Assembly: GCA_000004985.1 (NCBI GenBank)
Contig: GG738914.1
DNA length: 64,000 bases
Source: Naegleria gruberi
Taxonomy: Eukaryota
Strand: one strand, 5' to 3'
Positions 1-64,000 of this stretch are shown one piece after another (the stretch's first letter is position 1; the number at the start of each line of letters is the position of its first letter). Both the position numbers and the translations under genes were made by a program. The notes under the pieces were generated by a model. That model had not been told where the DNA came from. It saw only the letters and a list, made by a program, of their open reading frames with translations, and made no database searches.

Positions 1-4
1 CGGA

Positions 5-751
5 GTGTCAAGTCCTATGTACATGTTGTCTACTGTTGGGTTCAGATCTGATTTTTCAACTCTAGACTTTGGAAATTGTCAAGAATATTCCAAGTGTGGT
101 TTCGAATACAAATTTTTGATGGCCAACGTAGAGAATGTTGAAAGATATTTCATTGATTTTGTTACCAATATTATCAACAAGTCAGATCTTGGCAATAAGA
201 AGATTAGATTGTTGATTGTTGGACCAGAATTAGATTATGATAACGAAATTAGAAAGAAAATGACTCAATTACTATTCGAATGTTCGAATGTTACTCATCT
301 CTGTATCACTAAACCTTCCGAAATGGCAGCTTTCGCGTTAGAGAAGAAAAATGCAATTATCATTCACTCTGATGGCATCTCAACTAATATTGTTCCTGTT
401 ATTGAAGGCGAATCTTCTGATTACTTATTGAGATTTGAAAATTCATTGGTTGACTATAAGAATTTAACAAAATTCTACATGAAGAATCAAACAAAACTTG
501 GAGAAACAGTGAATGCTTCCTCTACTGGAATTTCAAAGCTTGTAATTGAACTCCTTTCTGATCTTGGAGATGATTACAATTTCACAGATACAATAGTTTC
601 AGGTCGCTCACTTTCGTTTAAAAGAATGAAAGAATGGAAATCAATTCCAAACATATCTAAGAGTGAATACAAACCAGAAGAATTAGTTTGGATGGGTGCA
701 TGTAAATTCGCAACTTATAGCTCAAACCAAAGATGGGTTTCACTTCAATAA
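5..751 (+). CDS. actin-related protein (Arp family), 3' fragment; the gene starts upstream of the window
   Basis: The translation carries actin-fold C-terminal motifs (IIIHSDGISTNIVPVIEGES resembles actin [20 protein letters not shown]; the C-terminal WMGACKFA resembles [10 protein letters not shown]). The ORF runs to the window edge. Confidence 0.5.
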   Translation: MSSPMYMLSTVGFRSDFSTLDFGNCQEYSKCGFEYKFLMANVENVERYFIDFVTNIINKSDLGNKKIRLLIVGPELDYDNEIRKKMTQLLFECSNVTHLCITKPSEMAAFALEKKNAIIIHSDGISTNIVPVIEGESSDYLLRFENSLVDYKNLTKFYMKNQTKLGETVNASSTGISKLVIELLSDLGDDYNFTDTIVSGRSLSFKRMKEWKSIPNISKSEYKPEELVWMGACKFATYSSNQRWVSLQ

Positions 752-1576
752 ATTGATTATTTTTTCCTTAATTCCAAAACATGCAGCAATTTCAGAGCTT
801 ACAATGCTATATTAGTTATGGTATTGAATCTTGGGCGGCATGAGAAAGCATTCAACGTTTGGTTTGATAACTAACCTTAATCCAAAAGAAACAATTTCCA
901 CAGACAATTGAAAATGATTCGCCCTTACTCAAATAATCTCTGATGGCACCACAACAGCAGCGATCAATCATCTACTGATCCAAATTATGGGAATGAGAAG
1001 CAGCAGCAATTGAGGAGATGCAAAATGTCCCCTCGTGTTAAATTCATTATTTTTTACACATTTTGAATCTTTGTTATTTGCGCGGGAGGAAAGGATGCGA
1101 ATGTTTTTGGTCTTAATGTCCAAAAAGGAAACACGCTTGCTGAATATAAAGAGGCAGAAAAGTTCTGAAAAAGATAAGGCTGTCTTGTGGCCTGCTTCGT
1201 TATAGTTGAAACCATACCAAGTGTTCCCCTTTTTTTGTGTGAAGTTCAGAACTGAAGGAGGATGATGTTGTTGATTAAGGTAAACATGACTTTTAATGGA
1301 CCCTCCTCACCTATCAATTCGCCTTAAAGAATCCCTTCTATTTTGTAACTTGCATTTGATTCCATGTGTATGCATATGGATACATTGAAACGACCAAAAA
1401 AAACCCCTCAACTTGGCTGTGCACACAAACAGAGTTGCACCACACGCTTAACCTTAAAGAATTCATCGAAAAACAGTTCATTGTATAGGGTACGAAATGA
1501 ATAACTATCACTCTCTTGTTAAATTAGCTGATAGCCGTCATTTACTTGATGGTTGGAAGGTCTTTTATTGTTAAAG

Positions 1577-1684
1577 GAACTACCACTTGTTTTGGAGAAG
1601 ACAGTACCAGCTCTACCTCTTGTGGTGCTTTTGGAAAATGTGTAGGGAATGATACTTGCTCATGTGACCCCAACGTAGCAATAG
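1577..1684 (+). CDS. upstream exon of the EGF-repeat surface-protein gene (more 5' exons are likely further upstream)
   Basis: This 108-nt open exon (TTCFGEDSTSSTSCGAFGKCVGNDTCSCDPNVAIG) is flanked by AG at 1575-1576 and a GTTAGT donor at 1685. It splices in frame into the 1734 exon across the 49-nt intron 1685..1733. Confidence 0.35.
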
Positions 1685-1733
1685 GTTAGTAGTGCTTGTC
1701 AAACTTTTGCTTATGGTAATCACTTTTATTAAG

Positions 1734-4700
1734 GAACCAAATGCGAAACACAATTGTGTGGAGGTAAATTACCAACAGATCCGAAAGTTTGTGGAGGAAG
1801 GGGTGTATGTTATAATGGAGATTGTGCGTGCACTTTGGATGAAAGATTTGGTTCAACCCAACACGTTGGACTCACTTGTGAAATACCAGTTTGTTTCCCA
1901 CTCCTTGTAGATCCGTACAGACGTGAATACGAATGTGGAGGACATGGCACATGTGTAGAAACCAATATCTGTGATTGCCATGTTGGATATGGTGGTTATG
2001 ATTGTACCAAGACTGGTTTCAAATGTAGTGGAATCAATGCAACAAATTCCAAGGTGTGTTCTGGGCGTGGACAATGCATCGATCAAGATTATTGTCTTTG
2101 TCAATCGGATGATTATGGTGGAGTTGACTGTTCGACACCCAAGTGCAATGGTTTTCTAGCAACAGAAGAGGGAGTGTGCAATGGACGAGGTCAATGTCTG
2201 CAACCAAATAATTGTACTTGTACTTCTGGATTTAGTGGAACAAATTGTGAACTTGATGCCAGTAATCAACAAGTTGAGAGAATAGTGACTTGTTATGGAG
2301 TGCTTTCAAATGATTCTGTGAATGTATGCTCTGGTAAAGGATCTTGTTTTGGAAATGATTATTGCAGCTGTCAGATAGGTTATACAGGTGCTCGGTGTAA
2401 TGAAACATTTTGCTTTGGAGTTTTACAAACAAGTGACAAGACATGCTCTGGAAATGGTGTTTGTTCATCATTGAATACTTGTTCATGCAATAATAATTCA
2501 CCCTTTTTGAGATATGTGGGTGAGGAGTGTGGAATTCTTCAATGTCGAGGAGTTGACTTGGAATTTTACAACTCCACCGATGTGAGAGTATGTTCAGGGA
2601 GAGGAGCATGCATAGATCATTTAGGATGTGTTTGTAATGAGGGTTATTATGGAGAATCTTGCCAAATCTCTTCATGTTTTTCAGTTTTATCAAATAGTTC
2701 ACAAGTTTGTAATGGTCATGGAATTTGTCAAGATTTGGACAATTGTGAATGTTATTCAAATTCTACAAATGGATACTGGTATGGAGATGATTGTTCGGTG
2801 TGTGCTAATTCCTATGAAGGAAATCTCTGTAATCTAAAGAAATCTTGCAACTCTTCCACTACTTGTATGAGCTTGGGTGAGTGTTCAAACAATGATTTAT
2901 GTCGTTGTGAAAGCTCTTTTGATGGAGAGAATTGTGAAGAATGTGCTCTTGGTTATTATGGCCCTTTGTGTGAAATATTTTGCTCTGCAGAATTGAATTG
3001 TTCTTCGAATGGAGTGTGCTCAAGAGATGGATTTTGTGATTGCTATCAATCGAGAGAATTGGGTTATTTCCAATCAGAAAACTGTTCCAAATGCTCGCCA
3101 GGATACTTTGGTAATGACTGCTCAACGTTTGTTGGATCAAATTTCACTTTTAACAATTATGGAAATGAGCTAATTTTGAGAATAATTCCTCCTCTCAATA
3201 TTGACAAGATTCAAACTGAAAATGAATGCAAAACTTTCTTCCCCCCTAGATCTAGATTAAAACTGGGTGGAGAATTCACTTGTCATTGGATAGACGTTTA
3301 CAACGGATATCTTTCAGTGCTGATTCCTCAAAACGCAACAATTATACCAGGAGATTTCTTAGAGTTTAATGTTTATTCATTTGAACAATATGCAAAACCA
3401 GCTCAGTATCGAAATATCACGTCATTTGCAAGTGATGTGAACAAGATTATCACGCAACATGCTGACATTGAAACTGCAACAAGTTTCCAGAAAGGAACAA
3501 CCTTAACCATCAGGGGAAAGAGTTTGATAAGTATTGAAAGAGAAAGAGAATTGTATTATGAGTGGAGTATTGTAAATTCTAACCCTACTATGAATTCACT
3601 AAATAGTCATGTCAGCTCTCAGTCAGGATGGGGTAAATCAGTCATTTCCATTCCAAGTTCTTTCACATCAAGTGTGAACCTTATCAATCTCAAACTAAGA
3701 ATTGCAAATTATTATCAACAATTTGGATCTGAAAAGCAAGTTATCTTACAAGATTTGTCAACTGCCAGCTCATCAGTCAATCAAGTACAAATCAAAATTA
3801 CAACAGCAAGAAATAGATTATACATACTCAATGATATACTTCCTTACAAAATCAATTGCAAATTGACCGTAAACGGTGTGCAAGTCACCAACATTATATC
3901 GAGCGGATACTCAATTGAATGGAGTCTAAGTCCTGATCTTGGAATAGGTTTAGCAAATCTCACCCTTATTACATTGAAACCATATACAAGTGACAATAGC
4001 ACTGTTTTGTTTACATCTGAAGATACTCTGTATTATGATTTCTACAATGTACCTTATACAGTCTTTAATGTGTCAGCTGTTGTTAAGAAAAATGGAACTG
4101 TCGTCTCTAGTGACAGTTTACAAATTCATTTCAATTTATTTGAGCAAAAGCAGTATGGTATTACACTGTCTCGAACACCTACTGATATGACCATTGATGC
4201 TCAATATCCAGCTGTCATATCATTATCCATTCCACCAGAAGTAACAATTTTATCAGTTGAGTGGGCATGTTTTGCCTATCACATGTATAAGGGAAAGTGT
4301 CACGATCAATATCAAGCAATTATTGCTCAAAGTGGAAACAAGACAAGAATTGAACTTCCAAAGAGTGCCATTTTCCTTCATTATAACACTGTAAAATTCT
4401 CTGTAAAAATTACAACCACTTCAGGAGTTGAGTATCGAGATACAAGTTTTTCACCAAGTGCCTCCTATCAAATTCCATATGCAGTCACAGAGACTGCCTT
4501 CTTCAGTTCTGGCTATAGAGGACCATTTAGATTGTATTCTCTTCATGGAACTAAATTCTCTTTCGAATATCGTTTATTTGATAGCACAGAACCATCCATA
4601 GCATCAGCAGGTGATGCTCCAGCCACAACTGGAACAGTTACAGCATATAACGTTTACAGTAACAATCAAATTACATTAAGTGCCGCCAATGGAATAACTA

Positions 4701-5308
4701 CCTACACAGACACTTACTACAGTGGTCCAAATTTGGCTAAATTAGTTAAAGTTGACATGACAAAATTTTCATCTCCAATTTATTTCCAAGTGAAATTTAC
4801 TTACAAAACTTTGGAGATGAATGTTAGACAATATTTAATTATTGGAACAGTTCCAAGAGAAAGGGTGGATATTAATGTGAAAGTTGTTCCATTCGTTCAA
4901 AATCCAGAGTTCAGCAATTACATTTTTCAAGTTTCGAATGATGTAGCAAATTCATTCTATGAAGTAACTGTTTCTCTTTCTCTGAGATATAAGAATGACA
5001 CTAGCATGTCCTACTCATTTGGTTCTCTGTCCATGTTTAGTTTAAATAGAGAGGTAAAAATTGCCTTTCCACCTCTCTTGGATTCGTTTACAATCTATAA
5101 GAAAGTAACCTATTATACGGATTCCTGGGTTGGGTACGAACATGAAGAATCACTTTATATCTACGAAGAAGAAGTTGCCTCATTCCCTGCCTCTCCACAC
5201 AGTTCTGATCCATTCATTAAGGCGATGCAATCAAAAATTAAGATTGCATTCGAAAAGGGATCGAATTATCTTTCTTCAGCTTCATCCATTATGAATTCAT
5301 ACTATTAA
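1734..5308 (+). CDS. large secreted or surface protein: N-terminal tenascin-type EGF repeats followed by about 750 aa of beta-rich Ser/Thr/Asn-rich domain
   Basis: There are about 13 tandem copies of the Cx3-5GxCx4-6CxCxxGYxGxxC module (for example CSGRGQCIDQDYCLCQSDDYGGVDC). The track ORF 1754..5308 begins at a TTG, and the reading frame is open back to the 3' splice site at 1733. Confidence 0.7.
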
Positions 5309-5505
5309 ATCAACAATTATTGTCCCTGGAAATAGTCAACTCGTTCTGAATACTTACAAACTGGTTAACAAAAAAAACCGCCAAAAATAAATTTAAAAAA
5401 ATAACGCAAACCATAACTGCATGGATGACCTTTTGTGGTGAATGGAATTTTGAGCGAAAAGAATAACCTTCATAGCTTGTTATTGCCTTGAGCGATAATT
5501 TAATA

Positions 5506-5602
5506 TTCAAGCTGATGAGTAAGACACGGCGTCGGGTTACTCCTTCGCGCTCAATCATACATGTGGAAATAACATCTTCCGGGCGTTTTAACCCTGATTG
5601 AA
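5506..5602 (+). ncRNA. candidate C/D-box snoRNA
   Basis: A terminal stem TTCAA (5506-5510) pairs with TTGAA (5598-5602). It brackets a C-box-like CTGATGA (5512-5518) and a D-box CTGA (5594-5597) about 80 nt apart. The element is a GC-richer island inside AT-rich intergenic DNA. Confidence 0.3.
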
Positions 5603-5675
5603 TATATAGAAAACAGAATAACAATTTTATGCTTTTGAATTTCTCATTAATTCTTTACATCAATTTGAAAGAAAA

Positions 5676-6752
5676 ATGGACAGATTTCTCACTAGTTCTG
5701 GTCACGAAAAGCATTTTTCTGGTGAGTTTTTTATTTTGAATTTTTGTGATGCTATTCCATTATATTAAAATCATCGGATCTAACAAATAGCTGAGGATAC
5801 AATATTTACTGATGATATCTGTGAGGAAATTTCATCATTTCTTGAATCTTTTTTCCTTCTAAATAATTGTTTATTAATTTCAAAACAATGGTTTCGAATA
5901 ATTAAAGAAAATGTGAAACATTCACTCAGTTTTGAGAAACAGATGAATTATCAAGCAAGTGAACAATTATTACAAAGTCAATTTTTAGGAAACATTATTG
6001 AATTGAGTTTTTCTAATCAGACTTTGACTCAAAGTGGTGTTTTGTCAAATGTTATCAAATCTCTAATTTTAATGAAAGAATTAATTACGTTGGATATTTC
6101 TTACCAAAAAATAGGTGATGCAGGATCGAATACAATTGGTCAATTGATCAAATTGACAAAACTTTATGTTTGTGGAAATGAAATCAGTAGTGAAGGAGCC
6201 AAGTCAATTGGTCAATTAAAAAATCTTACCTATCTCAGTGTCAGAATTAATCATCTTGGATCTGAAGGAGCCAAATCAATTGGTCAACTTGAAAAATTAA
6301 GAACACTTTACATTGCGCACAATCAAATTGGAGATGAAGGAATCAAATCAATTAGTCAATTGAAGGAATTAACAACATTATATACAGACTACAATCAAAT
6401 TGGAAGTGGAGGAGCCAAATCAATTGGTGAAATGAAACAATTAACAGAACTTGGCATTTCTGAAAATAATATTGAAGACGAAGGGGCAAAATCAATTGGT
6501 CAACTAATATATCTTAGAAAACTCTCAGCATCTCGATGCAGAATTGGTGATGAAGGGGCTGAATCAATTAGTAAATTGATTAATTTAACAAAACTCAGTA
6601 TTAACACAAATCCAATCAAAGATGAAGGAGCCCTCCACATTATTAAATTACCCCAACTGAAAAAGCTTGACATCACTCGGTGTAGTATTAAAAGTGAAGG
6701 GAAAAAAGTGCTCACCGAAATGAAACTAGTATTCAAAACTCTCTATCACTAA
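5676..6752 (+). CDS. F-box / RNI-type leucine-rich-repeat protein (two exons; intron 5722..5790)
   Basis: Exon 1 (ATG 5676, MDRFLTSSGHEKHFS) joins across a 69-nt GTGAGT...CTAAC...AG intron to an exon encoding an F-box-like motif (ICEEISSFLESFFLLNNCLLISKQWFRII). About 9 LRRs of the type LxxLxLxxNxIGxEGAKSIGQL follow. The track ORF 5913 starts at a GTG. Confidence 0.7.
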
Positions 6753-6959
6753 AAAAGAATATTTTACGGTTTTATGTTACTCTTTAGGATGGAAGGAAAT
6801 ATTGAGATACCTTCCAATAAATTTTCTTGATTACTTAATTTTTTGTTAAGAAAAAATACCCGCCAAATATTCCTTCCAGTTTTGCACAGAATTCCAACTT
6901 TTATTGGAAAATTAAAAAAGATTAAAATAAATTTGAAAAATGTTTATTTTTTATTAAAA

Positions 6960-9223
6960 AAATTTAAACGTTTATTAATCGAATGAACCCGACGGGTTCG
7001 TCCATTTGGAACGTCTTATTGAATTTTTAAGATTTTGTTGTATTGTTTTTGTACTCTTCCTCCAAAAAGTGAGAGGCCTCCTTGTATCTTGGGCCATTGT
7101 TCTTTGATAATACCTTGAATAGGTTCTGTCAGAATACCAAAGATATTCAGTTGGAATGAGTTTGGTGTTAATGTTTCTGTCCTCTCTGTGCTTAGTACTG
7201 GTTCGAGATTGGTATTTTTTTTGATTTCTTCAATCATCCAGTTTCTAGCTGAATTCATTTCTGGGCATTCTATGAAGAGGTGTTCTGTGTCAAGGTTTTT
7301 GTTACATGTTGGGCATTGTGGGTTGTCTACTATGAGGCTTCTTAAGTGTCCATTTATCATGAGCCTCCAGATTGAGTATTTGTGAGTTGGGGTGGTATGT
7401 TCTTTGAGGTACTTGAGATTTGTTCTGTTGATGAGTTCGGATGTTCCTTGATCGTAGAGCTTTTCACTAAGTACTCCTTTGATTCTACTTTTCCAAACTT
7501 TTTTCGAATTGGTGATAATTAATTGCCCTTGAGTTAGTAGATGTTGGGGTGTAATTCGATGTCCTATTCTTGAGGCTTGTTTGGCTTTCTTATCAGCGTA
7601 GTTATTTCCATCTGTTATTCCTGTATGAGCTTTTGTCCATTCGATGGATGCTTGAAGTTTTTTAGTGCTGATGAGGTTGGTAATTTCATCTTTGATTTGC
7701 TTAAATTGACCTTTGTAATTTGTGTTGTTAATTATTTTGACTGCTATTTCACTGTCAGTGAGTACCTTTGCATTGCTGTTTGGTGGTATGATGTGTAGTG
7801 CTGTTGTAATTGCTGATAATTCAGCCATGTTGTTTGAGTGGTATGAGTGGAGCTTGTATTTGTATCCTTTTGTAAATTCGTTGTTCTGAATGATTACACT
7901 GAATCCTACTTTGTTTTCTGATTTGGATCCATCAGTCCATATTGTGAATTCTGAGTAGGAGTATTGTTCATCTTTTTCCTTTTCCAGAAGTTGATGATTG
8001 GTGTTACATTTTGTTGTGGTAAGTTTGTGTTGTTTTAGGATGTAGTGGAATTTCTCAAATATGTTGTGTAGTTTTGTTTTGTTCGTGTTACAGTTATTAA
8101 TTCCGTACTGTACTGCTTCTCTGACAAGTGGGTTACTTGAGTGGAATTTGTTGATTAAGTTATTGCAAAGGATTGAGTTGGCTATGTATTCGAGGTTTGG
8201 AATTTCTAGTCCTTTTCTTTCGAATTGTGCATACATTATGGATGGTTTTACCTTTGCATCGATCTTCAGTGATCTTTTTAGGTTACCCCTTATTGTTGAG
8301 TCAATTGTTTGTAGGCGAGGATTGGAAATTGAATTTCCTCCTGCTAGATGGATAAAACTACTAATTGTCTTGCCCATTATGATTCTTTTGAGATTTTCTG
8401 GTTCTATCAAATGGATTGGAAGTATTTTTAGTATTTGTGTTACTCTAGCTTCTCTTTTGTCAATTTCTTTTGTGAAGAGATGGTCTTCTGTGATGTAGTT
8501 TCCTAATGTTCTTTGATTGGTTTGTCTTGGTATTAACGTATCGTCAAGCTTAACTGTGAAGTCTTTAAGGGCTATTCTTTCCGGTGTGACAGAAGTTATT
8601 GATTTAGAAGCATTGATTTTCATTTTGAGATTCCCTATCCATTTGTTCAGTTGTTTGAGTTTGGTATTGTGTTTCTTGTTGGGTTGTGTTACTAATGAGC
8701 AGTCATCAGCAAAATTAAGAGTTCCTATTTCTTCAATTTTGAATGATGGTGTGACAGGTATTTTCCAATTCTCGATTTGGTAATCTATTATAATTTGGGT
8801 GATTGTGTTATACATTAGTGGTGCTAGTGGACATCCTTGTGGAACACCTCTTGTTTTGGTGAGAGGGTTAATTAATATGTCATTCCATTCTATATATGCT
8901 TTGTGATTGCTGTATGCATTGATTATGAATGTAGTGAGATTTGGTGGGAATTTACAATGTTTCATAGCTAATCTAAGGACACAATGTTCTACACCGTCAT
9001 ATGCATTTTCTATGTCCAAGTTGGTGATTACAAATGCATTTGTTTTCTTGTATTTGACTCTTAATGCTTGGATTACTAGAATATGGTTGTTAACTTCTCT
9101 GTTGGATGTGAATGCTTGTTGTCTAATATTGATGTTATCTTTTGCCCATTTACCTATTTTCCTTGCTATGATGTTAAATAATAGTCTATATAGTGTACTA
9201 TTTTTTATTAAAAAAATGATCAA
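6960..9223 (-). mobile_element. 5'-truncated non-LTR (LINE-like) retrotransposon copy
   Basis: A single 735-aa ORF encodes RT, RNase H and a Cys-motif domain. There is no endonuclease or ORF1 upstream, and a 3' UTR-like stretch with a hairpin follows the stop codon. Confidence 0.65.
7016..9223 (-). CDS. LINE ORF2 fragment: reverse transcriptase, RNase H, and a C-terminal CCHC-like zinc motif
   Basis: RT motifs are present (NLDIENAYDGVEH, LNFADDCSLV). An RNase H domain follows (TIWTDGS ... MAELSAITTALH ... NNYADKKAKQA), then a C-terminal Cx2C...H...C motif (CPTCNKNLDTEHLFIECP). Confidence 0.75.
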   Translation of the reverse strand: MIIFLIKNSTLYRLLFNIIARKIGKWAKDNINIRQQAFTSNREVNNHILVIQALRVKYKKTNAFVITNLDIENAYDGVEHCVLRLAMKHCKFPPNLTTFIINAYSNHKAYIEWNDILINPLTKTRGVPQGCPLAPLMYNTITQIIIDYQIENWKIPVTPSFKIEEIGTLNFADDCSLVTQPNKKHNTKLKQLNKWIGNLKMKINASKSITSVTPERIALKDFTVKLDDTLIPRQTNQRTLGNYITEDHLFTKEIDKREARVTQILKILPIHLIEPENLKRIIMGKTISSFIHLAGGNSISNPRLQTIDSTIRGNLKRSLKIDAKVKPSIMYAQFERKGLEIPNLEYIANSILCNNLINKFHSSNPLVREAVQYGINNCNTNKTKLHNIFEKFHYILKQHKLTTTKCNTNHQLLEKEKDEQYSYSEFTIWTDGSKSENKVGFSVIIQNNEFTKGYKYKLHSYHSNNMAELSAITTALHIIPPNSNAKVLTDSEIAVKIINNTNYKGQFKQIKDEITNLISTKKLQASIEWTKAHTGITDGNNYADKKAKQASRIGHRITPQHLLTQGQLIITNSKKVWKSRIKGVLSEKLYDQGTSELINRTNLKYLKEHTTPTHKYSIWRLMINGHLRSLIVDNPQCPTCNKNLDTEHLFIECPEMNSARNWMIEEIKKNTNLEPVLSTERTETLTPNSFQLNIFGILTEPIQGIIKEQWPKIQGGLSLFGGRVQKQYNKILKIQ

Positions 9224-10271
9224 TCAACAAGACAACATTTCTGCATCACCTTCTCTCACTAGCAATAACAATCATCAGAGACCAATCAGCACACCCGATG
9301 ATCGTCCAACAACTGTTAACATTCCATCACAAATTAGTCAAAATTCTAACCGACCAGTGGTTGCCCCAATTTCTTCCCAACAGCACAAGGATACAAAGTA
9401 TATTATGGTGGCTGATATTGCCTCTGCAAAGATTTTTGCAAATATTATGCACTGTATTTGTTCCGATAAGAAGAAGGAAGATGCTTGGGTGATTTGCGAA
9501 ATTATGGAGGAAGGAATTAAATTCTACATTCAAGACAAATCAATTCAAGGAGTTGCTAGTATGAAGAGGGATATTTTCCAAAATTATATTTATAATGGTG
9601 CAGCACATGCAAAATATTCATTCGAAATTAATGTACAAATCTTGATTCAATGTTTGATTTTATACGGAGCTAATTCATCACAAGGAACAATTGTGAAACT
9701 TTGTTATCCTGGTGTTGAAAATACATTATCATTACTTTTGGGAGAAGAACGTGTAGTAACAGATTGTAATATTAAGATTAGGCATGGAGCAGAACCTTTA
9801 GATTTTGAATTCAAAGGTTCTGAAGAAACATGTAAAATTGTTTTAAAGAGTGAAGTTATGACTGATGCTCTTTCAGAAATTGATTGGCTTGCAAAGACTA
9901 TGGAAATAGGTGTTGAAATGGATGTCCAAGAGCAAGGTGAGGACCAAGTTGCCATAACTTTACCAAAAGGAAAATTATTTTTCAAAACAGTTGATAATGT
10001 GATTGGATCTATGGATATTATTATTCCAAGTACAAATGAGGGTGTATGTTCCTTTGAGGTAAATCACACCCAAATGAGCGTATTTAAATTATCTCATATT
10101 CAACAAGCTTTAAAGGCTTTACCACATTCTGATAGAGTTTGTATTAGAATGAATGAACAAGGTTTACTACAATGGCAATTCATGGTTCGTGCAACTGAAC
10201 CAATAACCTATGTAGATTACACAATGCTACCAATTGATGCAGAATTAGAAGATACAGATTCCACCTTCTAA
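9216..10271 (+). CDS. RAD1: cell-cycle checkpoint protein Rad1 (9-1-1 clamp subunit) homolog
   Basis: The translation aligns by eye to human RAD1 across the protein. KYIMVADIASAKIFANIMHCI resembles YSLVASLDNVRNLSTILKAIHF; LKSEVMTDALSEIDW resembles LQSEGLREAFSELDM; VCIRMNEQGLLQWQFMVRATEPITYVDYTMLP resembles VSIRTDNRGFLSLQYMIRNEDGQICFVEYYCCP. The first in-frame ATG is at 9216 and is followed by an N/S/P-rich N-terminal extension. Confidence 0.7.
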   Translation: MINQQDNISASPSLTSNNNHQRPISTPDDRPTTVNIPSQISQNSNRPVVAPISSQQHKDTKYIMVADIASAKIFANIMHCICSDKKKEDAWVICEIMEEGIKFYIQDKSIQGVASMKRDIFQNYIYNGAAHAKYSFEINVQILIQCLILYGANSSQGTIVKLCYPGVENTLSLLLGEERVVTDCNIKIRHGAEPLDFEFKGSEETCKIVLKSEVMTDALSEIDWLAKTMEIGVEMDVQEQGEDQVAITLPKGKLFFKTVDNVIGSMDIIIPSTNEGVCSFEVNHTQMSVFKLSHIQQALKALPHSDRVCIRMNEQGLLQWQFMVRATEPITYVDYTMLPIDAELEDTDSTF

Positions 10272-10834
10272 AATTGGAAATTAATGAATTATATCATTTA
10301 GATCATGTACGAATTAGTATGAAAATATCTTTTTTCAGCAACCATCTTTTTATTTTCATTGATAATGTCTAAATGAAAGGTGAAAGTAGAATTGAAATTG
10401 AATTGTGCAAACAATAGCAGTAGAAGCATTAATAGAATAGTATCATCAAACACACTACAGCAAACAATAAATAGTATGATAAATAAATAAACATCTAAAA
10501 AGTATTGGTTAATATTTCCACACAATGGTTGGTAATTCTTTTGTTGATAAAATGAATTGGAGAATAGGAAAGAAATTATTGGATGAAAAGAGTAGTAGTT
10601 GGGAATTTTGGTAGTGGTGGTATTAAAATTACTTCCAAACTTGTTGGAATTTTGGATGAAATATCGATTATTGGAGGATGAAAATAGGGAAGTGAACGGA
10701 AAGGTGGAGGAATTATGGTGTTGATTTGCAGAGTCGTGTATTCTCTCCTCTAATTGTTGTTGTTGATGATAATGATGACAATTATTGTCATCCATAAAAT
10801 TATTAGAGAGTGTAAACTTTCGCCTTTGCGTGAT

Positions 10835-11341
10835 TCAACAGATAATGCAAGACTTCTTTTGCTTGTAGAATTTGTCAATAAAATCAAGTTGGTTCTTGTT
10901 GATGGCTCCTCTTCTCTTCTTTCGGAGGAATTGAACTGCTTCTAATCCTGTCATGTTGCATCGTTTAATAAGTGCCAAAGCTACAAGAATAGGAGCTCTA
11001 CCAAGACCAGCAACACAGTGAACAGCAATACAAGGAAGATCATCGGAATCTCCTTCTTTTGGTGGGAATACTTTATCAACAAGATCCAACCAATCTTGGA
11101 TAACGTGCTTTGGTGGAGAAGAACCATCATCAAAAGCCCAATCAAAGAATTTAATACCTGCTCGTTCAACTACTTCCTTATCATAGGTTGCTTGGCAAAC
11201 TCTGACACAGTGAGTCACATTATTTTGTTTAAATTCCTTAACGTAAAGATGAATATTAGTATCGGATGGAGCATCAGAAATTAAAAACTTGATACCACCA
11301 TGTTCGATGAGAGATGGAGCGTTTGTGAGAGTTACTGCCAT
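10835..11341 (-). CDS. PRL-family (PTP4A-like) protein tyrosine phosphatase with a C-terminal CAAX prenylation box
   Basis: The P-loop VHCVAGLGRAP matches the PRL consensus, and the alignment to human PRL-1 holds throughout (WAFDDGSSPP resembles WPFDDGAPP; VQFLRKKRRGAINKNQL resembles VQFIRQKRRGAFNSKQL). The protein ends in CIIC. It is a single exon with an ATG start. Confidence 0.85.
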   Translation of the reverse strand: MAVTLTNAPSLIEHGGIKFLISDAPSDTNIHLYVKEFKQNNVTHCVRVCQATYDKEVVERAGIKFFDWAFDDGSSPPKHVIQDWLDLVDKVFPPKEGDSDDLPCIAVHCVAGLGRAPILVALALIKRCNMTGLEAVQFLRKKRRGAINKNQLDFIDKFYKQKKSCIIC

Positions 11342-12368
11342 TTGTATTGTTGTTGTTGTGTTCCAATTACTTGTTGAGAGTAGTCGTTGTTGTTTTTTTT
11401 AAAATGTACGGGAAAATTCAAATGTTTGCTATTTGTTGTTCCAAGTTGTTTTCTATTGTTATTGTTGTTGTTAGAAAACACTGACTGTATATTGGATGAT
11501 GATGAGGTAAATAGGGTTGGAGTGTGGGAAGAGAGGGGATTGATGGAAGGTTGTTTTTTCAAAATTGAATAAATACTTGTCGTTTTGGATGAAATATTAA
11601 TAGTTTTCTCACTGTTGTTAGCGTCGAGTTTCTATTCGTTGTGTTGTTGTCTATTATTAACACCAGATGATGGTTTCGGAAGGAGGTTTGTATTAATTGG
11701 ATTTTTAGAAGTTGGGAAAACTATCTTGGTTTGGGTGTCAATTAATCCAAAAGTTTGTGTATTGATGGTGGTAGTAAGGATTTGGTGTTAATTTTTTCTT
11801 CTTCGTTCGCTTTTGAGAATCTTTACTCAGGCGCCAAAAAATTCTGTCAAATTAATAAAAATCTAAAAAATCCAAAGTTTGAGTTTGAGGGTTGACAGTT
11901 TTAAGAGTTGAAAAAAAGAACATTACAATAAGGATTGAGGTTGTATTTTTAAACAATTACTTTAATTAATGTCTGTTAGAAATGATCGAATTTCAGCTGC
12001 TCATTCCAATTCCTTTGAATATTTGCTAATTAGTTTGAAACTCCAAGATATTTTGCTTCCATTTTCAATTCAATTTTTGTAACACCACTTGTTGATATCC
12101 ATTCACCTCCTTCCAACCCAACACTCTATTATACAATCACATCAGTCCCAAAAACCATTGAATCATTTCAAAACGTGAAAACTCTCATCACGATTCAACA
12201 TAAAAAGGTAACAAAAACTTTGTAAAATTAAAAATAGACCGGAATTTGAAGAACGGTTGATGAAACCTTCTAAAACAAAAAGCCACAACAACAACATCAT
12301 CGAGTGCTTGTGTTCTTCATCATCAGAGATTGCAATTTAATCAGTTGAGATTTATTCCGGATTTAAAA

Positions 12369-15044
12369 ATGGTGGAAAAGCAAAGTTTTGATTTACCTGT
12401 TTTTTGTGCCATCACTGGTAAATTGTTATCGAATAGTGCCAATCAATTGGAGAACAAATCATCAAACCAATACGGAACTTTTGTTTTGAAAAATCAGATC
12501 AAGAATTGTTATTACTTTTACGATCCGTCCATATCAATTGAATCAGTGAATGATCTTTTTAATAGATTTGAGAAAAAGACGTTAAATAATTTGCCAAACG
12601 ATGTAGATGATATGCAAGATACAAAGGGAAGAGTTTTTATTAAAGCTTCCCATTTGAAACATGCTGTTCAAGTTTTAGATGAAGTGTTCAATCAATGTAG
12701 TGAATTGTACAATAATATTAGCCATAGAAAGGATGCTATGCATACTTGTTTGAACAATTTATTGGATCAAAAGTTGGGAGATTTGTCAGACAGTTCAAAG
12801 AAGGAGTTGGAAGAAATTGGTGAAGAATTTAGAGAATTCCAAAAGAAATTCAGTTCAGCCGACGATATTATTCAATTGATGAGATCAACCAAAGACAATG
12901 CTCTCTTAAAAGTTACCAATGAAGATGAACAAAAGATAAAGGAAAAGTATGAAGTTGTAATTGAATGTTTGAAAATTGAAAAGTACATCTTGAAGGCAGT
13001 CAAATCATCTGAAGAAAAAGTACAAACAATTCAAAAGTCAGAAGAATCAGAAAAATTACTCCACCTCTATGAGAGTATTGTAGAAGTTTGGGAAAAGATT
13101 GAAACTTGGACACCACTTAAGGAACAAATCGTAGAAACCATTGGTAAGACATCATCAGTGAGTGGAGAGTTGCCATTATCAAATTTTGAAATTACTCTTG
13201 ACACTTTGATTGAAAAGGCCCACATCAAGTACAACCTTCTCCAAAATTCAATGAATGAGTTGATGGGATACTGTATTGATTGTAATATTCCACTTTCATC
13301 ACTCATGAAAGAACTCAATACTCTCAATCTTACCATTGAGACATGCTTACACTCTGTAAATACCTACAAGGAAGGAGTTAATTTGCTAAGAAGACTCAGA
13401 TTCCTTTCTACATTACCTAACCTCTATCAAATCTCAATGCATGAAGTTGTTAGAAGAAAGCAACAATTCAAAGCACAAAAGCTTGAAAATGACACTATGA
13501 ATACTGTTGAACAAATTATTTGGATTAACTGCCAACTCGAAAATGAGAAGAGAGAAGAATTTGAAGAACAAGTTCGTAGATTGGCTCCTGATCCAAAATA
13601 CATCAAGGAACTTAACAAGTTGGTACCTGGATTGATTGGTGAGAGAGTGAGTAGTAAGGTTCTCGTCTCGAGAGTTCAACAATTCATGACTAGTATGCTC
13701 AGATCCGTTGACTCAGGGTTGCCAGACATTACTAAATTGGAGGATATTGAATTCTTTGTTTCTTCTCCAAATACTGAAAAGAATAATGCTCTTGGTGATA
13801 CTGTCATTATTGATAATGATTTTACACAAAGTATGCTTGCATCAACCATGACTAGAAGTACCCTCATCACTCATGTAGTTAATAAGCTCCCAGAGGTAAA
13901 TAGACACATTGATGAACAACTCGAGCACATCAAACAATTGGAAACTCCTCCAAAGGAAGAAGTTGTAGTTGAAGAAACTCCAATTCAAAAGAAGCACCAA
14001 GAAATTTCTGAATTCTACTCTGGTCTTATGGCAGCTGCTGCCAACATTCCAACCTGTATCAAGACTAAGGGTAGAGAAGTAGAATTGGAAGCTGAAATTC
14101 TCAAACTCAGAAATGAGCTTGACTCTCATAGAAATTTATTCGAAAGTCTCAAATATCAACTCAAAGAGGAACAAAGAAGTTATCAAGAACAATTGAACAG
14201 CAAGACTATTGCCTACAACAAGATTGAAAAGGATTATGAGTTGTTAAAGAGTAAATATCAAGAAATGGATAAGCAAATGAGCACCCTCAGTATCAAATTA
14301 ATTGACCAAGACCAGAAAATGAGAGAAATTAGAGAAAAGGCAAACTCTGCCGAAACTTTGTCTCTTGAATTGGATCAAGCCAGAAAGGAACTTCAATCCA
14401 TGAAAGACTTACGTATCAAACAAGGCAATGATGAGGTAAGACACCTTGCTACTCTGAATGATCAGTTACAACAAGCTGTCAAGCAATTGCAAACCAAGCT
14501 CACCAGTACTGAGGAACAAGCAGCCCAATCTAAAAAGATGTTTAACAAGAAGATTGAAGAGCTACAGGCCAGTATTGACAATTCGAGTGAGACCTCAGTC
14601 ATTCAACTCAAGGTTATTGCAACTTTGAAGGACAGTTTGGAATCTGAAAAGAAGAAACTTAAGAAGGCTGAACAAGACAAGGCAACCCTAAAGACTGAAT
14701 TGGAGAAGCTCAAGGAACAAATAATGAAAGAACAAAGCTCCAAGACAAGCAGCAGTGGATCTTCTTCGAACAAGCAAGAAATATCTATTGGAGATTCGGC
14801 CCAATTCTCACCAGTCAAGATTGGTGGAAAGATCTATTGGCAAGCAGCCACTAGAACCAACAAGTACTTCCTCTCTCCAGAAACCATTGAAGCACTTCAA
14901 TCATACTATCAAGACAATTTCCAAAACCAACATACCCTTGTTGTGAATGTTATCGAGCTTAATGCAGTGAACTCTATGAATGAGCAAGAAAATCCATACC
15001 AATTCAATTTCCCTCACTCACTAGTTACTGGGTATATTTTGTAG
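12369..15044 (+). CDS. large coiled-coil protein, possibly an Atg11/FIP200 (RB1CC1)-like autophagy scaffold
   Basis: More than 600 aa is heptad-rich coiled coil. The C-terminal FSPVKIGGKIYW...NKYFLSPETIEAL resembles the FIP200 claw region (DFQVGDLVLII...TLYFLHSESLPAL). The track ORF begins at a TTG, and the first ATG is at 12369. Confidence 0.4.
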   Translation: MVEKQSFDLPVFCAITGKLLSNSANQLENKSSNQYGTFVLKNQIKNCYYFYDPSISIESVNDLFNRFEKKTLNNLPNDVDDMQDTKGRVFIKASHLKHAVQVLDEVFNQCSELYNNISHRKDAMHTCLNNLLDQKLGDLSDSSKKELEEIGEEFREFQKKFSSADDIIQLMRSTKDNALLKVTNEDEQKIKEKYEVVIECLKIEKYILKAVKSSEEKVQTIQKSEESEKLLHLYESIVEVWEKIETWTPLKEQIVETIGKTSSVSGELPLSNFEITLDTLIEKAHIKYNLLQNSMNELMGYCIDCNIPLSSLMKELNTLNLTIETCLHSVNTYKEGVNLLRRLRFLSTLPNLYQISMHEVVRRKQQFKAQKLENDTMNTVEQIIWINCQLENEKREEFEEQVRRLAPDPKYIKELNKLVPGLIGERVSSKVLVSRVQQFMTSMLRSVDSGLPDITKLEDIEFFVSSPNTEKNNALGDTVIIDNDFTQSMLASTMTRSTLITHVVNKLPEVNRHIDEQLEHIKQLETPPKEEVVVEETPIQKKHQEISEFYSGLMAAAANIPTCIKTKGREVELEAEILKLRNELDSHRNLFESLKYQLKEEQRSYQEQLNSKTIAYNKIEKDYELLKSKYQEMDKQMSTLSIKLIDQDQKMREIREKANSAETLSLELDQARKELQSMKDLRIKQGNDEVRHLATLNDQLQQAVKQLQTKLTSTEEQAAQSKKMFNKKIEELQASIDNSSETSVIQLKVIATLKDSLESEKKKLKKAEQDKATLKTELEKLKEQIMKEQSSKTSSSGSSSNKQEISIGDSAQFSPVKIGGKIYWQAATRTNKYFLSPETIEALQSYYQDNFQNQHTLVVNVIELNAVNSMNEQENPYQFNFPHSLVTGYIL

Positions 15045-16686
15045 AGTGTATAAAACTAACAACTACGTATTAATAGTAAACTGAAATATCTACTCTTGTG
15101 GATTTGTTTAGCTAAACACAACCCCTTGTTGGGCTGCTACAGTAATGAGAGACAAATAAGATGCTCAACCCGAAAGCTGAATTATGGAATAATTGATTCA
15201 AGTCTAGTTTTTCCACATCAAGGAGCAAAATTTGTCCTTCACTTGGCCTTGGAAACTTCCACAGTTTTAAATGGCCAGCACCACAAGATGCACATCATCG
15301 TTAAAAACTAGGATTCAATTGTTGAATATTGATATTGTATCGCTTAATTACGGTGCGTTGAACAGTCCTTCTATAAACCAATTACCCTTAAAGGAAGGAA
15401 TTGGTCCCTTAAGGAATTGTCATTGAGAGAACATTTGGATATGCGTATTTATTGAGAGGTTTTAGTGAAATCAAACACATTATTAAGGTTCGTTATTGTT
15501 TTATTTATCCACCAAGTCGCACCACTCGCTATTTGGAGATTTTTCATAAGAAGCCATGTGCCCCTTACTTTTTTGAATCCCAAGCAGCAGCTGATTATTC
15601 CTCACTCGTTTAACGGGTTGTTTTCTTTATTTGCATGCATTTTGGAGAACCTTTCCCGCCTTAGCCCAGAGATGTTGTTCATGCTTAAGAAGCGAATAAG
15701 AGCCAAACAAAAACCTCAACAAGAAGAACGACAACAACAACATAATTTCAGCATCACCACAACCACATATTGCATCACAAGTAGAATTGCTTTTTGCCTT
15801 ATAAAAAAGAGCAACGACGACTACGACCCTATAACAACGATACGTCGTCTTCTTTTCTGAGCATAAAACAAGAGGAACAACGACGTAACACACACATACT
15901 AAGCATATTCAACACAAGCAGCATCATCATCAACATTCTCTCATCAATTCTCTAAAATTGTTGTTGAGGAGCACTACGAATATACGAATAATATAACATT
16001 TGGTTACAAACTGCAAAAAGCACGTGATAACCATCTTCAACAACAGACAATATCTTTGCATTACTTGTATTTCGTAACATACTTGCTACATCAATATAAG
16101 GCAAGAAACACAGGAATCCTATTTTTAAAATATACTTACTGAGACACTATCATTTAAACACACGATACAAGTGGCAATTTCATACTCTCTGCAAATTTAC
16201 TTTCCATATTGAAGAACACTTCCCAATAATACTGTAAAGGCAAGTTTTCGAAGGACCATCGCCGACTGAATCTCTTATTGAATACAAGCATAATTAGACT
16301 GACAACTGACACTGGCAACAAACACCATTGCATTTGCTCAATTATCCAGCCTGTCCTACCATAAAGAATAAGAGTTAAACGACAAATCACCGAACACAGC
16401 AAGAAATTGTGATATGCAGGTCCTCTTTAGACATTGTTGAGTAATTGAAAAAAAGGTGAGTACACTAACCATTTGTTTTATTCATGTCACGACAATGCAA
16501 CATTTGGCATTCATCTCCACCATGTTGGGAATTTTCATTTGTAATTTTACTTTCTGTTTCATGAACACAAATCTCTGGAATTTGAAAAAAAGAATCGGAA
16601 CACTAAGTTTCTCTAGTAACAATATTTACATTTAAAAGAAGAATTAATAGTTGAATAGCTAGTAGTAGTACATCACAACATTAATA

Positions 16687-16712
16687 GCAGCAGTAGTAGT
16701 AGTAGAAACAAT
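16687..16712. repeat. trinucleotide microsatellite (CAG)2(TAG)5-like
   Basis: The sequence gcagcagtagtagtagtagaaac is read directly from the window. Confidence 0.4.
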
Positions 16713-17263
16713 TTATAAGGACTATGAAAGGGGGAAAAGCTAATGCCTCTTTCTCTTCATCGAACATCAACTCTACATGTTGTATTCTTAATTGCAACAA
16801 ACCTTCCTCTATAAGAAATTTTAGTTGTTTGCAAGGGTAAGTAATTTCTAGTGTGGTAGTGTTCACATGTTACATCATGTTCTTTATTCACTGTTTTGCT
16901 AAACCTTCTTGATGGTATGTGTTTTGAATGCAAACTATTTGCTGCCATGCCCACATATTCACTGTCTTTCATGTAATGGTTGAAACATGTTGTTGTGTTG
17001 AAAAAACATACGGAAAATGAATTTGGTAAACCCGGCAATTGATGCCTATTTTGAAAATGGGATGATTTGTTTGGTACTCCTACCGTATCTGTAAAACTAA
17101 TTAATTTGTTAAATTGCTACTTCAAATGTAAATGGGTAGTATTTGGAAATTAAAATTAGAGCATGCTCAAAGCACGAATATAGAAGGACTTAAAATTTGC
17201 ACAAGTATGTGTTTTTACTGTTTTCAAATTAAATAACAATCACAAGCTCACTACAATGAGGAT

Positions 17264-18274
17264 TTGAGACAACATCCAAGAGTTGGAGGACAAGGAAATA
17301 ACCATCACACAACAAGGAAGGATAAACAGAGAAAACGAAGATTACAAGAGGAGAAGAAGAGACTGCTGACTGAGGCAGTAAAAAAGAATGGAGGAGAAAC
17401 ACCTCAAGAGTTGGAGGAAGAATTAAACAAATTATCTGCACAAATTGATGAACAGTCTGATTCTGGAGAGGAAGTGGAAAATAATTCATCACCTTCCAGT
17501 AATAATATAACACCAAGAACAGTTCGGAAACGAAAAACATCATCACAAAAAAGAAAGTTTAAGGAAGATGAAGCTAGGGAGGATTATTCTAGTGATGATG
17601 ACGATGATTACAGTGGTGCTTCTTCCGCATCCAACAACTCTCCTAAAATGCCTAGATTCGAAACAGTAAATACTGTAGAGATTGTGGAAGAAACAGTTCA
17701 ACAACAGGTGATTGAACAACAACCAAACTCACCACCACATGTTTCTAACAGTAAGAGAAAACGAAATTTTGTCAGAAATAACGAGCAAGAAATGATGAAT
17801 TATGGAAATAGGTATTATGAGTTACTAAGTGGAGTCAAATTTGCCGAATTTGCACCTCATATTTCAATGGTGCACAATTTATCGAATAATCTATCTTTGA
17901 AATATGACTTGACATTATTTAGAGAGATGATCAAGTTATTCCCTCCTAACAAGTATTTTGTTCACATTGAGGATAATGCACAGAGATACGTACTGAAATT
18001 ACATTTACCAGAAAGTGCAGATTCCAACCCATCACTAGACCTCAAACCTATTTCGCTTCTTTTCTCTCTCTCTTCCCTAAGTGTAAATGAGGACCATATG
18101 AGTCACTCTCCCTTACCTCATCTGAATGACCAATCAACAGTCAAGGAAAGTTTTCAACCAACAATTTTGCATGACAATATTATGTGGAAAGAATTAAGAT
18201 GGGGTTTACAATCTTTAAAAATTAGAGACTGCGAATACCAATTAAGATGCTTTCAATTTATTCCAATATCATAA
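17264..18274 (+). CDS. hypothetical Lys/Glu/Ser-rich protein with NLS-like stretches, probably nuclear; the 5' end is uncertain
   Basis: This is a long open frame with KRK/RKRK motifs and an acidic Ser/Asp stretch. The listed start is not an ATG, so an upstream exon is possible. Confidence 0.3.
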   Translation: MRQHPRVGGQGNNHHTTRKDKQRKRRLQEEKKRLLTEAVKKNGGETPQELEEELNKLSAQIDEQSDSGEEVENNSSPSSNNITPRTVRKRKTSSQKRKFKEDEAREDYSSDDDDDYSGASSASNNSPKMPRFETVNTVEIVEETVQQQVIEQQPNSPPHVSNSKRKRNFVRNNEQEMMNYGNRYYELLSGVKFAEFAPHISMVHNLSNNLSLKYDLTLFREMIKLFPPNKYFVHIEDNAQRYVLKLHLPESADSNPSLDLKPISLLFSLSSLSVNEDHMSHSPLPHLNDQSTVKESFQPTILHDNIMWKELRWGLQSLKIRDCEYQLRCFQFIPIS

Positions 18275-18277
18275 GAT

Positions 18278-19437
18278 TTATTCCAAATGTCTATTTACAG
18301 ATGCTCTATTATGTACATGGGAAGAATTGGAGGAGATCGATGCCTGAGATCCACCTGTGAGCAAGCTTCTTCTTTCCATTGAGTGCATGGCACCTTGCAT
18401 TGATGCATACAAGCTCGATAATGATGGATTCAGTGGACCCCAAACAATTATAAGGCAAACACAGAGGAAGGCCAAAACAGCGTCACCAGCTAGGGTGAAG
18501 AATGGCAATGACTCTTTCAAAACATTTTGAAAATCAAGTGTATGAATTGTTAATATAGTTGACATGAAAACAACCATGGCAGCTGAGATACCAACACAAG
18601 ATCCAAGGAACTATAAAAATTATTAAATAGAGTTTGTCAATGAAACTTACTGAACGAGTACATTTTCTTGCAATATAATCATCCAAAAGAATATATCTTC
18701 CATTGAAAATGTGGAATGCAATTCCATAAAGTCCAACACAAACTTGAATTAAAAATTGCCATGCATAGCATCCAATAAATACATAAAAGGTAACTTCAGT
18801 AAGAACTGCTGGTTCCAACTCTTTGAAAAATACATCAATAGTATGTTGAGCAATTGATAATCCAAATGACCCAGCTAATAATAGGGCATTAAATCCAACA
18901 ATTAGTGTGAAAATAATTTTGTAAACCAATAGTCCTGTATTAGAAACCACATAACCATTCACTGTATATTGCTTAATAGCATAATAGAGAGTAACCAATG
19001 ACACTGAGAATAATAAAATTGTTGTAAAATAGAGAGTGACATATTGAACAATTGTCAATACAAAGGTTGCAATCTTATTATCCAACAATTCAAAAATCGG
19101 ACACACCACATGAATTGATTTCACTATTTTTGATCATCAATATATTCCATCACATTTTCCACTTACCCAAACAAAATACCAACATGACAATAGAAATACT
19201 TGGTACAATACTATCCATAAGGAATCTCTTTGTCAAACTACTTCTCTTTGTTACAAATAAAATTACATAAAACAATGCACACAACAAAAATACAATTGCC
19301 AAACAACCATCAATAATATAAAACACCAATTCGGTTGTTCTTTCATCACTCTCCGCATCCCTCACATAGCCATCATTTTCCTGTTGTAATCTTACAAAAT
19401 TATAAAGCCATCCACTTAATTCCGAAAAATTCATCAT
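18278..19437 (-). CDS. multi-pass membrane protein split over at least 3 ORFs; the introns are not resolved
   Basis: Three same-strand ORFs (18278-18577, 18534-19124, 19150-19437) each encode hydrophobic helices, and the downstream ORFs lack true ATG starts. Confidence 0.3.
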
Positions 19438-19912
19438 TTGTGATGTCCTCCTCTATCCTAGTCTTCTACTATTACAAAACACAAAATACACAATATATAT
19501 GAAGAATAAATTTTCGTTCCGAAATCTTTGATGATTTTGTGTTCAGAAAAATGATGAAAAAATTCCTCGCCCACAAAAAGATATTTTTTTTTAGTGTTGT
19601 GCCTTGTTTCGCAATTTCGGAGAGTTTGAGGAGTTTGAAAAAAGAACCCCGAAATGGGTTTTTTAAAAGTGTTGTTACAATATTTACAATTCATTTGAAC
19701 GTGCTGAGAGAATTGGATTAAGTTTTTTAAGAAAATCAAACTAGTACCAGTATAATAATTTTGTAAACTGTGAACAGATATTGAACAAGTGGCAATTTAT
19801 TGGTCAATAATTATTATCACAGTGGGCGTTCTTTCAAATAATACCCAAAATCTATTTAAATATCTTTTCAAAAAACAAATCAAAACAAAATATCCAAAAA
19901 TCTACTAAGAAA

Positions 19913-20074
19913 ATGTGTAAATGGGGATGCTCCACTGCTAACATGATGTTTAAATGCAAGTTCTGTGGTACTGGATATTGCAGCAGCTGTTCAAAAGGTG
20001 ATTTTGGAAAGATGAAAGCTGCCAATGTTTGTGGATCTTGTGGTAAATCCAATCACAGAGGAGACAAGTTGTAA
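19913..20074 (+). CDS. small 53-aa Cys8 zinc-ribbon-like protein; it falls below the ORF-track size cutoff
   Basis: ATG at 19913 and TAA at 20072. The translation is MCKWGCSTANMMFKCKFCGTGYCSSCSKGDFGKMKAANVCGSCGKSNHRGDKL, with four CxxC-type pairs. Confidence 0.35.
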   Translation: MCKWGCSTANMMFKCKFCGTGYCSSCSKGDFGKMKAANVCGSCGKSNHRGDKL

Positions 20075-20254
20075 TATGGCCACATCAATTTCGATTCGTA
20101 TAATAAAAATTATCGTTTTTCATTTCATCTACTGATAATTCATTTCTCTTAAATGTTTCCTTTACAATTTCCTTTACATTTTCCAATTTCTTTCAAAGTT
20201 TAAAAATCAAAATGCAAAATGTAAAATAAATTCAAATAAATTTACAAAAAAAAA

Positions 20255-21478
20255 ATGCAACTTGATGATCTTCCAGATGAGAATATTTCTTTTATTTTTC
20301 AATATTTAAATACAAGTACCATTCTACTGCAATGTTCTCTGGTTTCTCATCGATGGTTAATTATCGCATCGGAGGTAGATCTTCATGTTGTCATTCAAAA
20401 TAATTTCAGGAAGGCTAATTGTTTTCTTTCTCTTCTAGATGATCAAATGTTGCAGGTGAAGAGTTTGAGTTTGAGTAAAAATCATCTCAATACAAAACAC
20501 GTAGAAATGATAATCTGTTCAAAATATTTGCAAAATATTTCTGATTTGGATTTGAGTTATAATAATATTGGAACTGATTACTTGTGTAGGAGAATGATGA
20601 AATGTTTGGGGAATTTGAGAGCTTTGAATTTGAGATATAGTGGATTTGGTGGAATTTTGATTAAATTGGATGGGTTTTCGTCCAATTCAACTCTTAGCAA
20701 TTTGACAAGTTTGGATTTGAGTTATGAGAGAGTTGAGGAGCATGGTGCAGAATATATTTCGAATAATTTAAAAAAGTTACAGATATTAAAGTTGAGAGGA
20801 TGCTTTATTCAAGATGTGGGTGTTAAGCATATTTGCAATTTGGAACAATTGACCTCTTTGGATTTGAGTTTTAATAACATTGGAAGGGAAGGTTGTGCCT
20901 TTATCAGTAATGGTAAATTAATGAAAAATTTGAAAACATTAGATATCAGTAACAACTTTTTATTTAGTCATTTGGCACTGCCTTTGTTATTCTCTGGTGA
21001 AAATGGTAAAAATTTGACAAGTTTGAATATGAGTGGTCTTTACATAAGTATGGGTAATGAACTTGTCAGTTTGAACAATTTAAGAGAATTGAATTTATCA
21101 AAGTGTAAATCAATGGGATGTTTAAACCGTTTAAACTCGTGTGATTTACTTTCGAAATTGACCATTTTGAATATTGATTGTAACATGATTGGAAATGTAA
21201 ACTTGAACAAACTTCAAAAATGTAAAAATCTGAAAGAATTGAATATTTCAAGAAATAACATTACATGCTCTGGTGCCTATGAATTAAGTCAATTTGATCT
21301 ACCTAATTTAACCACTCTCATACTAGATGGAAATGATATCCAATATTATGGAATCCTTTCAATATTGAATAGCAAGACACTTCCAAATCCTAAACAACTT
21401 CTTTCCAAAAACAAATCAGCTGTAATTCAAGGATTGTTAGCCACCGTCATGAAAACATCCCTTGTTGAAGATCAATAG
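20255..21478 (+). CDS. F-box / leucine-rich-repeat protein
   Basis: An N-terminal F-box-like motif (LPDENISFIFQYLNTSTILLQCSLVSHRW) is followed by LDLSxNNIG-type LRRs. The start codon is an ATG. Confidence 0.7.
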   Translation: MQLDDLPDENISFIFQYLNTSTILLQCSLVSHRWLIIASEVDLHVVIQNNFRKANCFLSLLDDQMLQVKSLSLSKNHLNTKHVEMIICSKYLQNISDLDLSYNNIGTDYLCRRMMKCLGNLRALNLRYSGFGGILIKLDGFSSNSTLSNLTSLDLSYERVEEHGAEYISNNLKKLQILKLRGCFIQDVGVKHICNLEQLTSLDLSFNNIGREGCAFISNGKLMKNLKTLDISNNFLFSHLALPLLFSGENGKNLTSLNMSGLYISMGNELVSLNNLRELNLSKCKSMGCLNRLNSCDLLSKLTILNIDCNMIGNVNLNKLQKCKNLKELNISRNNITCSGAYELSQFDLPNLTTLILDGNDIQYYGILSILNSKTLPNPKQLLSKNKSAVIQGLLATVMKTSLVEDQ

Positions 21479-21701
21479 GTAAGAATACTTACCACCAAAT
21501 GATTTCGAATTAATTTCCATTCATGCGGATTAATCTCATCAAGTACTTAGTTTATTCTTCTGAGATATTCAAGTTTGAGATGCGTAATAATTGTGCCATC
21601 TCATCTATAAACAAAATGGTTCCAAAACTGTTAACCGTTGATTGTCTCACTCGAATATATTTACAGAACTCATACATACTGAGAAAACATAAAAATTATC
21701 A

Positions 21702-21772
21702 TGCGTCGACCGGGAATTGAACCCGGGTCACGGCGATGGCAACGCCGTATTCTACCACTAAACCATCGACGC
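21702..21772 (-). tRNA. tRNA-Gly (anticodon GCC)
   Basis: The reverse complement GCGTCGATGGTTTAGTGGTAGAATACGGCGTTGCCATCGCCGTGACCCGGGTTCAATTCCCGGTCGACGCA folds as a cloverleaf with a fully paired 7-bp acceptor stem. The anticodon loop is TTGCCAT, and the sequence closely resembles eukaryotic Gly-GCC. Confidence 0.9.
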
Positions 21773-21878
21773 CTTCATATTCATCAAGAATGCATTCTTC
21801 CAAAGTAACAACGAATTAGGTTTGGTCAATTTACAACATTTGTTGAAAAGATCAATTCTGAATAAAACCTTTTAAAAA

Positions 21879-23033
21879 ATGTCACTGATCACACCATCGA
21901 CCAATCCAACTCGGAATGCAATATTTTCTGATGATACTTGCCATGAAATTCTCTCCTTCATTGATTGGAAATTCATATCCACTTGCTCACTCATTTCCAA
22001 ACAATGGAATAGTATCGTATTAAATTATTCGAAATTGGCCATCAATTTTCAGAAAAGAAGTGAATTTTCAGGCTTTATCAAAAGTAAATTTTTACACTGT
22101 GCCACAACCATCGAACTAGCTAATAACGTGTTAGCTAAAAATCAGATTCACACCTTGCTAGAATTGAAAAATGTGAAAAAACTGTTCATTCCACAAAATT
22201 CACTTTGTTTGGAGGGAGCAACGATAATTGGTGAAATGAAGCAATTGACTGCTTTGGATATTTCATCAAATAGGATTGGAGATGGAGGTGCAATGTTAAT
22301 TGGTGGACTGAAGAATTTGATTACATTGCAAATTTATGAGAATCATTTAGGTCCTAATGGTGCCAAGTCAATTAGTGAATTGAAACAATTGACTATACTT
22401 GATATTTCTCATAATAGAATTAGAGATGAAGGGGTCAAATCAATTAGTGAGAAGATGGATCAATTGACTAATCTTGATATTAGTTTTGTTGGAATTAGTG
22501 AGAAGGGTCTTGTTCCTTTAGTTGAAATGAAAAATCTCAAAATTTTGGCATTTTACGATTGCCAACTTTCTACAAAGCAAGCAGAAACTATCAGCAAAAT
22601 GAAACAAATAACTGAGCTTGATATTTCGTATAATCTAACAAATAATGAAATATTGAAATCAATTGGTGAGATGAAGCAGCTTATCAAACTGTATCTTGTC
22701 AAGAATGGAATTACCTCTCACCAAGTAGAAATTATTAGTCAATTGAAACAATTGACAGTTCTTAATATTTCAGAAAATGAAATTAGAAATGAAGGAGTTG
22801 TATATATAAGTGGATTGAAACAATTGACAGAACTTGATATTTCAAATAATGGAATTGGATATGAAGGAGTTTTATCAATTTGTAAAATGACTCAATTGAC
22901 CAAACTCTCAATTTATAATAATCCAATTCCTGAAGAAGCACTTAGAATACTTGATGGAATGAAACAATTTAGACAATTAGTGACGGGAATATCTGCCTCT
23001 TACTATTTGAGCAGTATAGTTTCGATAAGGTAA
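21879..23033 (+). CDS. F-box / RNI-type leucine-rich-repeat protein, a paralog of the 5676..6752 gene
   Basis: The F-box-like motif (CHEILSFIDWKFISTCSLISKQWNSIV) and the repeats LTxLDISxNxIGDEGxKSIxELKQLT are nearly identical in form to the gene at 5676. Confidence 0.75.
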   Translation: MSLITPSTNPTRNAIFSDDTCHEILSFIDWKFISTCSLISKQWNSIVLNYSKLAINFQKRSEFSGFIKSKFLHCATTIELANNVLAKNQIHTLLELKNVKKLFIPQNSLCLEGATIIGEMKQLTALDISSNRIGDGGAMLIGGLKNLITLQIYENHLGPNGAKSISELKQLTILDISHNRIRDEGVKSISEKMDQLTNLDISFVGISEKGLVPLVEMKNLKILAFYDCQLSTKQAETISKMKQITELDISYNLTNNEILKSIGEMKQLIKLYLVKNGITSHQVEIISQLKQLTVLNISENEIRNEGVVYISGLKQLTELDISNNGIGYEGVLSICKMTQLTKLSIYNNPIPEEALRILDGMKQFRQLVTGISASYYLSSIVSIR

Positions 23034-23220
23034 CATACATAATTTTTATGTATTTTGATTATGTATTTTTTGCAATAAAGTTTAAAATCTTGAAATGTTC
23101 AGAATATGTAAAACAATCATCCAGGTTCAACTCTAATACCACATCTATTTAGAAAATTATTTTTTCTATTCTGCGAAAATTTTTTGAAATTGTTTATTTT
23201 AACAGAGCTGTTCAACCAAT

Positions 23221-24354
23221 TTAGAAACACTTTCTATGAATAAAACCAGGACCAGCATCATCATATTCTTCTTTCGATATCCACATCTGCTGAAAGGTTG
23301 CAAGGCTCGCAAGGATACTGCCTCCAATCCACACTGAATACTTTCTTTCAGGTGGAGCAACAACCTTAACCTTCATTGAGGCTGGAGCCATGGCTGTCAA
23401 TTCCTTGGTCATTCTGTCAGCAATACCTTCGAACATGGTAGTACCACCAGACAAGACCACATTACCGTACAAATCCTTTCTAATGTCAATGTCACATTTA
23501 CCAATTGAGTTGAAGGCTGTTTCATGAACACCTGCAGCTTCCATACCAATGAAATTAGGTTGGAATAAAACTTCTGGACATCTGAATCTTTCATTACCAA
23601 CAGTGATAACATTTCCATCTGGCAATTCATATGACTTTTCAACTGAGGATGATTCAGCAGCAACTTTCATTTCAGATTCGAAATCCAAAGCAACATAACA
23701 GAGCTTTTCCTTGATATCTCTGACAATTTCTCTTTCAGCAGTAGTGTTGAATGAGTAACCTCTTTCCATCAAAATCTTCATCAAGTATTCAGTCAAGTCA
23801 CGACCAGCCAAATCCAATCTCAAAATGGCATGTGGCAAGGAATAACCTTCATAAATTGGAACAGTGTGTGAAACACCATCACCAGAGTCCAAAACAATAC
23901 CAGTAGTTCTACCAGAAGCATACAAGGACAAGACAGCTTGAATGGAAACATACATGGCTGGAACTGTGAAGGTTTCAAACATGATTTGAGTCATCTTTTC
24001 TCTGTTGGCCTTTGGATTCAAAGGAGCTTCAGTCAACAAGACTGGATGTTCCTCAGGAGCAACTTTCAATTCATTGTAGAAAGTATGATGCCAAATCTTT
24101 TCCATATCATCCCAATTAGTTACAATACCGTGTTCAATTGGATACTTCAGAGTCAAGATACCTCTCTTAGATTGAGCTTCATCACCAACATAGGCATCCT
24201 TATTACCCATTCCAACCATGATTGATTTTTGCTTTGGTCTACCAATAATTGAGGGAAAGACAGCTCTTGGAGCATCATCACCAGCAAAACCAGCTTTACA
24301 CATACCAGAACCATTGTCAACAACTAGAGCTTGAACATCTTCACAGAATGACAT
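23221..24354 (-). CDS. actin (moderately divergent isoform)
   Basis: This is a 377-aa single exon. The actin signature is conserved throughout ([24 protein letters not shown] ... [17 protein letters not shown]), with scattered substitutions relative to canonical actins. Confidence 0.95.
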
Positions 24355-24560
24355 TTTTAATTTGTTTTTTTTGAAGTTTGAAATTCGAGTTTTTTCATTC
24401 AGGTGTTAATACAGATGGTGGATGGATAAATGTCACAACATTTCAATGTGAAGTTGACCGTTGTTCAATACATCAGACCTTGTCGTCAAGTCAATGAAAA
24501 CTGAACTTGTAAATTTGGCTAGTTCCTAAATTTAGAAAAATAGATTTAGTATTTGAAATG

Positions 24561-27500
24561 TTAGACGGTCATCAGTTCTACATCTTGTGGTTTTGATTTT
24601 TCAAATGTTCGTTTCTTCCTTCTTAAACATCTGACAATTAAAATTGAAATAATAACAATCATGATTCCACAACAGCAGACAACTAATAATCCAAATAATC
24701 CAAACAGACCATACAATGCCAGATTTGAACTCGTTCTTGGTGAAATACTTGTTTCATGTTCTAGTTGTGTTATGGTTGAGTTGGAAATTGTCTTTTCAAC
24801 AACTATGAGTGAAGTGACAGATTTCGAACAATTACAGTAAATTACTGGTGCTGATATTGTCGTGGAACAAGTGTGATTGGACGTAAGAGAGATGATATTG
24901 TCAATTAGAACACATTCAATAGTTGAAAAGACACTTGTTCTTTGTTCAATATTGTCGCTTGTACTTTCAAAAGTATTTTTCACATTGATATTTGAAAAGT
25001 TATACTCATTTCCAAGATTGAATGAGAATGTAATATCTGCAGTAAACTTCTTTTCAACAGAAACAATCTTACTGAGTGACTTGAAAGTTGTTTTAGTCTC
25101 AATTTCTTCCAAATCTGAAATTTTGATTGTTTGAACATTTGATACTTGTTTCAAAGAATAATAAACTCCCAAATGGTCAGTAACTGAGAAGAATGATGCT
25201 TCCAAAACAAGTCTATTAGAAACACTTGTATCAATAGCATCAAATACAAGTGAGCTATTTCCACCATCAGATGTCATTAATTTCTTCACTTGTTGATTCT
25301 TATAACTCAACAGAGAAACAGTTGAATAATGAGAAAGGTTTACACTATAATCTTTCTGACCTACGTAATAACTTCTCATCAACACATTGCTGAATATCTT
25401 AATTGAATCTAACACTCTATACGTGTCTTGCAGTTTACTGTCACCAGTTAATCTAATAATATTGTTAAATAAGCTGCTACATAACTTTTCTACACCCTCA
25501 GCAACTCTGAATTTCGTGTTTTTGGCAGCCATTACCATCAATTTTTCAGTCAAGTTGAATAACTTTTCGAATGGAAGTGAATTAATTGAATCACAATTTG
25601 AAGCCAAAGATTCCAACCCAAAAGAATAAACTCTAAAGTGAATGTCTGAAATCAATTCTAGAGGATTTCTCTGATTTAATCCAAGTATCATACTGTCAAG
25701 CATTTCATCTCTCAATTCATAAGCAATACCCGCTTCGTTTTCAGCCAATTTTCTTGATGTTATCAAATTGGAAATCATTAACTCTGATGTTCTTGAAATA
25801 GTTGCAGAATTGAAAACCAACTTGGCACTATCACTTGGCAGAAGAGATGCAGCCTTTAATTGCCAAACTTTCACTTTGTTTTTGATTTGTAACATTGAAG
25901 AGGCAGTGGGTGTTTTAACTTCCACTGATTTGATAAACTCAACTGATGCACCAGTATCCAAATCAACAATATCCACAAATGTATCCATAACATTTGAACT
26001 AAATGGAGAAGGAAGATAGGAAGCAAACTTCTCACCCAAATTGTAAAGTGGAATTTTAGTTCCTGACTTGTCATCAATGAACCCAAATACAAAATCAATT
26101 GATTGTTCAGCATTTTGGCATCCAGGACATGAGAACGAGAATTCAGTTTCCAATGCATAACCATATGATGGATTAATATAACACAAACATGATTTTGGTG
26201 ATTTGACAATTTTGAATTTGTACGAGAATCTTGATGAAAGATTATTTCTCCTGTCTGAAACTTGGAATTCAATTTCATACTCTCCATCTTCCAGTAACTC
26301 AAGAAGCGACAGAATTAATGATGAAGATTTAGATGGTTGAGTAGACATTTTAGAGATCATTGAATTAGTCAATGAATTACCATTAATTGACCACTCTCTG
26401 ATCATATCCTCTTCATCAGTTTGTTTTTCATCTCCTCCCAAAATAACTGATAATTGTAAACTCAATACTTCATCTTTGAGAACTTTGAATCTGTTTGGAT
26501 AAACAGAAATTAAACTTATCACTGGTGGAATTAACAATTCAGTGTTTGGATAATCAATGTCAAGAGATTTAGAAATGGAACGTAGTCCTTTCTGAATGCT
26601 CAATGTCAGAGAAACTTTTGAAAGACTTCCTTTAGGAATTTGACATGTCGATGATTTGGTAATGGCATAATGTGTTAAAATATTGGAAATTGTTGAATCT
26701 TGACATGCTTGATTTGAAACTCTATCAAAACATGACCAATTCCATGAATCTGAAACTGAATCTATATTATCAGGATCTGAATTCTCAACTATCACATCAG
26801 CTTGATTGGTATTCAAACTAGAAACATAAATATTTAGTAATAAATCTCTTGATTTGCTTGAAAGTGGAATTAAAAGTGTTGCGTTCGAATTTGGATTGAA
26901 TTTTGAAATTGCTTTTACACCAAATGAATAAGATTCATCCCCATTTGATAATATTTCTGTAATAACCAAATCATTATTTGAATCTATTTGATAATTAATA
27001 GTGGATGGACCTGAGAGTTTCTCCCAAATATAGTCAAATTCCCTGTTATCAAAATAACATGAAGGTAATTCAATAGATTTCTTAACAATTATTGGGAGCG
27101 AACCCTTTTCAATATTGGTGAGTGACATTTTGTTTGTAAGCAATGAAAGAGTAGGATTTGGAACAATTGATTTGATAATTTCAATAAATTTCTTTTCACT
27201 CCTTGCGCCACTGAGAGAACTTTCAGCAATCAAGCCAAAGACATAGCTTCCTGAAATCGAAATACTATTTGAGGTCAAAGTTGAATTGAAATCACCAAAA
27301 GAAACCTGTTGCAAGTTGAAATTTGAATCAGGAGATGATTCAATAGACCAAATAAATTTCACAGGTTTCAAATCACCACAATATGATCCAGAAGCATCAA
27401 TTGCAATTTGTTCACATGGACTAATTGTATTCTTAAATGAAATATTGATTATTGGTTTCACAGGGTTGTTGGAGGGAAGCAGTAACAGTGAGATATATCT

Positions 27501-30500
27501 TGGAATTGGGGTGTAAATAATGTCCAAACCATTAATAATTAAAGAAATATTAGAATATGGAATTATAGAATATTGACCTCCAAGTTCAATAAAGAAATTT
27601 CCGTCTTTCCAATAACAAGATGGATTTTTACCCAATTGAGAAAAACTTTTCTCATTCACTACCTTGCTACACTCTAAAACTCCATTGGATATGACAATAG
27701 AAGTGTTAAAATGAAATTCCAAAGTATTCCCCAAAGAGTTGAATTTTGGTTGAGATGAAACAGATAAAAAACATCTACTTCCAAAATAACCAGACTCACA
27801 TTGACAATAATCTTCACTCAAACAAGAGCCATGTCCGGAACAAACGATAGCATTGGATTGCAATATGCCAAAACAAGAAACTTTCTTATTTTCACAACTT
27901 ACCCCTTCATAAAGAGAATTACACTGACACGAATCATTTGAAAAACAATTTCCATGTCCACTACAAACTCTGGAATCATTTGCTTCATGCCCAAAACAAA
28001 AACTGATTGGTGGAGATGTGGAAATAGTACTAGTTGAGTTAGTTGTACTAGTAGTGCTATTATTTACATTACTACTCGTGGAATTATTAATTGTACTGTT
28101 GACCGAACTAGTCGAGTTTTTGTTTAAAGTTGAATTGTTAGAAATTGTACTATTGAAAACTGTTGAATTAGCAATAGTGTTATTATTATTGTAAACAGTT
28201 GAATTAGTTGACATTGTATTGTTAAGATTTGTACCATTAACATTTGAATTTGTGACATTATTAATAGTGTTATTCCAAACAGTAGTTGAATTACTTGCAT
28301 CCACAGTAGTATTAGAAATGCTTGTTGAATTATTATCAATGCCTGTTGTGGCATTATTATATGAATTATTAAAATTAGTTGTATTTGTAAATGTAGAATT
28401 GTCAACCGATCTATTGTTACTAACTGTTCCATTGCTACTACCAATAGTATTATTACAATAAACACCAATGGTACAATTGGAAGTTGAATTAAATGCTGTG
28501 TTATTGCTTAAATTGGTAAAGTTAGAAGAATTGTCAACATTTGTGGTATTACTTAATATGGAACTATTTTGGTTTGTTGAATTATTCAAATCTAGTGATG
28601 AATTATTGAAAATTGTTAAATTGCTATTGGTAGAATTATCAAAACTGGTGTAATTATTGGCTGATGAATTATTAGAAATTGATGTATCGTTACCAAAATT
28701 TGAAACATTCAAATTTTGATTATTACCTGCTGTTTCATTACAATTCACACCAAAGTAATTTTGATTGCAATCACATAAATCCTTGCCAACACATGTTCCA
28801 TTTCCATTACAAACATTAGCGTCAGTAGAAGGGAAATCAAAACAGCTAATCACACTGCAATCTTCACCATAGTGATTATCTTTACATTTACAACTATTAA
28901 AATCAACACATTCTCCGTGTCCATTACAAACATTAGACTGATTTGACATTATTCCAAAACAAGTAGTAAGAGAGCAATCTTCAGCATAATAATTATCATA
29001 ACATTCACAAAAATCATTCAATGTACAATCACCTCTACCAGAGCATGAAGCATCATTATTGTAAAAAATACCAAAACATGTAAAATTTTGTAAACAATAC
29101 CCATATCTGTCTCTTTCACACACAACATTGTAAATATAAATACCATTAGAATTTGAAAAAAGTATATCTTCATCCTTAGTAAAACTGGAAGTTCCAATAG
29201 AAAAGGATTTTAAATTTGAATTTGTAAAATACTTGTCCTCGCTTGGCGAATACCAAAAATATGGTACAACCTCACCGTAATAACTCCCACCAACAAAGTC
29301 TGAAAGATGAGAGTTTGATGAAGTAGTAAAAGCAGTTTCACTGTCAACAGTTCCATTTCCAATGACGTCAATAACAAAGCCATCTGCACGAACTGCCTTC
29401 TTAATTAAATTTCGGTTAGACAGTTTTACAAAGTAAATATCTCCATTTGAATCAATTGTCCAACCATTAGTACTGATAGGATGATTTTCTATTGGAATTT
29501 TCTTTGCCTTACCTGCAATTAGAGTTGTGTTTGTTTTGTAAACTCCTTGATTACTTGATATTATTAACGTTCCATTTCGTAAGGTTATTGATAATGGCTT
29601 AAACGGCATTTCATAGATTGGTTTGAATATATTTGAAGAACTGACTTGTAAAATACCATATGCTGTACTAACACCTCCCTTTCTTTCAAAGGCTACTAAT
29701 ATTTCATTATTTTCAGTGCATAAAATAGCTTGCACCAAGAATGTATATGTAAAGGTCCCAGGAGGGGGTATTAATGATAAACTTATGCTAGTTGTTAGCC
29801 TGGTGACTAGATTATATTTTGTAAGTCTGTAGGAATCCTTAACTGAATATGCTATTGTGGTGTCATCACTCATCATACATAGATACATGGTTCCACTCTC
29901 TGTCAATACTTTCAAGTTACTATCTGTTTGTGGGTCGTAATCAAATATGGAATAACCACTAGAGTAATAAATATGACCAGTGGATTTTCTGAAAGTGATA
30001 TCATCTATAGTGTTTGTTGTATTTAAAACTTTTCTAACAAATGTTGAATTAACATATTCAAGTAAATAGTTTTTGTAAACAAAAAAAAGGTTGTTTGAGA
30101 TTGGATGAAATCCCATAGGTTGATCTTCTAATCCAGTGACAATATCGTCTGCAGGCGCAGGAAAATCAGTAAAATCAGGGCTATCTTCTTTTTTTCCAAC
30201 GAGTGGTCTAACCTTGTTTTGATTGTCAATATAAGAAATCAAATATTTGGTTCTTAATATCAAATTTCCATTTTTAGGATTTGATGTGATTTGATGTAAT
30301 GAGTCGAATTCAACATTCATTGCATCTGAATTCAAACCAGAAAGACTCATTCCTTGACTATACCCAACACCCAGGACACATTTAATTGTCAGATCAGATA
30401 AACTAACTTGTATAATTCTAAACTTATTGTCACTGTAATAGATAGAGTTGTTCAAATACTGAATATACATTAAATTGATAATAGAGATATCCAATGAAGA

Positions 30501-31973
30501 TTGCCCATCATATTGATAGCCATTTGTTCCTGAAATATTGCCCGCAATTAGTTTTAAAGATTTTGTGTAAATATTAAACTTGTTAATAAAGCAATTAGCA
30601 TTACCATTAGCGTCTGCTACAGAATTAACAATATATAAATCCTCCCATGTTTTTTTATCAGTAACTACTTCAGAAATTGGCATTTCAAAAGTTATTAAGG
30701 GATTCAAAAGTCCAGTCCTTTCAGACAATCTGAATATTGATTTTTTATCAGTTGAAAATAGGATAATGTCTCCATTTCTATATGTTTTGATTGGTTTCAG
30801 TCCTAATACAAACTGAAAACCGTATGAGTAAGTCGAATACGAAAAATCAATTGCTAATTTTCCAACAATAGTTTTGATTTTTGAATCCTGATTGGCCTTT
30901 ACAATATTCCCACTGAATGAAATGTAATAAGTAAAGTAATTCTCCTTTGGAACGATTTTCATTCCCTTAATAGAAGGTAATGAAACATTTTGCAAAGTTT
31001 GGTCAGTTCTTGTAAAATCGAGAGACTCTCCAACTCCAAACAATAACACAATTCTTCCATCTTTTGAAATCTTTCTAATAATGGTATCATCACTGAAATA
31101 AATTTCACTATCAATAACAGCCATCAACTTGGGAGAATTAAGACATGCGTTTGTGGCAAACCCGTCATAAGTTACGTTAAACGTGCAACTGTCTTTCAAA
31201 CCAGATACCTTGTAAAATCTACCATTCTCAATCTTCATAATTACATATATATTATTAATAGAAATAGTAAAATAAACGGTACCATTGCTTGCAAGAATGG
31301 AAGTTGGTGTCTTAATGTCGGTTGAACTCGCAATGGATCCATCAACAGGTATGGTCGTTGATACAGCATTAGATCCTGCAATTGTAACAATACTTCCTGT
31401 TGTATTCAGCTTTCTAATCTTGTTGACTTCAATAGTGTACACGTTACCCATTTCATCGTAGGTAAAGCTAACTACTGAGAATTGAAAAGAAGCAACTGTT
31501 CTCACTCTATTATCAACCTTGGAAATTACTCTCAATTTAAACGAGGAATCAACATAGGTACATTCTCCTGTTAAGGATGTTGTAAGATACTTGACCGTGG
31601 CCGAAACTTGTGTAGTATCAACTCCATCACTTGATGATGTTCCCTTACCCAAGTAAATACTCACAGTCTTATTTGCCTCGAAATATCTTCTTAAAATTGT
31701 TCCATCACGGAAAACAACGTCTCCACCCTCCATAATACATATTTCGGTGGGTGTTATTGATACCAAGTTATAAGGAAGTGGTGAGGCTGTTTTAAAATCA
31801 ACAGGATTTACAATTGCTTTCTTCGTAGACAAGTAATTCGGAATAGCCTCAACCATACAAGTCTGAAGAAGAAGAATACAACAACAACACAAACTTGCAG
31901 CCACCGCAACAAGAAGCGCCTTAAAAAACAATGGTGATGGCGCACAAAGGGAAGGAGCCTTAATCATCATCAT
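24561..31973 (-). CDS. giant type-I surface protein (2470 aa): signal peptide, beta-rich N-terminal region, tenascin-type EGF repeats, an Asn/Ser/Thr-rich sequon tract, a second EGF cluster, a long beta-rich stalk, and a C-terminal TM with a short basic tail
   Basis: The ORF begins MMMIKAPSLC with a hydrophobic leader. Two EGF clusters share the Cx3GxCx5CxCxxxYxGxxC module. The C-terminus reads LFGLLVVCCCGIMIVIISILIVRCLRRKKR. Confidence 0.75.
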   Translation of the reverse strand: MMMIKAPSLCAPSPLFFKALLVAVAASLCCCCILLLQTCMVEAIPNYLSTKKAIVNPVDFKTASPLPYNLVSITPTEICIMEGGDVVFRDGTILRRYFEANKTVSIYLGKGTSSSDGVDTTQVSATVKYLTTSLTGECTYVDSSFKLRVISKVDNRVRTVASFQFSVVSFTYDEMGNVYTIEVNKIRKLNTTGSIVTIAGSNAVSTTIPVDGSIASSTDIKTPTSILASNGTVYFTISINNIYVIMKIENGRFYKVSGLKDSCTFNVTYDGFATNACLNSPKLMAVIDSEIYFSDDTIIRKISKDGRIVLLFGVGESLDFTRTDQTLQNVSLPSIKGMKIVPKENYFTYYISFSGNIVKANQDSKIKTIVGKLAIDFSYSTYSYGFQFVLGLKPIKTYRNGDIILFSTDKKSIFRLSERTGLLNPLITFEMPISEVVTDKKTWEDLYIVNSVADANGNANCFINKFNIYTKSLKLIAGNISGTNGYQYDGQSSLDISIINLMYIQYLNNSIYYSDNKFRIIQVSLSDLTIKCVLGVGYSQGMSLSGLNSDAMNVEFDSLHQITSNPKNGNLILRTKYLISYIDNQNKVRPLVGKKEDSPDFTDFPAPADDIVTGLEDQPMGFHPISNNLFFVYKNYLLEYVNSTFVRKVLNTTNTIDDITFRKSTGHIYYSSGYSIFDYDPQTDSNLKVLTESGTMYLCMMSDDTTIAYSVKDSYRLTKYNLVTRLTTSISLSLIPPPGTFTYTFLVQAILCTENNEILVAFERKGGVSTAYGILQVSSSNIFKPIYEMPFKPLSITLRNGTLIISSNQGVYKTNTTLIAGKAKKIPIENHPISTNGWTIDSNGDIYFVKLSNRNLIKKAVRADGFVIDVIGNGTVDSETAFTTSSNSHLSDFVGGSYYGEVVPYFWYSPSEDKYFTNSNLKSFSIGTSSFTKDEDILFSNSNGIYIYNVVCERDRYGYCLQNFTCFGIFYNNDASCSGRGDCTLNDFCECYDNYYAEDCSLTTCFGIMSNQSNVCNGHGECVDFNSCKCKDNHYGEDCSVISCFDFPSTDANVCNGNGTCVGKDLCDCNQNYFGVNCNETAGNNQNLNVSNFGNDTSISNNSSANNYTSFDNSTNSNLTIFNNSSLDLNNSTNQNSSILSNTTNVDNSSNFTNLSNNTAFNSTSNCTIGVYCNNTIGSSNGTVSNNRSVDNSTFTNTTNFNNSYNNATTGIDNNSTSISNTTVDASNSTTVWNNTINNVTNSNVNGTNLNNTMSTNSTVYNNNNTIANSTVFNSTISNNSTLNKNSTSSVNSTINNSTSSNVNNSTTSTTNSTSTISTSPPISFCFGHEANDSRVCSGHGNCFSNDSCQCNSLYEGVSCENKKVSCFGILQSNAIVCSGHGSCLSEDYCQCESGYFGSRCFLSVSSQPKFNSLGNTLEFHFNTSIVISNGVLECSKVVNEKSFSQLGKNPSCYWKDGNFFIELGGQYSIIPYSNISLIINGLDIIYTPIPRYISLLLLPSNNPVKPIINISFKNTISPCEQIAIDASGSYCGDLKPVKFIWSIESSPDSNFNLQQVSFGDFNSTLTSNSISISGSYVFGLIAESSLSGARSEKKFIEIIKSIVPNPTLSLLTNKMSLTNIEKGSLPIIVKKSIELPSCYFDNREFDYIWEKLSGPSTINYQIDSNNDLVITEILSNGDESYSFGVKAISKFNPNSNATLLIPLSSKSRDLLLNIYVSSLNTNQADVIVENSDPDNIDSVSDSWNWSCFDRVSNQACQDSTISNILTHYAITKSSTCQIPKGSLSKVSLTLSIQKGLRSISKSLDIDYPNTELLIPPVISLISVYPNRFKVLKDEVLSLQLSVILGGDEKQTDEEDMIREWSINGNSLTNSMISKMSTQPSKSSSLILSLLELLEDGEYEIEFQVSDRRNNLSSRFSYKFKIVKSPKSCLCYINPSYGYALETEFSFSCPGCQNAEQSIDFVFGFIDDKSGTKIPLYNLGEKFASYLPSPFSSNVMDTFVDIVDLDTGASVEFIKSVEVKTPTASSMLQIKNKVKVWQLKAASLLPSDSAKLVFNSATISRTSELMISNLITSRKLAENEAGIAYELRDEMLDSMILGLNQRNPLELISDIHFRVYSFGLESLASNCDSINSLPFEKLFNLTEKLMVMAAKNTKFRVAEGVEKLCSSLFNNIIRLTGDSKLQDTYRVLDSIKIFSNVLMRSYYVGQKDYSVNLSHYSTVSLLSYKNQQVKKLMTSDGGNSSLVFDAIDTSVSNRLVLEASFFSVTDHLGVYYSLKQVSNVQTIKISDLEEIETKTTFKSLSKIVSVEKKFTADITFSFNLGNEYNFSNINVKNTFESTSDNIEQRTSVFSTIECVLIDNIISLTSNHTCSTTISAPVIYCNCSKSVTSLIVVEKTISNSTITQLEHETSISPRTSSNLALYGLFGLFGLLVVCCCGIMIVIISILIVRCLRRKKRTFEKSKPQDVELMTV
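27990..28720 (-). repeat. low-complexity Asn/Ser/Thr-rich coding tract (dense N-x-S/T sequons) within the 2470-aa gene
   Basis: The translation here is dominated by NxS/NxT tripeptides (NSTNSNLTIFNNSSLDLNNSTNQNSS...). This tract also generates spurious ORFs on both strands in the track. Confidence 0.6.
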
Positions 31974-32262
31974 GTGCCGGTATTATTTTTAAGAGTTAGT
32001 CAAAAAGTTAGTTCGTACTTTTTTATGAAGAGATGAAGAGAGAGTGCTTATGGAAAGTTCCCATCTGAGTTTGGGGAATTTTCCATAAGCGGTTTTAGTT
32101 ACCTTAATAATCATTGTTTAATATTACAAATTTAATAATTTATTAATTAAAGTGTTTGAAAATCAGGATAATTTAAGAAAATATTGGAAAGAAGCAAGAA
32201 TTTGATGGTAAGAATTTGTTTTTTTATGGAGATTTTACAAATGTTGTAAAGATTAAATTAGT

Positions 32263-32826
32263 TTAGGCGCATATCTTTCGTCTAGCGATAATCTTTGGTG
32301 GTTCTTTCATTTCAAATTGTCCATATCTAAGAGTCTCGATCACATCACTATTTTCCATGTAAAAGTAACTGTATAGGCCTTGTTTCGAATGGAAACTAGT
32401 CCACTGTTCTAAACTTTCTAAAGAGTTTGTTCGATTCTTGTTGGCACCTCCCACTTGTTCACATGCACTTGTGGAGTTTTGATTGTTGTTTAGACATGAT
32501 TGTTCTTTCTTGTCAAGTTTAATCTTTTTCTGTTTGACATGGCTCAGAAAGAGGTGTTTTCTATTCGAAACTACCTTCTTTACACCACCAAATGATGCAG
32601 TATTATCTTGTGATGAAGATGAAATGAGTGGTGAATGTGGTGATTGTTTCTTTGAATTTCGCCAATTAGGTTCCAACAGATTAGTTTCCTTTCTATCAGA
32701 AGGCGAAGATGGTGTCTTGGTTCTATTCGATTGTTCTGCAAGAGGAGTAACCACAGCAATCGTTGTAGTCGAAGGTATGGACGCACGGTTATTCTCACCT
32801 TTGATAAATCGAGAGAAACGTCTCAT
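32263..32826 (-). CDS. hypothetical Ser-rich basic protein
   Basis: The frame is open from the ATG at 32826. There are no recognisable motifs, and the track ORF starts at a TTG. Confidence 0.3.
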   Translation of the reverse strand: MRRFSRFIKGENNRASIPSTTTIAVVTPLAEQSNRTKTPSSPSDRKETNLLEPNWRNSKKQSPHSPLISSSSQDNTASFGGVKKVVSNRKHLFLSHVKQKKIKLDKKEQSCLNNNQNSTSACEQVGGANKNRTNSLESLEQWTSFHSKQGLYSYFYMENSDVIETLRYGQFEMKEPPKIIARRKICA

Positions 32827-33470
32827 GGTCAATTGTGTTAGTTTTTTTGTTAGAAGCTGAGAAGAGAAAGTATATTTGCGTGCAACCTTTTAAACGATAT
32901 CTAATTAGCCCAACCAATCATGCTTTGTTTCAGTTTATATGAAATTCTGCTTGTTTGACGGATTTGTTTAAGGATTGTAAACGTCAAATCGGTTAAATAC
33001 GAAATCCTACGAAAGAAGAAAGTGCACTGTTGAGCTTTTTGCGAAAGACAATGAATTGTTGTAAAGAAAAATCAATTTTGGTTGAGTTTGTTTTGAAAAG
33101 GTTTTGGTTATGGTTTCATGCATGAGAATTGTGAAGATCAGAAAGGTTTCTAAAATGGAAATTGGATAGAGTAGTTTTACATTGTGGAAATCAGTTCTAC
33201 TAGCAAATGAATACTTGAAAAAAAATTAAATGATTTTCACAAAAAGGATATCTCTGCATTTTCATGTGAAAGTGTTTCGAATATTTTCAGTAGATGCAGA
33301 TCTTGAGGATGCAAACTACAGTTCATTACACAATTCATTGTAATCATGGAAGGTTAATAAAATAGAAACACTACAATAAGAGAATGCAATTTCCCTAATA
33401 ATGAAATAACAAGAAAATTTATTTACACACACGATTGTCTACGCTTTTATTCACACCAAAATATCTTGAT

Positions 33471-35249
33471 TTACATTCCACCAGACATGAATTTACGAGT
33501 TTCATTAAGGAGGGTTTGTTTAACCTTTTCATTGGCTTCATGGAGTGGTGTTCTACGGTTGTTATCCTCTATAGAAACATCAGCTCCTTTTTGAACTAGT
33601 AACTTAGCAATCTCGATATCTGGATTATTGTTCAGGAAAACTTTGTGAAGTGGTGTTTGACGAAGAATGTCTTGTTGATTCACATATGAAATAACCTCCG
33701 ATTTGTCATCTGCACTATCTGTCTTTTCCTTTCTTTCCTTTTGGTCAGTTTCCAATAAGAATGCAACAACGTCCTTTTGTAAATTTTGTGCAGCAAAGTG
33801 CAATGGTGTTAAATCCTCATCTGTTGTTGCATGAATGTCATCCTTGTATTTTTCAACTAGATCCTTAACTATGGCCTTGTTTCCTTGTTCCGAAGCAAGA
33901 TGGAGAATTGTCTTTTTGTGTCTGTCTCCAATCTTGAAATCAGCACCTCTTTCCAAGAGCAATTTGACAACGTCATATTGCTTATTAACCATGGCACAAT
34001 AAATTGGAGTTGTCATGTTATCGTCACGAGCATTAATATCGATATACGGATGTTCAATTAAATAGTCAAGCATAAGTCTGTCACCACGAATAGCAGCAAT
34101 GTGCAGTGGTGTTTTACCATCTTCTTCGTTTTGACAATTTGGATCGGCACCTTCCAGAGTTAACAAGACTACATCTGCGTAATTATTACTGTCAACTGCA
34201 AGGAAAAGAGAAACTTCAAGTGAAAATCCTTCATCATCCTCTTGTCCTTCAACTGGTTCTGGGAATTCCAATGAATTTCTAGCAAGTTCCAAATGTTTCA
34301 AGAAAGTTTCAGTATTTTTCAGTATTTTAGCAAGTTCAAAAGCACCCTTATTACCAATATGATTATCATTTAAAGATATTCTCTCAATACAAGCTCCATT
34401 CAAACATGCTTCAGCAAGAGCAATGGCACCATTATCGTAAATTTCGTTTTTGTCCAATAAAACTGTTTTTAAAGTCTTGTTTCGTTCCAAAATCTTTGCC
34501 AAATCCTCAGTACCTTGATCACTAATTTGATTATTTGAAAGATCAATAAATGTAACTGATTTGTTGTTACTGAGAGATTTAGAAAGTGCTGTTAAAGATT
34601 CGCAAGTAATGTCATTATTAGCAAGTATTATAGCTGATAAACTCTTTGTAGTTGAGTGAATTCCTCCCACAACTGGCACACATTGACGATCAGTCAACTT
34701 GATCTCTGACAAGTCAAGTGTTTCAATTTTGTAATTTCCATTCAAAGCAAAACCCAAATAATGGAAATCTTCATCTGTAAATGTTGTTCCTTTTGTTAAA
34801 ACCTTACTATACTTCCAAGTATTAGACTCGATATCAAAATGGAACTTTTTCAAAGAATTTGCAACCTTTTCAAGATCTTGAGCTTTGGATGATGATTGTG
34901 ATTTATCTTGTTTTTGATGACCAATAATTGCATGAAAGACATCAGCCCAATAATCTCTATCCTCTGTTGTACTAAATTCAAAATCGAGTGTTCTCTCCTC
35001 TCCGACCAATGAAAAACAATATTCCTCCTTTACCTTCTTGGATCGTTTGAATGGTTTTGTGGTACATCCCTTCTCAACTTTAGAAAATGTTGAGAGTGAT
35101 TCTGTAGACTTTTTAGTGGCTCCTTTATCGCCTGATTGAAGTGGTTTCCAAATGATTTTATCAAAGGAAGGACTTATAGATACCCAACGTTCATGAGGTG
35201 AACCCTGACGACCATGTTTAATACATTTGAAGCCTATTATATTATTCAA
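33471..35249 (-). CDS. protein with a PH-like N-terminus, RNI-type LRRs and ankyrin repeats
   Basis: RanGAP/RNI-type LRRs are present (LSNNQISDQGTEDLAKIL...LDKNEIYDNGAIALAEA...LNDNHIGNKGAFELAKIL). At least 5 ankyrin repeats follow (GKTPLHIAAIRGD..., TPLHFAAQNLQKDVVAFLL, QTPLHKVF..., RRTPLHEA). Confidence 0.7.
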   Translation of the reverse strand: MNNIIGFKCIKHGRQGSPHERWVSISPSFDKIIWKPLQSGDKGATKKSTESLSTFSKVEKGCTTKPFKRSKKVKEEYCFSLVGEERTLDFEFSTTEDRDYWADVFHAIIGHQKQDKSQSSSKAQDLEKVANSLKKFHFDIESNTWKYSKVLTKGTTFTDEDFHYLGFALNGNYKIETLDLSEIKLTDRQCVPVVGGIHSTTKSLSAIILANNDITCESLTALSKSLSNNKSVTFIDLSNNQISDQGTEDLAKILERNKTLKTVLLDKNEIYDNGAIALAEACLNGACIERISLNDNHIGNKGAFELAKILKNTETFLKHLELARNSLEFPEPVEGQEDDEGFSLEVSLFLAVDSNNYADVVLLTLEGADPNCQNEEDGKTPLHIAAIRGDRLMLDYLIEHPYIDINARDDNMTTPIYCAMVNKQYDVVKLLLERGADFKIGDRHKKTILHLASEQGNKAIVKDLVEKYKDDIHATTDEDLTPLHFAAQNLQKDVVAFLLETDQKERKEKTDSADDKSEVISYVNQQDILRQTPLHKVFLNNNPDIEIAKLLVQKGADVSIEDNNRRTPLHEANEKVKQTLLNETRKFMSGGM

Positions 35250-36462
35250 TATATATTGATGATGATATAGAATTATTATTACAAAACATTGTTATTAATT
35301 ATATTAAAGTTAATTATTATAGTTGTTCATCAATGATGCAAGAAGAATAATGGTGAAATTATAATTTGTTTTGTTTGCATAAAGATGAAGAAATTGTTAT
35401 TGTTGTGTTTGAAAGGAAATTTTTTACCAATTATTTGCCATTAAATTTGATGAAGGTTGTGTGTTGATATGATGAAATAATAACAACAATGAAGACAAAT
35501 TACATTCCGTACGAAAATGTTGATGATAATGTTGGAGTTATTAGAGTAGAGATAGGTAGATGGCAATGAACAGTAGCATAATATTAAAAAACAATGTTAA
35601 CATTTTCCAGTAAATTTCCAGTTTTTTGACAATTTGTTGAGAACAAGTTATTATTGATTGGTCAATTATGATGAAAAGATGATAATTGTTGTTAATTTAC
35701 TATTATTTGTCAAACAGTGTTGATACATACCTGTCTTGAGTTTCTTCAAGTAATTTTCAATCTTTTTATGTTGAACCAATTGTTCGTACATTGTTTTAAT
35801 TCACTAGAGAGTTAATGTCTAGGTTGTTGTTATTTGATGAAAGTTGTCAATTCAAATACACAATTTTTTTCACTCTTCCACAATGATAATATGTGGTGAT
35901 GTTCTTGTTACTTTTTTTTCGGTTGACACTTGAAGGCCCTGTTTGAAAGATTCGGTGCCTAAAACTGCAAGACATTGAAAGCGTCATTAACTAAAATTTA
36001 GAATAGCAATTCTTTAATTGTCTTGAGGAAGACGTTGTTGCATTTATGTATGAACTGTTGGAAATGCTAAAAGTTTAGGTTCTTGAAAATAAATTCAAAC
36101 ACATCTTCAACAGTTAATTATTTGATATTATGTCTAATGTAATATAACATAATGATATTTAACATTTTCAATTCTCCATAATAGTAGCTTGGACCATTTT
36201 GTTTCGTTCATTTATGTGTGATCGATTGGTTTTCATTACAAAATTTCATTACATTAATTTTCCTTCGTATTTTCCATTTTACCTTTGATCCCTTCATGCT
36301 GCACAGCAGCTTAGGTATTATCTCGATTCCCAAACCAATTTGTTTCTTTGTTCAAGAAGAGAGTTCCCTCATTGTTTGATCTTTTTTTTTCTGTTTGACC
36401 ATTCAAATTTTGGCGGGGAAACAAACTACAACAAAACACTTACTTGATTTTAGCTCAAAAAA

Positions 36463-38007
36463 ATGCTTGCCAATGATGAGACAACTTCTTCTTCGTCATC
36501 CACAAGAACAAGTCAAGGAAATTCTCCTCCTGCTACCATCAAGGTAAGGACTGAGGACGGCTCGTTGGAGGGTGAATTTAGGGTGAGGGAAATTAAATCT
36601 AAAAAACTTCCATCTTTTTTGAGCAAGAAGAGAAAACCAACTTCGGAACAGGATGAAAATAATTCTATTGGTGATGTAAATAAGGATCAATTAGAGGTGA
36701 ATAATATGAAAAAATATAAAGTGGACATGCAAGAAATTGAGTCTTATTTCAATATGGATGATTGTATTTTACATCAGGAATGTGGAAGAAAATGTATGGT
36801 TATGGATGGCTCTGTCAACCCATCAATATCTTATATTGTGACTGGTACAAAAAGGTCAAATGAAATTGTGGAGGAAATTCCCTTCGATCCTAAAATGAAA
36901 AGAACTGTCATTATGTTTGATAAAAGAATGGGATTACATATGGGAAGAGGTTCTCACCCAGAGTCACCAGCTAGATTATCTGGAATTTGGAGCTTTGCCA
37001 TTGAGGAATTTCATTTTGATAAGGGTTGTACAATAATTGAAGGTAGAAAAGCAACGAGAGAGGAGTTGGAGTGGACTCATTCACCACATCATGTGGACGC
37101 TGTAATGGCGTCACATTTAGAAATGTTCAATTTCTCAACAGATGTATTTGTTGGAGAGCAATCAGGAGATGCAGCACGAGTTGCCAGTGGAGGACTTATA
37201 GAGATTGCAACCAAAGTGATGAATGGAGAGTTTGACAATGGCTTTGCAATTATTAGACCTCCAGGGCATCATTGCTACTTTGATAAGGCAAGTGGGTTTT
37301 GTATAGTCAATAATGTGGCTGTTGCTGCAAATGTGTTGGTGAAGAGATCATTGGCTAAACGAATAGTAATTGTAGATTGGGATGTACATCATGGCAATGG
37401 AACACAAGCAATACTGGAAGACCAATTTAAGGAACGTTTCGATAATTGCAATCCAAATAATGATGAAAAGCCAGAGATTATTTTCTTCTCTCTGCATCAA
37501 ACAAAGAATAATTTCTATCCAAAAACTGGAACATTAGAACAAATTGCTTACGAGGGAGCAAAGAAATTTATTTTCAATATTCCATTCGATGAGACATATG
37601 GAGATCAAGAAATACTAAATGCATTCGAGCAAATCATCATGCCAATAGCGAGTAACTATAATCCAGATATTGTTCTCGTTTCAGCTGGCTTTGATGCAGT
37701 AAAAGGAGACAAACTGGGTGGTCAATTATGTTCTCAACAATTATTTGGTCACCTAACATGCATGCTTAAAACATTGGCAAATGGAAAGATTGTATTAGCT
37801 CTCGAAGGAGGTTATAACATTCAAGAAACTGCAGGATGTGTAAAAGAATGTGTTTCAGTGTTGTGTGGACAAGAACCACAGGGTCTCTCCTCTCTCTTCC
37901 AAACCATGTATCTGAAAGAGGAACAAATTGAAAAACATTCTAATATGATGGAAAGAGTAAAGCAATTTTACTCTGCCGAGTTCAATAAAATGGATACCAA
38001 TCTTTAA
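36463..38007 (+). CDS. histone deacetylase, class II-like (Zn-dependent deacetylase family)
   Basis: The catalytic motifs are present (PPGHHCYFDKASGFCIVNNVAVAA ... DWDVHHGNGTQ ... SAGFDAVKGDKLG ... EGGYN). The start is an ATG, and the N-terminal region of about 120 aa is low-complexity. Confidence 0.85.
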   Translation: MLANDETTSSSSSTRTSQGNSPPATIKVRTEDGSLEGEFRVREIKSKKLPSFLSKKRKPTSEQDENNSIGDVNKDQLEVNNMKKYKVDMQEIESYFNMDDCILHQECGRKCMVMDGSVNPSISYIVTGTKRSNEIVEEIPFDPKMKRTVIMFDKRMGLHMGRGSHPESPARLSGIWSFAIEEFHFDKGCTIIEGRKATREELEWTHSPHHVDAVMASHLEMFNFSTDVFVGEQSGDAARVASGGLIEIATKVMNGEFDNGFAIIRPPGHHCYFDKASGFCIVNNVAVAANVLVKRSLAKRIVIVDWDVHHGNGTQAILEDQFKERFDNCNPNNDEKPEIIFFSLHQTKNNFYPKTGTLEQIAYEGAKKFIFNIPFDETYGDQEILNAFEQIIMPIASNYNPDIVLVSAGFDAVKGDKLGGQLCSQQLFGHLTCMLKTLANGKIVLALEGGYNIQETAGCVKECVSVLCGQEPQGLSSLFQTMYLKEEQIEKHSNMMERVKQFYSAEFNKMDTNL

Positions 38008-38136
38008 ATTGGTTCAGTCTCAAATTTAATAGAAAATTCAACAACCAAGAAAAACTGTGAATGTGTAACAGAAAAATCTTTTCACATGTCCATTTGAAAT
38101 CAAATTTCATAATCATCAAACATCCTATCAAAAAAA

Positions 38137-39210
38137 ATGTCTCAACATCATCAATATAATATCATTTCATTGATGATATTAATGATATTCTTTTTAGCAG
38201 TAAATATTCACTCTGCATCATCATTATCACCATCTACTATTATAAATATTAATAACAATCATCAACATGCTAATGATAATTTAGAATTTCCAGTTTATCC
38301 ATTTACCAAATCATTAACATTAAACGACACAGGATCCGATGTATATAAATTACAATTATTATTATATAGATATTATAATTGTGAAAAATTATATCCAAAT
38401 CAACAAGATACATTTTTATCTTCTATTTTTGATATTAAAACTATGAATTGTTTAATTAATTTTATGAATGAAAATAATTTAAATGTTAATATAAATAATA
38501 ATAAGTCACCATATATATCATTAACACCAAATGTAGCAAAAGAATTGGTTGATAAATATATGGATAATGATGGATATGTTGATTCATATGTGTATCCTAA
38601 TGGTACAATGTATAAGCAAATACCATCTCAATATAAATATTATGTTTATGTACCTGTTTATAGAAATAGATCAATTGAAAATATTTGTTATTTATTTGAT
38701 AAATTTGGAAATAAGAGACATTCTTTTAAATGTAGAACTCACGGTCAACCTAATTTAAATCAATTGACTTCTGATGGTGATACTCCAACTGGTTTATATA
38801 CTTTTGGTATGTTTTTTGTTTAATTTTTTTTTATTAATTTCATTAATATTTTTAATATTTGTTTAATTTTATTTAATTTACAAATAGATTTAAATACACC
38901 TGAAGATAATCCAGTAGAATATGGACCATATGATGTGAATAGAGCAGTGTATGGATTAAAAGGAAATAGTTTGTTAATATATCCTAAATATAGAAGTGGA
39001 ATATTGATGCATACAGGTGAATGGAATATTAAACCAAATGATCCAATGCCAAATTCACATGGTTGCATTCATGCAATGCCACATGATATTCAATTAATTG
39101 CAAATATTTTAAAAAATGAATTGGGTGTTGTTGCAAATGAAAATACTTTTGGTAAATATCCATATCCATATCAACAACAAGGTTTATTAAGTGTTGTTTT
39201 AATTAAATAA
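38137..39210 (+). CDS. secreted protein with a peptidoglycan-binding-like domain and a YkuD-type L,D-transpeptidase domain (two exons; intron 38807..38887)
   Basis: The protein has a signal peptide (MSQHHQYNIISLMILMIFFLAVNIHSAS) and a PG_binding_1-like segment (LNDTGSDVYKLQLLLYRYYN...IKTMNCLINFMNENNL). Exon 2 carries the YkuD catalytic signature SHGCIHAMP. An 81-nt GTATGT...AAATAG intron joins the two track ORFs in frame (TFG + DLNTPEDN...). Confidence 0.6.
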
Positions 39211-39377
39211 ATTATTTACCTTTCAACTCTGCTACTCTTACTCTTGGTTCAGCAAACATTGTATGAAGTAATGGCTAAATCAATAATGGTACTTGTAGTG
39301 TACACAATTGCTTTTCTTTTGGTATTTAGAGGCAAAATGTATCAGTTCAAAGTAATGGAATATTTAAGGTTAAAATT

Positions 39378-39450
39378 TGCCGACACCAGGGATCGAACCA
39401 GGGACCTTAAGATCTTCAGTCTTACGCTCTCCCAACTGAGCTATGTCGGC
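39378..39450 (-). tRNA. tRNA-Phe (anticodon GAA)
   Basis: The reverse complement GCCGACATAGCTCAGTTGGGAGAGCGTAAGACTGAAGATCTTAAGGTCCCTGGTTCGATCCCTGGTGTCGGCA is nearly identical to eukaryotic tRNA-Phe. The acceptor stem is perfect, and there is one U.U mismatch in the T-stem (positions 51/63). Confidence 0.8.
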
Positions 39451-39547
39451 TTCTTGCTTTGTAAGATGTTTCATCAAGCTTGCTTATAAATGAAATGGTG
39501 GCGTTATTCCACCACACGCAAGAACTTTAGAATTTAAAACAAAAAAA

Positions 39548-41600
39548 ATGACAAAAAAGAAAAAGTCACATAATGCTGGTTATCAAAGTGGGAAGAAGCA
39601 AAAACCCAAACAACAACAGCAACAACATTCCTCCGATGAAGATGACTATGATCATACTCATCCTATGAACGTGATGGACATGATGAATCAATTCTACTCT
39701 AACATCCCAGCCACCGTCTATAGTAATGGTCAAAAGATTGAACATGCCGATAGTAGGAATGCCTTTTCATCGTTTATGAGCAATTTACCATCGGATAGTC
39801 AACAATCAATGAAGGAATTAATGGCTAGAAATTTACATTGTGATGAGGATCAAGTAGAGGAAATTTATGGTAACAAGAAGAAGAATAATAACAATCAAAA
39901 GGCTTCAGCATCAGAAAAAGCAAAATCTAATTCTACACCAACTAGTGTTGCTACTTCTTCTTCTGCTACTCAACAATCAAAGAAGCCTCCTGTAAATATA
40001 TTCAATATGGAGCCTTTAGGAGAAACCCTGAAGGAGCTTAGGTTTGCCACGAGTGCTGAGTTTGATGAGCATTCGAGAAAGTTTGTGGAATTTCATTCCA
40101 AGTGTGCTAAGGCATTAAAGGAGGAGTATGGAATGCACACTGATCGTATGGTTGGTATTCCTATTGCTACTTTTGATTCGGAATTATTGGAAATTGCTAT
40201 AGAACAAGCAGCTCTTACCAGAGAAACTCAAGCTAATTCGAATAAGAAGGAAGACAAGGAACATGTTATGCCGCTAGAGCCATTCTTGGATAAGACATCA
40301 TTACCTGATTGGCATGTATTCAAAATTAATGGAAAGGGAAGTGTTATTGCAGGTCAATTGGCAGCAACTCTTTGTAAATTGTTCAGATTACCACTTGGAT
40401 CTATTAGAATTATTTATACTAAATATTACAACTGGAAACGTGAATATAAGGAAGCAGGCGAATTTGAACCAAGAGGAGAATATATAATTGCTGTCCTATT
40501 CCAATACAAAGAAAGGTATTGAGGAATTTAAAGAATGGAAAAAGAAAGTAGATACATACTCTAAGAGCTTTGGATATTTCAATACCAGGTCTGCTGAGGA
40601 TATTATTAAATCCAAATTAGATTGGCGTGAAAAGAGTAAGAGAGTTTTCAAGCTCGAACTCGACACTTCCAAACCACTTACTGAGGAAGAAAACCTGAAT
40701 TGGCTTAAATATTTCCATGACAGAATGATTACTCAAAAATTGCACAATGATTGTTGTGATGATGAAGTATTTGATGGTAGTGTTGAAGTAATATGGAACT
40801 GCCTGCAGCACATGATGAGACAATTGTATGACCCTTCCATATCAAAAGAATACTTACACAATTTCGTTGCTCAAAATGTATTCCTTTCCATTCGTCCAAA
40901 CTATAGAGATCACAAATTCTTGTGTGGATTTAAATCATACACTAGATTCTACTCTCTTCATTCATATGGTTGTGTGGATTTCAAGTATGCATTCTTCCAT
41001 ACAACAAAATACTATTCCCACGTATTTTACACAACTCTACTTTATAGAATTGTTGATTTGGCAGATAAGGAAAGCAGAGAGGATCAATCGTCTGGATGGA
41101 AACCTGTATGGGATAACAAATTAGCCAACGATCCAAGATTCCAAGAAGAAGATTGGATTACTATTGAAAAGAGGCAAGTGAACATTACTCTTCCAGAAAT
41201 TAAGGAAATTAGAGAAACTTTAATTGGAAAAGAAGGAAAATTGAATTGCATTCCTATTAGCAAATTCCTGTACACTATATCGAACGGAACTGGTGCTGGT
41301 AGTGGTGAAACTACGCTTGTTGATGATGATAAATGGATCGAAGTTAGACTAAGAAAGATTTGTAATGAACTAAAACCAGAAGATGCCGAATTCAAGGAAC
41401 ATGATTTCAATAAGGATATTCAAAAACAATTGGAAGAAATGAAAAAGAAAAAACCAAGCAAGAAGAATAGAAATCCAATGCAAAGCGACGCCAGCTATCC
41501 CAACGATGAAGAATCTGGTAACATGTATAGAATGTTAAAGAATGGAAGAGGTGGTGGCGATGGTGGATTTGGAGGACCTCCAGGTTGTGGCCAAATGTAA
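39548..41600 (+). CDS. hypothetical basic/acidic protein encoded in two overlapping frames (ORFs 39548..40522 and 40488..41600); it needs a +1 frameshift or an unrecognised intron near 40490-40520
   Basis: The second ORF begins at a CTG and continues the first in the +1 frame. The C-terminal half is Gly-rich at its end (GGGDGGFGGPPGCGQM). No motif was recognised. Confidence 0.4.
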
Positions 41601-41702
41601 ATAAATCTCTAATTCTTGATTGTTCCAATTTAATAATAGGAAATTATTAATATTTGAAGATATTTGGGATTTTAAAGATTGAGTTTTTTAGTTGTTTTAT
41701 AA

Positions 41703-44700
41703 TTACAATTCATCTTCTTCAATTTCGATTTCTTCTGTAACAAGGGCAATATCCTTAGGTTTTGGTTCTCGTTTTTGGTAGTGATCATAGGAGGTGGCAG
41801 CACTGTAAGATCTTGGGCTGTCAATGGAAGATTCTTCATCAGTCATTGTGGAATCATTTCTGTTTCTTCCTCCTCTTGGTGACATAGCAATTCTTGAACT
41901 GAGTCTTGACAATGTATTATTGTAAATTTCCACATCCAAATTGTGAGATAATTCCATTTCCTTATCTTGTTTTTCTAGTTTGTCTGTGATCTTGGAAGCT
42001 TTGGAAGTGGTAAACTTTCTTTTAACTTTACCACCTTTTTGTTTAGCCAATCTAATCTTCTTTTTGATACGTCTCAAGTTTACCAATCCTTCCATAATAT
42101 CTCTAATATTCTTACTATTATCCTCATCACTAGAATCAGAATCAGATTCAAAGAGAGTCAAATTAAATTCTACCTTTCTCTTTGAAGTGTTCATTCTAGC
42201 ATAAGCGTCAACATCATCTGGAATAAAGAGTGGATTCTCTTCAACTACCCAATCATCATGGAATTCTTCATAACTATCACATAATGGATTCTCAATAATA
42301 TTCCACTTTTCTTGTGCTTCCTCATCTTCCAATAGTACAACCTTAGTCATTTGAGTTAACGGATTACCAAATAGTTTGGAATATAATGCTTGGAGTGACT
42401 TGGCCTTTTCTTTACCGTACTTTCGTTCCAATTCTCTTCTGGCCAATCTTTCCTTCTTTCTGTCCTTCTTTCTTCTGACATAGATATCATAAATAAGCAT
42501 TCCCAAAACAAGCACTATAGATACTACAATAACAATGGAGGCAATCCATTCACAAAAACCACGCAGGGTTTCATTTCCTTTCCAAGCACCATCATCAACC
42601 AAGAAAAGTAAACCAAAGAACAAAACCAATTCAGTACACACTAGAGAAACCCATTCGAGGAGATTGTGGAATTTGGTCTTGAATGGCACAAACTGTGATT
42701 GCAACAGGAAAGCAATGAATACAGTAATCAGAGCAAAGGTAACAGTTTGAAGAGGAAGTAAGAAGGTGTTGAAGATGGAGAGAAGCAACTTTCTGAAGGT
42801 AATAATAATTTCCCAATAGAAGAGTCTCTTCTTGAATCTGTTTTGGATAAATTTGAATCTCAAATCGAAATCTTTAACTTTCTGTAACAAGACAGGATTC
42901 TTTGGCTTCCATTTGAGTTCGTCCAATTCAGTCTTTGTCAAATCTGGGTTGTGTATCAACAAATCCTTTCTAACTTCCAACTTCAAATGTTTCTTATAAA
43001 TATAGAGCGAGAGGAAGAACAAGATTGAACCGAGACCAAACACGACAAAGTAAATAATAGCTAGAGGTAACATGGCAATCCACTGAGGATCCAAAATACT
43101 GATATCTGGACTCGATACAAGTGCACAAGTATTGTCAGGTTGAGGTGTACAATAGAAAATGTCACTGGCTTGTGAAATGATAAAAGCAAAGGTAAAACTG
43201 AGGAACGCAGTGTAGCCATTGATCAATTGATTGAAGAATACTTTCATTTGTTTGGCGCTCATCTTTTCCTTAAGAAGCCAAACTAAGAAGTTTCGTAACC
43301 AAACAAACAAATTGATAAACCAAATCTTCCAATCATTGAGATTTTCAATGATCCTTCTCTTCAATCTTTGTTTCTTGTTGAGCTTCTTTTCTTCTTCCTT
43401 CTTTTTCAAGTATTCCACTTCATCAATATCGTTGTGATATCTGTACGGTTCACGATATTCAAATTTCACGTGATGTCCAAACTTGCTAACAATAACATTT
43501 CTCAAAATTCCCAAAATATACAACAGCACAAACAGTACAAATACATAAACTGGGAAGAGTGAGGTCAGATACCATTTGGTTAGTTGGTTAATGTCTGGGA
43601 AAATACACTTTGGATTGATAAAGTCAGTATTGAAAAGTGTTGCAGAACTGGCCGTATAGGAATATTCCATTACAACAGGCCACTTGACGTTATATTTGGT
43701 GAACATGGCAACAACTTGGAAGAATGACAGTGCAATAGAAATAGAAGCCAAATGTGAAAGTTTGATACTACTGATCAATAAGAAAATTAAAACTACAACC
43801 AACATGAGTATACCAAATCCAATCAATCTCCAGATAGCATCGTCTCCACATTTAGTACAGAAACCATTGAATTTGTAATAACCAACATCACAAGCTCCAC
43901 ATTTTCCTGATATATATCCAACTGTACAATTTTCAATTGAAAAACCACCACAAGCTTCAATAGGAAGACAACTGTAAACAGTGTAATTGTCATGTTTTCC
44001 CATCCAGTAACCTTTCTTTGGATATGGATGTATGTTGTTTCCAGCGTTACAAATCATAGATTGCTCATTACATTTTACGCAATAGTCATCCAACTTCTTT
44101 GGGCTGGGATTGAGATAATAATTATTTTGACAAATACATTCAGTGAGTGAGGTAGAGGCCTTTTGAAGTGTTAAAGTGTTTACCGGACAAGAAATACATT
44201 CCTTGGCTTGGAAAGATGATGAATAAGTATTAAAATCACATGGAATACAAGCATTACTGTCATTGATTGGTTTGTAGAAACCTGGCTTACATTCTTGACA
44301 TACATCTCTGTAAGAGGAAGCTCCGTAACCAGCCATACATGGAACGTATTCAAACATTGATTTGGCATCACTGGAAAGTTGTAGAGCATTGGTGTTTGAT
44401 GAGCCATTCTTAAATGCAGCATATGTGAATCCTTCTCCATTCAAAGAATACCACTCTCTTCTATTCACAGATAAGGAAATACTTGTCAAACCTTTCTCTC
44501 TCTTTGGAGCTATACACATGATAATATTTTCACTCATCACAGTACAAACATCTGTTGAAATAACAGTTCCAAACATTGCCCTAATCTCTACAGTTGCCAA
44601 TTTTGAAATATTAACTACTTGTGTAATACCCTCAACTTGGAGAGTAACTGGAATGTCATCATAGGTCCAAGTCTTCTTTGGATTGACGTTTAAAACTTTC

Positions 44701-47700
44701 AATCTATCATAAATGTATAAATTATATGAATTACTATACTCTGATCGAGAATTATATAATTGCACATAGAAGGAAGTATCTGCAGAGGTTATAATCTGAG
44801 AAGGAATTTCACAATTGATCTCAGAGGAAACTGAAGTTAATACTTTGGCTACTCTAACAATTTGGTTACTAATACTAAATTGACAACCAACAGCAGCGCC
44901 AAGATTCTCACCTACAATTGTTACACTTGTTGGTATGTTTCTTTCAAGGAGGTATGGTTGAACATTGATAATACGTGGCTCGTCATATTTGCTCTTAATC
45001 AAGATTGGCAAGGAGAATGTATCAATTCCATTGAATGTAACAGTAAATGTTGTTGCAAATGGGAATTCTAATATGGAATAATCAGGAAGTGTATTATTCA
45101 ATGGTGGATAGAGAATGAAAAGTGAAGAGTCCACACATGTGAAAATATCACTTGTTGACAATCCAGAACCTTGATAGAAATTAATAATATTCTGCAAAGA
45201 AAGAGTCAGGGATGAGAATGATGAGCTTGTGGCAATTGTGAATTGCAAATTATTGGTATTGCCACAAGGCAATGCTTGACTAAAGTGTAACATTAAACTG
45301 TTTGGTACAATTGTAAGGATTTGATTCGTCTGAACAAAATCAGGTGTAATATTATCAATACTTGTCAGTTGTCCACCTGAACTGTAAGTTAAAGAGTTTA
45401 CAGTATTGAAGGATGAACCAGAATCAAATGACAATAATAAATCGTAGGAACCAGAAGGTGCATTTCCAGGATTACTCAATTCTACATAGGTTGAGGTAAC
45501 AGAGACCGGTGAGAGTCCTATTTCTTGACCTAAAATAGCTCTTCTTGTAGATTTGAGTTGAAGTTTACCTTGAATCTGTGAGATTACCAATACACTTGAA
45601 AAACTTCCATAAACTTTGATAGTAGGTGTTGATGAAAATACTAAGCTTGGAGAAATGCTGCTGAATGTTGGCATTGGAATTACATTGACAGTTAATGAAC
45701 CTGCTTGGATTGGCTTTTGTTGAGAATAAACAACCACAGAATAAGTTCCTGTTGTAGATGGAGCACTATCAAGACAAAAATCAAGACCACTAATAGAGCA
45801 TGAAGTTAGCCAAGTATCTTGTTTGTTGATTCTCAAGGATACTTGTAAAGGTAGCAATGGAGAATCAACTGAAACACCACTGATTGATACCTTAATTGCT
45901 GATCCAGAAATTGCCTGAGTTGGAGAGATGCTTATTGATGCCAAAACAGCAAAATCTAAATGCAAATTGAAATCTCCAAACGAGTAACCATTATCTAAAG
46001 ATAATTGGAAAGGTATTCTCTTTGGTAGTTGTCCTCCAAATAAGTAAGTGAGTGGAACAGTTGTGAATGTAATCTGATTAGTATTTTGGTTGTAGGTACC
46101 ATCAAGAACTTTGCTATTGATATTATCATTGAGCTTGATCTTTGGTTGTGTATTTCTTGGTAAACCAAGGACATTGATACTGACCAAAGTGGCAGAATAA
46201 ACATCAACTGTTGCAGGAGAGGCAGAACCAATAGATCCAGACCATGAATAAATTTCAACAGTTTGACTGAGAGTAATGTACGAGCTGAAATCATCAAAAC
46301 TAAAATCAACAAATAAGAATCCAGGATTGCTTGACAAGATTGTTGGCAAAGGACAATCAACTTGTGTGGCTGACTTTTTAACACAACCATTTGTTCCTTC
46401 ACTCACCACTAATTGGCTGACTGAACTTCTGTACTTGACAGCAAATGTAACGAGTCTACTGTCAAGAGTAGAAGCAAATGCTATGGACAAAGTACCAGAG
46501 TTTGATGTCTTGCTGGCATCAATAATACTTGGAGAAATACTGGAAACAGCTGAAGGTTTGATTGCTGTGAATAGCGAGATCAGTGTCATACTTGGGAAAC
46601 CATCAATGTAGAGAACGACATAGTACTGCTTGGATGTGCTACTCACTTGTGATTGAACATTTGGTGTAAGGCAGTTCAAGAATTTACCTGAGCTTGTGAG
46701 CAATTGGCAATTTTGGAGTGGTGTCATTATCTTCTTATTGTCAATGAATAATAATGTGAATGAGTATTGACTCATCCAATTACTATTTCCACCATGATTT
46801 ATGGATTTAATGGTGTCAAACATATTTGAATAGGTGAGTGTAACATTTTGTCCTCCATACACTGTGCCGTAAGGTAAACTCAATGGGAATCCAACATCCA
46901 AAACTAATATTTTCTTAATATCAGTAATAAAATTACTGGTTCCATCTATTACTAATTGTACAGAGCTAAATCCCGACTTGGTAGTTTTAGCAAGTTTGCA
47001 TTTAACAACAGTGGATGATATAATGATAGCACTAGTTTGATATGATGTACCGTCATTATCATTTTTAACATAGCAATTGAATGAATATGTAGTATTGAGT
47101 GAATATTTTGACAAGTAAATTGTAATGTAACTATAATCTCTAATACTAATGTCTGAAGTGGTCAGTACAAATGGACTGATCTTTTGAACTGTCAATAAAT
47201 CATAAACTACCAAGGAGTAGGTTTCTACTTGGGTGTTAGATTGAGAAATTTCCTTGTTAGCCACATTCATATAGAAGGAAGTAACAAATGGAACAGATTT
47301 CTTTGGTATGTAATTGGTTGGTGGCGAAAGATTATCAACTGGGCCAACATAAGGTGCCACAAAGTATGGTGCTGAGCTTTGGTCAATTCCAGATAAGATG
47401 GAAACGGATTCATCCTTCATCTGAACTGATATTTGCAAATTCTGTGGACTGAAATCGTAAGGAATAACAAATGTTCCATTGTTGAATACCGAAGCAGCGA
47501 CCATATCCATATTATTTCTGTTTGCAATTGGAGTAGGAACTGGCAACACTGGAATCTTCTTGGCATTTGTTAAGTATTGATAGTTTGAACTTTGATCTGG
47601 AATTCCAAGACGAAGTTCTAACATTTTGTTAACCTTACTAACAGCAGTATCTGTGGAAAAGACACAACTCAAAATATCACTTCCAACAATCTTTGTTACG

Positions 47701-50700
47701 AAAGTGCTAGCCACTACAGATCCATCAAGAGTCAACACGCATTTAACAATGCCTGTTTCCACTACGTCAATGGTGGAAACTGAAACTTGGAAGTCTGGAA
47801 TTGTGTTTACAAGTTGATCATTAATTGTCCACAAGTATGGATTAGTAAAGGATATTGTTTTGACAGTTTCAAAGTAAAGAGCAAATTGGTTACTTGTAAT
47901 CTTGAAAGGAACAGATACAGCTCTGGTAATAGCATAAATATCAAAGAATGTCTTTCTACTACCAGTCAATGAAGGACATGTAACCACATTACCAACCACA
48001 AAGGCATCAACTGCAGTTAGAGCAGATGCTGAACTAATAGCACATTTGTAAACAATATTTTCCATAGAGCCGAACGAATTCAAAGATACCTGAACAGTTT
48101 GAGGAGTATTGAGAGTAAATTGTGGAGTGACTGTGGCAACGCTATAGGTATTTTCGAAATATAAAGTAACTGGAGAGGAGGTAATTGAAGTTTCAGAACC
48201 ATTAGCATAATAGAACAAATCAGCAGATACAGAACCAACCTGTGAATAAGTAATAGAGCAAGTAATTTGATCAACAGTGCTAGATAAAGCTGTAACTGTA
48301 GCTTTGTAAAGTGTAGTTGAAATTTTACAATAAAGATTATTCTTCACAATTGCAGATGGTACAACCAAAGATCCATAATTTAACACAAATGAAACAGATG
48401 AAACAGAATTAACCAGTAAAATATCGGATTGACCACTGGCAATACTGAATGGTATTTTTTTCAATACTTGGAAATTTCCCTTGTTGGCTGTAATATCCAG
48501 AGTGAATGGGAAATTATTTGCTAACAAGTATTTAGTTGACACAGAAACTCTATAGTTACCAGAGTTAGAAAATGTAAATGATGAAGACGAAGAGGTGACG
48601 CCTTGAACTAGATTGTATGGAATATTATTTTCCAATTTCAAATTAAACTCATTATCAAATACAGTGGTAAGATTTGAGTTTGGTCCAAGTGTTAATGAAG
48701 AGGAAAATAATGTAATTACTGATGAAGCAACGCCAACAGTATCGATTACAAACGGTGGATTGACTTGTATAATGTCCACTGGTGAGTAGGGAACAATAGG
48801 AAGGGACAATACCTTTGGTACGGTTTTGATTTCCAAGTTATACTGATAGTACGGCTTGATAATACTGCTAGATCTTAAATCTGGTATTATGCATGAATAG
48901 GTTTGGAATGCAATGAGAGAACAAGTGAAAGCTCTTGTTGGTTCATCAACAAAGCTAACTGAAACGCTAGATTGATCTATGAAGTCAGAGTAGAGTGTAG
49001 CAGTTGTTCCACCAGAATACAGAGCAGTTGTTGGACTCAAGAATGATCCACCAATGACGTTAATAGTAGCATAGGTATTGGTAATGGAAAAATATGGTTT
49101 TCCCTGAAGACTCAAACCAATAGAAAGTTGATATATTCCTGAGTAGTGTTCTATTTCTGTGCAATTGAATACACCTTCGTTGATGATTTTTGCAGGGAAT
49201 ACTCTATTCAAACTTTGGTCTGATACTGAATTCCACACACAACCAAAAGAAGCTTCTCCAAAGTTAGATGATGTATTGAATGCTGTTGTGATAACAATTG
49301 AGAATTGTTTGGATGTTTGAACGCTATACATGGAAACAGATTGTATGTTAACTGTTGGAACTACTGTTAACTCTTGGTCGGTATTCGCAGATAGTACGGA
49401 TTGGAATGTTTTGGAAATTGCTTGTACATTCTCAAAGTAATTGATACTCAAAGTAAGTTTACCATAAATGTTTGAATTTGGAATAAAGGCACAATTAATA
49501 GAAGTCTTTTGAGCTACGGTTATTGTTCCCAAAACATATCCATTTGCATTAGATAGCATACAATAAACTAAATTGTTTGCAATAAGACTGTATGGAATTG
49601 TTTGATTAAAACTGACAGGTACAGAAAAGGAACCACTAACTGCAAACAGATTTGATCCTCCAGTAACTGAAACATTACCCTTTTGTAAATAGTAAACCTC
49701 AGAACTGAGTTTGGTTACCTGCAAAGGAGCTGAGTCGAGTAACAAGTTAGTTACATTGAAGAATGATGCAAATTGGACAACTCCAGCATTAACCTTGGAG
49801 GAAATCATTGGATCCAAATCACACAACAAAAAGTCAGGAGTACTGATAGTTTGACCTTTTGTGAATGGAGCATTTGACAGGGTCATATTTACATCTTTAG
49901 ATGTTAAACACTTCCAATCAATACCTAACAATGAGTCATAGCTATTATGGAATGACAAATAAACTTGTGGACTATTTGACACAGTATCTGATGTAATAAC
50001 TTTTGGATAAACATTGTCAACATTCACAGTTTGATAAGCAACAATCTTGAAACTCAGTGTTGTGAGAGGTTCCTTATAGTTAACACCAGCAATTGTGAAT
50101 GAGGAATAAAGGGTTGCTGTTATGGTCTGAATAGTTTTGGAGAATGAAATAGTTCCAGTAGTGATGGTACAGACAATACGATAGGTGGTCTTTGCAATAT
50201 TGCAACCAATCTCACGATTAGTTCCCTCAAAATTCAAACGTAAGCTGTATGTAAGGAAAGAAGTTTCGGATGGTAATGACATAAAGCTATCCTTGGAAAT
50301 AATCTTGAAAGAAATGGTAGGTAATTGAGTCGATTCAATATAATTTGGAGTTGGTTTGATTGTATCAAAAGGTAGTTTGAGTGGAGTTTTAGAAATATCC
50401 AATTGGAACGTTTTGGATGTTGTGGTATCCTTTGTCATTTCTAAAGTTATATTCCTTTCTGATGGACTGTTGATTCCTGTGAAGAGTGTGGATCTTGAAG
50501 ATATTTCACATCTAACCATATCATCTGAGAGAATTGTAGAATCGTAAAGAGTACTGCCAATTCTGCACTTGTACTGGATATTGGTTCTTCTTGTAGCATC
50601 AAAAGTCACTCCCAAAAATACGTATTTGAGATCAGTTGTGTCAGTTGCATAATCCAAGATAGAAGGGAAAGACTCTGCGATACTCAAATATTTGGTTACA

Positions 50701-53700
50701 AAATAGAATGATGTAGAAACAGCAATAATATCAGTTTGCATAGACCCATACGTGATGGAAATACTTGGTGAAATCAGCATTGGTGAATATTTGCCTTGTG
50801 CGTATGGTATTGAAGGATTGTACTGAATTGTCATTTGGCAATTAGAGTCAATTACTATTGGGAAAGTTGAAACTAGAATTTTGTCTTCATAATTTTTGAG
50901 TGTTGCACTTTGAATAGCCAAACAATTGAATTTGGCCTTATTTAGCTTGAAATTGTTAATTGTAAACGATTGGGTACTTTGCACAAAGAGCGCACCACTG
51001 GAATCCAAAGTGTCAATAGTAATGGAGTCACTGGCTATTGGCAATAAATAAGATGAAGTAATAGGTATTCTAGAAATTCCATTAAATACATAAATTCCAA
51101 AATCAGCATAGAAAATTCCATTTTCCAAAACTGGATTATTCAATGTAATATCAATGCTACACACAAAAGTTGATAAAGCAGGAGAATATGTAGCAGTAAA
51201 GAATTGTCCATTCAAGAGGCAGTAATAATTCCAAGTTGCTTCTAAAGTATTATTCTTTGTTGTTTGTACGGATAGTTGCCCACTAACACGACCTGCAATT
51301 GACTGAAGAATATTAGGTGAAGTGGTAATTATACTTTCCTTTACACCATGATAGTAAACAACATTATAAATTGGAATTGACTTGGTCATAACACTTTCCT
51401 TCACTCTAATAACAACTGAGTTTTGTCTTGGAGATGTTACTGGAGGGAATGAAACAGTACAATTGAGAGAATTACCATTAAACGAAGCACTTGAAATACT
51501 TCCATCTACGGAAACACAAGAGTACGAATATTGGGCACCAGAGAATTTGAATTTGAGATAAATTGACAATGTAGAAGAGCCAACATCATTAGTAACAAAA
51601 AATGGTGAACCAATAACATTAGTTGAACTAATCATATCAAAACCAAGTGACTTTCCAACACGGTAGGTTCCTATGTTTTGTCTGGATGCTGTTCTTCCCT
51701 TATATTTGAGCTCCAATACGTAGGAACCAGCATCTGTTGCATTGATATTGCCACACGTTACCAGAGAGCTGGTTTGAGAAACAGCTTGAATACTCTGTAC
51801 ATTAGCACTGAATTGATTGAGAGTACCATCAGAGGTAGCCAAACATTGAAAATTAGATACATTAGAAGGCAACACATTTTGAATAAGCAAGCTGAATATC
51901 AACCCACTAGATGATCCAGTATTTTCAATAGTGAAACTAGGATACTGATATGAAATAGTTGCATCGCTGTTAAGAACAATGAAATCCAAAGAATAATCCA
52001 ATATTTTGGCCTTAATTATTCCAAAACTATTTGATAGCAATCCTGCAGGAATTGGAGCCACTACCCTAGTTGGATATCCTGGATAGGCAGTGTAATATGA
52101 GAGTGCTGTCCATGAAGAGCCTAAAAGCAAGTAGACTTGGCTTCTCAAAGAAAAAGGCAAGTCATACTTGATTTCTACTGAATCAGAGTCACTAGAAGGC
52201 ATTATATTGCTATCAGATCTGAGTTTCAAATCACCCACATAGGTATTAGTGAAATTGAACAGTGAAAAAGTTGCTGATTGTCTATCTTTGTAAGCCAATG
52301 TGAGATTTCCATTGTTGCTAATATTCATAGCTGTTGAATTGAATGAGAAAGTACAATTAAAAGTGATATCAAATACATTTTCATCAGTATCAGAAGTTAC
52401 TCGAGAGGCATAAAGGAATACTCCCTTAAATGATACTGAAGATGAACTGGTTCTGTAAATACAATGTAAAGCATTTTGGTAAGTGGTAATACTAACTGAA
52501 GTAGCATCGAATTTTGATCTAACAGTAAACTGAAGAGTGGAATTATTTGGATCTATGATAGCATACAAGTTATCTGGAAACTTTGAAGTCACCTGAGAGG
52601 GTGATGGAACTCCAAGTTCACAATTTCTTCCAGTTCTCAAATTTAAACAAGCACAATCGTTGGTTACAGGTGTACCAGAAATGAAACACGAACAATATCC
52701 GAAATCACCACAAATACCTCTTCCTGAACATGCATTTTCGTCTTTCTCAAGCAGTCCATAACAAATTTTCTGGTCACAGAATTGGCCACCGAAAAAAGTG
52801 TTTGTACAGACGCACACATCTTTTGCAACACAATTACCTCTAAGATTGCAAACAGTTCCATCAATGGAGAGAATACCATTACAAGTAGTGAATTTACACG
52901 CATTATCGGCAGGGTCATTATAAAAATTAGGGTTACAAACACAAAGATTGTCACCAGGGAGCTTTTCTGTTCCAGGAACAACAGTACAGTTACCATTAAC
53001 ACATCCATTAATCATACCATGACAATAAACATCTTGGCAATAATTACCACCAAACTTGTAACCATACTGGCATGTGCACTTCTCTGGTTCATTACAGCTA
53101 CCTCTTCCATTACACACTAAAGGATCATCAAATGGCAATCCACCACACATTCTTTTACAAGTAGATCCTCCATATCCAGTATCACAAAATTCACAATTAG
53201 TGCCATAAGAATGAGGAGTAGTACAGGAGCAAGTATCAAACGAAACACATGAGCCTCTCCCTGAGCAAACACTAGAATTCTTACCAGATACGCCAAAGCA
53301 AAAGGTACTTGGTGTAGCTAGTATTCCAATTTCGTTATCAGTTAACACTCTGTCGAAAATAACAAATTCGTCGATTGCTCCAGTCACCTTATCGAGGAAG
53401 AATGTTACATTTCCTGATCCTGGAGATCTCAAATTTCCAATAGTGAGAGTACCATTTGGTGGAATTTTTTGGCCCTTCTTGTAATCCAGTTTGAAATCCT
53501 TCAATGTTCCATCAATATAGAGTTTGAGAAGTCCACTATCAGAACTCCAAGATACTGCAACATGACGCCAAGTTTTACTATTGATGTTTACAGTTGTATC
53601 CCATGAATTAGAGGCAGTAAACAAATATCTCAATACGTGTGGTTCATTAATAGAAACTTTCAAGCTTCGATAGTCAGTAAGAACGAATCCAAAATATGTA

Positions 53701-54717
53701 TTATTTACTTGATACGCGAATGGTGCACCTTGCTCCAAATGATTACCCTATATTATTAAATATAAACAATAAAAGAATTATTGTAAAACATACCTCTGAT
53801 TCAGAAAGCAACCAAAATGCAACAGTGACTTTAGTGGAAGGAAATGGAAAATTGAGTACATCAGCTCTGGAACTCGATTCTGGTCCAAATTCAAGAGCTT
53901 TTCCAGATGCACCTGTGATATAATTCACAGAACCAACAGTATTCACTGCATTACCTCCACACATATCTGAAAATTGATTATTAGCAATATCTGTACTAAT
54001 ATAAAATTTACATCCTCCATACTGTGTTGGTGTTGGATAGGCAATCTCTACATTTTTCAAATGTTGAATAGTATTATTACAAAAAGGTCCATAATATGGT
54101 GAAAAACAAGAACATCCCTCGTTCAATGATAAACATACTCCATTTCCACTACACTCATCGGTTCCACTGCATGTAGCAGTATAAAGCAATAGAACATTCT
54201 TTGGTGTTTGAGATAGAGTTGAATTGATTGTTTGATAATGTAAAGTTGAATTATAACCAAGAGCAAGATAGGATTTATCTCCAGTTTGCTGTCTCAATAA
54301 GTTATATTCCAAACTTCCAACAGGAGGTAACTTGATTGAATTACTGTATCCAATAAATGTATCATAATCTCCACCATTATTACATTTGCTATTATAAATG
54401 GATGAAATTCTGGAAGCTCCAGCAAAATCTACAGAATTTGCCTTTGCAACCTTCTGACAACCATCTGGAGTGGTGTAAAAGTAATCAGCCAAAACCAAGC
54501 CAGAACTAATAAAACTGAAATTCTTTGCATTGACAAACACATCTCTAGCTGACAAGTAACCAGCTGTACTAGCTGTTTGATAATTAGATGATCTAAACAG
54601 TTCACTCGTTGAAATAAAATTGAATGGCTCACTAATGGCCTTTAAATTAGCATCTGTATAGTATGAACCATTGTACGAGCCAAGATAAGGACTCTGATCA
54701 TAGAAACTCAATCTCAA
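41703..54717 (-). CDS. giant receptor-like protein (more than 4300 aa; at least 2 exons; intron 53748..53793): LamG/ConA-like domain, EGF-like Cys modules, a Ser/Thr-rich beta-rich region of about 3000 aa, furin/VSP-like CxxC repeats, a polytopic module of about 10 TM segments, and a charged cytoplasmic tail
   Basis: The 4011-aa track ORF begins at a TTG. A 46-nt GTATGT...ATATAG intron joins it in frame to the 324-aa upstream ORF (...WLLSESE + GNHLEQGAPFAY...). The LamG-like motifs (TWRHVAVSWSSDSGLLKLYIDG...IDEFVIFDRVL) lie just downstream of the junction. The C-terminus has about 10 hydrophobic helices after the CxxCxxGYY repeats. Confidence 0.75.
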
Positions 54718-54918
54718 ACGAAAGTAAGGTCTCGTTCCAACTGTTCCACAATTAATATCGGACGATGGATAGGAAGGAGGAACTACGAGAGTGGGATTGC
54801 TGAGTGAAAGAACATTCTTCTCATATCGATCTGATGATGAAAATCATAATAAATTAAATATATTAAATTATAATCATAATTAATATTAAATATGTAAAGT
54901 ATTGTTGTTATATGTTAA

Positions 54919-55326
54919 TTAATGTAAATAATAAAACATACATTTAGTGAGAGCTTCCATACATGTTTCTGGAATCTTATCCTTCAATATATATTGAGCA
55001 TTTACCATTAAAAAGAAGGAAGAAGAAGAATCCGACAATGATAAAACTGATGATGATGAATCTGTTGTTATTGCTGCTTGGAAGAGAGCAATTACCAAAA
55101 CTAACAACATGATCATCAGAAAGGCTAAAATACATGAAGACGAGAAAGAATAGCGAATTTTACCAAGCCTCTTTTGATCATCATTACTTTCATAAACACA
55201 TGTTGTTGATGATAATTTTGATCCGATTATATTGTTATGTTGAAGATGATCATGACGATGAGAAGCCTTTTCATTCTTCTTCTTTTTTAATAATTGTTTG
55301 TCGCTTCTTCTAGCTGTAACGGTCAT
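54919..55326 (-). CDS. probable 5' exon, encoding a signal anchor, of the giant gene
   Basis: An ATG at 55326 starts MTVTARRSDKQ, which is followed by a hydrophobic segment (ILAFLMIMLLVLVIALFQAAI). A GTATGT donor follows ...MEALTK. The downstream ORF at 53743-54717 lacks an ATG, so it needs an upstream exon. Confidence 0.3.
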   Translation of the reverse strand: MTVTARRSDKQLLKKKKNEKASHRHDHLQHNNIIGSKLSSTTCVYESNDDQKRLGKIRYSFSSSCILAFLMIMLLVLVIALFQAAITTDSSSSVLSLSDSSSSFFLMVNAQYILKDKIPETCMEALTKCMFYYLH

Positions 55327-55793
55327 AATTTTAGTTTCCAGCAATAGAAGAAGAAGAATTTGGGTGAAAATTGTTGTGAAATAATATTACTAATTGTTAT
55401 TAACTGTTATTGTTTTACGACGTGGGGTAATAACAAGAAGTAATATAATGTGGAGAGTTGATTCTTTGGTTTTTTAATGATGGGAGAAGTGTTGACACTT
55501 GGCAGGTAAGAACTGATCGAGTCATGTTGCAAAAACCCGAACTTTCAAATCTCTAGAAGGCTCATTGCAAAAATTCATCCAACATGTTTTGGTTGCGATC
55601 TTTTTGGACATGATTTTTGACTTTCCAAAAACATCAAAAAAACAAGTTGTTTACAACATGCATAAGAGAATATTACAGTTGAACATTTAATGTTTTAACA
55701 GTTAATGTAGTAATAATCGATTATTTCAACCACTACGTTCATTCTTTTGTAAACTATTTAATAAGTATTAAATATTTAATAATTTAAAAAAAA

Positions 55794-56564
55794 ATGGCGG
55801 GAAGCAAATATTTCATCACCTTCACACTATTGATCGCCTTCCTTTCCATTTGGTTCTTCTACTTGATCCACTATCGTTTGGAGAATTTTTCTCCCCAACC
55901 AAGAAGAGTCATCTACAATGAAGAAGGCTTTTGTGGTTTCGATGGCAAGAATTACAAATCATCCAATCATGATGATCGGAATGATACTACTGATGATCAA
56001 TCTACCACCCACAATAATAGCAATCCTAATAATTTATCATCATCATCAATTTTAAATATTAATATTAATAATAATAATAATACAAAATTAATGATGAAGA
56101 TGATGCACAAGGGACCTTGTGGGATTTGTTCCAATTTACACGACTATGAAGTGTACAATAGAACACGACTCACACTCACAAGAACGGCAACATTATGTGC
56201 TGTTGGATACTTGCTGTTGGGTGAGAGAGTTTCGAGGTATTGTCTTTCGAGTCAGACTGGAATGAGTGAGCTGTGTGTGGAGTGTTGGTTGCAGAATATT
56301 CAGTGCACCACTGCCATGTGTATGCCAGTGTGTGTGAAACATTTTGTGAGGACGTATTGGGAGAGGTTGGCGATGGCTCTTGGATTGGATTCGATTGGAG
56401 AGTATTCAGCACAATTTGGAAAGGATAATTTATCACCTTGTTTCAAGTGTGATGAGATGGAGTGTGGAAATGGATTTAAGAAATGTTCTGGATTGAATAG
56501 AAGAAATGCTGGATTTGAAACTGATATTCCAAGACCAGATGAGCAAATGTGGAAGGGCAATTAA
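55794..56564 (+). CDS. hypothetical membrane-anchored Cys-rich protein
   Basis: The start is an ATG. There is an N-terminal hydrophobic anchor (ITFTLLIAFLSIWFFYLI), a poly-Asn linker and a C-terminal Cys-rich domain (CVECWLQNIQCTTAMCMPVCVKHF...CFKCDEMECGNGFKKC). Confidence 0.45.
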   Translation: MAGSKYFITFTLLIAFLSIWFFYLIHYRLENFSPQPRRVIYNEEGFCGFDGKNYKSSNHDDRNDTTDDQSTTHNNSNPNNLSSSSILNININNNNNTKLMMKMMHKGPCGICSNLHDYEVYNRTRLTLTRTATLCAVGYLLLGERVSRYCLSSQTGMSELCVECWLQNIQCTTAMCMPVCVKHFVRTYWERLAMALGLDSIGEYSAQFGKDNLSPCFKCDEMECGNGFKKCSGLNRRNAGFETDIPRPDEQMWKGN

Positions 56565-56568
56565 ATCT

Positions 56569-57744
56569 CTAATTATTGATTGCATTCGAAAGTTGATTTT
56601 CAGATGTACTTGTTGACAGAGTGATTTCTACTTGATTGGCTACTGTTCTATCTATTGTAGTATTTTTCTGACTGTTCAATAATAGTTGCTTTTCCTTTTG
56701 TTCAACTGAATCCACAATCTTATACGATTCTGAAAAGAGAGGATTGTATAAGAATAGAACCACAACACTAAAAAACAAAATTCCAAAAGAATTCAAGCAA
56801 TAATCAATAGCTTTCAAATCATTTGATACTAGTGAGGTGATAATTCCAACAATTGCAGAAATAATCTGAACAAAAGCACTCAGAATAAGTGATACCAATA
56901 GGACAAGTGTTTTGATGAGTGGTTTTTGAACCATTCTTACAATAAGACTTCTATTCGATTCCTGTTGCAGATTTAGAGATCTAGACCGAATTGTTTTAAT
57001 CACTCTCAATCCATAATATAAGAATAATCCAAGAGAAATTAACACCAATGAAGTGAATATTACAAAAACAGCTACTGAGAGACCTGTTTGCCAATTGCCA
57101 TCCAAGACACCAATAGTATTCAATACTTTGATTGTGGTGAGTCCAACAACTAGAATACTCATAATGACCGAAGTTGCTCCAGATAGTGTAAATGTCACAA
57201 TTCGCGACACTTTGAATAATTGTTTGCTCATAGCTCCAGACAAGTGTACAGTAGTCAAACTTCTTTTTAAATATATTATTAATAATATTTAAACTTACAA
57301 CACTGTTTGGATGAATCCAATAATTATCACCATTGTAATTGCCTGAAATAGGATTAATGAAAATTCTAAAGCACCGAGCACCAACAGTGGAATAATATTT
57401 GGAGGATTTTCTGTCGTATTCCTCAACTCCTTCCTCAATTTTAGGGATTCTCCAAAATATGCAATTCTAAAAATCAATGCCAATAATTGAATAAAGACAA
57501 GAACTCCAGCAAGGGCTAACAACTTTTTCTGATTACTTTTGATATTCTGCTTTCTTCCGAAATAGCAGACGAAAACAATAAGAGCCAATAAGAAGATAAC
57601 GAATAATACAGCAAATATGGATGAAACAGCGATTGAAGCAATACAATTAGTCTGAGTTGGAAGAATGTAGGTTATATTCTTTCCATTAACCAGTGTTCCA
57701 TTGGCTATCACACCTGTTGGCATGTTGACTGAATGAATGGACAT
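56569..57744 (-). CDS. seven-transmembrane receptor-like protein, paralog A (2 exons; intron about 57260..57298)
   Basis: The two track ORFs (57295-57744 and 56569-57258) join across a GTAAGT...AAG intron of 36-39 nt. The second ORF starts at a TTG. The spliced product has about 7 hydrophobic helices. Confidence 0.6.
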
Positions 57745-57884
57745 GTGGATATTTGTTTTTATTGAATGTCTGAAAGTGGATTCTCTTGCAATCTCATTGG
57801 GCTTTTAACTTGATGGTATTAAAGACTCAGGCAAGCAATCACTTGTCAATTAATAAGCTACCTTCAAAAGATGTGTCTAAGCAA

Positions 57885-59082
57885 TTAAATATCTACAGTA
57901 CGAGGTGAGTCTGCTGCAGAACTCAAACTGGAGGCTGATTGCACTCTCTCAGCCATTTCATCTCCTAATAAAGATTGCTTCTCCTTCTCCTCTACAGAAT
58001 CGACTACTTTGTACGATTCACTAAATAAAGGATTGTACAAGAACAGAATCACTACACTAAAAAATAGAATTCCAAAAGAGTTTAAGCTGTAATCTATTGC
58101 TTTAAAATCATTAGAGACACTTGATGTGATTATTCCAATAATTGCTGAAAGAATTAATATAAACGTGCTCAATACTAGAGAAATCAACAATGAGACAGTC
58201 TTGATGAGAGGTTTTTGTACTGTTCTAATAATTAAATTTCTATTAGTTTCTTGTCTTAGATTGAGAGATCTTGATTTGATGGTTGTCACTACTTTAAATC
58301 CAAAGAATGACAGCATGCCAAGAGATGTAAAGATGATAATGATGAAAAGAATAAATACTACCACAGTAATGGCAGTTTGATTCACATCTCCATAAATTCC
58401 AAGTGTTGTCAAAACTTTCGAAATGGTCAAAACAATAATGAAAATACCCATTGCAACAGCCGTGAGAATTCCCATGACAATGGTCATCACTCTCACCACC
58501 TTATAAACCTTCTTTGTCATGGCCCCAGATAAATGTACAGTTGTTAAACTATTGTTTTTAAATTAGTGTAATTGTGTGAAATAAAACCTACAAGACATAT
58601 TGGATAAATGAAATGATAACAACCATGGTGACTGCTTGGAAGAGTGAAAAAGCAAATTCCAAAGCTCCGAACACTACTAGTGATGTTGTCATTGAATCAA
58701 TGACAAATTTCACACCAATAAGAGATGTATATTTTGCTCTGATTGAAAAGGCAATTGCAAAGTAAATAATTCTCAAAATTAAAGCCATTAATTGAACACC
58801 AACTAGAATAGACGAAAGAATGAGTAAAACTTTTTGATTCCTCTTCATAACCTTCTTGGTTTCTGTTCTAACAAAAAAGCCCAGCTGCACAAGTAGAAAG
58901 ATAGCAAAGCAAACAACAAAGAATCCAGAAACTGTCGTTGATGCAATACAGTTTGGGTGAGTTGGCAAGACAGATGTCAGATTCTTATTGAAACCAGAGT
59001 CCGATTCGTTCAGAACAGCAGACTGCAAAGGACTCCACAATGTTGGTAAGCTAGCAAAGTTCAAGTGAATGGTTGTGGGCAT
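57885..59082 (-). CDS. seven-transmembrane receptor-like protein, paralog B (2 exons; intron 58549..58591)
   Basis: It has the same architecture as paralog A. A 43-nt GTAGGT...AATAG intron joins ...ISFIQYV to FLTTVHLSGAMTKK, which is the same junction position as in A (FLTTVHLSGAMSKQ). The likely ATG is at 59082. Confidence 0.6.
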
Positions 59083-59669
59083 AATGTTTTGTTTTTTTGA
59101 ATTGTTCAAAAGTTAAGTAGCATGCTTCGGGATTTTGGGATTTTTGCAACATGACAAGACACATCTTCACTTTTGGAAGAGTAATGTGATTTTATGATGA
59201 AAGGTTCCAAATGAAGAACATTGAATAAAAGAATCTAACAAGTAAGATTTTGCTAAAACAAAGAAAATGAGCCTTTCTTCATCATCATTCCATAATAACC
59301 AAACATTCCTTTCCTCAATTACCTCTTCAAAGCATCATCAGAGATAACCAACCACTCACAATTTATATCAAAAGTTAACCTTATTCAGAGACTTCTCTCG
59401 TTCCCTCAAAAAACCTTTTAAAAAATTAAAAGCAATCCTTCACCATTTTGTGCCTTAATTTTTTTTAAGAAATTGTTGGCGGGTAAAATCATCATCTTTT
59501 CCTTCGGAATTAAGAAAATGCTCGATTAAAAAAAAATCCTTATCATATTCCTTCACCTTTATCGAATTTCCAATGAGATTTGATGCTGGCACTACATGAG
59601 TAATATTTGAAGAAGAATTCTTGTAATGTTGGTGGTGCTTCATCTAGATTTAAATAATATTTAAAAAAA

Positions 59670-62579
59670 ATGTATGGAAATAACAAGAGGAAAAGAAAGT
59701 CATCATCCAAAACGGAGTGGTATGAAGGAGTATCATCATCCGATAGAATTGCATTGGTCAATTTTATTGTAGAATTGATTCCTGGAAGTTTGGAAGTAGT
59801 GAGAAAAAAGCTTGGTGATTTGATGGTGCAATCAAAAACACTAGATGATTTTGCTCAATCAGTTGCTGAATTTGTTCGACAACGAGCAAGAACCTATTCA
59901 GTTGACTATATAAAGGGGATGGTATTGGATAAGTTGGGTTTTAATTCACTATTTCTCACAGAGGAAATTCCTCTCCTTCCTTCACTTCCTTTAACAACAA
60001 TTCAACATAATTTGCTTCAACAACTGCCATCTCTACCTCCTCCTCTCTCTATACCAAATTCACTTTTTGATTTGAGTTCGGATCCATTGGATCTTTTACC
60101 AGGTACAATTACAACACCTTCTCCAAACAGTAATACTGTTAGACAAATGCCAAATAGAAGAATACCTTCACGTGGTATTGGCACTTCAGCACTTTCTATG
60201 TCTTCCTATACATCTTTCCCTGATCTCCCTCCTTCCAATCAAAACAGTGGATTGGTTGTTCGAGGTAATGAATTTAATTCACTGTTATTTGAAAATTTTG
60301 TGGAGAGAAACAAAAGAGTATCACAAGCTGTTAATGTACCTGGAATGAATATTGAAGAGCTAATGGAACAATATAGACATTGTACCAAGCTAGCCAAATT
60401 GTGGATAGTGCAAGATTTGATAACAAGAAATGAACTATCTCTAGTTTGTGGAGATGAATGGAAAGATTCTATTCTACTTTCCAATCTTCCATTTGATTTA
60501 AAGTGTGAGATTATCACATTTATTCCGACTGAAAGTTTTACTAACTGTTGGTGGATTCAATATTTGAGATTAAGAATTATTTCAAAATCAATGAAATCTA
60601 GGCTTGAAGAGACTCTCTTTTCAAGAATGACAAATGAAGGAATTGATCTCAGTGTTGTTATGAGTTCCCAACTCTCTAATTTTACTATCAAAGGAATACT
60701 TTCTCTATTATCCACACATGCAGAGTACGTAAGACAGGGTAATCAGTTTAGTGGTGATTTTTTAATTCCTAAAGGAGTCCCTGAAGAAGCAGATACCGAT
60801 ACATTCCAACTATTATCAAAAAAGGGTCTACTAAGCATGCCCAAATTTAATGGGAATACTTTTCGTTCAAAATTAGAGGAAAATCAATCGATTGATTATT
60901 CAAAATCATTCGATCACGATTATATGGAAACTTTGGTAACTATGGCTGCTAAAGAAGATAATACATCCTATAATCCATTTCAACAACATGTTGCTGCAAT
61001 CAATGATATTACAACAAAACAAAATGGTTTAGTGATGCAGTTGCAAACAGCTTTTCGTCAACCCGAACAAGAATTTACGAGTTTGGAAATTAATAATCCC
61101 TTTATCAAATCTCTTACTATTTCCTTAAATAGAACAAGAAACAATTTTATTACTGACATTTTGACTAATCTTGAGGAGTTGACTATAATAGTTGCACTTA
61201 CCGATTTTACTTATCCATTTTCACAACTCTTGAATAATATCAATCATCTCAAGCTAAAGAAATTGAATATTGTTTGCTACGATCATCTTCCAACAACATT
61301 GTTTCACAGCATTGAAGGTAGATTAGATTTATTAGATTTTGGAGGAACAATTTCTCTTTACGCTGATATTGACGAAGGTTTAATACACACAGCATCTTTG
61401 AGCAACCTACCAATTACTATTTTATTGGGAGATAAGATAATCAAATCAACACTCGATTTCAAAAATTTGACATTTAGTTTTCATCCAATTCGAGACTTTA
61501 ATGTTACAAAATATATTTTTGAAAAGGGATGGTATAGGAAAATAGATCACTCCATAACACGTATAGCACCCTTGTTTACGTCTATTGAAAATAATAAGAA
61601 AAGCACTTTTCCTTTTAGTTGGTTTAACGCTGACCAGATTAAGGAATTATTGAAATACTTTGTTTATGGTAACCAATTTCCTTGGTATGAAACTCCCTCA
61701 AACCAATTAGATGAATCTATTATACAATATTATTTACACATGTTGAATGTTAACCAAAAGCGATTAAGATACTCGGAACCTAAAGACTGCAGCGCAAAGA
61801 TCTTGAATATGATAGTTTGGGGTTATGATATTAGCCTATGTCCTGAACTAATTCTCACCAATTGTACTAATTTTGGAAATATTGGACGGAGACTTGTAAT
61901 TGAAAAATTGAAACTAAATCCAAATTATATTAATGTAGACAAAATCAGGGCTTTAATGCAATCCACGAAATCAAATACTAATGCCTTGTATTGTATTGTA
62001 CAACTTATTCCTTATATTCAAAACAATAATCAAATATTTGAAAGTTATTTACTGAATGGTAAGAAGACAAATGCTCTACTTTCTATTATTTTCCAACCAA
62101 CCATGCTTGCAGAATATGTGTTTGATAATTTTGTTAGTATCTCCAATATTGAGAGTGATGTGGAAGTATCTGGACTAAATATTTCCATGTTTAGTGTTAT
62201 ATTATCTTCACCACTCCCTAATAGACTAGTTTTAAAATTAGCAACAAGTAATCCAAAACTACTCGTTCGAAGAAATAGTGATGGTAATATTCCACTCCAC
62301 TATTGTTTCGGCTCACCTAAACGATATGTACTAATCAAGCCTTTCCTTGAATTAGCTCCAGACACCCTTGATTATGAAGATAAAAATGGCTACAAACCTT
62401 ATCATCTCATTCCAGAATGTTTGGAGGTTCAAGGTCCAAGACATCAAACTGGGATTGATTTGGGAATGGATTTTTTCCAAACTTTCATTCTTCCTGATGT
62501 TGTTAAAGATAGATTAAAGGAAGAATATGAAGCTCAACATGGTTTCCGACTGACCAACCACAAATTTGTGAATAACTGA
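59670..62579 (+). CDS. hypothetical 969-aa protein with a basic N-terminus and C-terminal ankyrin-like repeats
   Basis: This is a long open frame beginning at an ATG. An N-terminal KRKRK stretch is present. The C-terminal segment NSDGNIPLHYCFGS...DKNGYKPYHLI resembles ankyrin repeats. Confidence 0.45.
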   Translation: MYGNNKRKRKSSSKTEWYEGVSSSDRIALVNFIVELIPGSLEVVRKKLGDLMVQSKTLDDFAQSVAEFVRQRARTYSVDYIKGMVLDKLGFNSLFLTEEIPLLPSLPLTTIQHNLLQQLPSLPPPLSIPNSLFDLSSDPLDLLPGTITTPSPNSNTVRQMPNRRIPSRGIGTSALSMSSYTSFPDLPPSNQNSGLVVRGNEFNSLLFENFVERNKRVSQAVNVPGMNIEELMEQYRHCTKLAKLWIVQDLITRNELSLVCGDEWKDSILLSNLPFDLKCEIITFIPTESFTNCWWIQYLRLRIISKSMKSRLEETLFSRMTNEGIDLSVVMSSQLSNFTIKGILSLLSTHAEYVRQGNQFSGDFLIPKGVPEEADTDTFQLLSKKGLLSMPKFNGNTFRSKLEENQSIDYSKSFDHDYMETLVTMAAKEDNTSYNPFQQHVAAINDITTKQNGLVMQLQTAFRQPEQEFTSLEINNPFIKSLTISLNRTRNNFITDILTNLEELTIIVALTDFTYPFSQLLNNINHLKLKKLNIVCYDHLPTTLFHSIEGRLDLLDFGGTISLYADIDEGLIHTASLSNLPITILLGDKIIKSTLDFKNLTFSFHPIRDFNVTKYIFEKGWYRKIDHSITRIAPLFTSIENNKKSTFPFSWFNADQIKELLKYFVYGNQFPWYETPSNQLDESIIQYYLHMLNVNQKRLRYSEPKDCSAKILNMIVWGYDISLCPELILTNCTNFGNIGRRLVIEKLKLNPNYINVDKIRALMQSTKSNTNALYCIVQLIPYIQNNNQIFESYLLNGKKTNALLSIIFQPTMLAEYVFDNFVSISNIESDVEVSGLNISMFSVILSSPLPNRLVLKLATSNPKLLVRRNSDGNIPLHYCFGSPKRYVLIKPFLELAPDTLDYEDKNGYKPYHLIPECLEVQGPRHQTGIDLGMDFFQTFILPDVVKDRLKEEYEAQHGFRLTNHKFVNN

Positions 62580-62631
62580 TATTTCAACCAAACTAGGATT
62601 ACTTGGATCCAATAAAGGTAGTTCCAGTTTA

Positions 62632-63959
62632 TTAAAACTTCCAATCTCTTTCACTGGCTGGATTGGCTGGTTCGTAACCGGCCAGAACAGCTCTGTAATT
62701 AGGACCTTTAGATTTAATAATTTCAGAGATTTCTCTCTCCTCCAATTCCTTCAAACTCAATCCTTCAATATTGAATGGACAAAGATCACAATCTCCTCTA
62801 TTGAGAGGATGATCAGCCTTCTCGTAAATGTTGGCATCCTTCCTACAATAAAACGATCTATCAAATAATCTCAATAAAAAGTGATCAAAACGACCATCAC
62901 TATCTTCGTGAAAGTATGATGGATTGATATTCTCAATTTTCAAGAAGAAATTATCCAAATCCGAGTGAGTATGAAAGGTAATATGTTCAGTGTTAGGGAA
63001 TTCATTCTGGAGAAATTGTGAAGTGAATGTTAACCTCATATCTGTAAATCCAATCAATTCAATTCTTTCCAAAAACTTGGTTATACTACCCAATTGCTTA
63101 ATATTCGAGAGGGAACCCAGAGCAGAGAGAATATCCACAACAAAATGTTGATGATTACTTTTCTGTAAGTTGAACAATCGAGTACCATTCCACAGACAGC
63201 ACACTTGTGAAATCTTTTTCAAAAATCGGGCAATATTCTTCTCACCTTCCACTTTCACTATTCAACACAGTTAAAATAATAAATATAGATCAATAACATA
63301 CATAATTGAATGCAATTACATGAAGGACTGGTCTTGTATGGATTAGACAATGAAGGATGAACAATGGAATCTTCTCCCCACTCCAAAAACCAATCACCAA
63401 CCATGAGTCCTGTTCTAAACAGTGTATATGGTCGTAATCTCTTATCTGAGCCCATAGAAAAAACGTGTGAATGACTAAATGGGAATATAACTAACTGAAT
63501 TAAAATAAATGGTTTCGAACCAAAACTCTGAGATCTAGACAATTTCTGTGACGAAGATGTCAATCCACTGAAACTTCTTGTCAATGGTGAAGAGCCAACA
63601 TTATTTACAAAACCTCCCAGACCATTGGTATTATCAGTTATTTCTCGCAAGGCAGAAACAAATCGCTTCTCAACGTCATCCTCCACAAGTTCCTCATTCT
63701 GCACCTTCTTTGCCAATAATCCTCCAATATTCACTCCACTGTGCATTGACTTTTCCAAGCTCATTAAAACAGTTTGATAATTGAAAAAGTAGCAAAACAT
63801 GAAACAATCGGCCAAGATTAATGTATGAGCTAAGAGTTTCTTCTCTTGTGGAACGAGTCCACCACCACCACATGGCTTGATTTTCTTGATACAATTATTG
63901 AGACACAAATTCTCTAAAGGACTCAATCGTGAAGCTTGTGATGGTAAGAAGAGTAACAT
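62632..63959 (-). CDS. hypothetical protein, 2 exons (intron 63258..63301)
   Basis: A 44-nt GTATGT...TTAAC...GAATAG intron joins ...CIQL to LKVEGEKNIARF in frame. The downstream ORF begins at a GTG. The function is unknown. Confidence 0.45.
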
Positions 63960-64000
63960 GTCATTATTCGATTGGTGGACATTAGCAGTTGGAGGAAGTG

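Follow-up and report, generated by a model that had tools for sequence, protein, structure and literature searches.

The sea urchin protein suREJ1 is built of EGF modules, a lectin-like part, an REJ domain, a juxtamembrane GPS-type motif, a single C-terminal transmembrane (TM) helix and a short tail. Teneurins are type II proteins, whose N-terminal domain is cytoplasmic and whose TM helix precedes the EGF repeats. Tenascins are described as chordate proteins (PMC11401434, PMC1578592). Certain 7TM-RGS proteins of Naegleria fowleri, which bear GPS motifs, lectin domains and EGF repeats, have been called 'reminiscent of adhesion GPCRs' (PMC9283941), and FMG1B is a ciliary glycocalyx protein of Chlamydomonas (PDB 9gos; bioRxiv 10.1101/2024.09.28.615573). 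REJ and GAIN are used here as defined in Pfam PF02010 and PMC3321182.

The DNA analysed, referred to as the window, is a stretch of 64,000 nucleotides forming part of a 233-kb scaffold of Naegleria gruberi NEG-M. Three long genes were found where an earlier note had placed them, all within 55 kb of each other and together occupying 25,084 of the 64,000 bases (39%, against about 40% claimed).

1528..5308, plus strand: gene 1, exons from 1528 with the stop codon ending at 5308 (1577-5308 in the earlier note)
24561..31973, minus strand: gene 2, single exon, 2470 aa
41703..55326, minus strand: gene 3, three exons, about 4,480 aa

The public entry for gene 1 is a "predicted protein" of 1236 aa (P0003), and gene 1 is an ordinary, already catalogued protein. 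No public protein appears to exist for genes 2 and 3 in the collection searched. In the reading that we favour, with a probability of roughly 0.7, gene 1 is an intact three-exon gene that most likely encodes a secreted EGF-stalk protein, an ectodomain-only offshoot of a heterolobosean family. Full members of that large family carry EGF modules, a post-EGF module, PKD-like and REJ regions and a GAIN/GPS region, with a single TM helix in some and a 7TM-RGS module in others.

The EGF core C..G.C..C.C..C occurred 20 times in continuous reading frames, every copy lying within genes 1-3; none was found elsewhere in the six frames of the window or in 20 shuffles. A 21st copy emerged only once the intron at 1685-1733 of gene 1 was removed, yielding 11, 5 and 5 modules in genes 1, 2 and 3 respectively. 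Pfam EGF_2 exceeded its cut-off in all three (gene 1, 1e-21; gene 2, 5e-18; gene 3, 1.6e-5, 25.6 bits where 22.1 are required). The claim that the three genes share one EGF module therefore stands for EGF_2-type modules, but not for the strict GY motif given for them, which was scarcer, with 3, 1 and 0 copies in genes 1, 2 and 3. The array of gene 1 additionally matched EGF_Teneurin (2.3e-20) and EGF_TEN (66.1 bits, just over the cut-off of 65), and these Pfam matches confirm that the modules, called tenascin-type in the earlier note, are of the tenascin/teneurin type. Like those of tenascins and teneurins, the modules are about 31-40 aa long, contain six Cys and lack a calcium-binding consensus. 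In contrast to tenascins and teneurins, the genes encode neither FN3 repeats nor a fibrinogen globe, and neither a YD shell nor a toxin domain: no FN3 or fibrinogen-related Pfam match was obtained with the three proteins (E <= 0.01) or their stalks (E <= 1), and the TEN_NHL match of gene 2 was borderline at 26.4 bits, just below the cut-off of 27.1, with no YD or toxin match, while gene 1 gave no NHL, YD or toxin match at all. Membrane orientation is also opposite to that of teneurins, gene 2 starting with a signal peptide and having its TM helix near the C-terminus, and gene 1 having an N-terminal signal-like segment only. Filing the genes as tenascins or teneurins was rejected because the defining domains are absent.

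The structure of gene 1 on the plus strand was resolved as follows.

1262..1279, plus strand: candidate exon 1, ATG ATG TTG TTG ATT AAG (MMLLIK), then a GTAAAC donor
1296-1367, plus strand: alternative exon 1, in frame, with a GTATGC donor
1528..1684, plus strand: exon 2, signal-peptide hydrophobic core (LIAVIYLMVGRSFIVKG) followed by EGF module 1 except its end
1685..1733, plus strand: intron, GTTAGT...TTAAG, 49 nt, phase 1, seen in the sequence and used by P0003
1734..5308, plus strand: exon 3 up to and including the stop codon, encoding the end of EGF module 1, modules 2-11 and the stalk
1591..3121, plus strand: the 11 EGF modules of tenascin/teneurin type, with 72 Cys
3137..3388, plus strand: post-EGF module, about 85 aa, leave-out HMM E = 1e-7
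3389..4447, plus strand: stalk middle, beta-rich, with weak colinear likeness to the PKD/REJ-type stalks of paralogues
4448..5305, plus strand: C-terminal region, common to P0007 and P0008 only, no hydrophobic segment

Removal of 1685-1733 was re-derived and gave the same 1236-aa product as P0003. The 1684/1734 junction restores the pattern C-x-C-x5-G-x2-C-x4-C, completing EGF module 1, and aligns across with 12 paralogues with a gap of no more than one residue. Splicing of the exon ending at 1684 to 1734, on which the earlier note had staked its case, is thus supported by both the public model and the paralogues. The note had the gene extending 5' through at least two short introns; this holds for the intron at 1685-1733, but not for the position of the second. 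An exon start at 1577 was rejected because it would require a 17-nt intron (GT at 1560 to AG at 1576), the exon being open and paralogue-like up to 1528. Paralogues (P0092, P0112, P0052, P0074 and others) align in frame with positions 1528-1677 through their signal peptide and initial EGF module, supporting exon 2.

The TAG at 1525-1527, which stands in good acceptor context, is read from the sequence as a putative 3' splice site, and we infer that an upstream mini-exon must supply the start of the signal peptide. All ATG...GT exons splicing in phase 0 to 1528 were enumerated. Joined to exon 2, the preferred candidate gives MMLLIK followed by LIAVIYLMVGRSFIVKG, a signal-peptide-like N-terminus of 23 aa, and the revised product would have 1249 aa; its GTAAAC donor has no G at +5, although all three remaining donors in the window do. 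P0003, the public model, begins at the ATG at 1549, has no signal peptide and is probably without the first exon of the gene.

Beyond the EGF array, pairwise BLASTP of the three stalks gave no significant match and profiles were therefore needed. A post-EGF module of about 85 aa with the pattern FxFNxxGNxL..C..LG..C..L.I.L..ATI.PGD.L.F and two invariant Cys was detected in genes 1 and 2 with an HMM built without either gene. The module recurs in about 20 heterolobosean proteins, including P0004, P0009, P0025, P0069, P0071, P0080 and P0094, and no Pfam family matched it in any of 14 members. In gene 3 it was absent at E <= 10 with the same HMM, and comparison by hhalign gave E values of 0.3-0.5, equal to those of a reversed-sequence control. 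The first 100 or so residues of the stalk had been described as alike in all three genes; judged by these sequence profiles, genes 1 and 2 share the first 85-100 aa or so and gene 3 does not. Whole-stalk hhalign of genes 1 and 2 returned a probability of 96% (E = 1.5e-9 over 375 columns), which fell to a weak match (E = 0.0018, probability 15%) when the first 100 aa were left out.

Beyond the module, gene 1 continues for about 640 aa of fast-evolving, beta-rich sequence in which no REJ, PKD or other Pfam domain was found. An AF2 model of the stalk from 11 sequences was poor (pLDDT 53, and below 40 in the C-terminal region), and Foldseek with this model returned generic beta-sandwich chains only (complement C3, cadherins, Sap S-layer). 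A deep phmmer search against 1.84 billion representatives recovered the stalk itself and P0007 only, with no orthologue detected outside N. gruberi among them. Such a stalk may reflect fast divergence or even decay.

Hydropathy analysis revealed no TM segment or hydrophobic C-terminus in gene 1, the N-terminal signal-like segment being the only hydrophobic one; a GPS motif is also absent. On this sequence evidence the product, lacking a membrane anchor, is probably secreted, and it would be no receptor by itself. The paralogues P0007 and P0008, on other scaffolds, end at an equivalent position, likewise without a TM helix and with colinear C-termini, and P0007 carries a normal signal peptide. 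The product of gene 1 would most likely be secreted, disulphide-rich and N-glycosylated, consisting of a signal peptide, 11 EGF modules forming a rod, the beta module of ~85 aa and the stalk of ~640 aa.

Gene 2 encodes, in order, a signal peptide, an NHL-like region of about 930 aa, three EGF modules, an Asn-rich sequon spacer and two further EGF modules. The post-EGF module, a PKD-like region, REJ, a GAIN-like region, one TM helix and a tail of ~20 aa follow.

27516..27761, minus strand: post-EGF module, aa 1405-1486, leave-out HMM E = 1.1e-8
25878..26786, minus strand: REJ domain (PF02010), aa 1730-2032, 62-65 bits against a cut-off of 25
24759..25901, minus strand: GAIN-like region, helical subdomain followed by beta subdomain
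24798-24917, minus strand: four-Cys GPS-like motif at the end of the GAIN-like region, CNCSKSVTSLIVV
24630..24722, minus strand: TM helix, by hydropathy

The search for REJ suggested by the earlier note was thus positive in gene 2 (Pfam E = 4e-17 with the complete protein, 8e-18 when just the stalk was searched) and negative in genes 1 and 3. REJ is also present in P0123, an orthologue fragment from Willaertia magna with 53% identity. The GPS-like motif is degenerate, without the H-L-T/S cleavage residues, and hhalign of the GAIN region against relatives with a canonical GPS was not significant. In layout, gene 2 resembles suREJ1: EGF modules, a propeller/lectin-like region, REJ, a four-Cys GPS-type motif, a TM helix and a tail. 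It differs from suREJ1, PKD1 and PKDREJ in that its N-terminus contains neither a C-type lectin nor LRR/WSC/PKD repeats, that PLAT and an 11-TM channel-like module are missing, and that its GPS is without the catalytic His and Thr/Ser; gene 1 differs from all three in having no membrane-proximal parts. PLAT gave no Pfam match in genes 1 or 2, whose TM counts of 0 and 1 compare with the 11-TM module. RGS likewise gave no Pfam match in either gene, and with 0 and 1 TM helices no seven-TM module is present.

Several relatives (P0004, P0009, P0043, P0041 and P0059) possess a canonical GPS (CxCxHLT) immediately before one TM helix or a 7TM-RGS module, the latter being present in P0041 and P0059. 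Like genes 1 and 2, the heterolobosean EGF-REJ-GPS proteins have EGF_2/EGF_Teneurin arrays and many have the post-EGF module; gene 2 further agrees with them in that REJ follows the module and a GPS-like motif precedes the membrane. Gene 1, P0007 and P0008, unlike the full members, stop before the GPS and TM helix and have no Pfam-detectable PKD or REJ. Gene 2 differs from the Naegleria 7TM-RGS proteins in its single TM helix, its GPS without HL-T/S and its lack of a 7TM-RGS module, and would represent a one-TM member of the family with a non-cleavable GPS.

Gene 3 begins with a signal anchor or peptide, an N-terminal domain, one EGF module, a LamG/pentraxin-like domain and four further EGF modules. 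Next come the Ig-like repeats, about 27 in number, and a Cys-rich region of Ephrin_rec_like type; at least seven TM helices and an acidic tail complete the protein.

55326-54942 (or -54963), 54830-53794 and 53747-41703, minus strand: the three exons of gene 3
44349..52571, minus strand: repeat array, about 27 divergent units of ~100 aa with a Cys pair in every one
42471..44321, minus strand: Cys-rich Ephrin_rec_like/TNFR-like region, then the multi-pass membrane domain

Splicing lengthened the LamG match from profile positions 54-150 to 10-150 (E = 1.8e-16). The repeats, Ig-like or IPT/TIG-like, were delimited by Cys-pair periodicity and unit alignment; they exhibited no BLAST self-similarity, weak matches to TIG_2 and plexin and, in the PDB, weak antibody V-domain-like matches only. 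The Cys-rich region matched Pfam PF07699 (3.4e-8) and EphB2 in the PDB (3e-4). No relative of the membrane domain was recovered in a search of 5.8 billion proteins, where even the domain itself gave no match, in JGI metagenome contigs or among PDB sequences. The plan is like that of FMG1B, a chain of ~100-aa Ig-like repeats followed by a Cys-rich domain and a multi-helix membrane domain, the repeats within either protein hardly resembling one another in sequence although each keeps a conserved Cys pair. Gene 3 differs from FMG1B in its additional LamG and EGF domains, and no sequence match to FMG1B (9gos_A) was obtained with its repeat region, repeat profile or membrane domain.

The earlier note had treated genes 1-3 as one family of EGF-plus-stalk proteins resembling adhesion or phagocytosis receptors; on this view all three would go back to one ancestor of the same plan. 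The CSG(R/H/N)GxC core common to their EGF_2-type modules, the long beta-rich regions that follow the EGF repeats in all three and their location inside 55 kb are consistent with this proposal. It is nevertheless unlikely, since gene 3 is without the post-EGF module by HMM, hhalign and BLASTP, its repeats contain Cys pairs and are of Ig-like or TIG-like type, its C-terminal part is a multi-pass domain as opposed to one TM helix in gene 2 and none in gene 1, and shuffling has placed EGF modules in more than 140 proteins of differing architecture. A family defined by a shared module and a shared stalk is thus largely refuted for gene 3, which is a separate giant multi-pass surface protein with only shuffled EGF_2 modules in common with genes 1 and 2; on present sequence comparisons its repeats are unrelated to their stalks. 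The part of the proposal concerning adhesion or phagocytosis receptors fails for gene 1, which has none of the membrane-proximal features, and elsewhere the role is suggested by analogy. More speculative is a set of four propositions which, taken jointly, we consider possible but doubtful: that the post-EGF module is a single FMG1-type 'beta chunk' Ig-like repeat; that the heterolobosean EGF-module-PKD-REJ-GAIN/GPS cassette is truly homologous to the PKD1/suREJ ectodomain; that gene 1, P0007 and P0008 are spun-off soluble ligands or decoys for membrane-bound paralogues; and that gene 3 is an unannotated Naegleria equivalent of FMG1, a ciliary-coat protein of algae. The profile of the module matched the FMG1B repeats weakly (E = 0.0013; best single repeat, E about 1). 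Homology of the cassette to PKD1/suREJ, if true, would place the REJ-GAIN unit near the root of eukaryotes.

Gene 1 could also be a decaying or truncated copy of an REJ-type receptor that has lost its signal peptide and GAIN/TM parts and yields no functional product. Its 1184-codon ORF is uninterrupted in AT-rich DNA (36% GC), which argues for function, and the Cys pattern is preserved in 11 of 11 EGF modules. Decay would account for the missing signal peptide of P0003, the in-frame stops at 1495-1497 and 1525-1527 that break a signal-peptide-like reading, the loss of Pfam-level REJ and PKD signal and the lack of a known orthologue outside N. gruberi; against this, the second of these stops stands in a good acceptor context with in-frame mini-exons available upstream, and P0007 and P0008 share the TM-less plan on other scaffolds, P0007 with a normal signal peptide. 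We regard decay as quite improbable. Attachment to the membrane through a missed downstream exon or a lipid anchor, making gene 1 a true receptor like gene 2, is suggested by its closest full-length relatives (P0004, P0009 and P0025), which have a GPS and one TM helix, and by the imperfect gene models of this genome, genes 2 and 3 seemingly having no public protein. Yet the roughly 600 bp between the stop (5308) and the start of an LRR protein gene at 5913 contain no GPS-like or convincingly hydrophobic ORF, the C-terminus is polar and therefore no GPI-type signal, and both paralogues stop at the equivalent position, which makes such attachment very improbable indeed.

Under the favoured reading of gene 1 as an intact, secreted EGF-stalk protein, it may serve as a soluble or matrix partner, not as a receptor. 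Proteins of the type of genes 1 and 2 would sit on or around the amoeba surface, mediating contact with or adhesion to substrate, prey or other cells. EGF-rich, GPS-bearing Naegleria receptors have already been published and nothing here should surprise a specialist; literature searches returned no paper combining 'Naegleria' with 'REJ domain' or 'Acrasis kona' with 'EGF'. Genes 1-3 belong, as ordinary members, to a large expansion in Heterolobosea. The window holds three different Naegleria builds of large EGF-bearing surface proteins, among them its two largest genes, which are apparently without a protein entry, and a post-EGF module without a Pfam model, and it indicates that REJ in combination with GPS-type juxtamembrane regions occurs far outside animals.

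The earlier note had described three genes of the window as sharing one EGF module, followed in each by a beta-rich stalk whose first ~100 aa look alike, and as resembling adhesion or phagocytosis receptors. These are gene 1, on the plus strand with a long ORF ending at 5308, and two larger genes on the minus strand.

24561-31973, minus strand: gene 2, a single exon encoding 2470 aa
41703-55326, minus strand: gene 3, three exons, open frame 4481 or 4488 codons long

The 1184-aa ORF of gene 1 (1754-5308) is 100% identical to P0003, its public model of 1236 aa annotated as "predicted protein", which starts at ATG 1549 and removes an intron at 1685-1733. The same splice was re-derived from the window and yielded a 1236-aa product with the N-terminus of P0003. 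The intron is GTTAGT...TTAAG (49 nt, phase 1); left unspliced, the frame meets two stop codons. Its removal completes EGF module 1 (CSCDPNVAIG joined to TKCETQLC), and the resulting junction aligns with a dozen paralogues with a gap of at most one residue. The gene therefore continues 5' of the long ORF through this intron, as had been proposed. An exon boundary at 1577, also proposed, was ruled out: it would require a 17-nt intron (GT at 1560 to AG at 1576), and the frame is instead open, with paralogue-like sequence, as far as 1528.

The stretch of gene 1 up to 1528, LIAVIYLMVGRSFIVKG, aligns with hydrophobic signal-peptide cores in five paralogues (P0092, P0112, P0052, P0063 and P0074), where these peptides lie immediately before EGF module 1. 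An in-frame TAG at 1525-1527, preceded by a pyrimidine-rich tract, reads as a putative 3' splice site. Every in-phase ATG...GT mini-exon was enumerated as a possible exon 1, and two were credible.

1262-1279, plus strand: candidate exon 1 (MMLLIK), donor GTAAAC, 248-nt intron
1296-1367, plus strand: candidate exon 1, donor GTATGC, 160-nt intron

The former produces a classical 23-aa signal peptide and its start compares with that of gene 2 (MMMIK); the donor of the latter is closer to three other donors in the window. Lack of a signal peptide, as in the public P0003 model, is implausible in a protein carrying 77 cysteines and 11 EGF modules, and we infer an upstream exon 1. In the public model of P0008, an N. 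gruberi paralogue of gene 1, residues 1-65 form a non-hydrophobic segment of ~65 aa before EGF module 1, hence no signal peptide; like P0003, this model may be mis-annotated at its 5' end.

Pfam matches to the gene 1 product included EGF_2 (1e-21), EGF_Teneurin (2e-20) and EGF_TEN (66.1 bits, cut-off 65), with similar EGF matches for gene 2 and a weaker one for gene 3 (EGF_2 on the EGF region by itself, 25.6 bits, cut-off 22.1). A relaxed form of the EGF motif occurred in 11, 5 and 5 copies in genes 1, 2 and 3 respectively, with none elsewhere in the six-frame translation of the window and none in 20 shuffles. The strict GY form is rarer (3, 1 and 0 copies). A gene 1 query matched more than 140 proteins from Naegleria, Willaertia, Acrasis, Percolomonas and environmental contigs, in which EGF arrays are joined to NHL, RCC1, lectin, kinase, REJ, RGS and other domains. 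Because EGF arrays combine so widely, their sharing is weak evidence for common gene ancestry.

Pairwise BLASTP among the three post-EGF regions gave nothing significant. Genes 1 and 2 are linked through P0004, a relative with 15 EGF modules, PKD, REJ, a canonical GPS and one transmembrane (TM) helix, whose residues 860-930 match both stalk starts. A leave-out HMM of this ~85-aa segment, the post-EGF module, was built without gene 1, its paralogues P0007 and P0008, or gene 2. It recovered the segment where expected in gene 2 (1.1e-8) and in gene 1 (1e-7), whereas gene 3 was not detected even at E ≤ 10.

3137-3388, plus strand: post-EGF module
27516-27761, minus strand: post-EGF module
P0004 residues 858-934, and ~20 other proteins: post-EGF module

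The module carries two invariant cysteines in the pattern FxFNxxGxxL...C...LG...C...L.I.LG..ATI.PGD.L.F, and none of 14 aligned members matched a Pfam family. Comparison of whole-stalk profiles by hhalign gave 96% probability (E = 1.5e-9, 375 columns); with the first 100 residues removed, a weak colinear signal persisted (E = 0.0018, probability 15%; controls 0.3-0.5). The likeness described for the first ~100 aa therefore holds for genes 1 and 2 only. The gene 1 stalk had no Pfam match, and among 1.84 billion representative proteins it matched only itself and P0007; P0008 is a third, weaker paralogue.

Gene 2 begins with a signal peptide and ~930 aa containing a borderline teneurin-type NHL match, followed by three EGF modules, a spacer, two EGF modules and the post-EGF module.

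27999-28736, minus strand: gene 2 spacer separating its two EGF blocks, Asn-rich, of low complexity and dense in NxS/T sequons

Such sequons number 79 in the full-length product, and the spacer probably forms a mucin-like linker with heavy N-glycosylation. Weak PKD-like matches follow, then the REJ domain that had been suggested for a domain search, which is solid at 62-65 bits (cut-off 25). The protein closes with one TM helix and a ~20-residue tail. REJ and TM are separated by a region rich first in helices and then in strands; it ends in four cysteines that align with the canonical GPS (CxCxHLTxF) of P0004, P0009, P0043, P0041 and P0059, with K-S-V in place of the cleavage triad. The GAIN domain is understood here as defined in PMC3321182. 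Comparison of this region by hhalign was not significant. The AF2 model was weak (pLDDT 55), its best Foldseek match being a GAIN-containing fragment of CELSR1 (E = 3.4e-3); support for a GAIN fold is suggestive only. Gene 2 is a conserved gene, given a fragmentary protein of Willaertia magna that matches it with 53% identity across 763 residues.

Gene 3 is a separate kind of giant surface protein. Support for its 46-nt intron at 53748-53793 comes from the Laminin_G_3 match, which covers profile positions 10-150 once the exons are joined and only 54-150 before. LamG and four EGF modules are followed by ~2,750 residues in which BLAST found no self-similarity. A cysteine pair recurs there every ~100 residues, roughly 27 times (44349-52571, minus strand), and the aligned units resemble Ig or IPT/TIG domains. 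The protein then continues with Cys-rich Ephrin_rec_like repeats and seven or more hydrophobic helices, and finishes in a long acidic tail. The membrane region (42471-43844, minus strand) had no relative in a search of 5.8 billion proteins, and none in JGI metagenome contigs, Pfam or PDB sequences. FMG1B, of the Chlamydomonas ciliary coat or glycocalyx, whose structure was solved recently (PDB 9gos), combines 34 Ig-like repeats (a single disulphide apiece, self-identity ~22%) with a Cys-rich domain and a multi-helix TM region. The overall plan of gene 3 is closely parallel (Cys-pair repeats, Cys-rich region, multi-helix membrane domain); no sequence homology to FMG1B was detected. The post-EGF module profile gave 11 weak matches on successive FMG1B repeats (E = 0.0013), with the common motif C...L.V.L......PGD.I.V. 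The N-terminal part of the AF2 model of the gene 1 stalk, of moderate confidence, has strands and a short helical insert, consistent with the published description of the FMG1B repeat. The match is marginal and is offered as a lead only.

The window (G+C 31-38%) also encodes actin, Rad1, ankyrin and LRR proteins and a reverse-transcriptase/RNase H element. Since the products of ORFs 20255-21478 (plus strand) and 36463-38007 are identical to F-box/LRR protein XP_002670519 and histone deacetylase XP_002670521, respectively, both from one 233,110-bp scaffold of N. gruberi NEG-M, the window is assigned by sequence identity to nuclear DNA of this free-living heterolobosean amoeba. The F-box-bearing LRR gene adjoins another at 21879-23033 (plus strand) in tandem. 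The 735-aa ORF at 7016-9223 (minus strand), with reverse-transcriptase (RVT_1, 1.5e-21) and RNase H (4e-17) domains, is a retrotransposon-like element; with its 5' part it overlaps ORF 8907-10271 (plus strand) upstream of the Rad1 match, which begins only at residue 167. An actin gene without introns (23221-24354, minus strand; 377 aa; Pfam Actin 1.6e-146) follows the gene 2 stop downstream at a distance of 207 bp; the protein collection searched had no exact copy of its product. ORFs 12330-15044 (904 aa) and 59670-62579 (969 aa), both on the plus strand, had no Pfam match at E ≤ 0.001.

P0003 was the only match to the gene 1 EGF query from the 233-kb scaffold. Neither the exact 2470-aa product of gene 2 nor an N. 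gruberi protein covering its stalk was present in the collection searched, and the gene 3 membrane-region search returned no N. gruberi protein, the query included. Genes 2 and 3, the largest two in the window, thus seem to have no public protein entry in that collection.

Gene 1 is an intact gene, already catalogued but uncharacterised. Its only hydrophobic segment is N-terminal. Because the C-terminus is polar, ~600 bp separate the stop from the next gene, and P0007 and P0008 end colinearly and likewise without a TM, its predicted product is best read as secreted. Overall, the finding is genuine though ordinary; what it chiefly offers is the corrected 5' structure of gene 1, a domain for which no model existed, and two large genes seemingly without public protein models. 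Gene 1 is one of a small group of anchor-less EGF-plus-stalk proteins in N. gruberi, a clade that derives from a wider heterolobosean EGF, REJ and GPS family. Among the membrane-bound members of that family are 7TM-RGS proteins and one-TM forms, of which gene 2 is an example. The 7TM-RGS proteins of N. fowleri have been discussed as adhesion-GPCR-like (PMC9283941), and by analogy a role of these proteins in contact or adhesion would be reasonable.

Follow-up and report, generated by a model that had tools for sequence, protein, structure and literature searches.

The window analysed here comprises the whole 64-kb stretch of Naegleria gruberi nuclear DNA, and all positions refer to it. A spacer of 367 nt separates two genes on the + strand. 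The upstream gene, which ends at position 5308, encodes an EGF-repeat protein (Pfam EGF_2 and teneurin-type EGF domains); the downstream gene (5676–6752) encodes an LRR protein and was modelled with an ATG at 5676 and a 69-nt GT..AG intron (5722–5790), the spliced product of this model being in frame with the open reading frame at 5913–6752. The spacer carries a predicted box C/D snoRNA of 103 nt (5503–5605, + strand; 85 nt from the start of box C to the end of box D). Its start is 194 nt past the upstream stop codon and its end 70 nt ahead of the downstream ATG, and the snoRNA and both flanking genes are all on the + strand.

Further downstream, an open reading frame of a non-LTR retrotransposon (735 aa, with reverse-transcriptase and RNase H domains; 7016–9223, − strand) lies between the LRR gene and a Rad1 gene. 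A TTG-start open reading frame (8907–10271, + strand) overlaps the end of the retrotransposon frame, and only its downstream part corresponds to Rad1. A PRL-type phosphatase is encoded at 10838–11341 (− strand); over its full length it matches a predicted N. gruberi protein with 100% identity, and its identity to the N. fowleri protein is 90%. Antisense to the snoRNA, a TTG-start open reading frame of 104 aa (5310–5624, − strand) had no database relatives (one word-sharing candidate, none scored) and is almost certainly spurious. For the last 705 aa of the EGF-repeat protein (3191–5305, + strand), no homologue with E <= 1e-10 was obtained among the 8000 word-sharing candidates scored, and the N. 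gruberi EGF-repeat protein was itself absent from this 8000-candidate result; the 705-aa region is either lineage-specific, or absent from the database, or has relatives beyond the 8000 candidates scored. Two canonical tRNA genes, for tRNA-Gly(GCC) (21702–21772, − strand) and tRNA-Phe(GAA) (39378–39450, − strand), were identified by both ARAGORN and Rfam. The GC content of the window is 0.28–0.38 throughout, and no rRNA was detected within its 64 kb by using Rfam.

A sequence-only reading had proposed a box C/D snoRNA in a GC-rich island of this otherwise AT-rich spacer, and the composition agrees with it: the GC content is 0.44 in the element and 0.49 between the boxes, compared with 0.33 in the upstream and 0.20 in the downstream flanking spacer. 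Box C (UGAUGA, 5513–5518) and box D (CUGA, 5594–5597) were found at the positions proposed; the former aligns to box C of snR47 and Afu_455, and the latter was also placed by Rfam alignment. The purine position of the 7-nt box C form, RUGAUGA, is occupied by C5512, a minor deviation. The enclosing stem had been given as 5 bp (TTCAA, 5506–5510, with TTGAA, 5598–5602); these bases do pair, but the helix is longer and extends over 8 bp, ATATTCAA (5503–5510) pairing with TTGAATAT (5598–5605). Its 5′ strand AUAUUCAA, which would be stem I of the kink-turn, and its 3′ strand UUGAAUAU are paired in both the minimum free energy (MFE) and the centroid structure, the latter keeping this terminal stem as its sole helix.

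The terminal stem directly adjoins box D, and on its other strand it is separated from the G-A of box C by three nucleotides (GCU, 5511–5513); U5513 is both the third nucleotide of this bulge and the first base of box C. The pairs expected at the sequence level are G5514.A5597, A5515.G5596, U5516.U5595 and G5517-C5594. By established rules, an asymmetric 3-nt bulge followed by a G.A/A.G, U.U and G-C stack corresponds exactly to a predicted C/D kink-turn, and the canonical arrangement put forward earlier is borne out at this level, with the tandem G.A pairs in register.

Between boxes C and D, the internal features are less regular. A GC-rich spacer of 31 nt (5519–5549), nominally the second guide, precedes the D′ box candidate CUCA (5550–5553), which the Rfam alignment places opposite the D′ box (CuGA) of the snR47 model and which departs from the consensus at one base. 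The C′ box candidate UGUGGA (5562–5567) lies within the block ACAUGUGGAAA, which the snR47 and Afu_455 consensus sequences also contain. The C′/D′ candidates are all degenerate and were placed by alignment to snR47. The D guide CGGGCGUUUUAAC (5580–5592) follows, ending one nucleotide short of box D. The element is single-copy in the window, and none of its 14-mers recurs there.

The chance level of this architecture was estimated by using 500 dinucleotide-preserving shuffles of the window, counting pairs of TGATGA and CTGA at a distance of 45–200 nt that have, in kink-turn register, a stem of >=4 bp. The bare motif occurred nine times in the real window and 7.5 times per shuffled window, and by itself it is not significant. 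For stems of >=8 bp the frequency was 0.18 per shuffled window. The fold does not exceed that of shuffled sequences in stability (z = −0.21); C/D snoRNAs typically show no unusual fold stability. Since the motif alone is at chance level and the fold energy is ordinary, the case for a snoRNA rests on the guide.

As reference for the guide search, metagenomic Naegleria-type rDNA was used in place of N. gruberi's own rRNA record. Metagenomes were scanned with GAACCTGCGTAGGGATCATTT, which a check of the literature showed to be the standard Naegleria ITS forward primer (present in 20 papers), and 37 heterolobosean rDNA loci (L004–L040) were obtained. The Naegleria ITS reverse primer is also present in many of the loci bearing GTTAAAACGCCCG. 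SSU, 5.8S and LSU rRNA were confirmed by using Rfam on loci L004 and L028, both of which contain the GIR1 branching ribozyme of an S516 twin-ribozyme intron; this intron is characteristic of Naegleria rDNA. These two contigs (14161 and 14434 bp, respectively) are apparently near-complete Naegleria-type rDNA units of approximately the size of the circular rDNA plasmid, and the LSU match in L004 wraps around the contig ends. In both, the S516 intron with GIR1 takes up 1.3 kb of the SSU gene; other Naegleria-type loci are without it. Removal of the 1309-nt intron from L004 gave an SSU of 2030 nt, on which the intron-less numbering used below is based.

In an unbiased search of the full 103-nt element against the SSU, 5.8S and LSU rRNA of L004, one match was outstanding: CGGGCGUUUUAAC forms 13 consecutive Watson-Crick pairs with GUUAAAACGCCCG, SSU nucleotides 707–719. 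The second-best Watson-Crick run in the element is 9 nt long and involves box C itself. The sequence-only reading had assigned the guide to approximately 14 nt upstream of box D; 13 of these 14 pair perfectly with Naegleria-type 18S rRNA, and the last, adjacent to box D, does not. The duplex spans positions 2–14 5′ of box D, in keeping with both the length (>=10 nt) and the fifth-nucleotide rule that characterise snoRNA antisense elements. The fifth nucleotide upstream of box D, U5589, pairs with A710, the first A after GUU.

The combination of boxes C and D, stem and a guide of >=12 nt within 0–2 nt of box D was found 0.006 times per shuffled window, and that with a guide of >=13 nt in none of the 500 shuffled windows. 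Additional pairing near the 18S target, of the kind described for snR47, was sought and amounted to 6-mers only. Elsewhere in the window, a 13-nt LSU-antisense run abuts a CTGA at 30721 (together 30708–30724, − strand); it lies inside an open reading frame of 2470 aa (24561–31973, − strand), lacks a box C and stem, and was attributed to chance. An 11-nt rRNA-antisense run abuts CTGA at 51829–51832 (− strand).

In 16 of 16 Naegleria-type loci, intron-bearing and intron-less ones alike, the 18S context GUAGUUAAAACGCCCGUAGU is invariant. Because the stretch is identical in all of them, N. gruberi's own 18S rRNA almost certainly carries the same target. A second group of 13 rDNA loci, without the Naegleria ITS reverse primer, has GUUAAAACGCUCG at this position, which would pair with the guide via one G.U; the cognate guide of this group should carry one changed base or rely on a G.U pair. 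Heterolobosean contigs of the second group with U for C at the target include L010, L016–L018, L021, L027, L030, L031, L033 and L039.

The complementarity check that the sequence-only reading had called for thus selects, by the fifth-nucleotide rule, the homologue of yeast Am619 and human Am668, and agreement with a known 2′-O-methylation site supports the box C/D interpretation made there. The yeast 18S counterpart is A619, the A in GUUAAAAAGCUCG; the numbering of the yeast sequence used gave the right base at nine of nine published Nm positions. The same nucleotide, homologous to yeast A619 and human A668, is the one addressed by the D guide of the U36/snR47 family (Rfam clan CL00051). In yeast, snR47 directs this methylation, and Am619 is approximately 98% modified (PMC5199042). 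Methylation of the homologous site has been mapped as Am668 in human (guided by U36A/B), Am621/623 in Arabidopsis (AtU36), Am612 in Dictyostelium (CD25) and Am604 in Ostreococcus (PMC8817022; PMC11542601). A710, as the predicted target, corresponds to one of the most widely conserved SSU methylation sites.

Comparison with yeast also revealed covariation. The target is GUUAAAAAGCUC in yeast and GUUAAAACGCCC in Naegleria, and the guide is GAGCUUUUUAAC in the snR47 consensus and GGGCGUUUUAAC in the element. The guides differ solely at the two positions at which the targets differ, that is, by two compensatory double changes.

No comparable partner was obtained for the D′ spacer (5519–5549). Against SSU, 5.8S and LSU rRNA it gave no Watson-Crick run of >=9 nt, and against the 37 rDNA loci including their spacers no consistent 10-mer. 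A D′-anchored search returned two equally weak LSU sites, 1261–1272 and 730–741 (10 Watson-Crick pairs, one G.U and one mismatch), neither of which is homologous to an Nm site mapped in yeast, human or plants, and both were set aside as chance matches. In the U36/snR47 family, the expected target of the D′ guide is the LSU counterpart of yeast 25S A2220; at the Naegleria equivalent (LSU 2336–2348, GUGAAGAGAUUCG) the element forms only 6 bp beside D′ (five Watson-Crick and one G.U). Because Dictyostelium CD25 is also without it, the A2220 target may not define the family outside opisthokonts and plants. The second target of CD25 is 26S U3254, which differs from that of yeast snR47 (PMC8817022), so the second guide of the snR47/CD25 lineage is apparently quick to change.

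The segment 5519–5549 is most probably a spacer or a decayed second guide. A role in antisense pairing with an snRNA, a tRNA or an mRNA is rather doubtful, as is one in accessory or chaperone pairing with pre-rRNA; with such a working D′ spacer, the element would be a snoRNA of dual function, found in a deep-branching eukaryote. An 8-nt core of the spacer, GUUACUCC, pairs with GGAGUAAC in the LSU, 30–40 nt downstream of the A2220 equivalent. This is approximately where accessory pairing would lie, a weak hint to be read against the roughly two 8-mers of this kind expected by chance across the rRNA.

Conservation was assessed at the N. fowleri PRL-Rad1 locus (contigs L001–L003; L001, 20.5 kb) by using blastn-short and nhmmer; the element was not found there, and only chance words of 8–12 nt were returned. 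This locus keeps the PRL-Rad1 adjacency, and synteny stops at Rad1, short of the snoRNA position. Scans with a pattern gave one match in prokaryotic genomes and six in viral contigs; these are all bacterial or viral and are consistent with chance. No Naegleria snoRNA study or catalogue was found in the literature searched.

In the proposed mechanism, the 8-bp terminal stem would join boxes C and D into a kink-turn, which, given the universal eukaryotic machinery, is expected to nucleate a particle of Snu13, Nop56, Nop58 and fibrillarin. The D guide, at positions 2–14 upstream of box D, would then pair with nucleotides 707–719 of the 18S pre-rRNA, as it does in silico, and fibrillarin would 2′-O-methylate A710, as the +5 rule and the conserved modification in other eukaryotes suggest. 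The RNA might be made as an independent transcript, or be processed from the 3′ region of the upstream gene or from the 5′ region of the downstream gene. From its sequence, we consider it very probable that the element is a functional box C/D snoRNA guiding 18S methylation.

Other readings account for parts of these observations. An AT-rich spacer might hold TGATGA, CTGA and a short inverted repeat without any function, and the near-equal counts of the bare motif in real and shuffled windows, the Rfam E value of 6.6 and the ordinary fold energy would all be expected of such an accident. It is nevertheless very improbable, as the 8-bp stem and the 13-nt guide in register would have to coincide, the nucleotide selected would have to be a deeply conserved Nm site by accident, and the guide changes would have to be compensatory with respect to yeast; by rough arithmetic, expected coincidences remain well below 1 even across a genome of ~40 Mb. 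A non-expressed or decaying copy (a pseudogene or retroposed paralogue), with the functional copy elsewhere, would explain the degenerate C′/D′ boxes, the orphan D′ guide and the lack of an orthologue at the syntenic N. fowleri locus. Mismatches would be expected in such a copy, but box C, box D and the 8-bp stem are intact, as are 13 of 13 guide positions. The divergent C′ is similar to its functional counterpart in snR47, and a GC-rich island in AT-rich surroundings points to constraint. We regard such a copy as improbable.

The position of the element, 194 nt past one stop codon and 70 nt before the next ATG with everything on the + strand, would equally suit a cis element, in the 3′-UTR of the EGF-repeat gene or in the promoter or 5′-UTR of the LRR gene, and its bounding 8-bp inverted repeat would suit a MITE. 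The absence of another copy or common 14-mer in the 64-kb window argues against a MITE, and neither a MITE nor a cis element explains an rRNA antisense sequence in the exact snoRNA register; a location in a UTR or precursor transcript is, moreover, compatible with a snoRNA. Both are highly unlikely, and a functional guide snoRNA is the reading that we retain.

A well-supported predicted box C/D snoRNA gene is thereby added for Naegleria gruberi at a position for which Rfam annotates none at threshold. Mapped methylation and guides for the Am619/Am668 site come from fungi, animals, plants, a green alga and Amoebozoa (PMC8817022; PMC11542601). A guide for it in Discoba would support placing the modification, and probably the guide lineage with it, in the last eukaryotic common ancestor. 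The covariation of guide and target offers a clean textbook case of co-evolution between a guide and its rRNA. Together with the method (rDNA complementarity and kink-turn geometry), the element can serve as a seed for annotating the snoRNAs of Naegleria, including those of the pathogen N. fowleri. This kind of snoRNA is already known and ancient; the prediction opens no new biological question and will not surprise the specialist.

Among known snoRNAs, Saccharomyces cerevisiae snR47 is the closest in form. At the Rfam gathering thresholds nothing was reported at the locus, the families of clan CL00051 included. In a permissive search of a 501-nt region with 4227 families, snR47 (RF01203; gathering score 61 bits) was the best box C/D match, with 21.4 bits and E = 6.6; the score is not significant, and the alignment is full-length (model positions 1–96). 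Both RNAs have the C/D architecture and a similar length (96-nt model, 92 nt aligned), and in both the D guide addresses the homologous 18S A in the same register and is followed by an unpaired C immediately before box D. Box C (UGAUGA), the C′ block ACAUGUGGAAA and the 3′ end UUUUAACCCUGAUU are also common to both, the last being identical. They differ in the D′ box, which is CUCA here and CUGA in snR47, and in the D′ guide, which in yeast directs 25S Am2220 and here forms 6 bp at the equivalent site. The divergent C′/D′ motif of snR47 is fully active in yeast (PMC3116282), and the degenerate UGUGGA and CUCA are for this reason not evidence against function.

Aspergillus fumigatus Afu_455 (RF01860; gathering score 48 bits) also gave a weak full-length match of 17 bits, below its threshold, with UGAUGA and CAUGUGGAA in common; the alignment is poor in the 3′ guide region. 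Human SNORD36 (U36A/B/C) and Arabidopsis AtU36 act on the homologous 18S site and are similar to the element by target; after Rfam's clan competition, snR47 was the one family of the clan retained. The human SNORD36 genes are intronic, whereas the element is intergenic. Dictyostelium discoideum CD25, with the homologous SSU site (17S Am612), is likewise similar by target, and it has a second target, whereas none is assigned to the element. By its predicted target, the element is the functional counterpart of snR47, U36, AtU36 and CD25, and it is probably their evolutionary counterpart as well.

Follow-up and report, generated by a model that had tools for sequence, protein, structure and literature searches.

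A recent, polymorphic insertion of a 5'-truncated LINE immediately before the Rad1 start codon of Naegleria gruberi

Rad1/Rec1/Rad17 is a subunit of the 9-1-1 clamp, and Rad1 is a DNA-damage checkpoint gene. In the stretch of Naegleria gruberi DNA analysed here (the window, 64 kb, ~34% G+C), a retroelement-like reading frame lies antisense to Rad1 and runs up to its start codon. An initial sequence-only reading had offered two relations between them, a Rad1 promoter or 5' UTR built from retroelement sequence or one interrupted by it, and the locus raises the question of which of these took place, by what route, and with what consequence for the gene.

To place the two features relative to each other, both the start of Rad1 and the end of the element must be fixed. 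Translation from the ATG at 9216 yields 351 aa that are 100% identical to the annotated protein NAEGRDRAFT_53469 and match the Rad1 profile over its full length (PF02144, E = 2.1e-43, profile positions 2-257 of 257); orthologues were found in N. lovaniensis and Willaertia magna. An N-terminal block, PSQISQ.SNR...SQQ..KYIMVADI, is conserved in four Rad1 orthologues and lies upstream of Met64, so translation must begin upstream of that residue. The Rad1 allele that lacks the element (described below) has an in-frame stop 9 bases upstream of the ATG, and in the orthologues a run of seven or eight A residues directly precedes the ATG. Judged by these three lines of evidence, ATG 9216 is the true Rad1 start. 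Between Rad1 and the phosphatase gene lies a small ORF whose sequence shows no conservation in other Naegleria.

The opposing frame appears in the open-reading-frame list of the window as a 735-aa minus-strand ORF (7016-9223). A Pfam search of this ORF recovered RVT_1 at residues 9-211 (E = 1.5e-21, profile positions 16-192 of 205) and RNase_H at residues 425-551 (E = 4e-17) and found no endonuclease domain; a motif search located the reverse transcriptase (RT) active-site box FADD, and a regular expression matched a CX2CX7HX4C motif. When the ORF was searched against databases, a 1,227-aa protein (P0001) was retrieved that is 99% identical across the whole query and is carried on a 5,573-bp contig, L001, of ENA assembly ERZ929261 (run ERR1078381). 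L001 contains two reading frames, ORF1 (462 aa) and ORF2 (1,227 aa). Pfam orders the domains of ORF2 as Exo_endo_phos (27-221), RVT_1 (482-703, E = 5e-26), and RNase_H (917-1043), to which a CCHC motif is added; the endonuclease match passes narrowly (E = 1.9e-5, 25.0 bits vs. a cut-off of 24.5), and relatives likewise carry PF03372/PF14529. No nucleic-acid-binding domain was recognisable by Pfam in ORF1 of L001.

Alignment by blastn matches the window element to L001 3331-5573 without a gap, at 2,227 of 2,243 positions, which identifies the window copy as genuinely 5'-truncated. It begins at about residue 501 of ORF2 and has neither ORF1 nor the endonuclease nor the beginning of the RT domain; its 727 LINE codons contain no stop and no frameshift. 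By alignment and domain content, then, the window element derives by 5' truncation from a two-ORF LINE whose endonuclease is of the apurinic/apyrimidinic type (APE), and it is unable to move by itself because ORF1, the endonuclease, and a complete RT are all missing. The annotated gene NAEGRDRAFT_53468 ("ribonuclease H", 453 aa) corresponds exactly to the C-terminal 453 residues of the LINE ORF; it is a dead LINE fragment and no host gene. Other annotated N. gruberi fragments share the ORF2 C-terminus. One cluster member, P0042, was rejected as a further copy, being a spurious protein of 49 aa with no relation to the LINE.

The family belongs with the APE-type non-LTR elements: its RT carries FADD, its endonuclease is N-terminal to the RT, its copies have a common 3' end, a variable 5' end, and a flanking target-site duplication, and terminal repeats are absent. 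For the last point we used a second assembly of run ERR1078381 (the full-length contig L003, 5,166 bp, beginning at L001 position 413), in which no terminal direct or inverted repeats of at least 25 nt were found. The RNase H downstream of the RT (E = 4e-17) is a feature of I / Tad1 / Ingi-like elements. Among solved structures, the best matches to the LINE RT are R2-type non-LTR proteins (E about 1e-13), and L1 ORF2p is not among the matches at E ≤ 0.01. Outside Naegleria-like sequences, ORF2 reaches at most 27-30% identity, over parts of the protein, and the nearest of these database matches have the same Pfam architecture. Some database matches bear "jockey-like" names, which are automatic and unreliable. 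In the JGI metagenomes, an exact 31-nt pattern from the 3' UTR of the LINE had no match, and a profile scan returned only distant relatives at the level of RNase H (22-40% identity), useless for junctions. Literature searches returned no description of this LINE family or of project PRJEB11402.

The boundaries of the element are marked by a short direct repeat. An exact search finds the 19-mer TATTTTTTATTAAAAAAAT precisely twice in the 64-kb window, where no copy would be expected by chance even with one mismatch allowed; a general repeat finder had missed it, presumably for its low complexity. Both copies stand immediately outside the ends of the L001 homology (Table 1). The LINE-derived sequence thus stops at 9198, 17 bp before the Rad1 ATG, and the last two bases of the proximal repeat are the A and T of that ATG (9216-9218). 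Base 9199 shows 1 nt of microhomology with the LINE. At the other end, the first 8 nt of the repeat, read on the minus strand (ATTTTTTT), coincide with the element terminus; the unambiguous target-site duplication is therefore the next 11 bp (6945-6955). Positions 6956-6963 may be the element's own T-run tail rather than duplication, and the duplication may accordingly be counted as 11 or 19 bp, depending on whether the T-run belongs to the tail of the element or to the target.

Table 1. Features of the LINE insertion and the Rad1 locus (window coordinates)
Feature	Position	Strand	Evidence or remark
Native Rad1 upstream DNA, intergenic after leucine-rich-repeat (LRR) ORF	6753..6944	+	6889-6962 aligns with the empty allele
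Distal copy of 19-bp direct repeat (+ strand TATTTTTTATTAAAAAAAT)	6945..6963	.	Joined to LINE 3' end
5'-truncated LINE copy, partial ORF2 plus 3' UTR	6964..9198	-	Corresponds to L001 3332-5566, 99.3% identical; blastn, Pfam
3' UTR hairpin GAACCC-GTC-GGGTTC	6985..6999	-	Stem kept in L007 family (69% identical, loop GTT)
Intact remainder of LINE ORF2, residues ~501-1227 of 1227	7019..9198	-	Stop codon 7016-7018
C-terminal CX2CX7HX4C zinc-knuckle-like motif CPTCNKNLDTEHLFIEC	7265..7315	-	Regular-expression match
RNase H domain	7571..7951	-	Pfam RNase_H, E = 4e-17
Reverse-transcriptase domain, N-terminal part missing, FADD box present	8591..9199	-	Pfam RVT_1, motif
Proximal copy of 19-bp direct repeat	9199..9217	.	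Between LINE 5' end and Rad1
Rad1 CDS, single exon, 351 aa, NAEGRDRAFT_53469	9216..10271	+	Pfam Rad1, annotated protein, orthologue alignment

These boundaries bear on most of what the sequence-only reading had proposed. Its description of a minus-strand ORF of RT/RNase H/CCHC type without endonuclease or ORF1 agrees with Pfam, the motif searches, and the L001 alignment, and its view that a 5'-truncated LINE abuts the Rad1 start is borne out by the match of ATG 9216 to the annotated protein and by the conserved block upstream of Met64. The element is indeed close to that ATG, but the figure of about 100 bp has to be replaced by 17 bp. The overlap of the two open frames is real only in a mechanical sense, since the 735-aa ORF runs on through the 19-bp target repeat and six Rad1 bases; its first eight codons consist of target sequence and antisense Rad1 bases and contain no LINE. 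That reading would have been refuted if full-length copies showed 9100-9223 to lie outside the element; the comparison gave the reverse for 9100-9198, which is element, and only 9199-9223 is non-element DNA. The search for other copies, also suggested there, produced the full-length L001, whose alignment defines the truncation point, and the search for a target-site duplication ended in the exact 19-bp repeat at both element ends.

The state of the locus without the element is preserved in a second N. gruberi sequence. The 1,887-bp contig L002, from the same ENA assembly as L001, encodes an identical Rad1 protein and contains one repeat copy and no LINE, i.e., an empty site. The 76 bases upstream of its ATG match window 6889-6962 at 92%, and not the LINE, while the remainder of the contig matches window 9201-11026 at 99.2%. 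With the element and a single copy of the repeat subtracted, the window is collinear with L002, from which it then differs by few substitutions and by two small indels in A/T runs; in the Rad1 CDS, the filled and empty alleles show 4 synonymous and 0 nonsynonymous differences. By this collinearity L002 represents the pre-integration state. Because L002 carries the empty site, the insertion is real, recent, polymorphic rather than fixed, and younger than the divergence of these two N. gruberi sequences. Its source, run ERR1078381, is filed as a metagenome, and L002 could stem from a strain other than that of the window or from the second haplotype of that strain. In two other Naegleria (L005, L006), the orthologous loci of Rad1 contain no LINE and keep the downstream neighbours. 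Of the two relations raised at the outset, the one that the collinear empty allele shows is an interrupted upstream region. The near-identity to a full-length copy, together with the empty allele, indicates that this LINE family has been active in N. gruberi very recently.

To examine how the element might have reached this site, we compared the 3' ends of five insertions (window, L001/L003, L007, L032, and L033), which represent four diverged Naegleria-type families. These ends align to AATAAA...TTTAAAT followed by six or seven T and diverge right past the T-run. The two closest families also have in common the hairpin GAACCC-GTY-GGGTTC, whose fold is only modestly better than that of shuffled sequence (z about -2). 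The A-run before the Rad1 ATG is already present in the empty allele, and the common T-run 3' end suggests priming on an A-run in front of the ATG. In such a scheme, a nick would fall in the + strand (Rad1 sense), at or inside ...AAAAAAAT^G; the A-run would pair with the terminal U-run of the LINE RNA and serve as primer for cDNA synthesis. Synthesis or joining would halt early, at about ORF2 codon 501, and a staggered second nick would give rise to the 11- to 19-bp duplication. We infer these steps from the anatomy of the locus, whose products (duplication, truncation, and displacement of upstream DNA) are directly observed. Taken as a whole, the evidence makes it highly probable that a young two-ORF APE LINE inserted by target-primed reverse transcription into the A/T-rich leader before the Rad1 ATG. 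The event is ordinary in kind and unusually well documented: a dead-on-arrival LINE insertion at a gene start.

For Rad1 itself, the insertion leaves the coding sequence intact and displaces the native DNA in front of it. The duplication restores the leader together with the A and T that open the ATG; the reading frame is therefore preserved. Upstream of the ATG, 17 bp of native sequence are all that is left, and the rest of the native upstream DNA is displaced by 2,254 bp, to the far side of the antisense LINE fragment. On the + strand of that fragment, the Rad1 frame stays open as far back as 8907 and includes in-frame ATGs. Our guess is that transcription of the filled allele is reduced or re-initiated and that this is buffered by an intact allele, if the same cell has one. 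The Rad1 transcription start site could, though improbably, fall within the 17 retained bases; only the promoter, and not the 5' UTR, would then be displaced. Literature searches returned no description of Naegleria transcription start sites. The reference Rad1 allele, which is that of the standard laboratory strain, retains just 17 bp of native DNA before its ATG, and caution is therefore warranted in expression, promoter, and checkpoint studies and in Naegleria constructs that use "upstream regions."

These consequences lead to the readings of the locus that differ from ours. The insertion may have silenced or crippled this Rad1 allele, by displacement of the promoter or by spread of heterochromatin out of a young transposon, so that it persists only through another, intact allele. 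An intact allele exists in L002, and the displacement of native upstream DNA would favor such an outcome. Repeats of N. gruberi are marked by 5mC, H3K9me3, and H3K27me3; methylation is heavier on the younger insertions, and most methylated genes are silent (PMC12344493). The absence of nonsynonymous differences between the alleles counts against it; the time elapsed is too short for decay to have become visible. We regard silencing as a serious possibility that falls somewhat short of an even chance; it is a claim about the consequence of the insertion, compatible with a young LINE inserted by target-primed reverse transcription rather than opposed to it.

The converse proposal, that the fragment has been co-opted, with its antisense strand as the Rad1 promoter or 5' UTR or with the RT-RNase H frame (NAEGRDRAFT_53468) serving the host, could appeal to the uninterrupted 727 codons, to the annotation of the last 453 aa as a gene, and to the need of Rad1 transcription for some source when so few native bases remain. 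However, at 99.3% identity to a full-length, active-looking copy, the youth of the insertion is enough to explain an intact frame; the element is missing from the other N. gruberi sequence and from the orthologous loci of other Naegleria, and the N-terminal part of its RT is gone. Co-option is thus very unlikely. Still less credible is that LINE and Rad1 were brought together only by a repeat-induced misjoin during assembly of the reference, as the locus without the element in an independent short-read assembly might suggest. A misjoin would yield neither an exact 19-bp target duplication at both element ends nor a sharply defined truncation that shows 1 nt of microhomology, and L002 differs from the window by about 0.8% throughout, which marks it as a different allele and not the same DNA. 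We consider an artefact extremely improbable and retain recent insertion by target-primed reverse transcription as the explanation of the locus.

The position of the insertion raises a more speculative point. Naegleria-type LINEs might end in an oligo(U) tail in place of poly(A), might prime on genomic A-runs followed by T, and might be biased in this way to translation starts, landing antisense to the gene with a duplication that restores the ATG. About a quarter of long ORFs have at least five A directly before their first ATG, and 8 of the 44 A6+T sites in the window are ATGs that open at least 100 codons; since A-runs often precede start codons, an A-run-seeking element would hit start codons often. 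In L001, the LINE 5' end follows CAT + T10, the start of a divergent 132-codon open frame, and the 3' end is followed by ATTTTTT, in the same geometry as in the window; this flanking ORF has no database homologue, and its ATG is a putative start. Both of the same-family loci with a visible 5' junction (the window copy before Rad1 and L001) are therefore at such sites. We put this bias forward tentatively and hold it to be doubtful. If true, priming of a U-tail on an A-run would be the L1 poly(A)/T-run rule in mirror image and would explain a tendency to strike start codons in a compact genome.

Among known systems, the closest parallel to the insertion is the 5'-truncated ("dead on arrival") LINE-1 copy. 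As in LINE-1, the full-length Naegleria element has an APE-type endonuclease and two ORFs, the truncation point is arbitrary and internal with 1 nt of microhomology, the copy is flanked by a target-site duplication (11 to 19 bp) and is polymorphic, and the element RNA is able to pair, by its 3' end, with the target sequence. Unlike LINE-1, the Naegleria element has no poly(A) tail and ends in ...AATAAACGTTTAAAT plus a T-run, whose pairing partner in the Rad1 target is an A-run, where L1 uses a T-run; it also has an RNase H domain after the RT, and its RT matches R2-type proteins and not L1 ORF2p among solved structures at the threshold given above. Non-LTR clades that combine APE, RT, and RNase H are I, Tad1, LOA, and the Ingi/L1Tc group, which the Naegleria element resembles in the order APE - RT - RNase H - C-terminal Cys/His motif, a likeness of domain order; it differs from them in the lack of a Pfam-recognisable nucleic-acid-binding domain in ORF1 of L001. 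"Stringent-type" LINEs (eel UnaL2 / L2 type) recognise a stem-loop in the 3' UTR. In Naegleria, in contrast to these, the hairpin fold is weak (z about -2) and its recognition by the RT is presumed; what the Naegleria elements have in common with the stringent type is a conserved 3' UTR hairpin together with a short terminal sequence that persists across diverged families.

Upstream of its ATG, the Rad1 frame continues without a stop for 103 codons into antisense LINE sequence (window 8907-9215, +), and this stretch contains in-frame ATGs, the first at 8925; a transcript initiated within the LINE could encode Rad1 extended at its N-terminus by a hydrophobic segment. An in-frame stop is found 9 bases 5' of the Rad1 ATG in the empty allele, the N. 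gruberi contig that carries Rad1 without the insertion. UniProt labels the Rad1 protein (UniRef name of P0034) 'Uncharacterized protein AM38', a name with no relation to DNA repair; its Pfam match identifies it as a Rad1 clamp subunit.

The 5' leader of the full-length LINE seems very short (396-428 in L001, the contig carrying that copy; 1-20 in L003, a second assembly). In L001, the repeat boundary falls at ~409-413 and an in-frame ATG in an A7 context at 426, 24 nt 5' of the called ORF1 start; the short distance from boundary to ATG leaves scant space for an upstream internal promoter. A-runs of 6-9 nt immediately precede the ATG of many long ORFs in the window, which suggests that start-codon context is strongly A-rich in the N. 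gruberi genome. Three very long ORFs lie in the window at 1754-5308 (+), 31973 (-) and 53150 (-): the first encodes a predicted cysteine-rich EGF-like repeat protein of 1184 aa, and the other two span 2470 aa and 3815 aa.

Coordinates of LINE termini, the LINE-derived gene model and A-run ORFs
Feature	Sequence	Position	Strand	Remark
LINE 3' terminus	window copy	6956-7015	-	
LINE 3' terminus	L007	1922-1985		
LINE 3' terminus	L032	3290-3349		
LINE 3' terminus	L033	2700-2750		
NAEGRDRAFT_53468	window	7016-8377	-	reference model named 'ribonuclease H'
Long ORFs with A-run at ATG	window	20255, 36463, 38137, 39548, 55794, 59670	+	

NAEGRDRAFT_53468 coincides exactly with the 453-aa C-terminal part of the truncated LINE ORF. 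Fragments of the same family also appear among the N. gruberi models as NAEGRDRAFT_47408 and NAEGRDRAFT_48056. A poly(A) tail is absent from all four diverged Naegleria-type LINE families, judged from the 3' ends of the window copy, L007, L032 and L033 (the last three from other families); all four share a terminus in which AATAAA is followed by TTTAAAT or TTTACAT and, last, by a T-run.

Follow-up and report, generated by a model that had tools for sequence, protein, structure and literature searches.

A giant Naegleria gruberi protein with a nine-helix membrane core is a probable member of the CRMP superfamily

A minus-strand locus of Naegleria gruberi, lying in a 64-kb stretch of DNA (hereafter the window), raised the question of whether one gene could encode both a giant adhesion-type ectodomain and a multi-pass membrane region and, if so, to which family such a protein would belong. 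An earlier note, made from the sequence alone, had proposed a single gene of this kind. We delineated it by ORF and splicing analysis, which gave three exons, an ATG at 55326 and a spliced product of 4488 aa:

41703..55326, minus strand: whole gene, from ATG to stop (55326..41703 in the direction of reading), equal to XP_002670576.1
54942..55326, minus strand: exon 1, aa 1-128, a basic N-terminus and then a hydrophobic signal anchor or signal peptide
55069-55137, minus strand: the hydrophobic anchor or signal peptide itself, aa 64-86, by hydropathy
54831..54941, minus strand: intron 1, 111 nt, GT..AG; reading through it leads to a stop codon
53794..54830, minus strand: exon 2, aa 129-474, with the N-terminal domain, one EGF-like module and the first half of LamG
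53748..53793, minus strand: intron 2, 46 nt, GT..AG, within the LamG domain
53747..41703, minus strand: exon 3, one unbroken 12,045-nt ORF up to the stop codon

The product was an exact match to P0007, that is, XP_002670576.1 (NAEGRDRAFT_81819), which is already annotated as an uncharacterised "predicted protein"; the accession numbers of the gene retrieved no paper in a literature search. The residues flanking intron 1 are kept in the Naegleria lovaniensis orthologue, and the intron 2 splice junction lies in a gap-free alignment to the same protein. The 5' exon that the earlier note had placed at 54919-55326 does exist and starts at 55326, but its inner end is at 54942. The announced signal anchor was recovered as a hydrophobic segment at aa 64-82; if translation were to start at Met70 or Met72 instead, the sequence would predict a classical signal peptide.

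Could the giant be a gene-model artefact, with two adjacent genes fused? We regard this as extremely improbable. The ORF of exon 3 runs uninterrupted from LamG through the tail to the stop, so that 12 kb of continuous coding sequence join the ectodomain to the polytopic C-terminus. Furthermore, this layout recurs in the orthologue from N. lovaniensis (4303 aa), and two metagenomic relatives, 3632 and 4315 aa long, show the same fusion.

The order of domains given in the earlier note proved correct by Pfam, hydropathy and composition. The ectodomain is composed as follows, from its distal end to the membrane:

In exon 2, minus strand: N-terminal domain, aa ~130-345, with no Pfam family
In exon 2, minus strand: single EGF-like module, aa 349-381
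53310..53928, minus strand: LamG/ConA-like lectin domain, aa ~430-620, crossing intron 2 (Pfam Laminin_G_3, E 7.5e-12)
52620..53300, minus strand: EGF array, aa 624-850, with 34 Cys and about six tenascin/teneurin-type modules (EGF_2, three stretches)
44370..52532, minus strand: IPT/TIG Ig-like array, aa ~880-3600 (~2700 aa), from Cys-pair periodicity and Pfam TIG
43848..44339, minus strand: juxtamembrane Cys-rich region, aa 3611-3774, with three Ephrin_rec_like/TNFR-like repeats (Pfam)

No Pfam family was matched in aa 88-350. The LamG/ConA-like domain and the EGF-like modules expected from the earlier reading were both found by Pfam, the latter with an EGF_2 match of 29.4 bits in aa 600-880. 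Their counterparts in the N. lovaniensis orthologue matched Laminin_G_3 (E 3.6e-19, profile positions 6-151), EGF_2 and EGF_Teneurin.

The long ectodomain is indeed rich in Ser (14.5%) and Thr (9.9%). BLASTP of the ectodomain against itself returned no internal repeats, as the units have diverged too far (10-21% identity) for this method; they were detected through the periodicity of their Cys pairs. There are 21 such pairs with a period of ~100 aa, 19-21 IPT/TIG domains are recognisable, and there is space for ~26. The units match above the Pfam TIG (PF01833) cut-off and have an E-set Ig-like fold. Of the PKD, REJ and Ig-like folds that had been put forward for checking, Ig-like domains of the IPT/TIG type were thus present, and PKD and REJ were not found by Pfam. 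Beyond the units on which it had been trained, an iterated repeat HMM recovered only 11 units of the N. lovaniensis orthologue, and it gave no score on the five Cys-less gaps of the stalk, so that the figure of ~26 domains is partly based on spacing. A search of the repeat profile against PDB sequences yielded no significant match. Since an Ig-like domain is usually ~4 nm long, ~26 of them would make an extended stalk on the order of 100 nm. IPT/TIG units are shared with plexins, MET/RON and fibrocystin, but those proteins cross the membrane once, contain far fewer IPT units and lack a nine-helix module. Directly ahead of TM1, the CxxC repeats of the earlier note turned out to be Cys-rich Ephrin_rec_like repeats (39.3 bits, three stretches in aa 3595-3785).

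We then come to the part that spans the membrane and reaches the cytoplasm:

42492..43838, minus strand: nine-helix membrane module, aa 3778-4226 (hydropathy, family alignment, AF2, hhalign)
Within it, TM1 at aa 3778-3802, TM2 at 3805-3825, TM3 at 3872-3900
TM4 at aa 3972-4005, TM5 at 4028-4055, TM6 at 4119-4136
TM7 at aa 4139-4160, TM8 at 4166-4190, TM9 at 4200-4226
41706..42491, minus strand: cytoplasmic tail of 262 aa (aa 4227-4488), charged, with an acidic Ser cluster (composition)

An AF2 model of the module contained nine membrane-length helices (pLDDT 85.8, pTM 0.80). The multi-pass character proposed earlier was borne out, but the count of about ten was not: the C-terminal module has nine, and ten are reached only by including the N-terminal anchor. 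Lys and Arg residues number 18 in the TM3-4 loop and 17 in the TM5-6 loop, as against three and none in the Cys-bearing TM2-3 and TM4-5 loops, and the stretch RRKKDRKK directly follows TM9. This is consistent, by the positive-inside rule, with a predicted topology in which the N-terminus lies on the outer side and the C-terminus in the cytoplasm. On the cytoplasmic face, the family alignment showed the invariant polar motifs F/YWE..RK and PF/Y..K.HN..E. The tail is charged, as had been noted, being rich in E, K, D and R; in the AlphaFold model the TM9 helix runs on to aa 4251. The first ~150 aa of the tail are kept in N. lovaniensis, and no Pfam family was matched in it. The TM profile gave no significant match against PDB sequences, and the fold of the module was not found among solved structures. 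The canonical TRP or polycystin-2 fold, a 6-TM voltage-gated-like one with a pore loop, was discarded for the module, solved TRP channels giving TM-scores of 0.10-0.16. No second copy of the module was found in the 64-kb window, whereas elsewhere N. gruberi has paralogues such as XP_002672584.

How well is each part conserved? The N. gruberi and N. lovaniensis TM modules share 76% identity, with 67-81% in 200-residue windows there, as compared with 25-47% in windows of the ectodomain. Judged from these sequences, no other part of the protein is as well conserved as the module, and this fits a diversifying ligand-binding part set on a constant transducer. Word-indexed searches with the C-terminal 673 aa or with the family profile were nearly empty, missing even the protein itself; homologues were collected by an exhaustive HMMER search. 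The relatives of the TM module amounted to 1104 cluster representatives at 50% identity, and 36 of the best 150 relatives are at least 2000 aa long. The module is kept across Discoba, Amoebozoa and Alveolata, and also in Anaeramoeba at weaker E-values. The earlier view that this architecture would be unusual for a protist was therefore not upheld, the architecture being a common one among protists: the module family is large, many of its members carry giant ectodomains, and one such family, that of Cysteine Repeat Modular Proteins (CRMPs), has already been described.

CRMPs combine Ephrin-receptor-like and EGF modules with nine TM helices (PMC9815656). Toxoplasma needs them to discharge its rhoptries and Tetrahymena to discharge its mucocysts, and they have been proposed to act as contact sensors with the N-terminus out and the C-terminus in (PMC9670195, PMC9815656). 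A part in regulated exocytosis and a heterodimer of the CRMPA/CRMPB type count among the marks of the family. An hhalign comparison of our 25-member family profile with a CRMPA-clade alignment (TgCRMPA, PbCRMP1 and PbCRMP2) gave a probability of 99.1% and an E-value of 1.4e-18. The match stretched from the juxtamembrane CxxC as far as TM8 (361 columns), with 16% identity over the aligned columns. Values were 98.4% (E 7e-15) for TgCRMPA alone, 94% (E 1.4e-7) for TgCRMPB and 97.9% (E 3e-13) for Dictyostelium discoideum Q86I19 (XP_643780.1), which PMC9815656 lists as homologous to CRMPs. At the level of profile comparison, this indicates that the C-terminal core is homologous to the CRMP nine-helix core.

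Other features point in the same direction. Like Plasmodium CRMP1-4, Toxoplasma CRMPA/CRMPB and Tetrahymena CRMP1/2, which have the homologous core, the giant carries Cys-rich Ephrin-receptor-like/EGF modules right before TM1, an adhesive ectodomain that is large and modular, a predicted N-out/C-in orientation and a cytoplasmic tail. The differences lie in the ectodomain, where LamG, EGF and ~26 IPT/TIG domains stand in place of Kringle, MAR, C-lectin and similar domains; in the low core identity (~16%); and in the DUF7630 (PF24633) signature, which reaches E 1e-18 in the apicomplexan TgCRMPA and PbCRMP2 but is weak in the giant (E 0.0043, 17.6 bits for a cut-off of 27). Q86I19, likewise from an amoeba, is homologous over the TM4-TM8 region. 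Its ectodomain is large as well, though made of PbH1 (parallel beta-helix) repeats instead of IPT/TIG, and it also has a Cys-rich region, several TM helices and a tail with a coiled coil (S1 Data, PMC9815656).

Taken together, the giant is probably a member of the CRMP superfamily and a plasma-membrane contact or adhesion receptor. From this kinship we infer cell-surface location, ligand binding and a signalling output, and by homology a function in contact sensing or adhesion is the most likely one. The "adhesion-receptor logic" of the earlier note agrees with the literature view of the homologous CRMPs (PMC9670195). A literature search combining CRMP and Naegleria showed no CRMP term among the matches listed. 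The host differs, too, N. gruberi being a heterolobosean that lives freely. Naegleria is not known to have organelles like rhoptries or mucocysts, and the output may therefore be another one than in alveolates.

A possibility was that the nine-helix module is a stretch- or tether-gated Ca2+ channel of the Pkd2/Flc type, with the ectodomain as tether or gating spring, contact or pulling opening the module and Ca2+ entry being the signal. We regard it as unlikely, with evidence on both sides. Eleven of the 25 family TM modules match PF06011, the fungal Pkd2/Flc "TRP-like" family (best E 4e-10), over profile positions ~150-419 of 426, that is, TM3-TM9. One of these modules reaches 36.3 bits, above the gathering cut-off of 28.5 bits, and a bridge is formed by protein P0162, which matches both PF06011 (35.7 bits) and the family profile (E 3e-13). 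Members of PF06011 (fungal Flc1-3, Schizosaccharomyces pombe Pkd2, Trp663 and Trp1322) also share with the giant the plan of an extracellular domain, nine TM helices and a cytoplasmic tail that is disordered or coiled, the domain being Ig-like and the coiled coil short in Pkd2 (10.1101/2022.08.11.503631); in spite of the "TRP" name, they do not have the canonical 6-TM TRP fold. Under membrane stretch, Pkd2 is reported to let Ca2+ pass (PMC9727806). On the other hand, the Naegleria module itself gave no PF06011 match at E up to 0.5, nor did TgCRMPA and PbCRMP2 at E up to 0.1, so that the link is transitive and holds at superfamily level. In addition, no TRP_N/ML-like domain (PF14558 or PF02221) was matched in the protein or its segments, the ectodomain is ~25 times larger, a monomer model cannot reveal a pore, and the channel activity of PF06011 proteins is itself still termed putative. 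We hold it for quite unlikely, too, that CRMP-type cores, including the apicomplexan ones, are the same ancient module as Pkd2/Flc, tether-gated and coupling Ca2+ entry to exocytosis or adhesion. Equally doubtful is that the IPT stalk with its lectin-like head gates a nine-helix pore on touching prey, host or substratum. CRMPs were not mentioned together with PF06011, Pkd2 or Flc in any of the top-ranked literature matches.

Alternatively, the protein might be a passive adhesin or glycocalyx component whose ectodomain sticks to substratum or prey, the module serving just to anchor it or to aid its trafficking. Naegleria is an amoeba, the EGF, LamG and IPT modules are of adhesion type, and the ectodomain evolves fast. 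Moreover, Dictyostelium SadA, with a signal peptide, tenascin-type EGF repeats in its ectodomain and, by prediction, nine TM helices, is needed for substrate adhesion and phagocytosis (PMC2173991), even if it has only 952 aa against 4488 and the comparison is one of architecture alone. Yet it is the TM module that is most conserved (76% versus 25-47%), and conservation across Discoba, Amoebozoa and Alveolata, with invariant polar motifs, goes far beyond the needs of an anchor, which makes a passive role improbable. Descent from polycystin-1-like or adhesion-GPCR-like receptors, the kinship evoked by the earlier note, is very improbable. What recalls polycystin-1/PKDREJ and adhesion GPCRs is the general plan of a giant ectodomain on a multi-pass C-terminus, and TgCRMPa has been termed "GPCR-like" by PANTHER (PMC9670195). 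However, Pfam found no REJ, GPS/GAIN, PLAT, PKD, PKD_channel or 7TM family, the helices are nine and not 11 or 7, and the ~170 Cys-rich residues between the last IPT domain and TM1 leave no room for a GAIN domain. Both kinships failed the domain and fold tests, with no fold similarity to the module, and they are kept as a working analogy only.

Returning to a CRMP-type receptor, we propose the following working. The distal head, made of the N-terminal domain, one EGF module, the LamG lectin-like domain and the EGF array, would be borne on the long stalk of ~26 IPT/TIG domains, and three Ephrin-receptor-like Cys-rich repeats would seat this assembly on the conserved nine-helix module. The head would bind an external ligand, a prey surface or the substratum, and the signal would travel via the core to the cytoplasmic side, with its K/R-rich loops, its two polar motifs and the tail. 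There it may trigger a local response, either regulated exocytosis, as CRMPs do in rhoptry and mucocyst discharge, or adhesion or phagocytosis.

In terms of annotation, a family assignment replaces "predicted protein". On sequence grounds, the giant appears to add a new member to the CRMP-type architecture already described in malaria parasites and Toxoplasma. Both Toxoplasma and Plasmodium depend on CRMPs for invasion. Here a free-living heterolobosean combines the same nine-helix core with a giant ectodomain of a very different kind; the core is far better conserved than that ectodomain, and its close relatives cross into PF06011. Together, these observations point to an old, widespread design, with a variable ectodomain on a constant nine-helix transducer, and make ion flux a testable hypothesis for CRMP signalling. 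If true, the channel reading would provide a concrete mechanism for CRMP-triggered rhoptry discharge and define a pan-eukaryotic contact-sensing channel family without a solved structure, spanning Discoba, Amoebozoa, Alveolata, Fungi and possibly Anaeramoeba. The pathogenic relative Naegleria fowleri attacks host cells by contact-dependent feeding, and for Naegleria the giant and its orthologue would represent a candidate family of contact or adhesion receptors.

On the minus strand of the window (GC ~34%), a mechanical ORF list gave a 4011-codon ORF (41703..53738), which two shorter ORFs precede in other frames. Two short GT..AG introns could be read from the DNA, yielding the following gene for the giant protein.

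Spliced model of the gene
55326..54942, minus strand, exon 1
54830..53794, minus strand, exon 2
53747..41703, minus strand, exon 3

The model encodes 4488 aa without an internal stop. In an exhaustive protein search, the top counterpart was an entry of 4488 aa with 100% identity across the query, letter-for-letter equal to the predicted gene model; it is deposited as XP_002670576.1 / NAEGRDRAFT_81819 and annotated 'predicted protein'. Five neighbouring ORFs, including actin and histone deacetylase, each had an identical counterpart among N. gruberi RefSeq proteins. In comparison with the N. lovaniensis orthologue P0008 (XP_044550491), conserved residues flank the first splice junction, and the second lies inside the LamG domain in a gap-free alignment. 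The 5' exon proposed by the earlier note is kept in this predicted model, with its end at 54942, and a second intron is added. As that note had held, ectodomain and TM region belong to one gene; because they share a single 12-kb ORF and the orthologues agree, a gene-fusion artefact was excluded.

The annotated start puts a 63-aa basic extension ahead of the hydrophobic segment (window 55069-55326, minus strand); an alternative start at Met70/Met72, within this segment, would yield a signal peptide of canonical, cleavable form (MIMLLVLVIALFQA/A). P0008 carries at aa ~64-90 an annotated 27-aa insertion (CMYFQILSISHNFLLFSVHLPISYLHT) exactly at the N. gruberi intron 1 position, probably an unspliced intron in the N. 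lovaniensis gene model, which also stops ~110 aa short of the N. gruberi C-terminus.

All the elements described from the sequence were recovered. The signal anchor is matched by a strongly hydrophobic stretch (aa 64-82); a Pfam search of the 260 N-terminal residues after it matched no family. The LamG/ConA-like domain scored as Laminin_G_3 (E 7.5e-12) and the EGF-like modules as EGF_2 above cut-off (aa 600-880; aa 624-850 contain 34 cysteines). The long ectodomain is indeed Ser/Thr-rich (14.5% Ser, 9.9% Thr), and Ephrin_rec_like CxxC-type repeats are present. A BLAST self-comparison of the ectodomain gave no detectable repeats. Between aa 880 and 3600, we counted 42 Cys forming 21 pairs (spacing 8-43 residues) with a period of ~100 residues, the series being broken by five double-length gaps. 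Since Cys pairs recur about every 100 residues, we concluded that the stalk is built of IPT/TIG units, of which 19-21 can be recognised and ~26 would fit; by eye the Cys-less gaps resemble IPT domains, yet they do not score. It is an unusually large ectodomain of this type.

The polytopic C-terminus was borne out by a hydrophobic helix cluster at aa 3782-4226, with nine helices instead of the ~10 claimed. AlphaFold, run on a family alignment of 25 sequences, predicted nine membrane-length helices with confidence (pLDDT 85.8, pTM 0.80). The long loops after TM3 and TM5 hold 18 and 17 K+R, and RRKKDRKK follows TM9, as against 3 and 0 K+R in the loops that come after TM2 and TM4 and carry Cys. 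On this charge pattern the predicted topology is N-out, C-in, with the ectodomain outside and the tail cytoplasmic. Hydrophobic segments are conserved across the family alignment, where several motifs recur.

Recurrent motifs of the family alignment
FSFFQ, in TM2
W-P...NFN.DFL.PEC, outer loop 1
C...P...C, outer loop 2
RF.FL..RF....FYWE.VI..RKL, before and into TM6
Q...PY..K.HN..E, between TM7 and TM8

In the second outer loop (aa 4007-4025, window ~43095-43151, minus strand), alignment position 255 is Cys in 23/25 members; in the N. gruberi giant and its N. lovaniensis orthologue it is Ile, and a Cys is gained ten residues earlier, at position 245, as though the disulfide partner had moved.

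With aa 3771-4252 as query, exhaustive HMMER searching gave 1104 relatives, counted as cluster representatives, with E no higher than 1e-3; for 204 of them E was no higher than 1e-10. A word-indexed search with this hydrophobic, low-complexity-rich query missed almost all of the family and even the query's own entry. Members with a species name belong to N. gruberi, N. lovaniensis, Acrasis kona and, with weaker matches (E about 1e-14 to 1e-25), Anaeramoeba species; environmental eukaryotic contigs contribute many more. Length is at least 2000 aa in 36 of the 150 best-matching relatives. Ectodomains vary across the family, with Ephrin_rec_like, TIG, cadherin-like and Kelch modules among them.

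Ephrin-receptor-like or EGF modules together with nine TM helices are the published definition of apicomplexan CRMPs, the Cysteine Repeat Modular Proteins (PMC9815656), and relatives exist in Tetrahymena (PMC9670195). The TM cores of TgCRMPA, TgCRMPB, PbCRMP1 and PbCRMP2, as given in the supplementary data of PMC9815656, were compared as profiles with the Naegleria-type family alignment. TgCRMPA matched at 98.4% (E 7e-15) and TgCRMPB at 94% (E 1.4e-7). The CRMPA-clade alignment reached 99.1% (E 1.4e-18) across 361 columns spanning the juxtamembrane CxxC to TM8, with WYWE..RK and QPFD/K motifs common to both sides aligned. Dictyostelium Q86I19, named as a CRMP homologue (PMC9815656), matched at 97.9% (E 3e-13). 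These matches identify the TM module as the CRMP core, and the giant is a previously uncharacterised member of the CRMP superfamily.

Between the two Naegleria species, identity in 200-residue windows is 25-47% in the ectodomain and 67-81% in the juxtamembrane Cys-rich region and TM module (76% over the full module); the first ~150 tail residues are also conserved. This contrast is the mark of a recognition part that varies while the transducer beneath it stays constant. CRMPs are needed for contact-triggered rhoptry and mucocyst discharge, with N-termini exposed outside (PMC9670195, PMC9815656). For the giant, the analysis shows how the gene is built, its order of domains, the number of helices, the topology pattern and the homology, while location, ligand and output are inferred. 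It is best read as a CRMP-superfamily receptor for contact or adhesion: a lectin-like head atop a very long IPT stalk would sense binding, which would be relayed via the conserved 9-TM core to the cytoplasm. The adhesion-receptor logic of the earlier note holds; the rarity it saw does not, this being a CRMP superfamily member, and kinship with polycystin-1 or adhesion GPCRs failed on every defining feature tested.

In the main rival reading, the 9-TM core would itself be a Pkd2/Flc-type cation channel, gated by a tether or by stretch. PF06011 ('TRP'; fungal Flc and S. pombe Pkd2) was matched by 11/25 family TM modules over TM3-TM9 (best E 4e-10), one exceeding the curated cut-off, and a metagenomic bridging protein reached 35.7 bits on PF06011 while matching the family profile at E 3e-13. 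PF06011 proteins are alike in plan: an Ig-like domain outside the cell, nine helices, and a disordered tail that includes a short coiled coil (10.1101/2022.08.11.503631). For S. pombe Pkd2, Ca2+ permeability has been reported when the membrane is stretched (PMC9727806). Neither the window protein nor the apicomplexan CRMPs tested matched PF06011, so the link from the CRMP core is a transitive one. Among the top-ranked literature matches, none mentioned CRMPs together with PF06011, Pkd2 or Flc. A passive adhesin like SadA, the Dictyostelium substrate adhesion receptor, is less likely, given how strongly the core is conserved.

The tail is charged, as described, being rich in E, K, D and R. Its end (...EEIEIEEDEL, window 41706-41720, minus strand), with an SDSDSSDED run upstream, resembles a KDEL/HDEL-type retrieval signal; since the C-terminus is predicted to be cytoplasmic, an acidic cluster is more likely.

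Other genes of the window were noted. XP_002670574 (24561-31973, minus strand; 2470 aa), 10 kb from the CRMP-like giant, combines an N-terminal anchor, tenascin-type EGF repeats, a REJ domain (PF02010, E 4e-17) and a single C-terminal TM helix, with a C..C..CxC motif ~40 residues before it that is GPS-like by eye. REJ is the module of polycystin-1 and the sea-urchin REJ protein. A long ORF at 1754-5308 (plus strand) encodes an array of EGF modules of the tenascin/teneurin type (EGF_2 E 1e-21, EGF_Teneurin E 2e-20) and no hydrophobic segment; it probably belongs to a further large protein, secreted or on the cell surface. Adjacent LRR genes at 20255-21478 and 21879-23033 (both plus strand) are apparent tandem paralogues; an F-box was detected only in the first, which matches a RefSeq protein exactly, and the second ORF as read here has no exact match in the collection.

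The known range of the CRMP core thus covers Alveolata, Amoebozoa and now Heterolobosea, and probably also Anaeramoeba. The interest of the giant lies mainly in this spread of the CRMP family beyond alveolates and in a possible link to fungal Pkd2/Flc channels.
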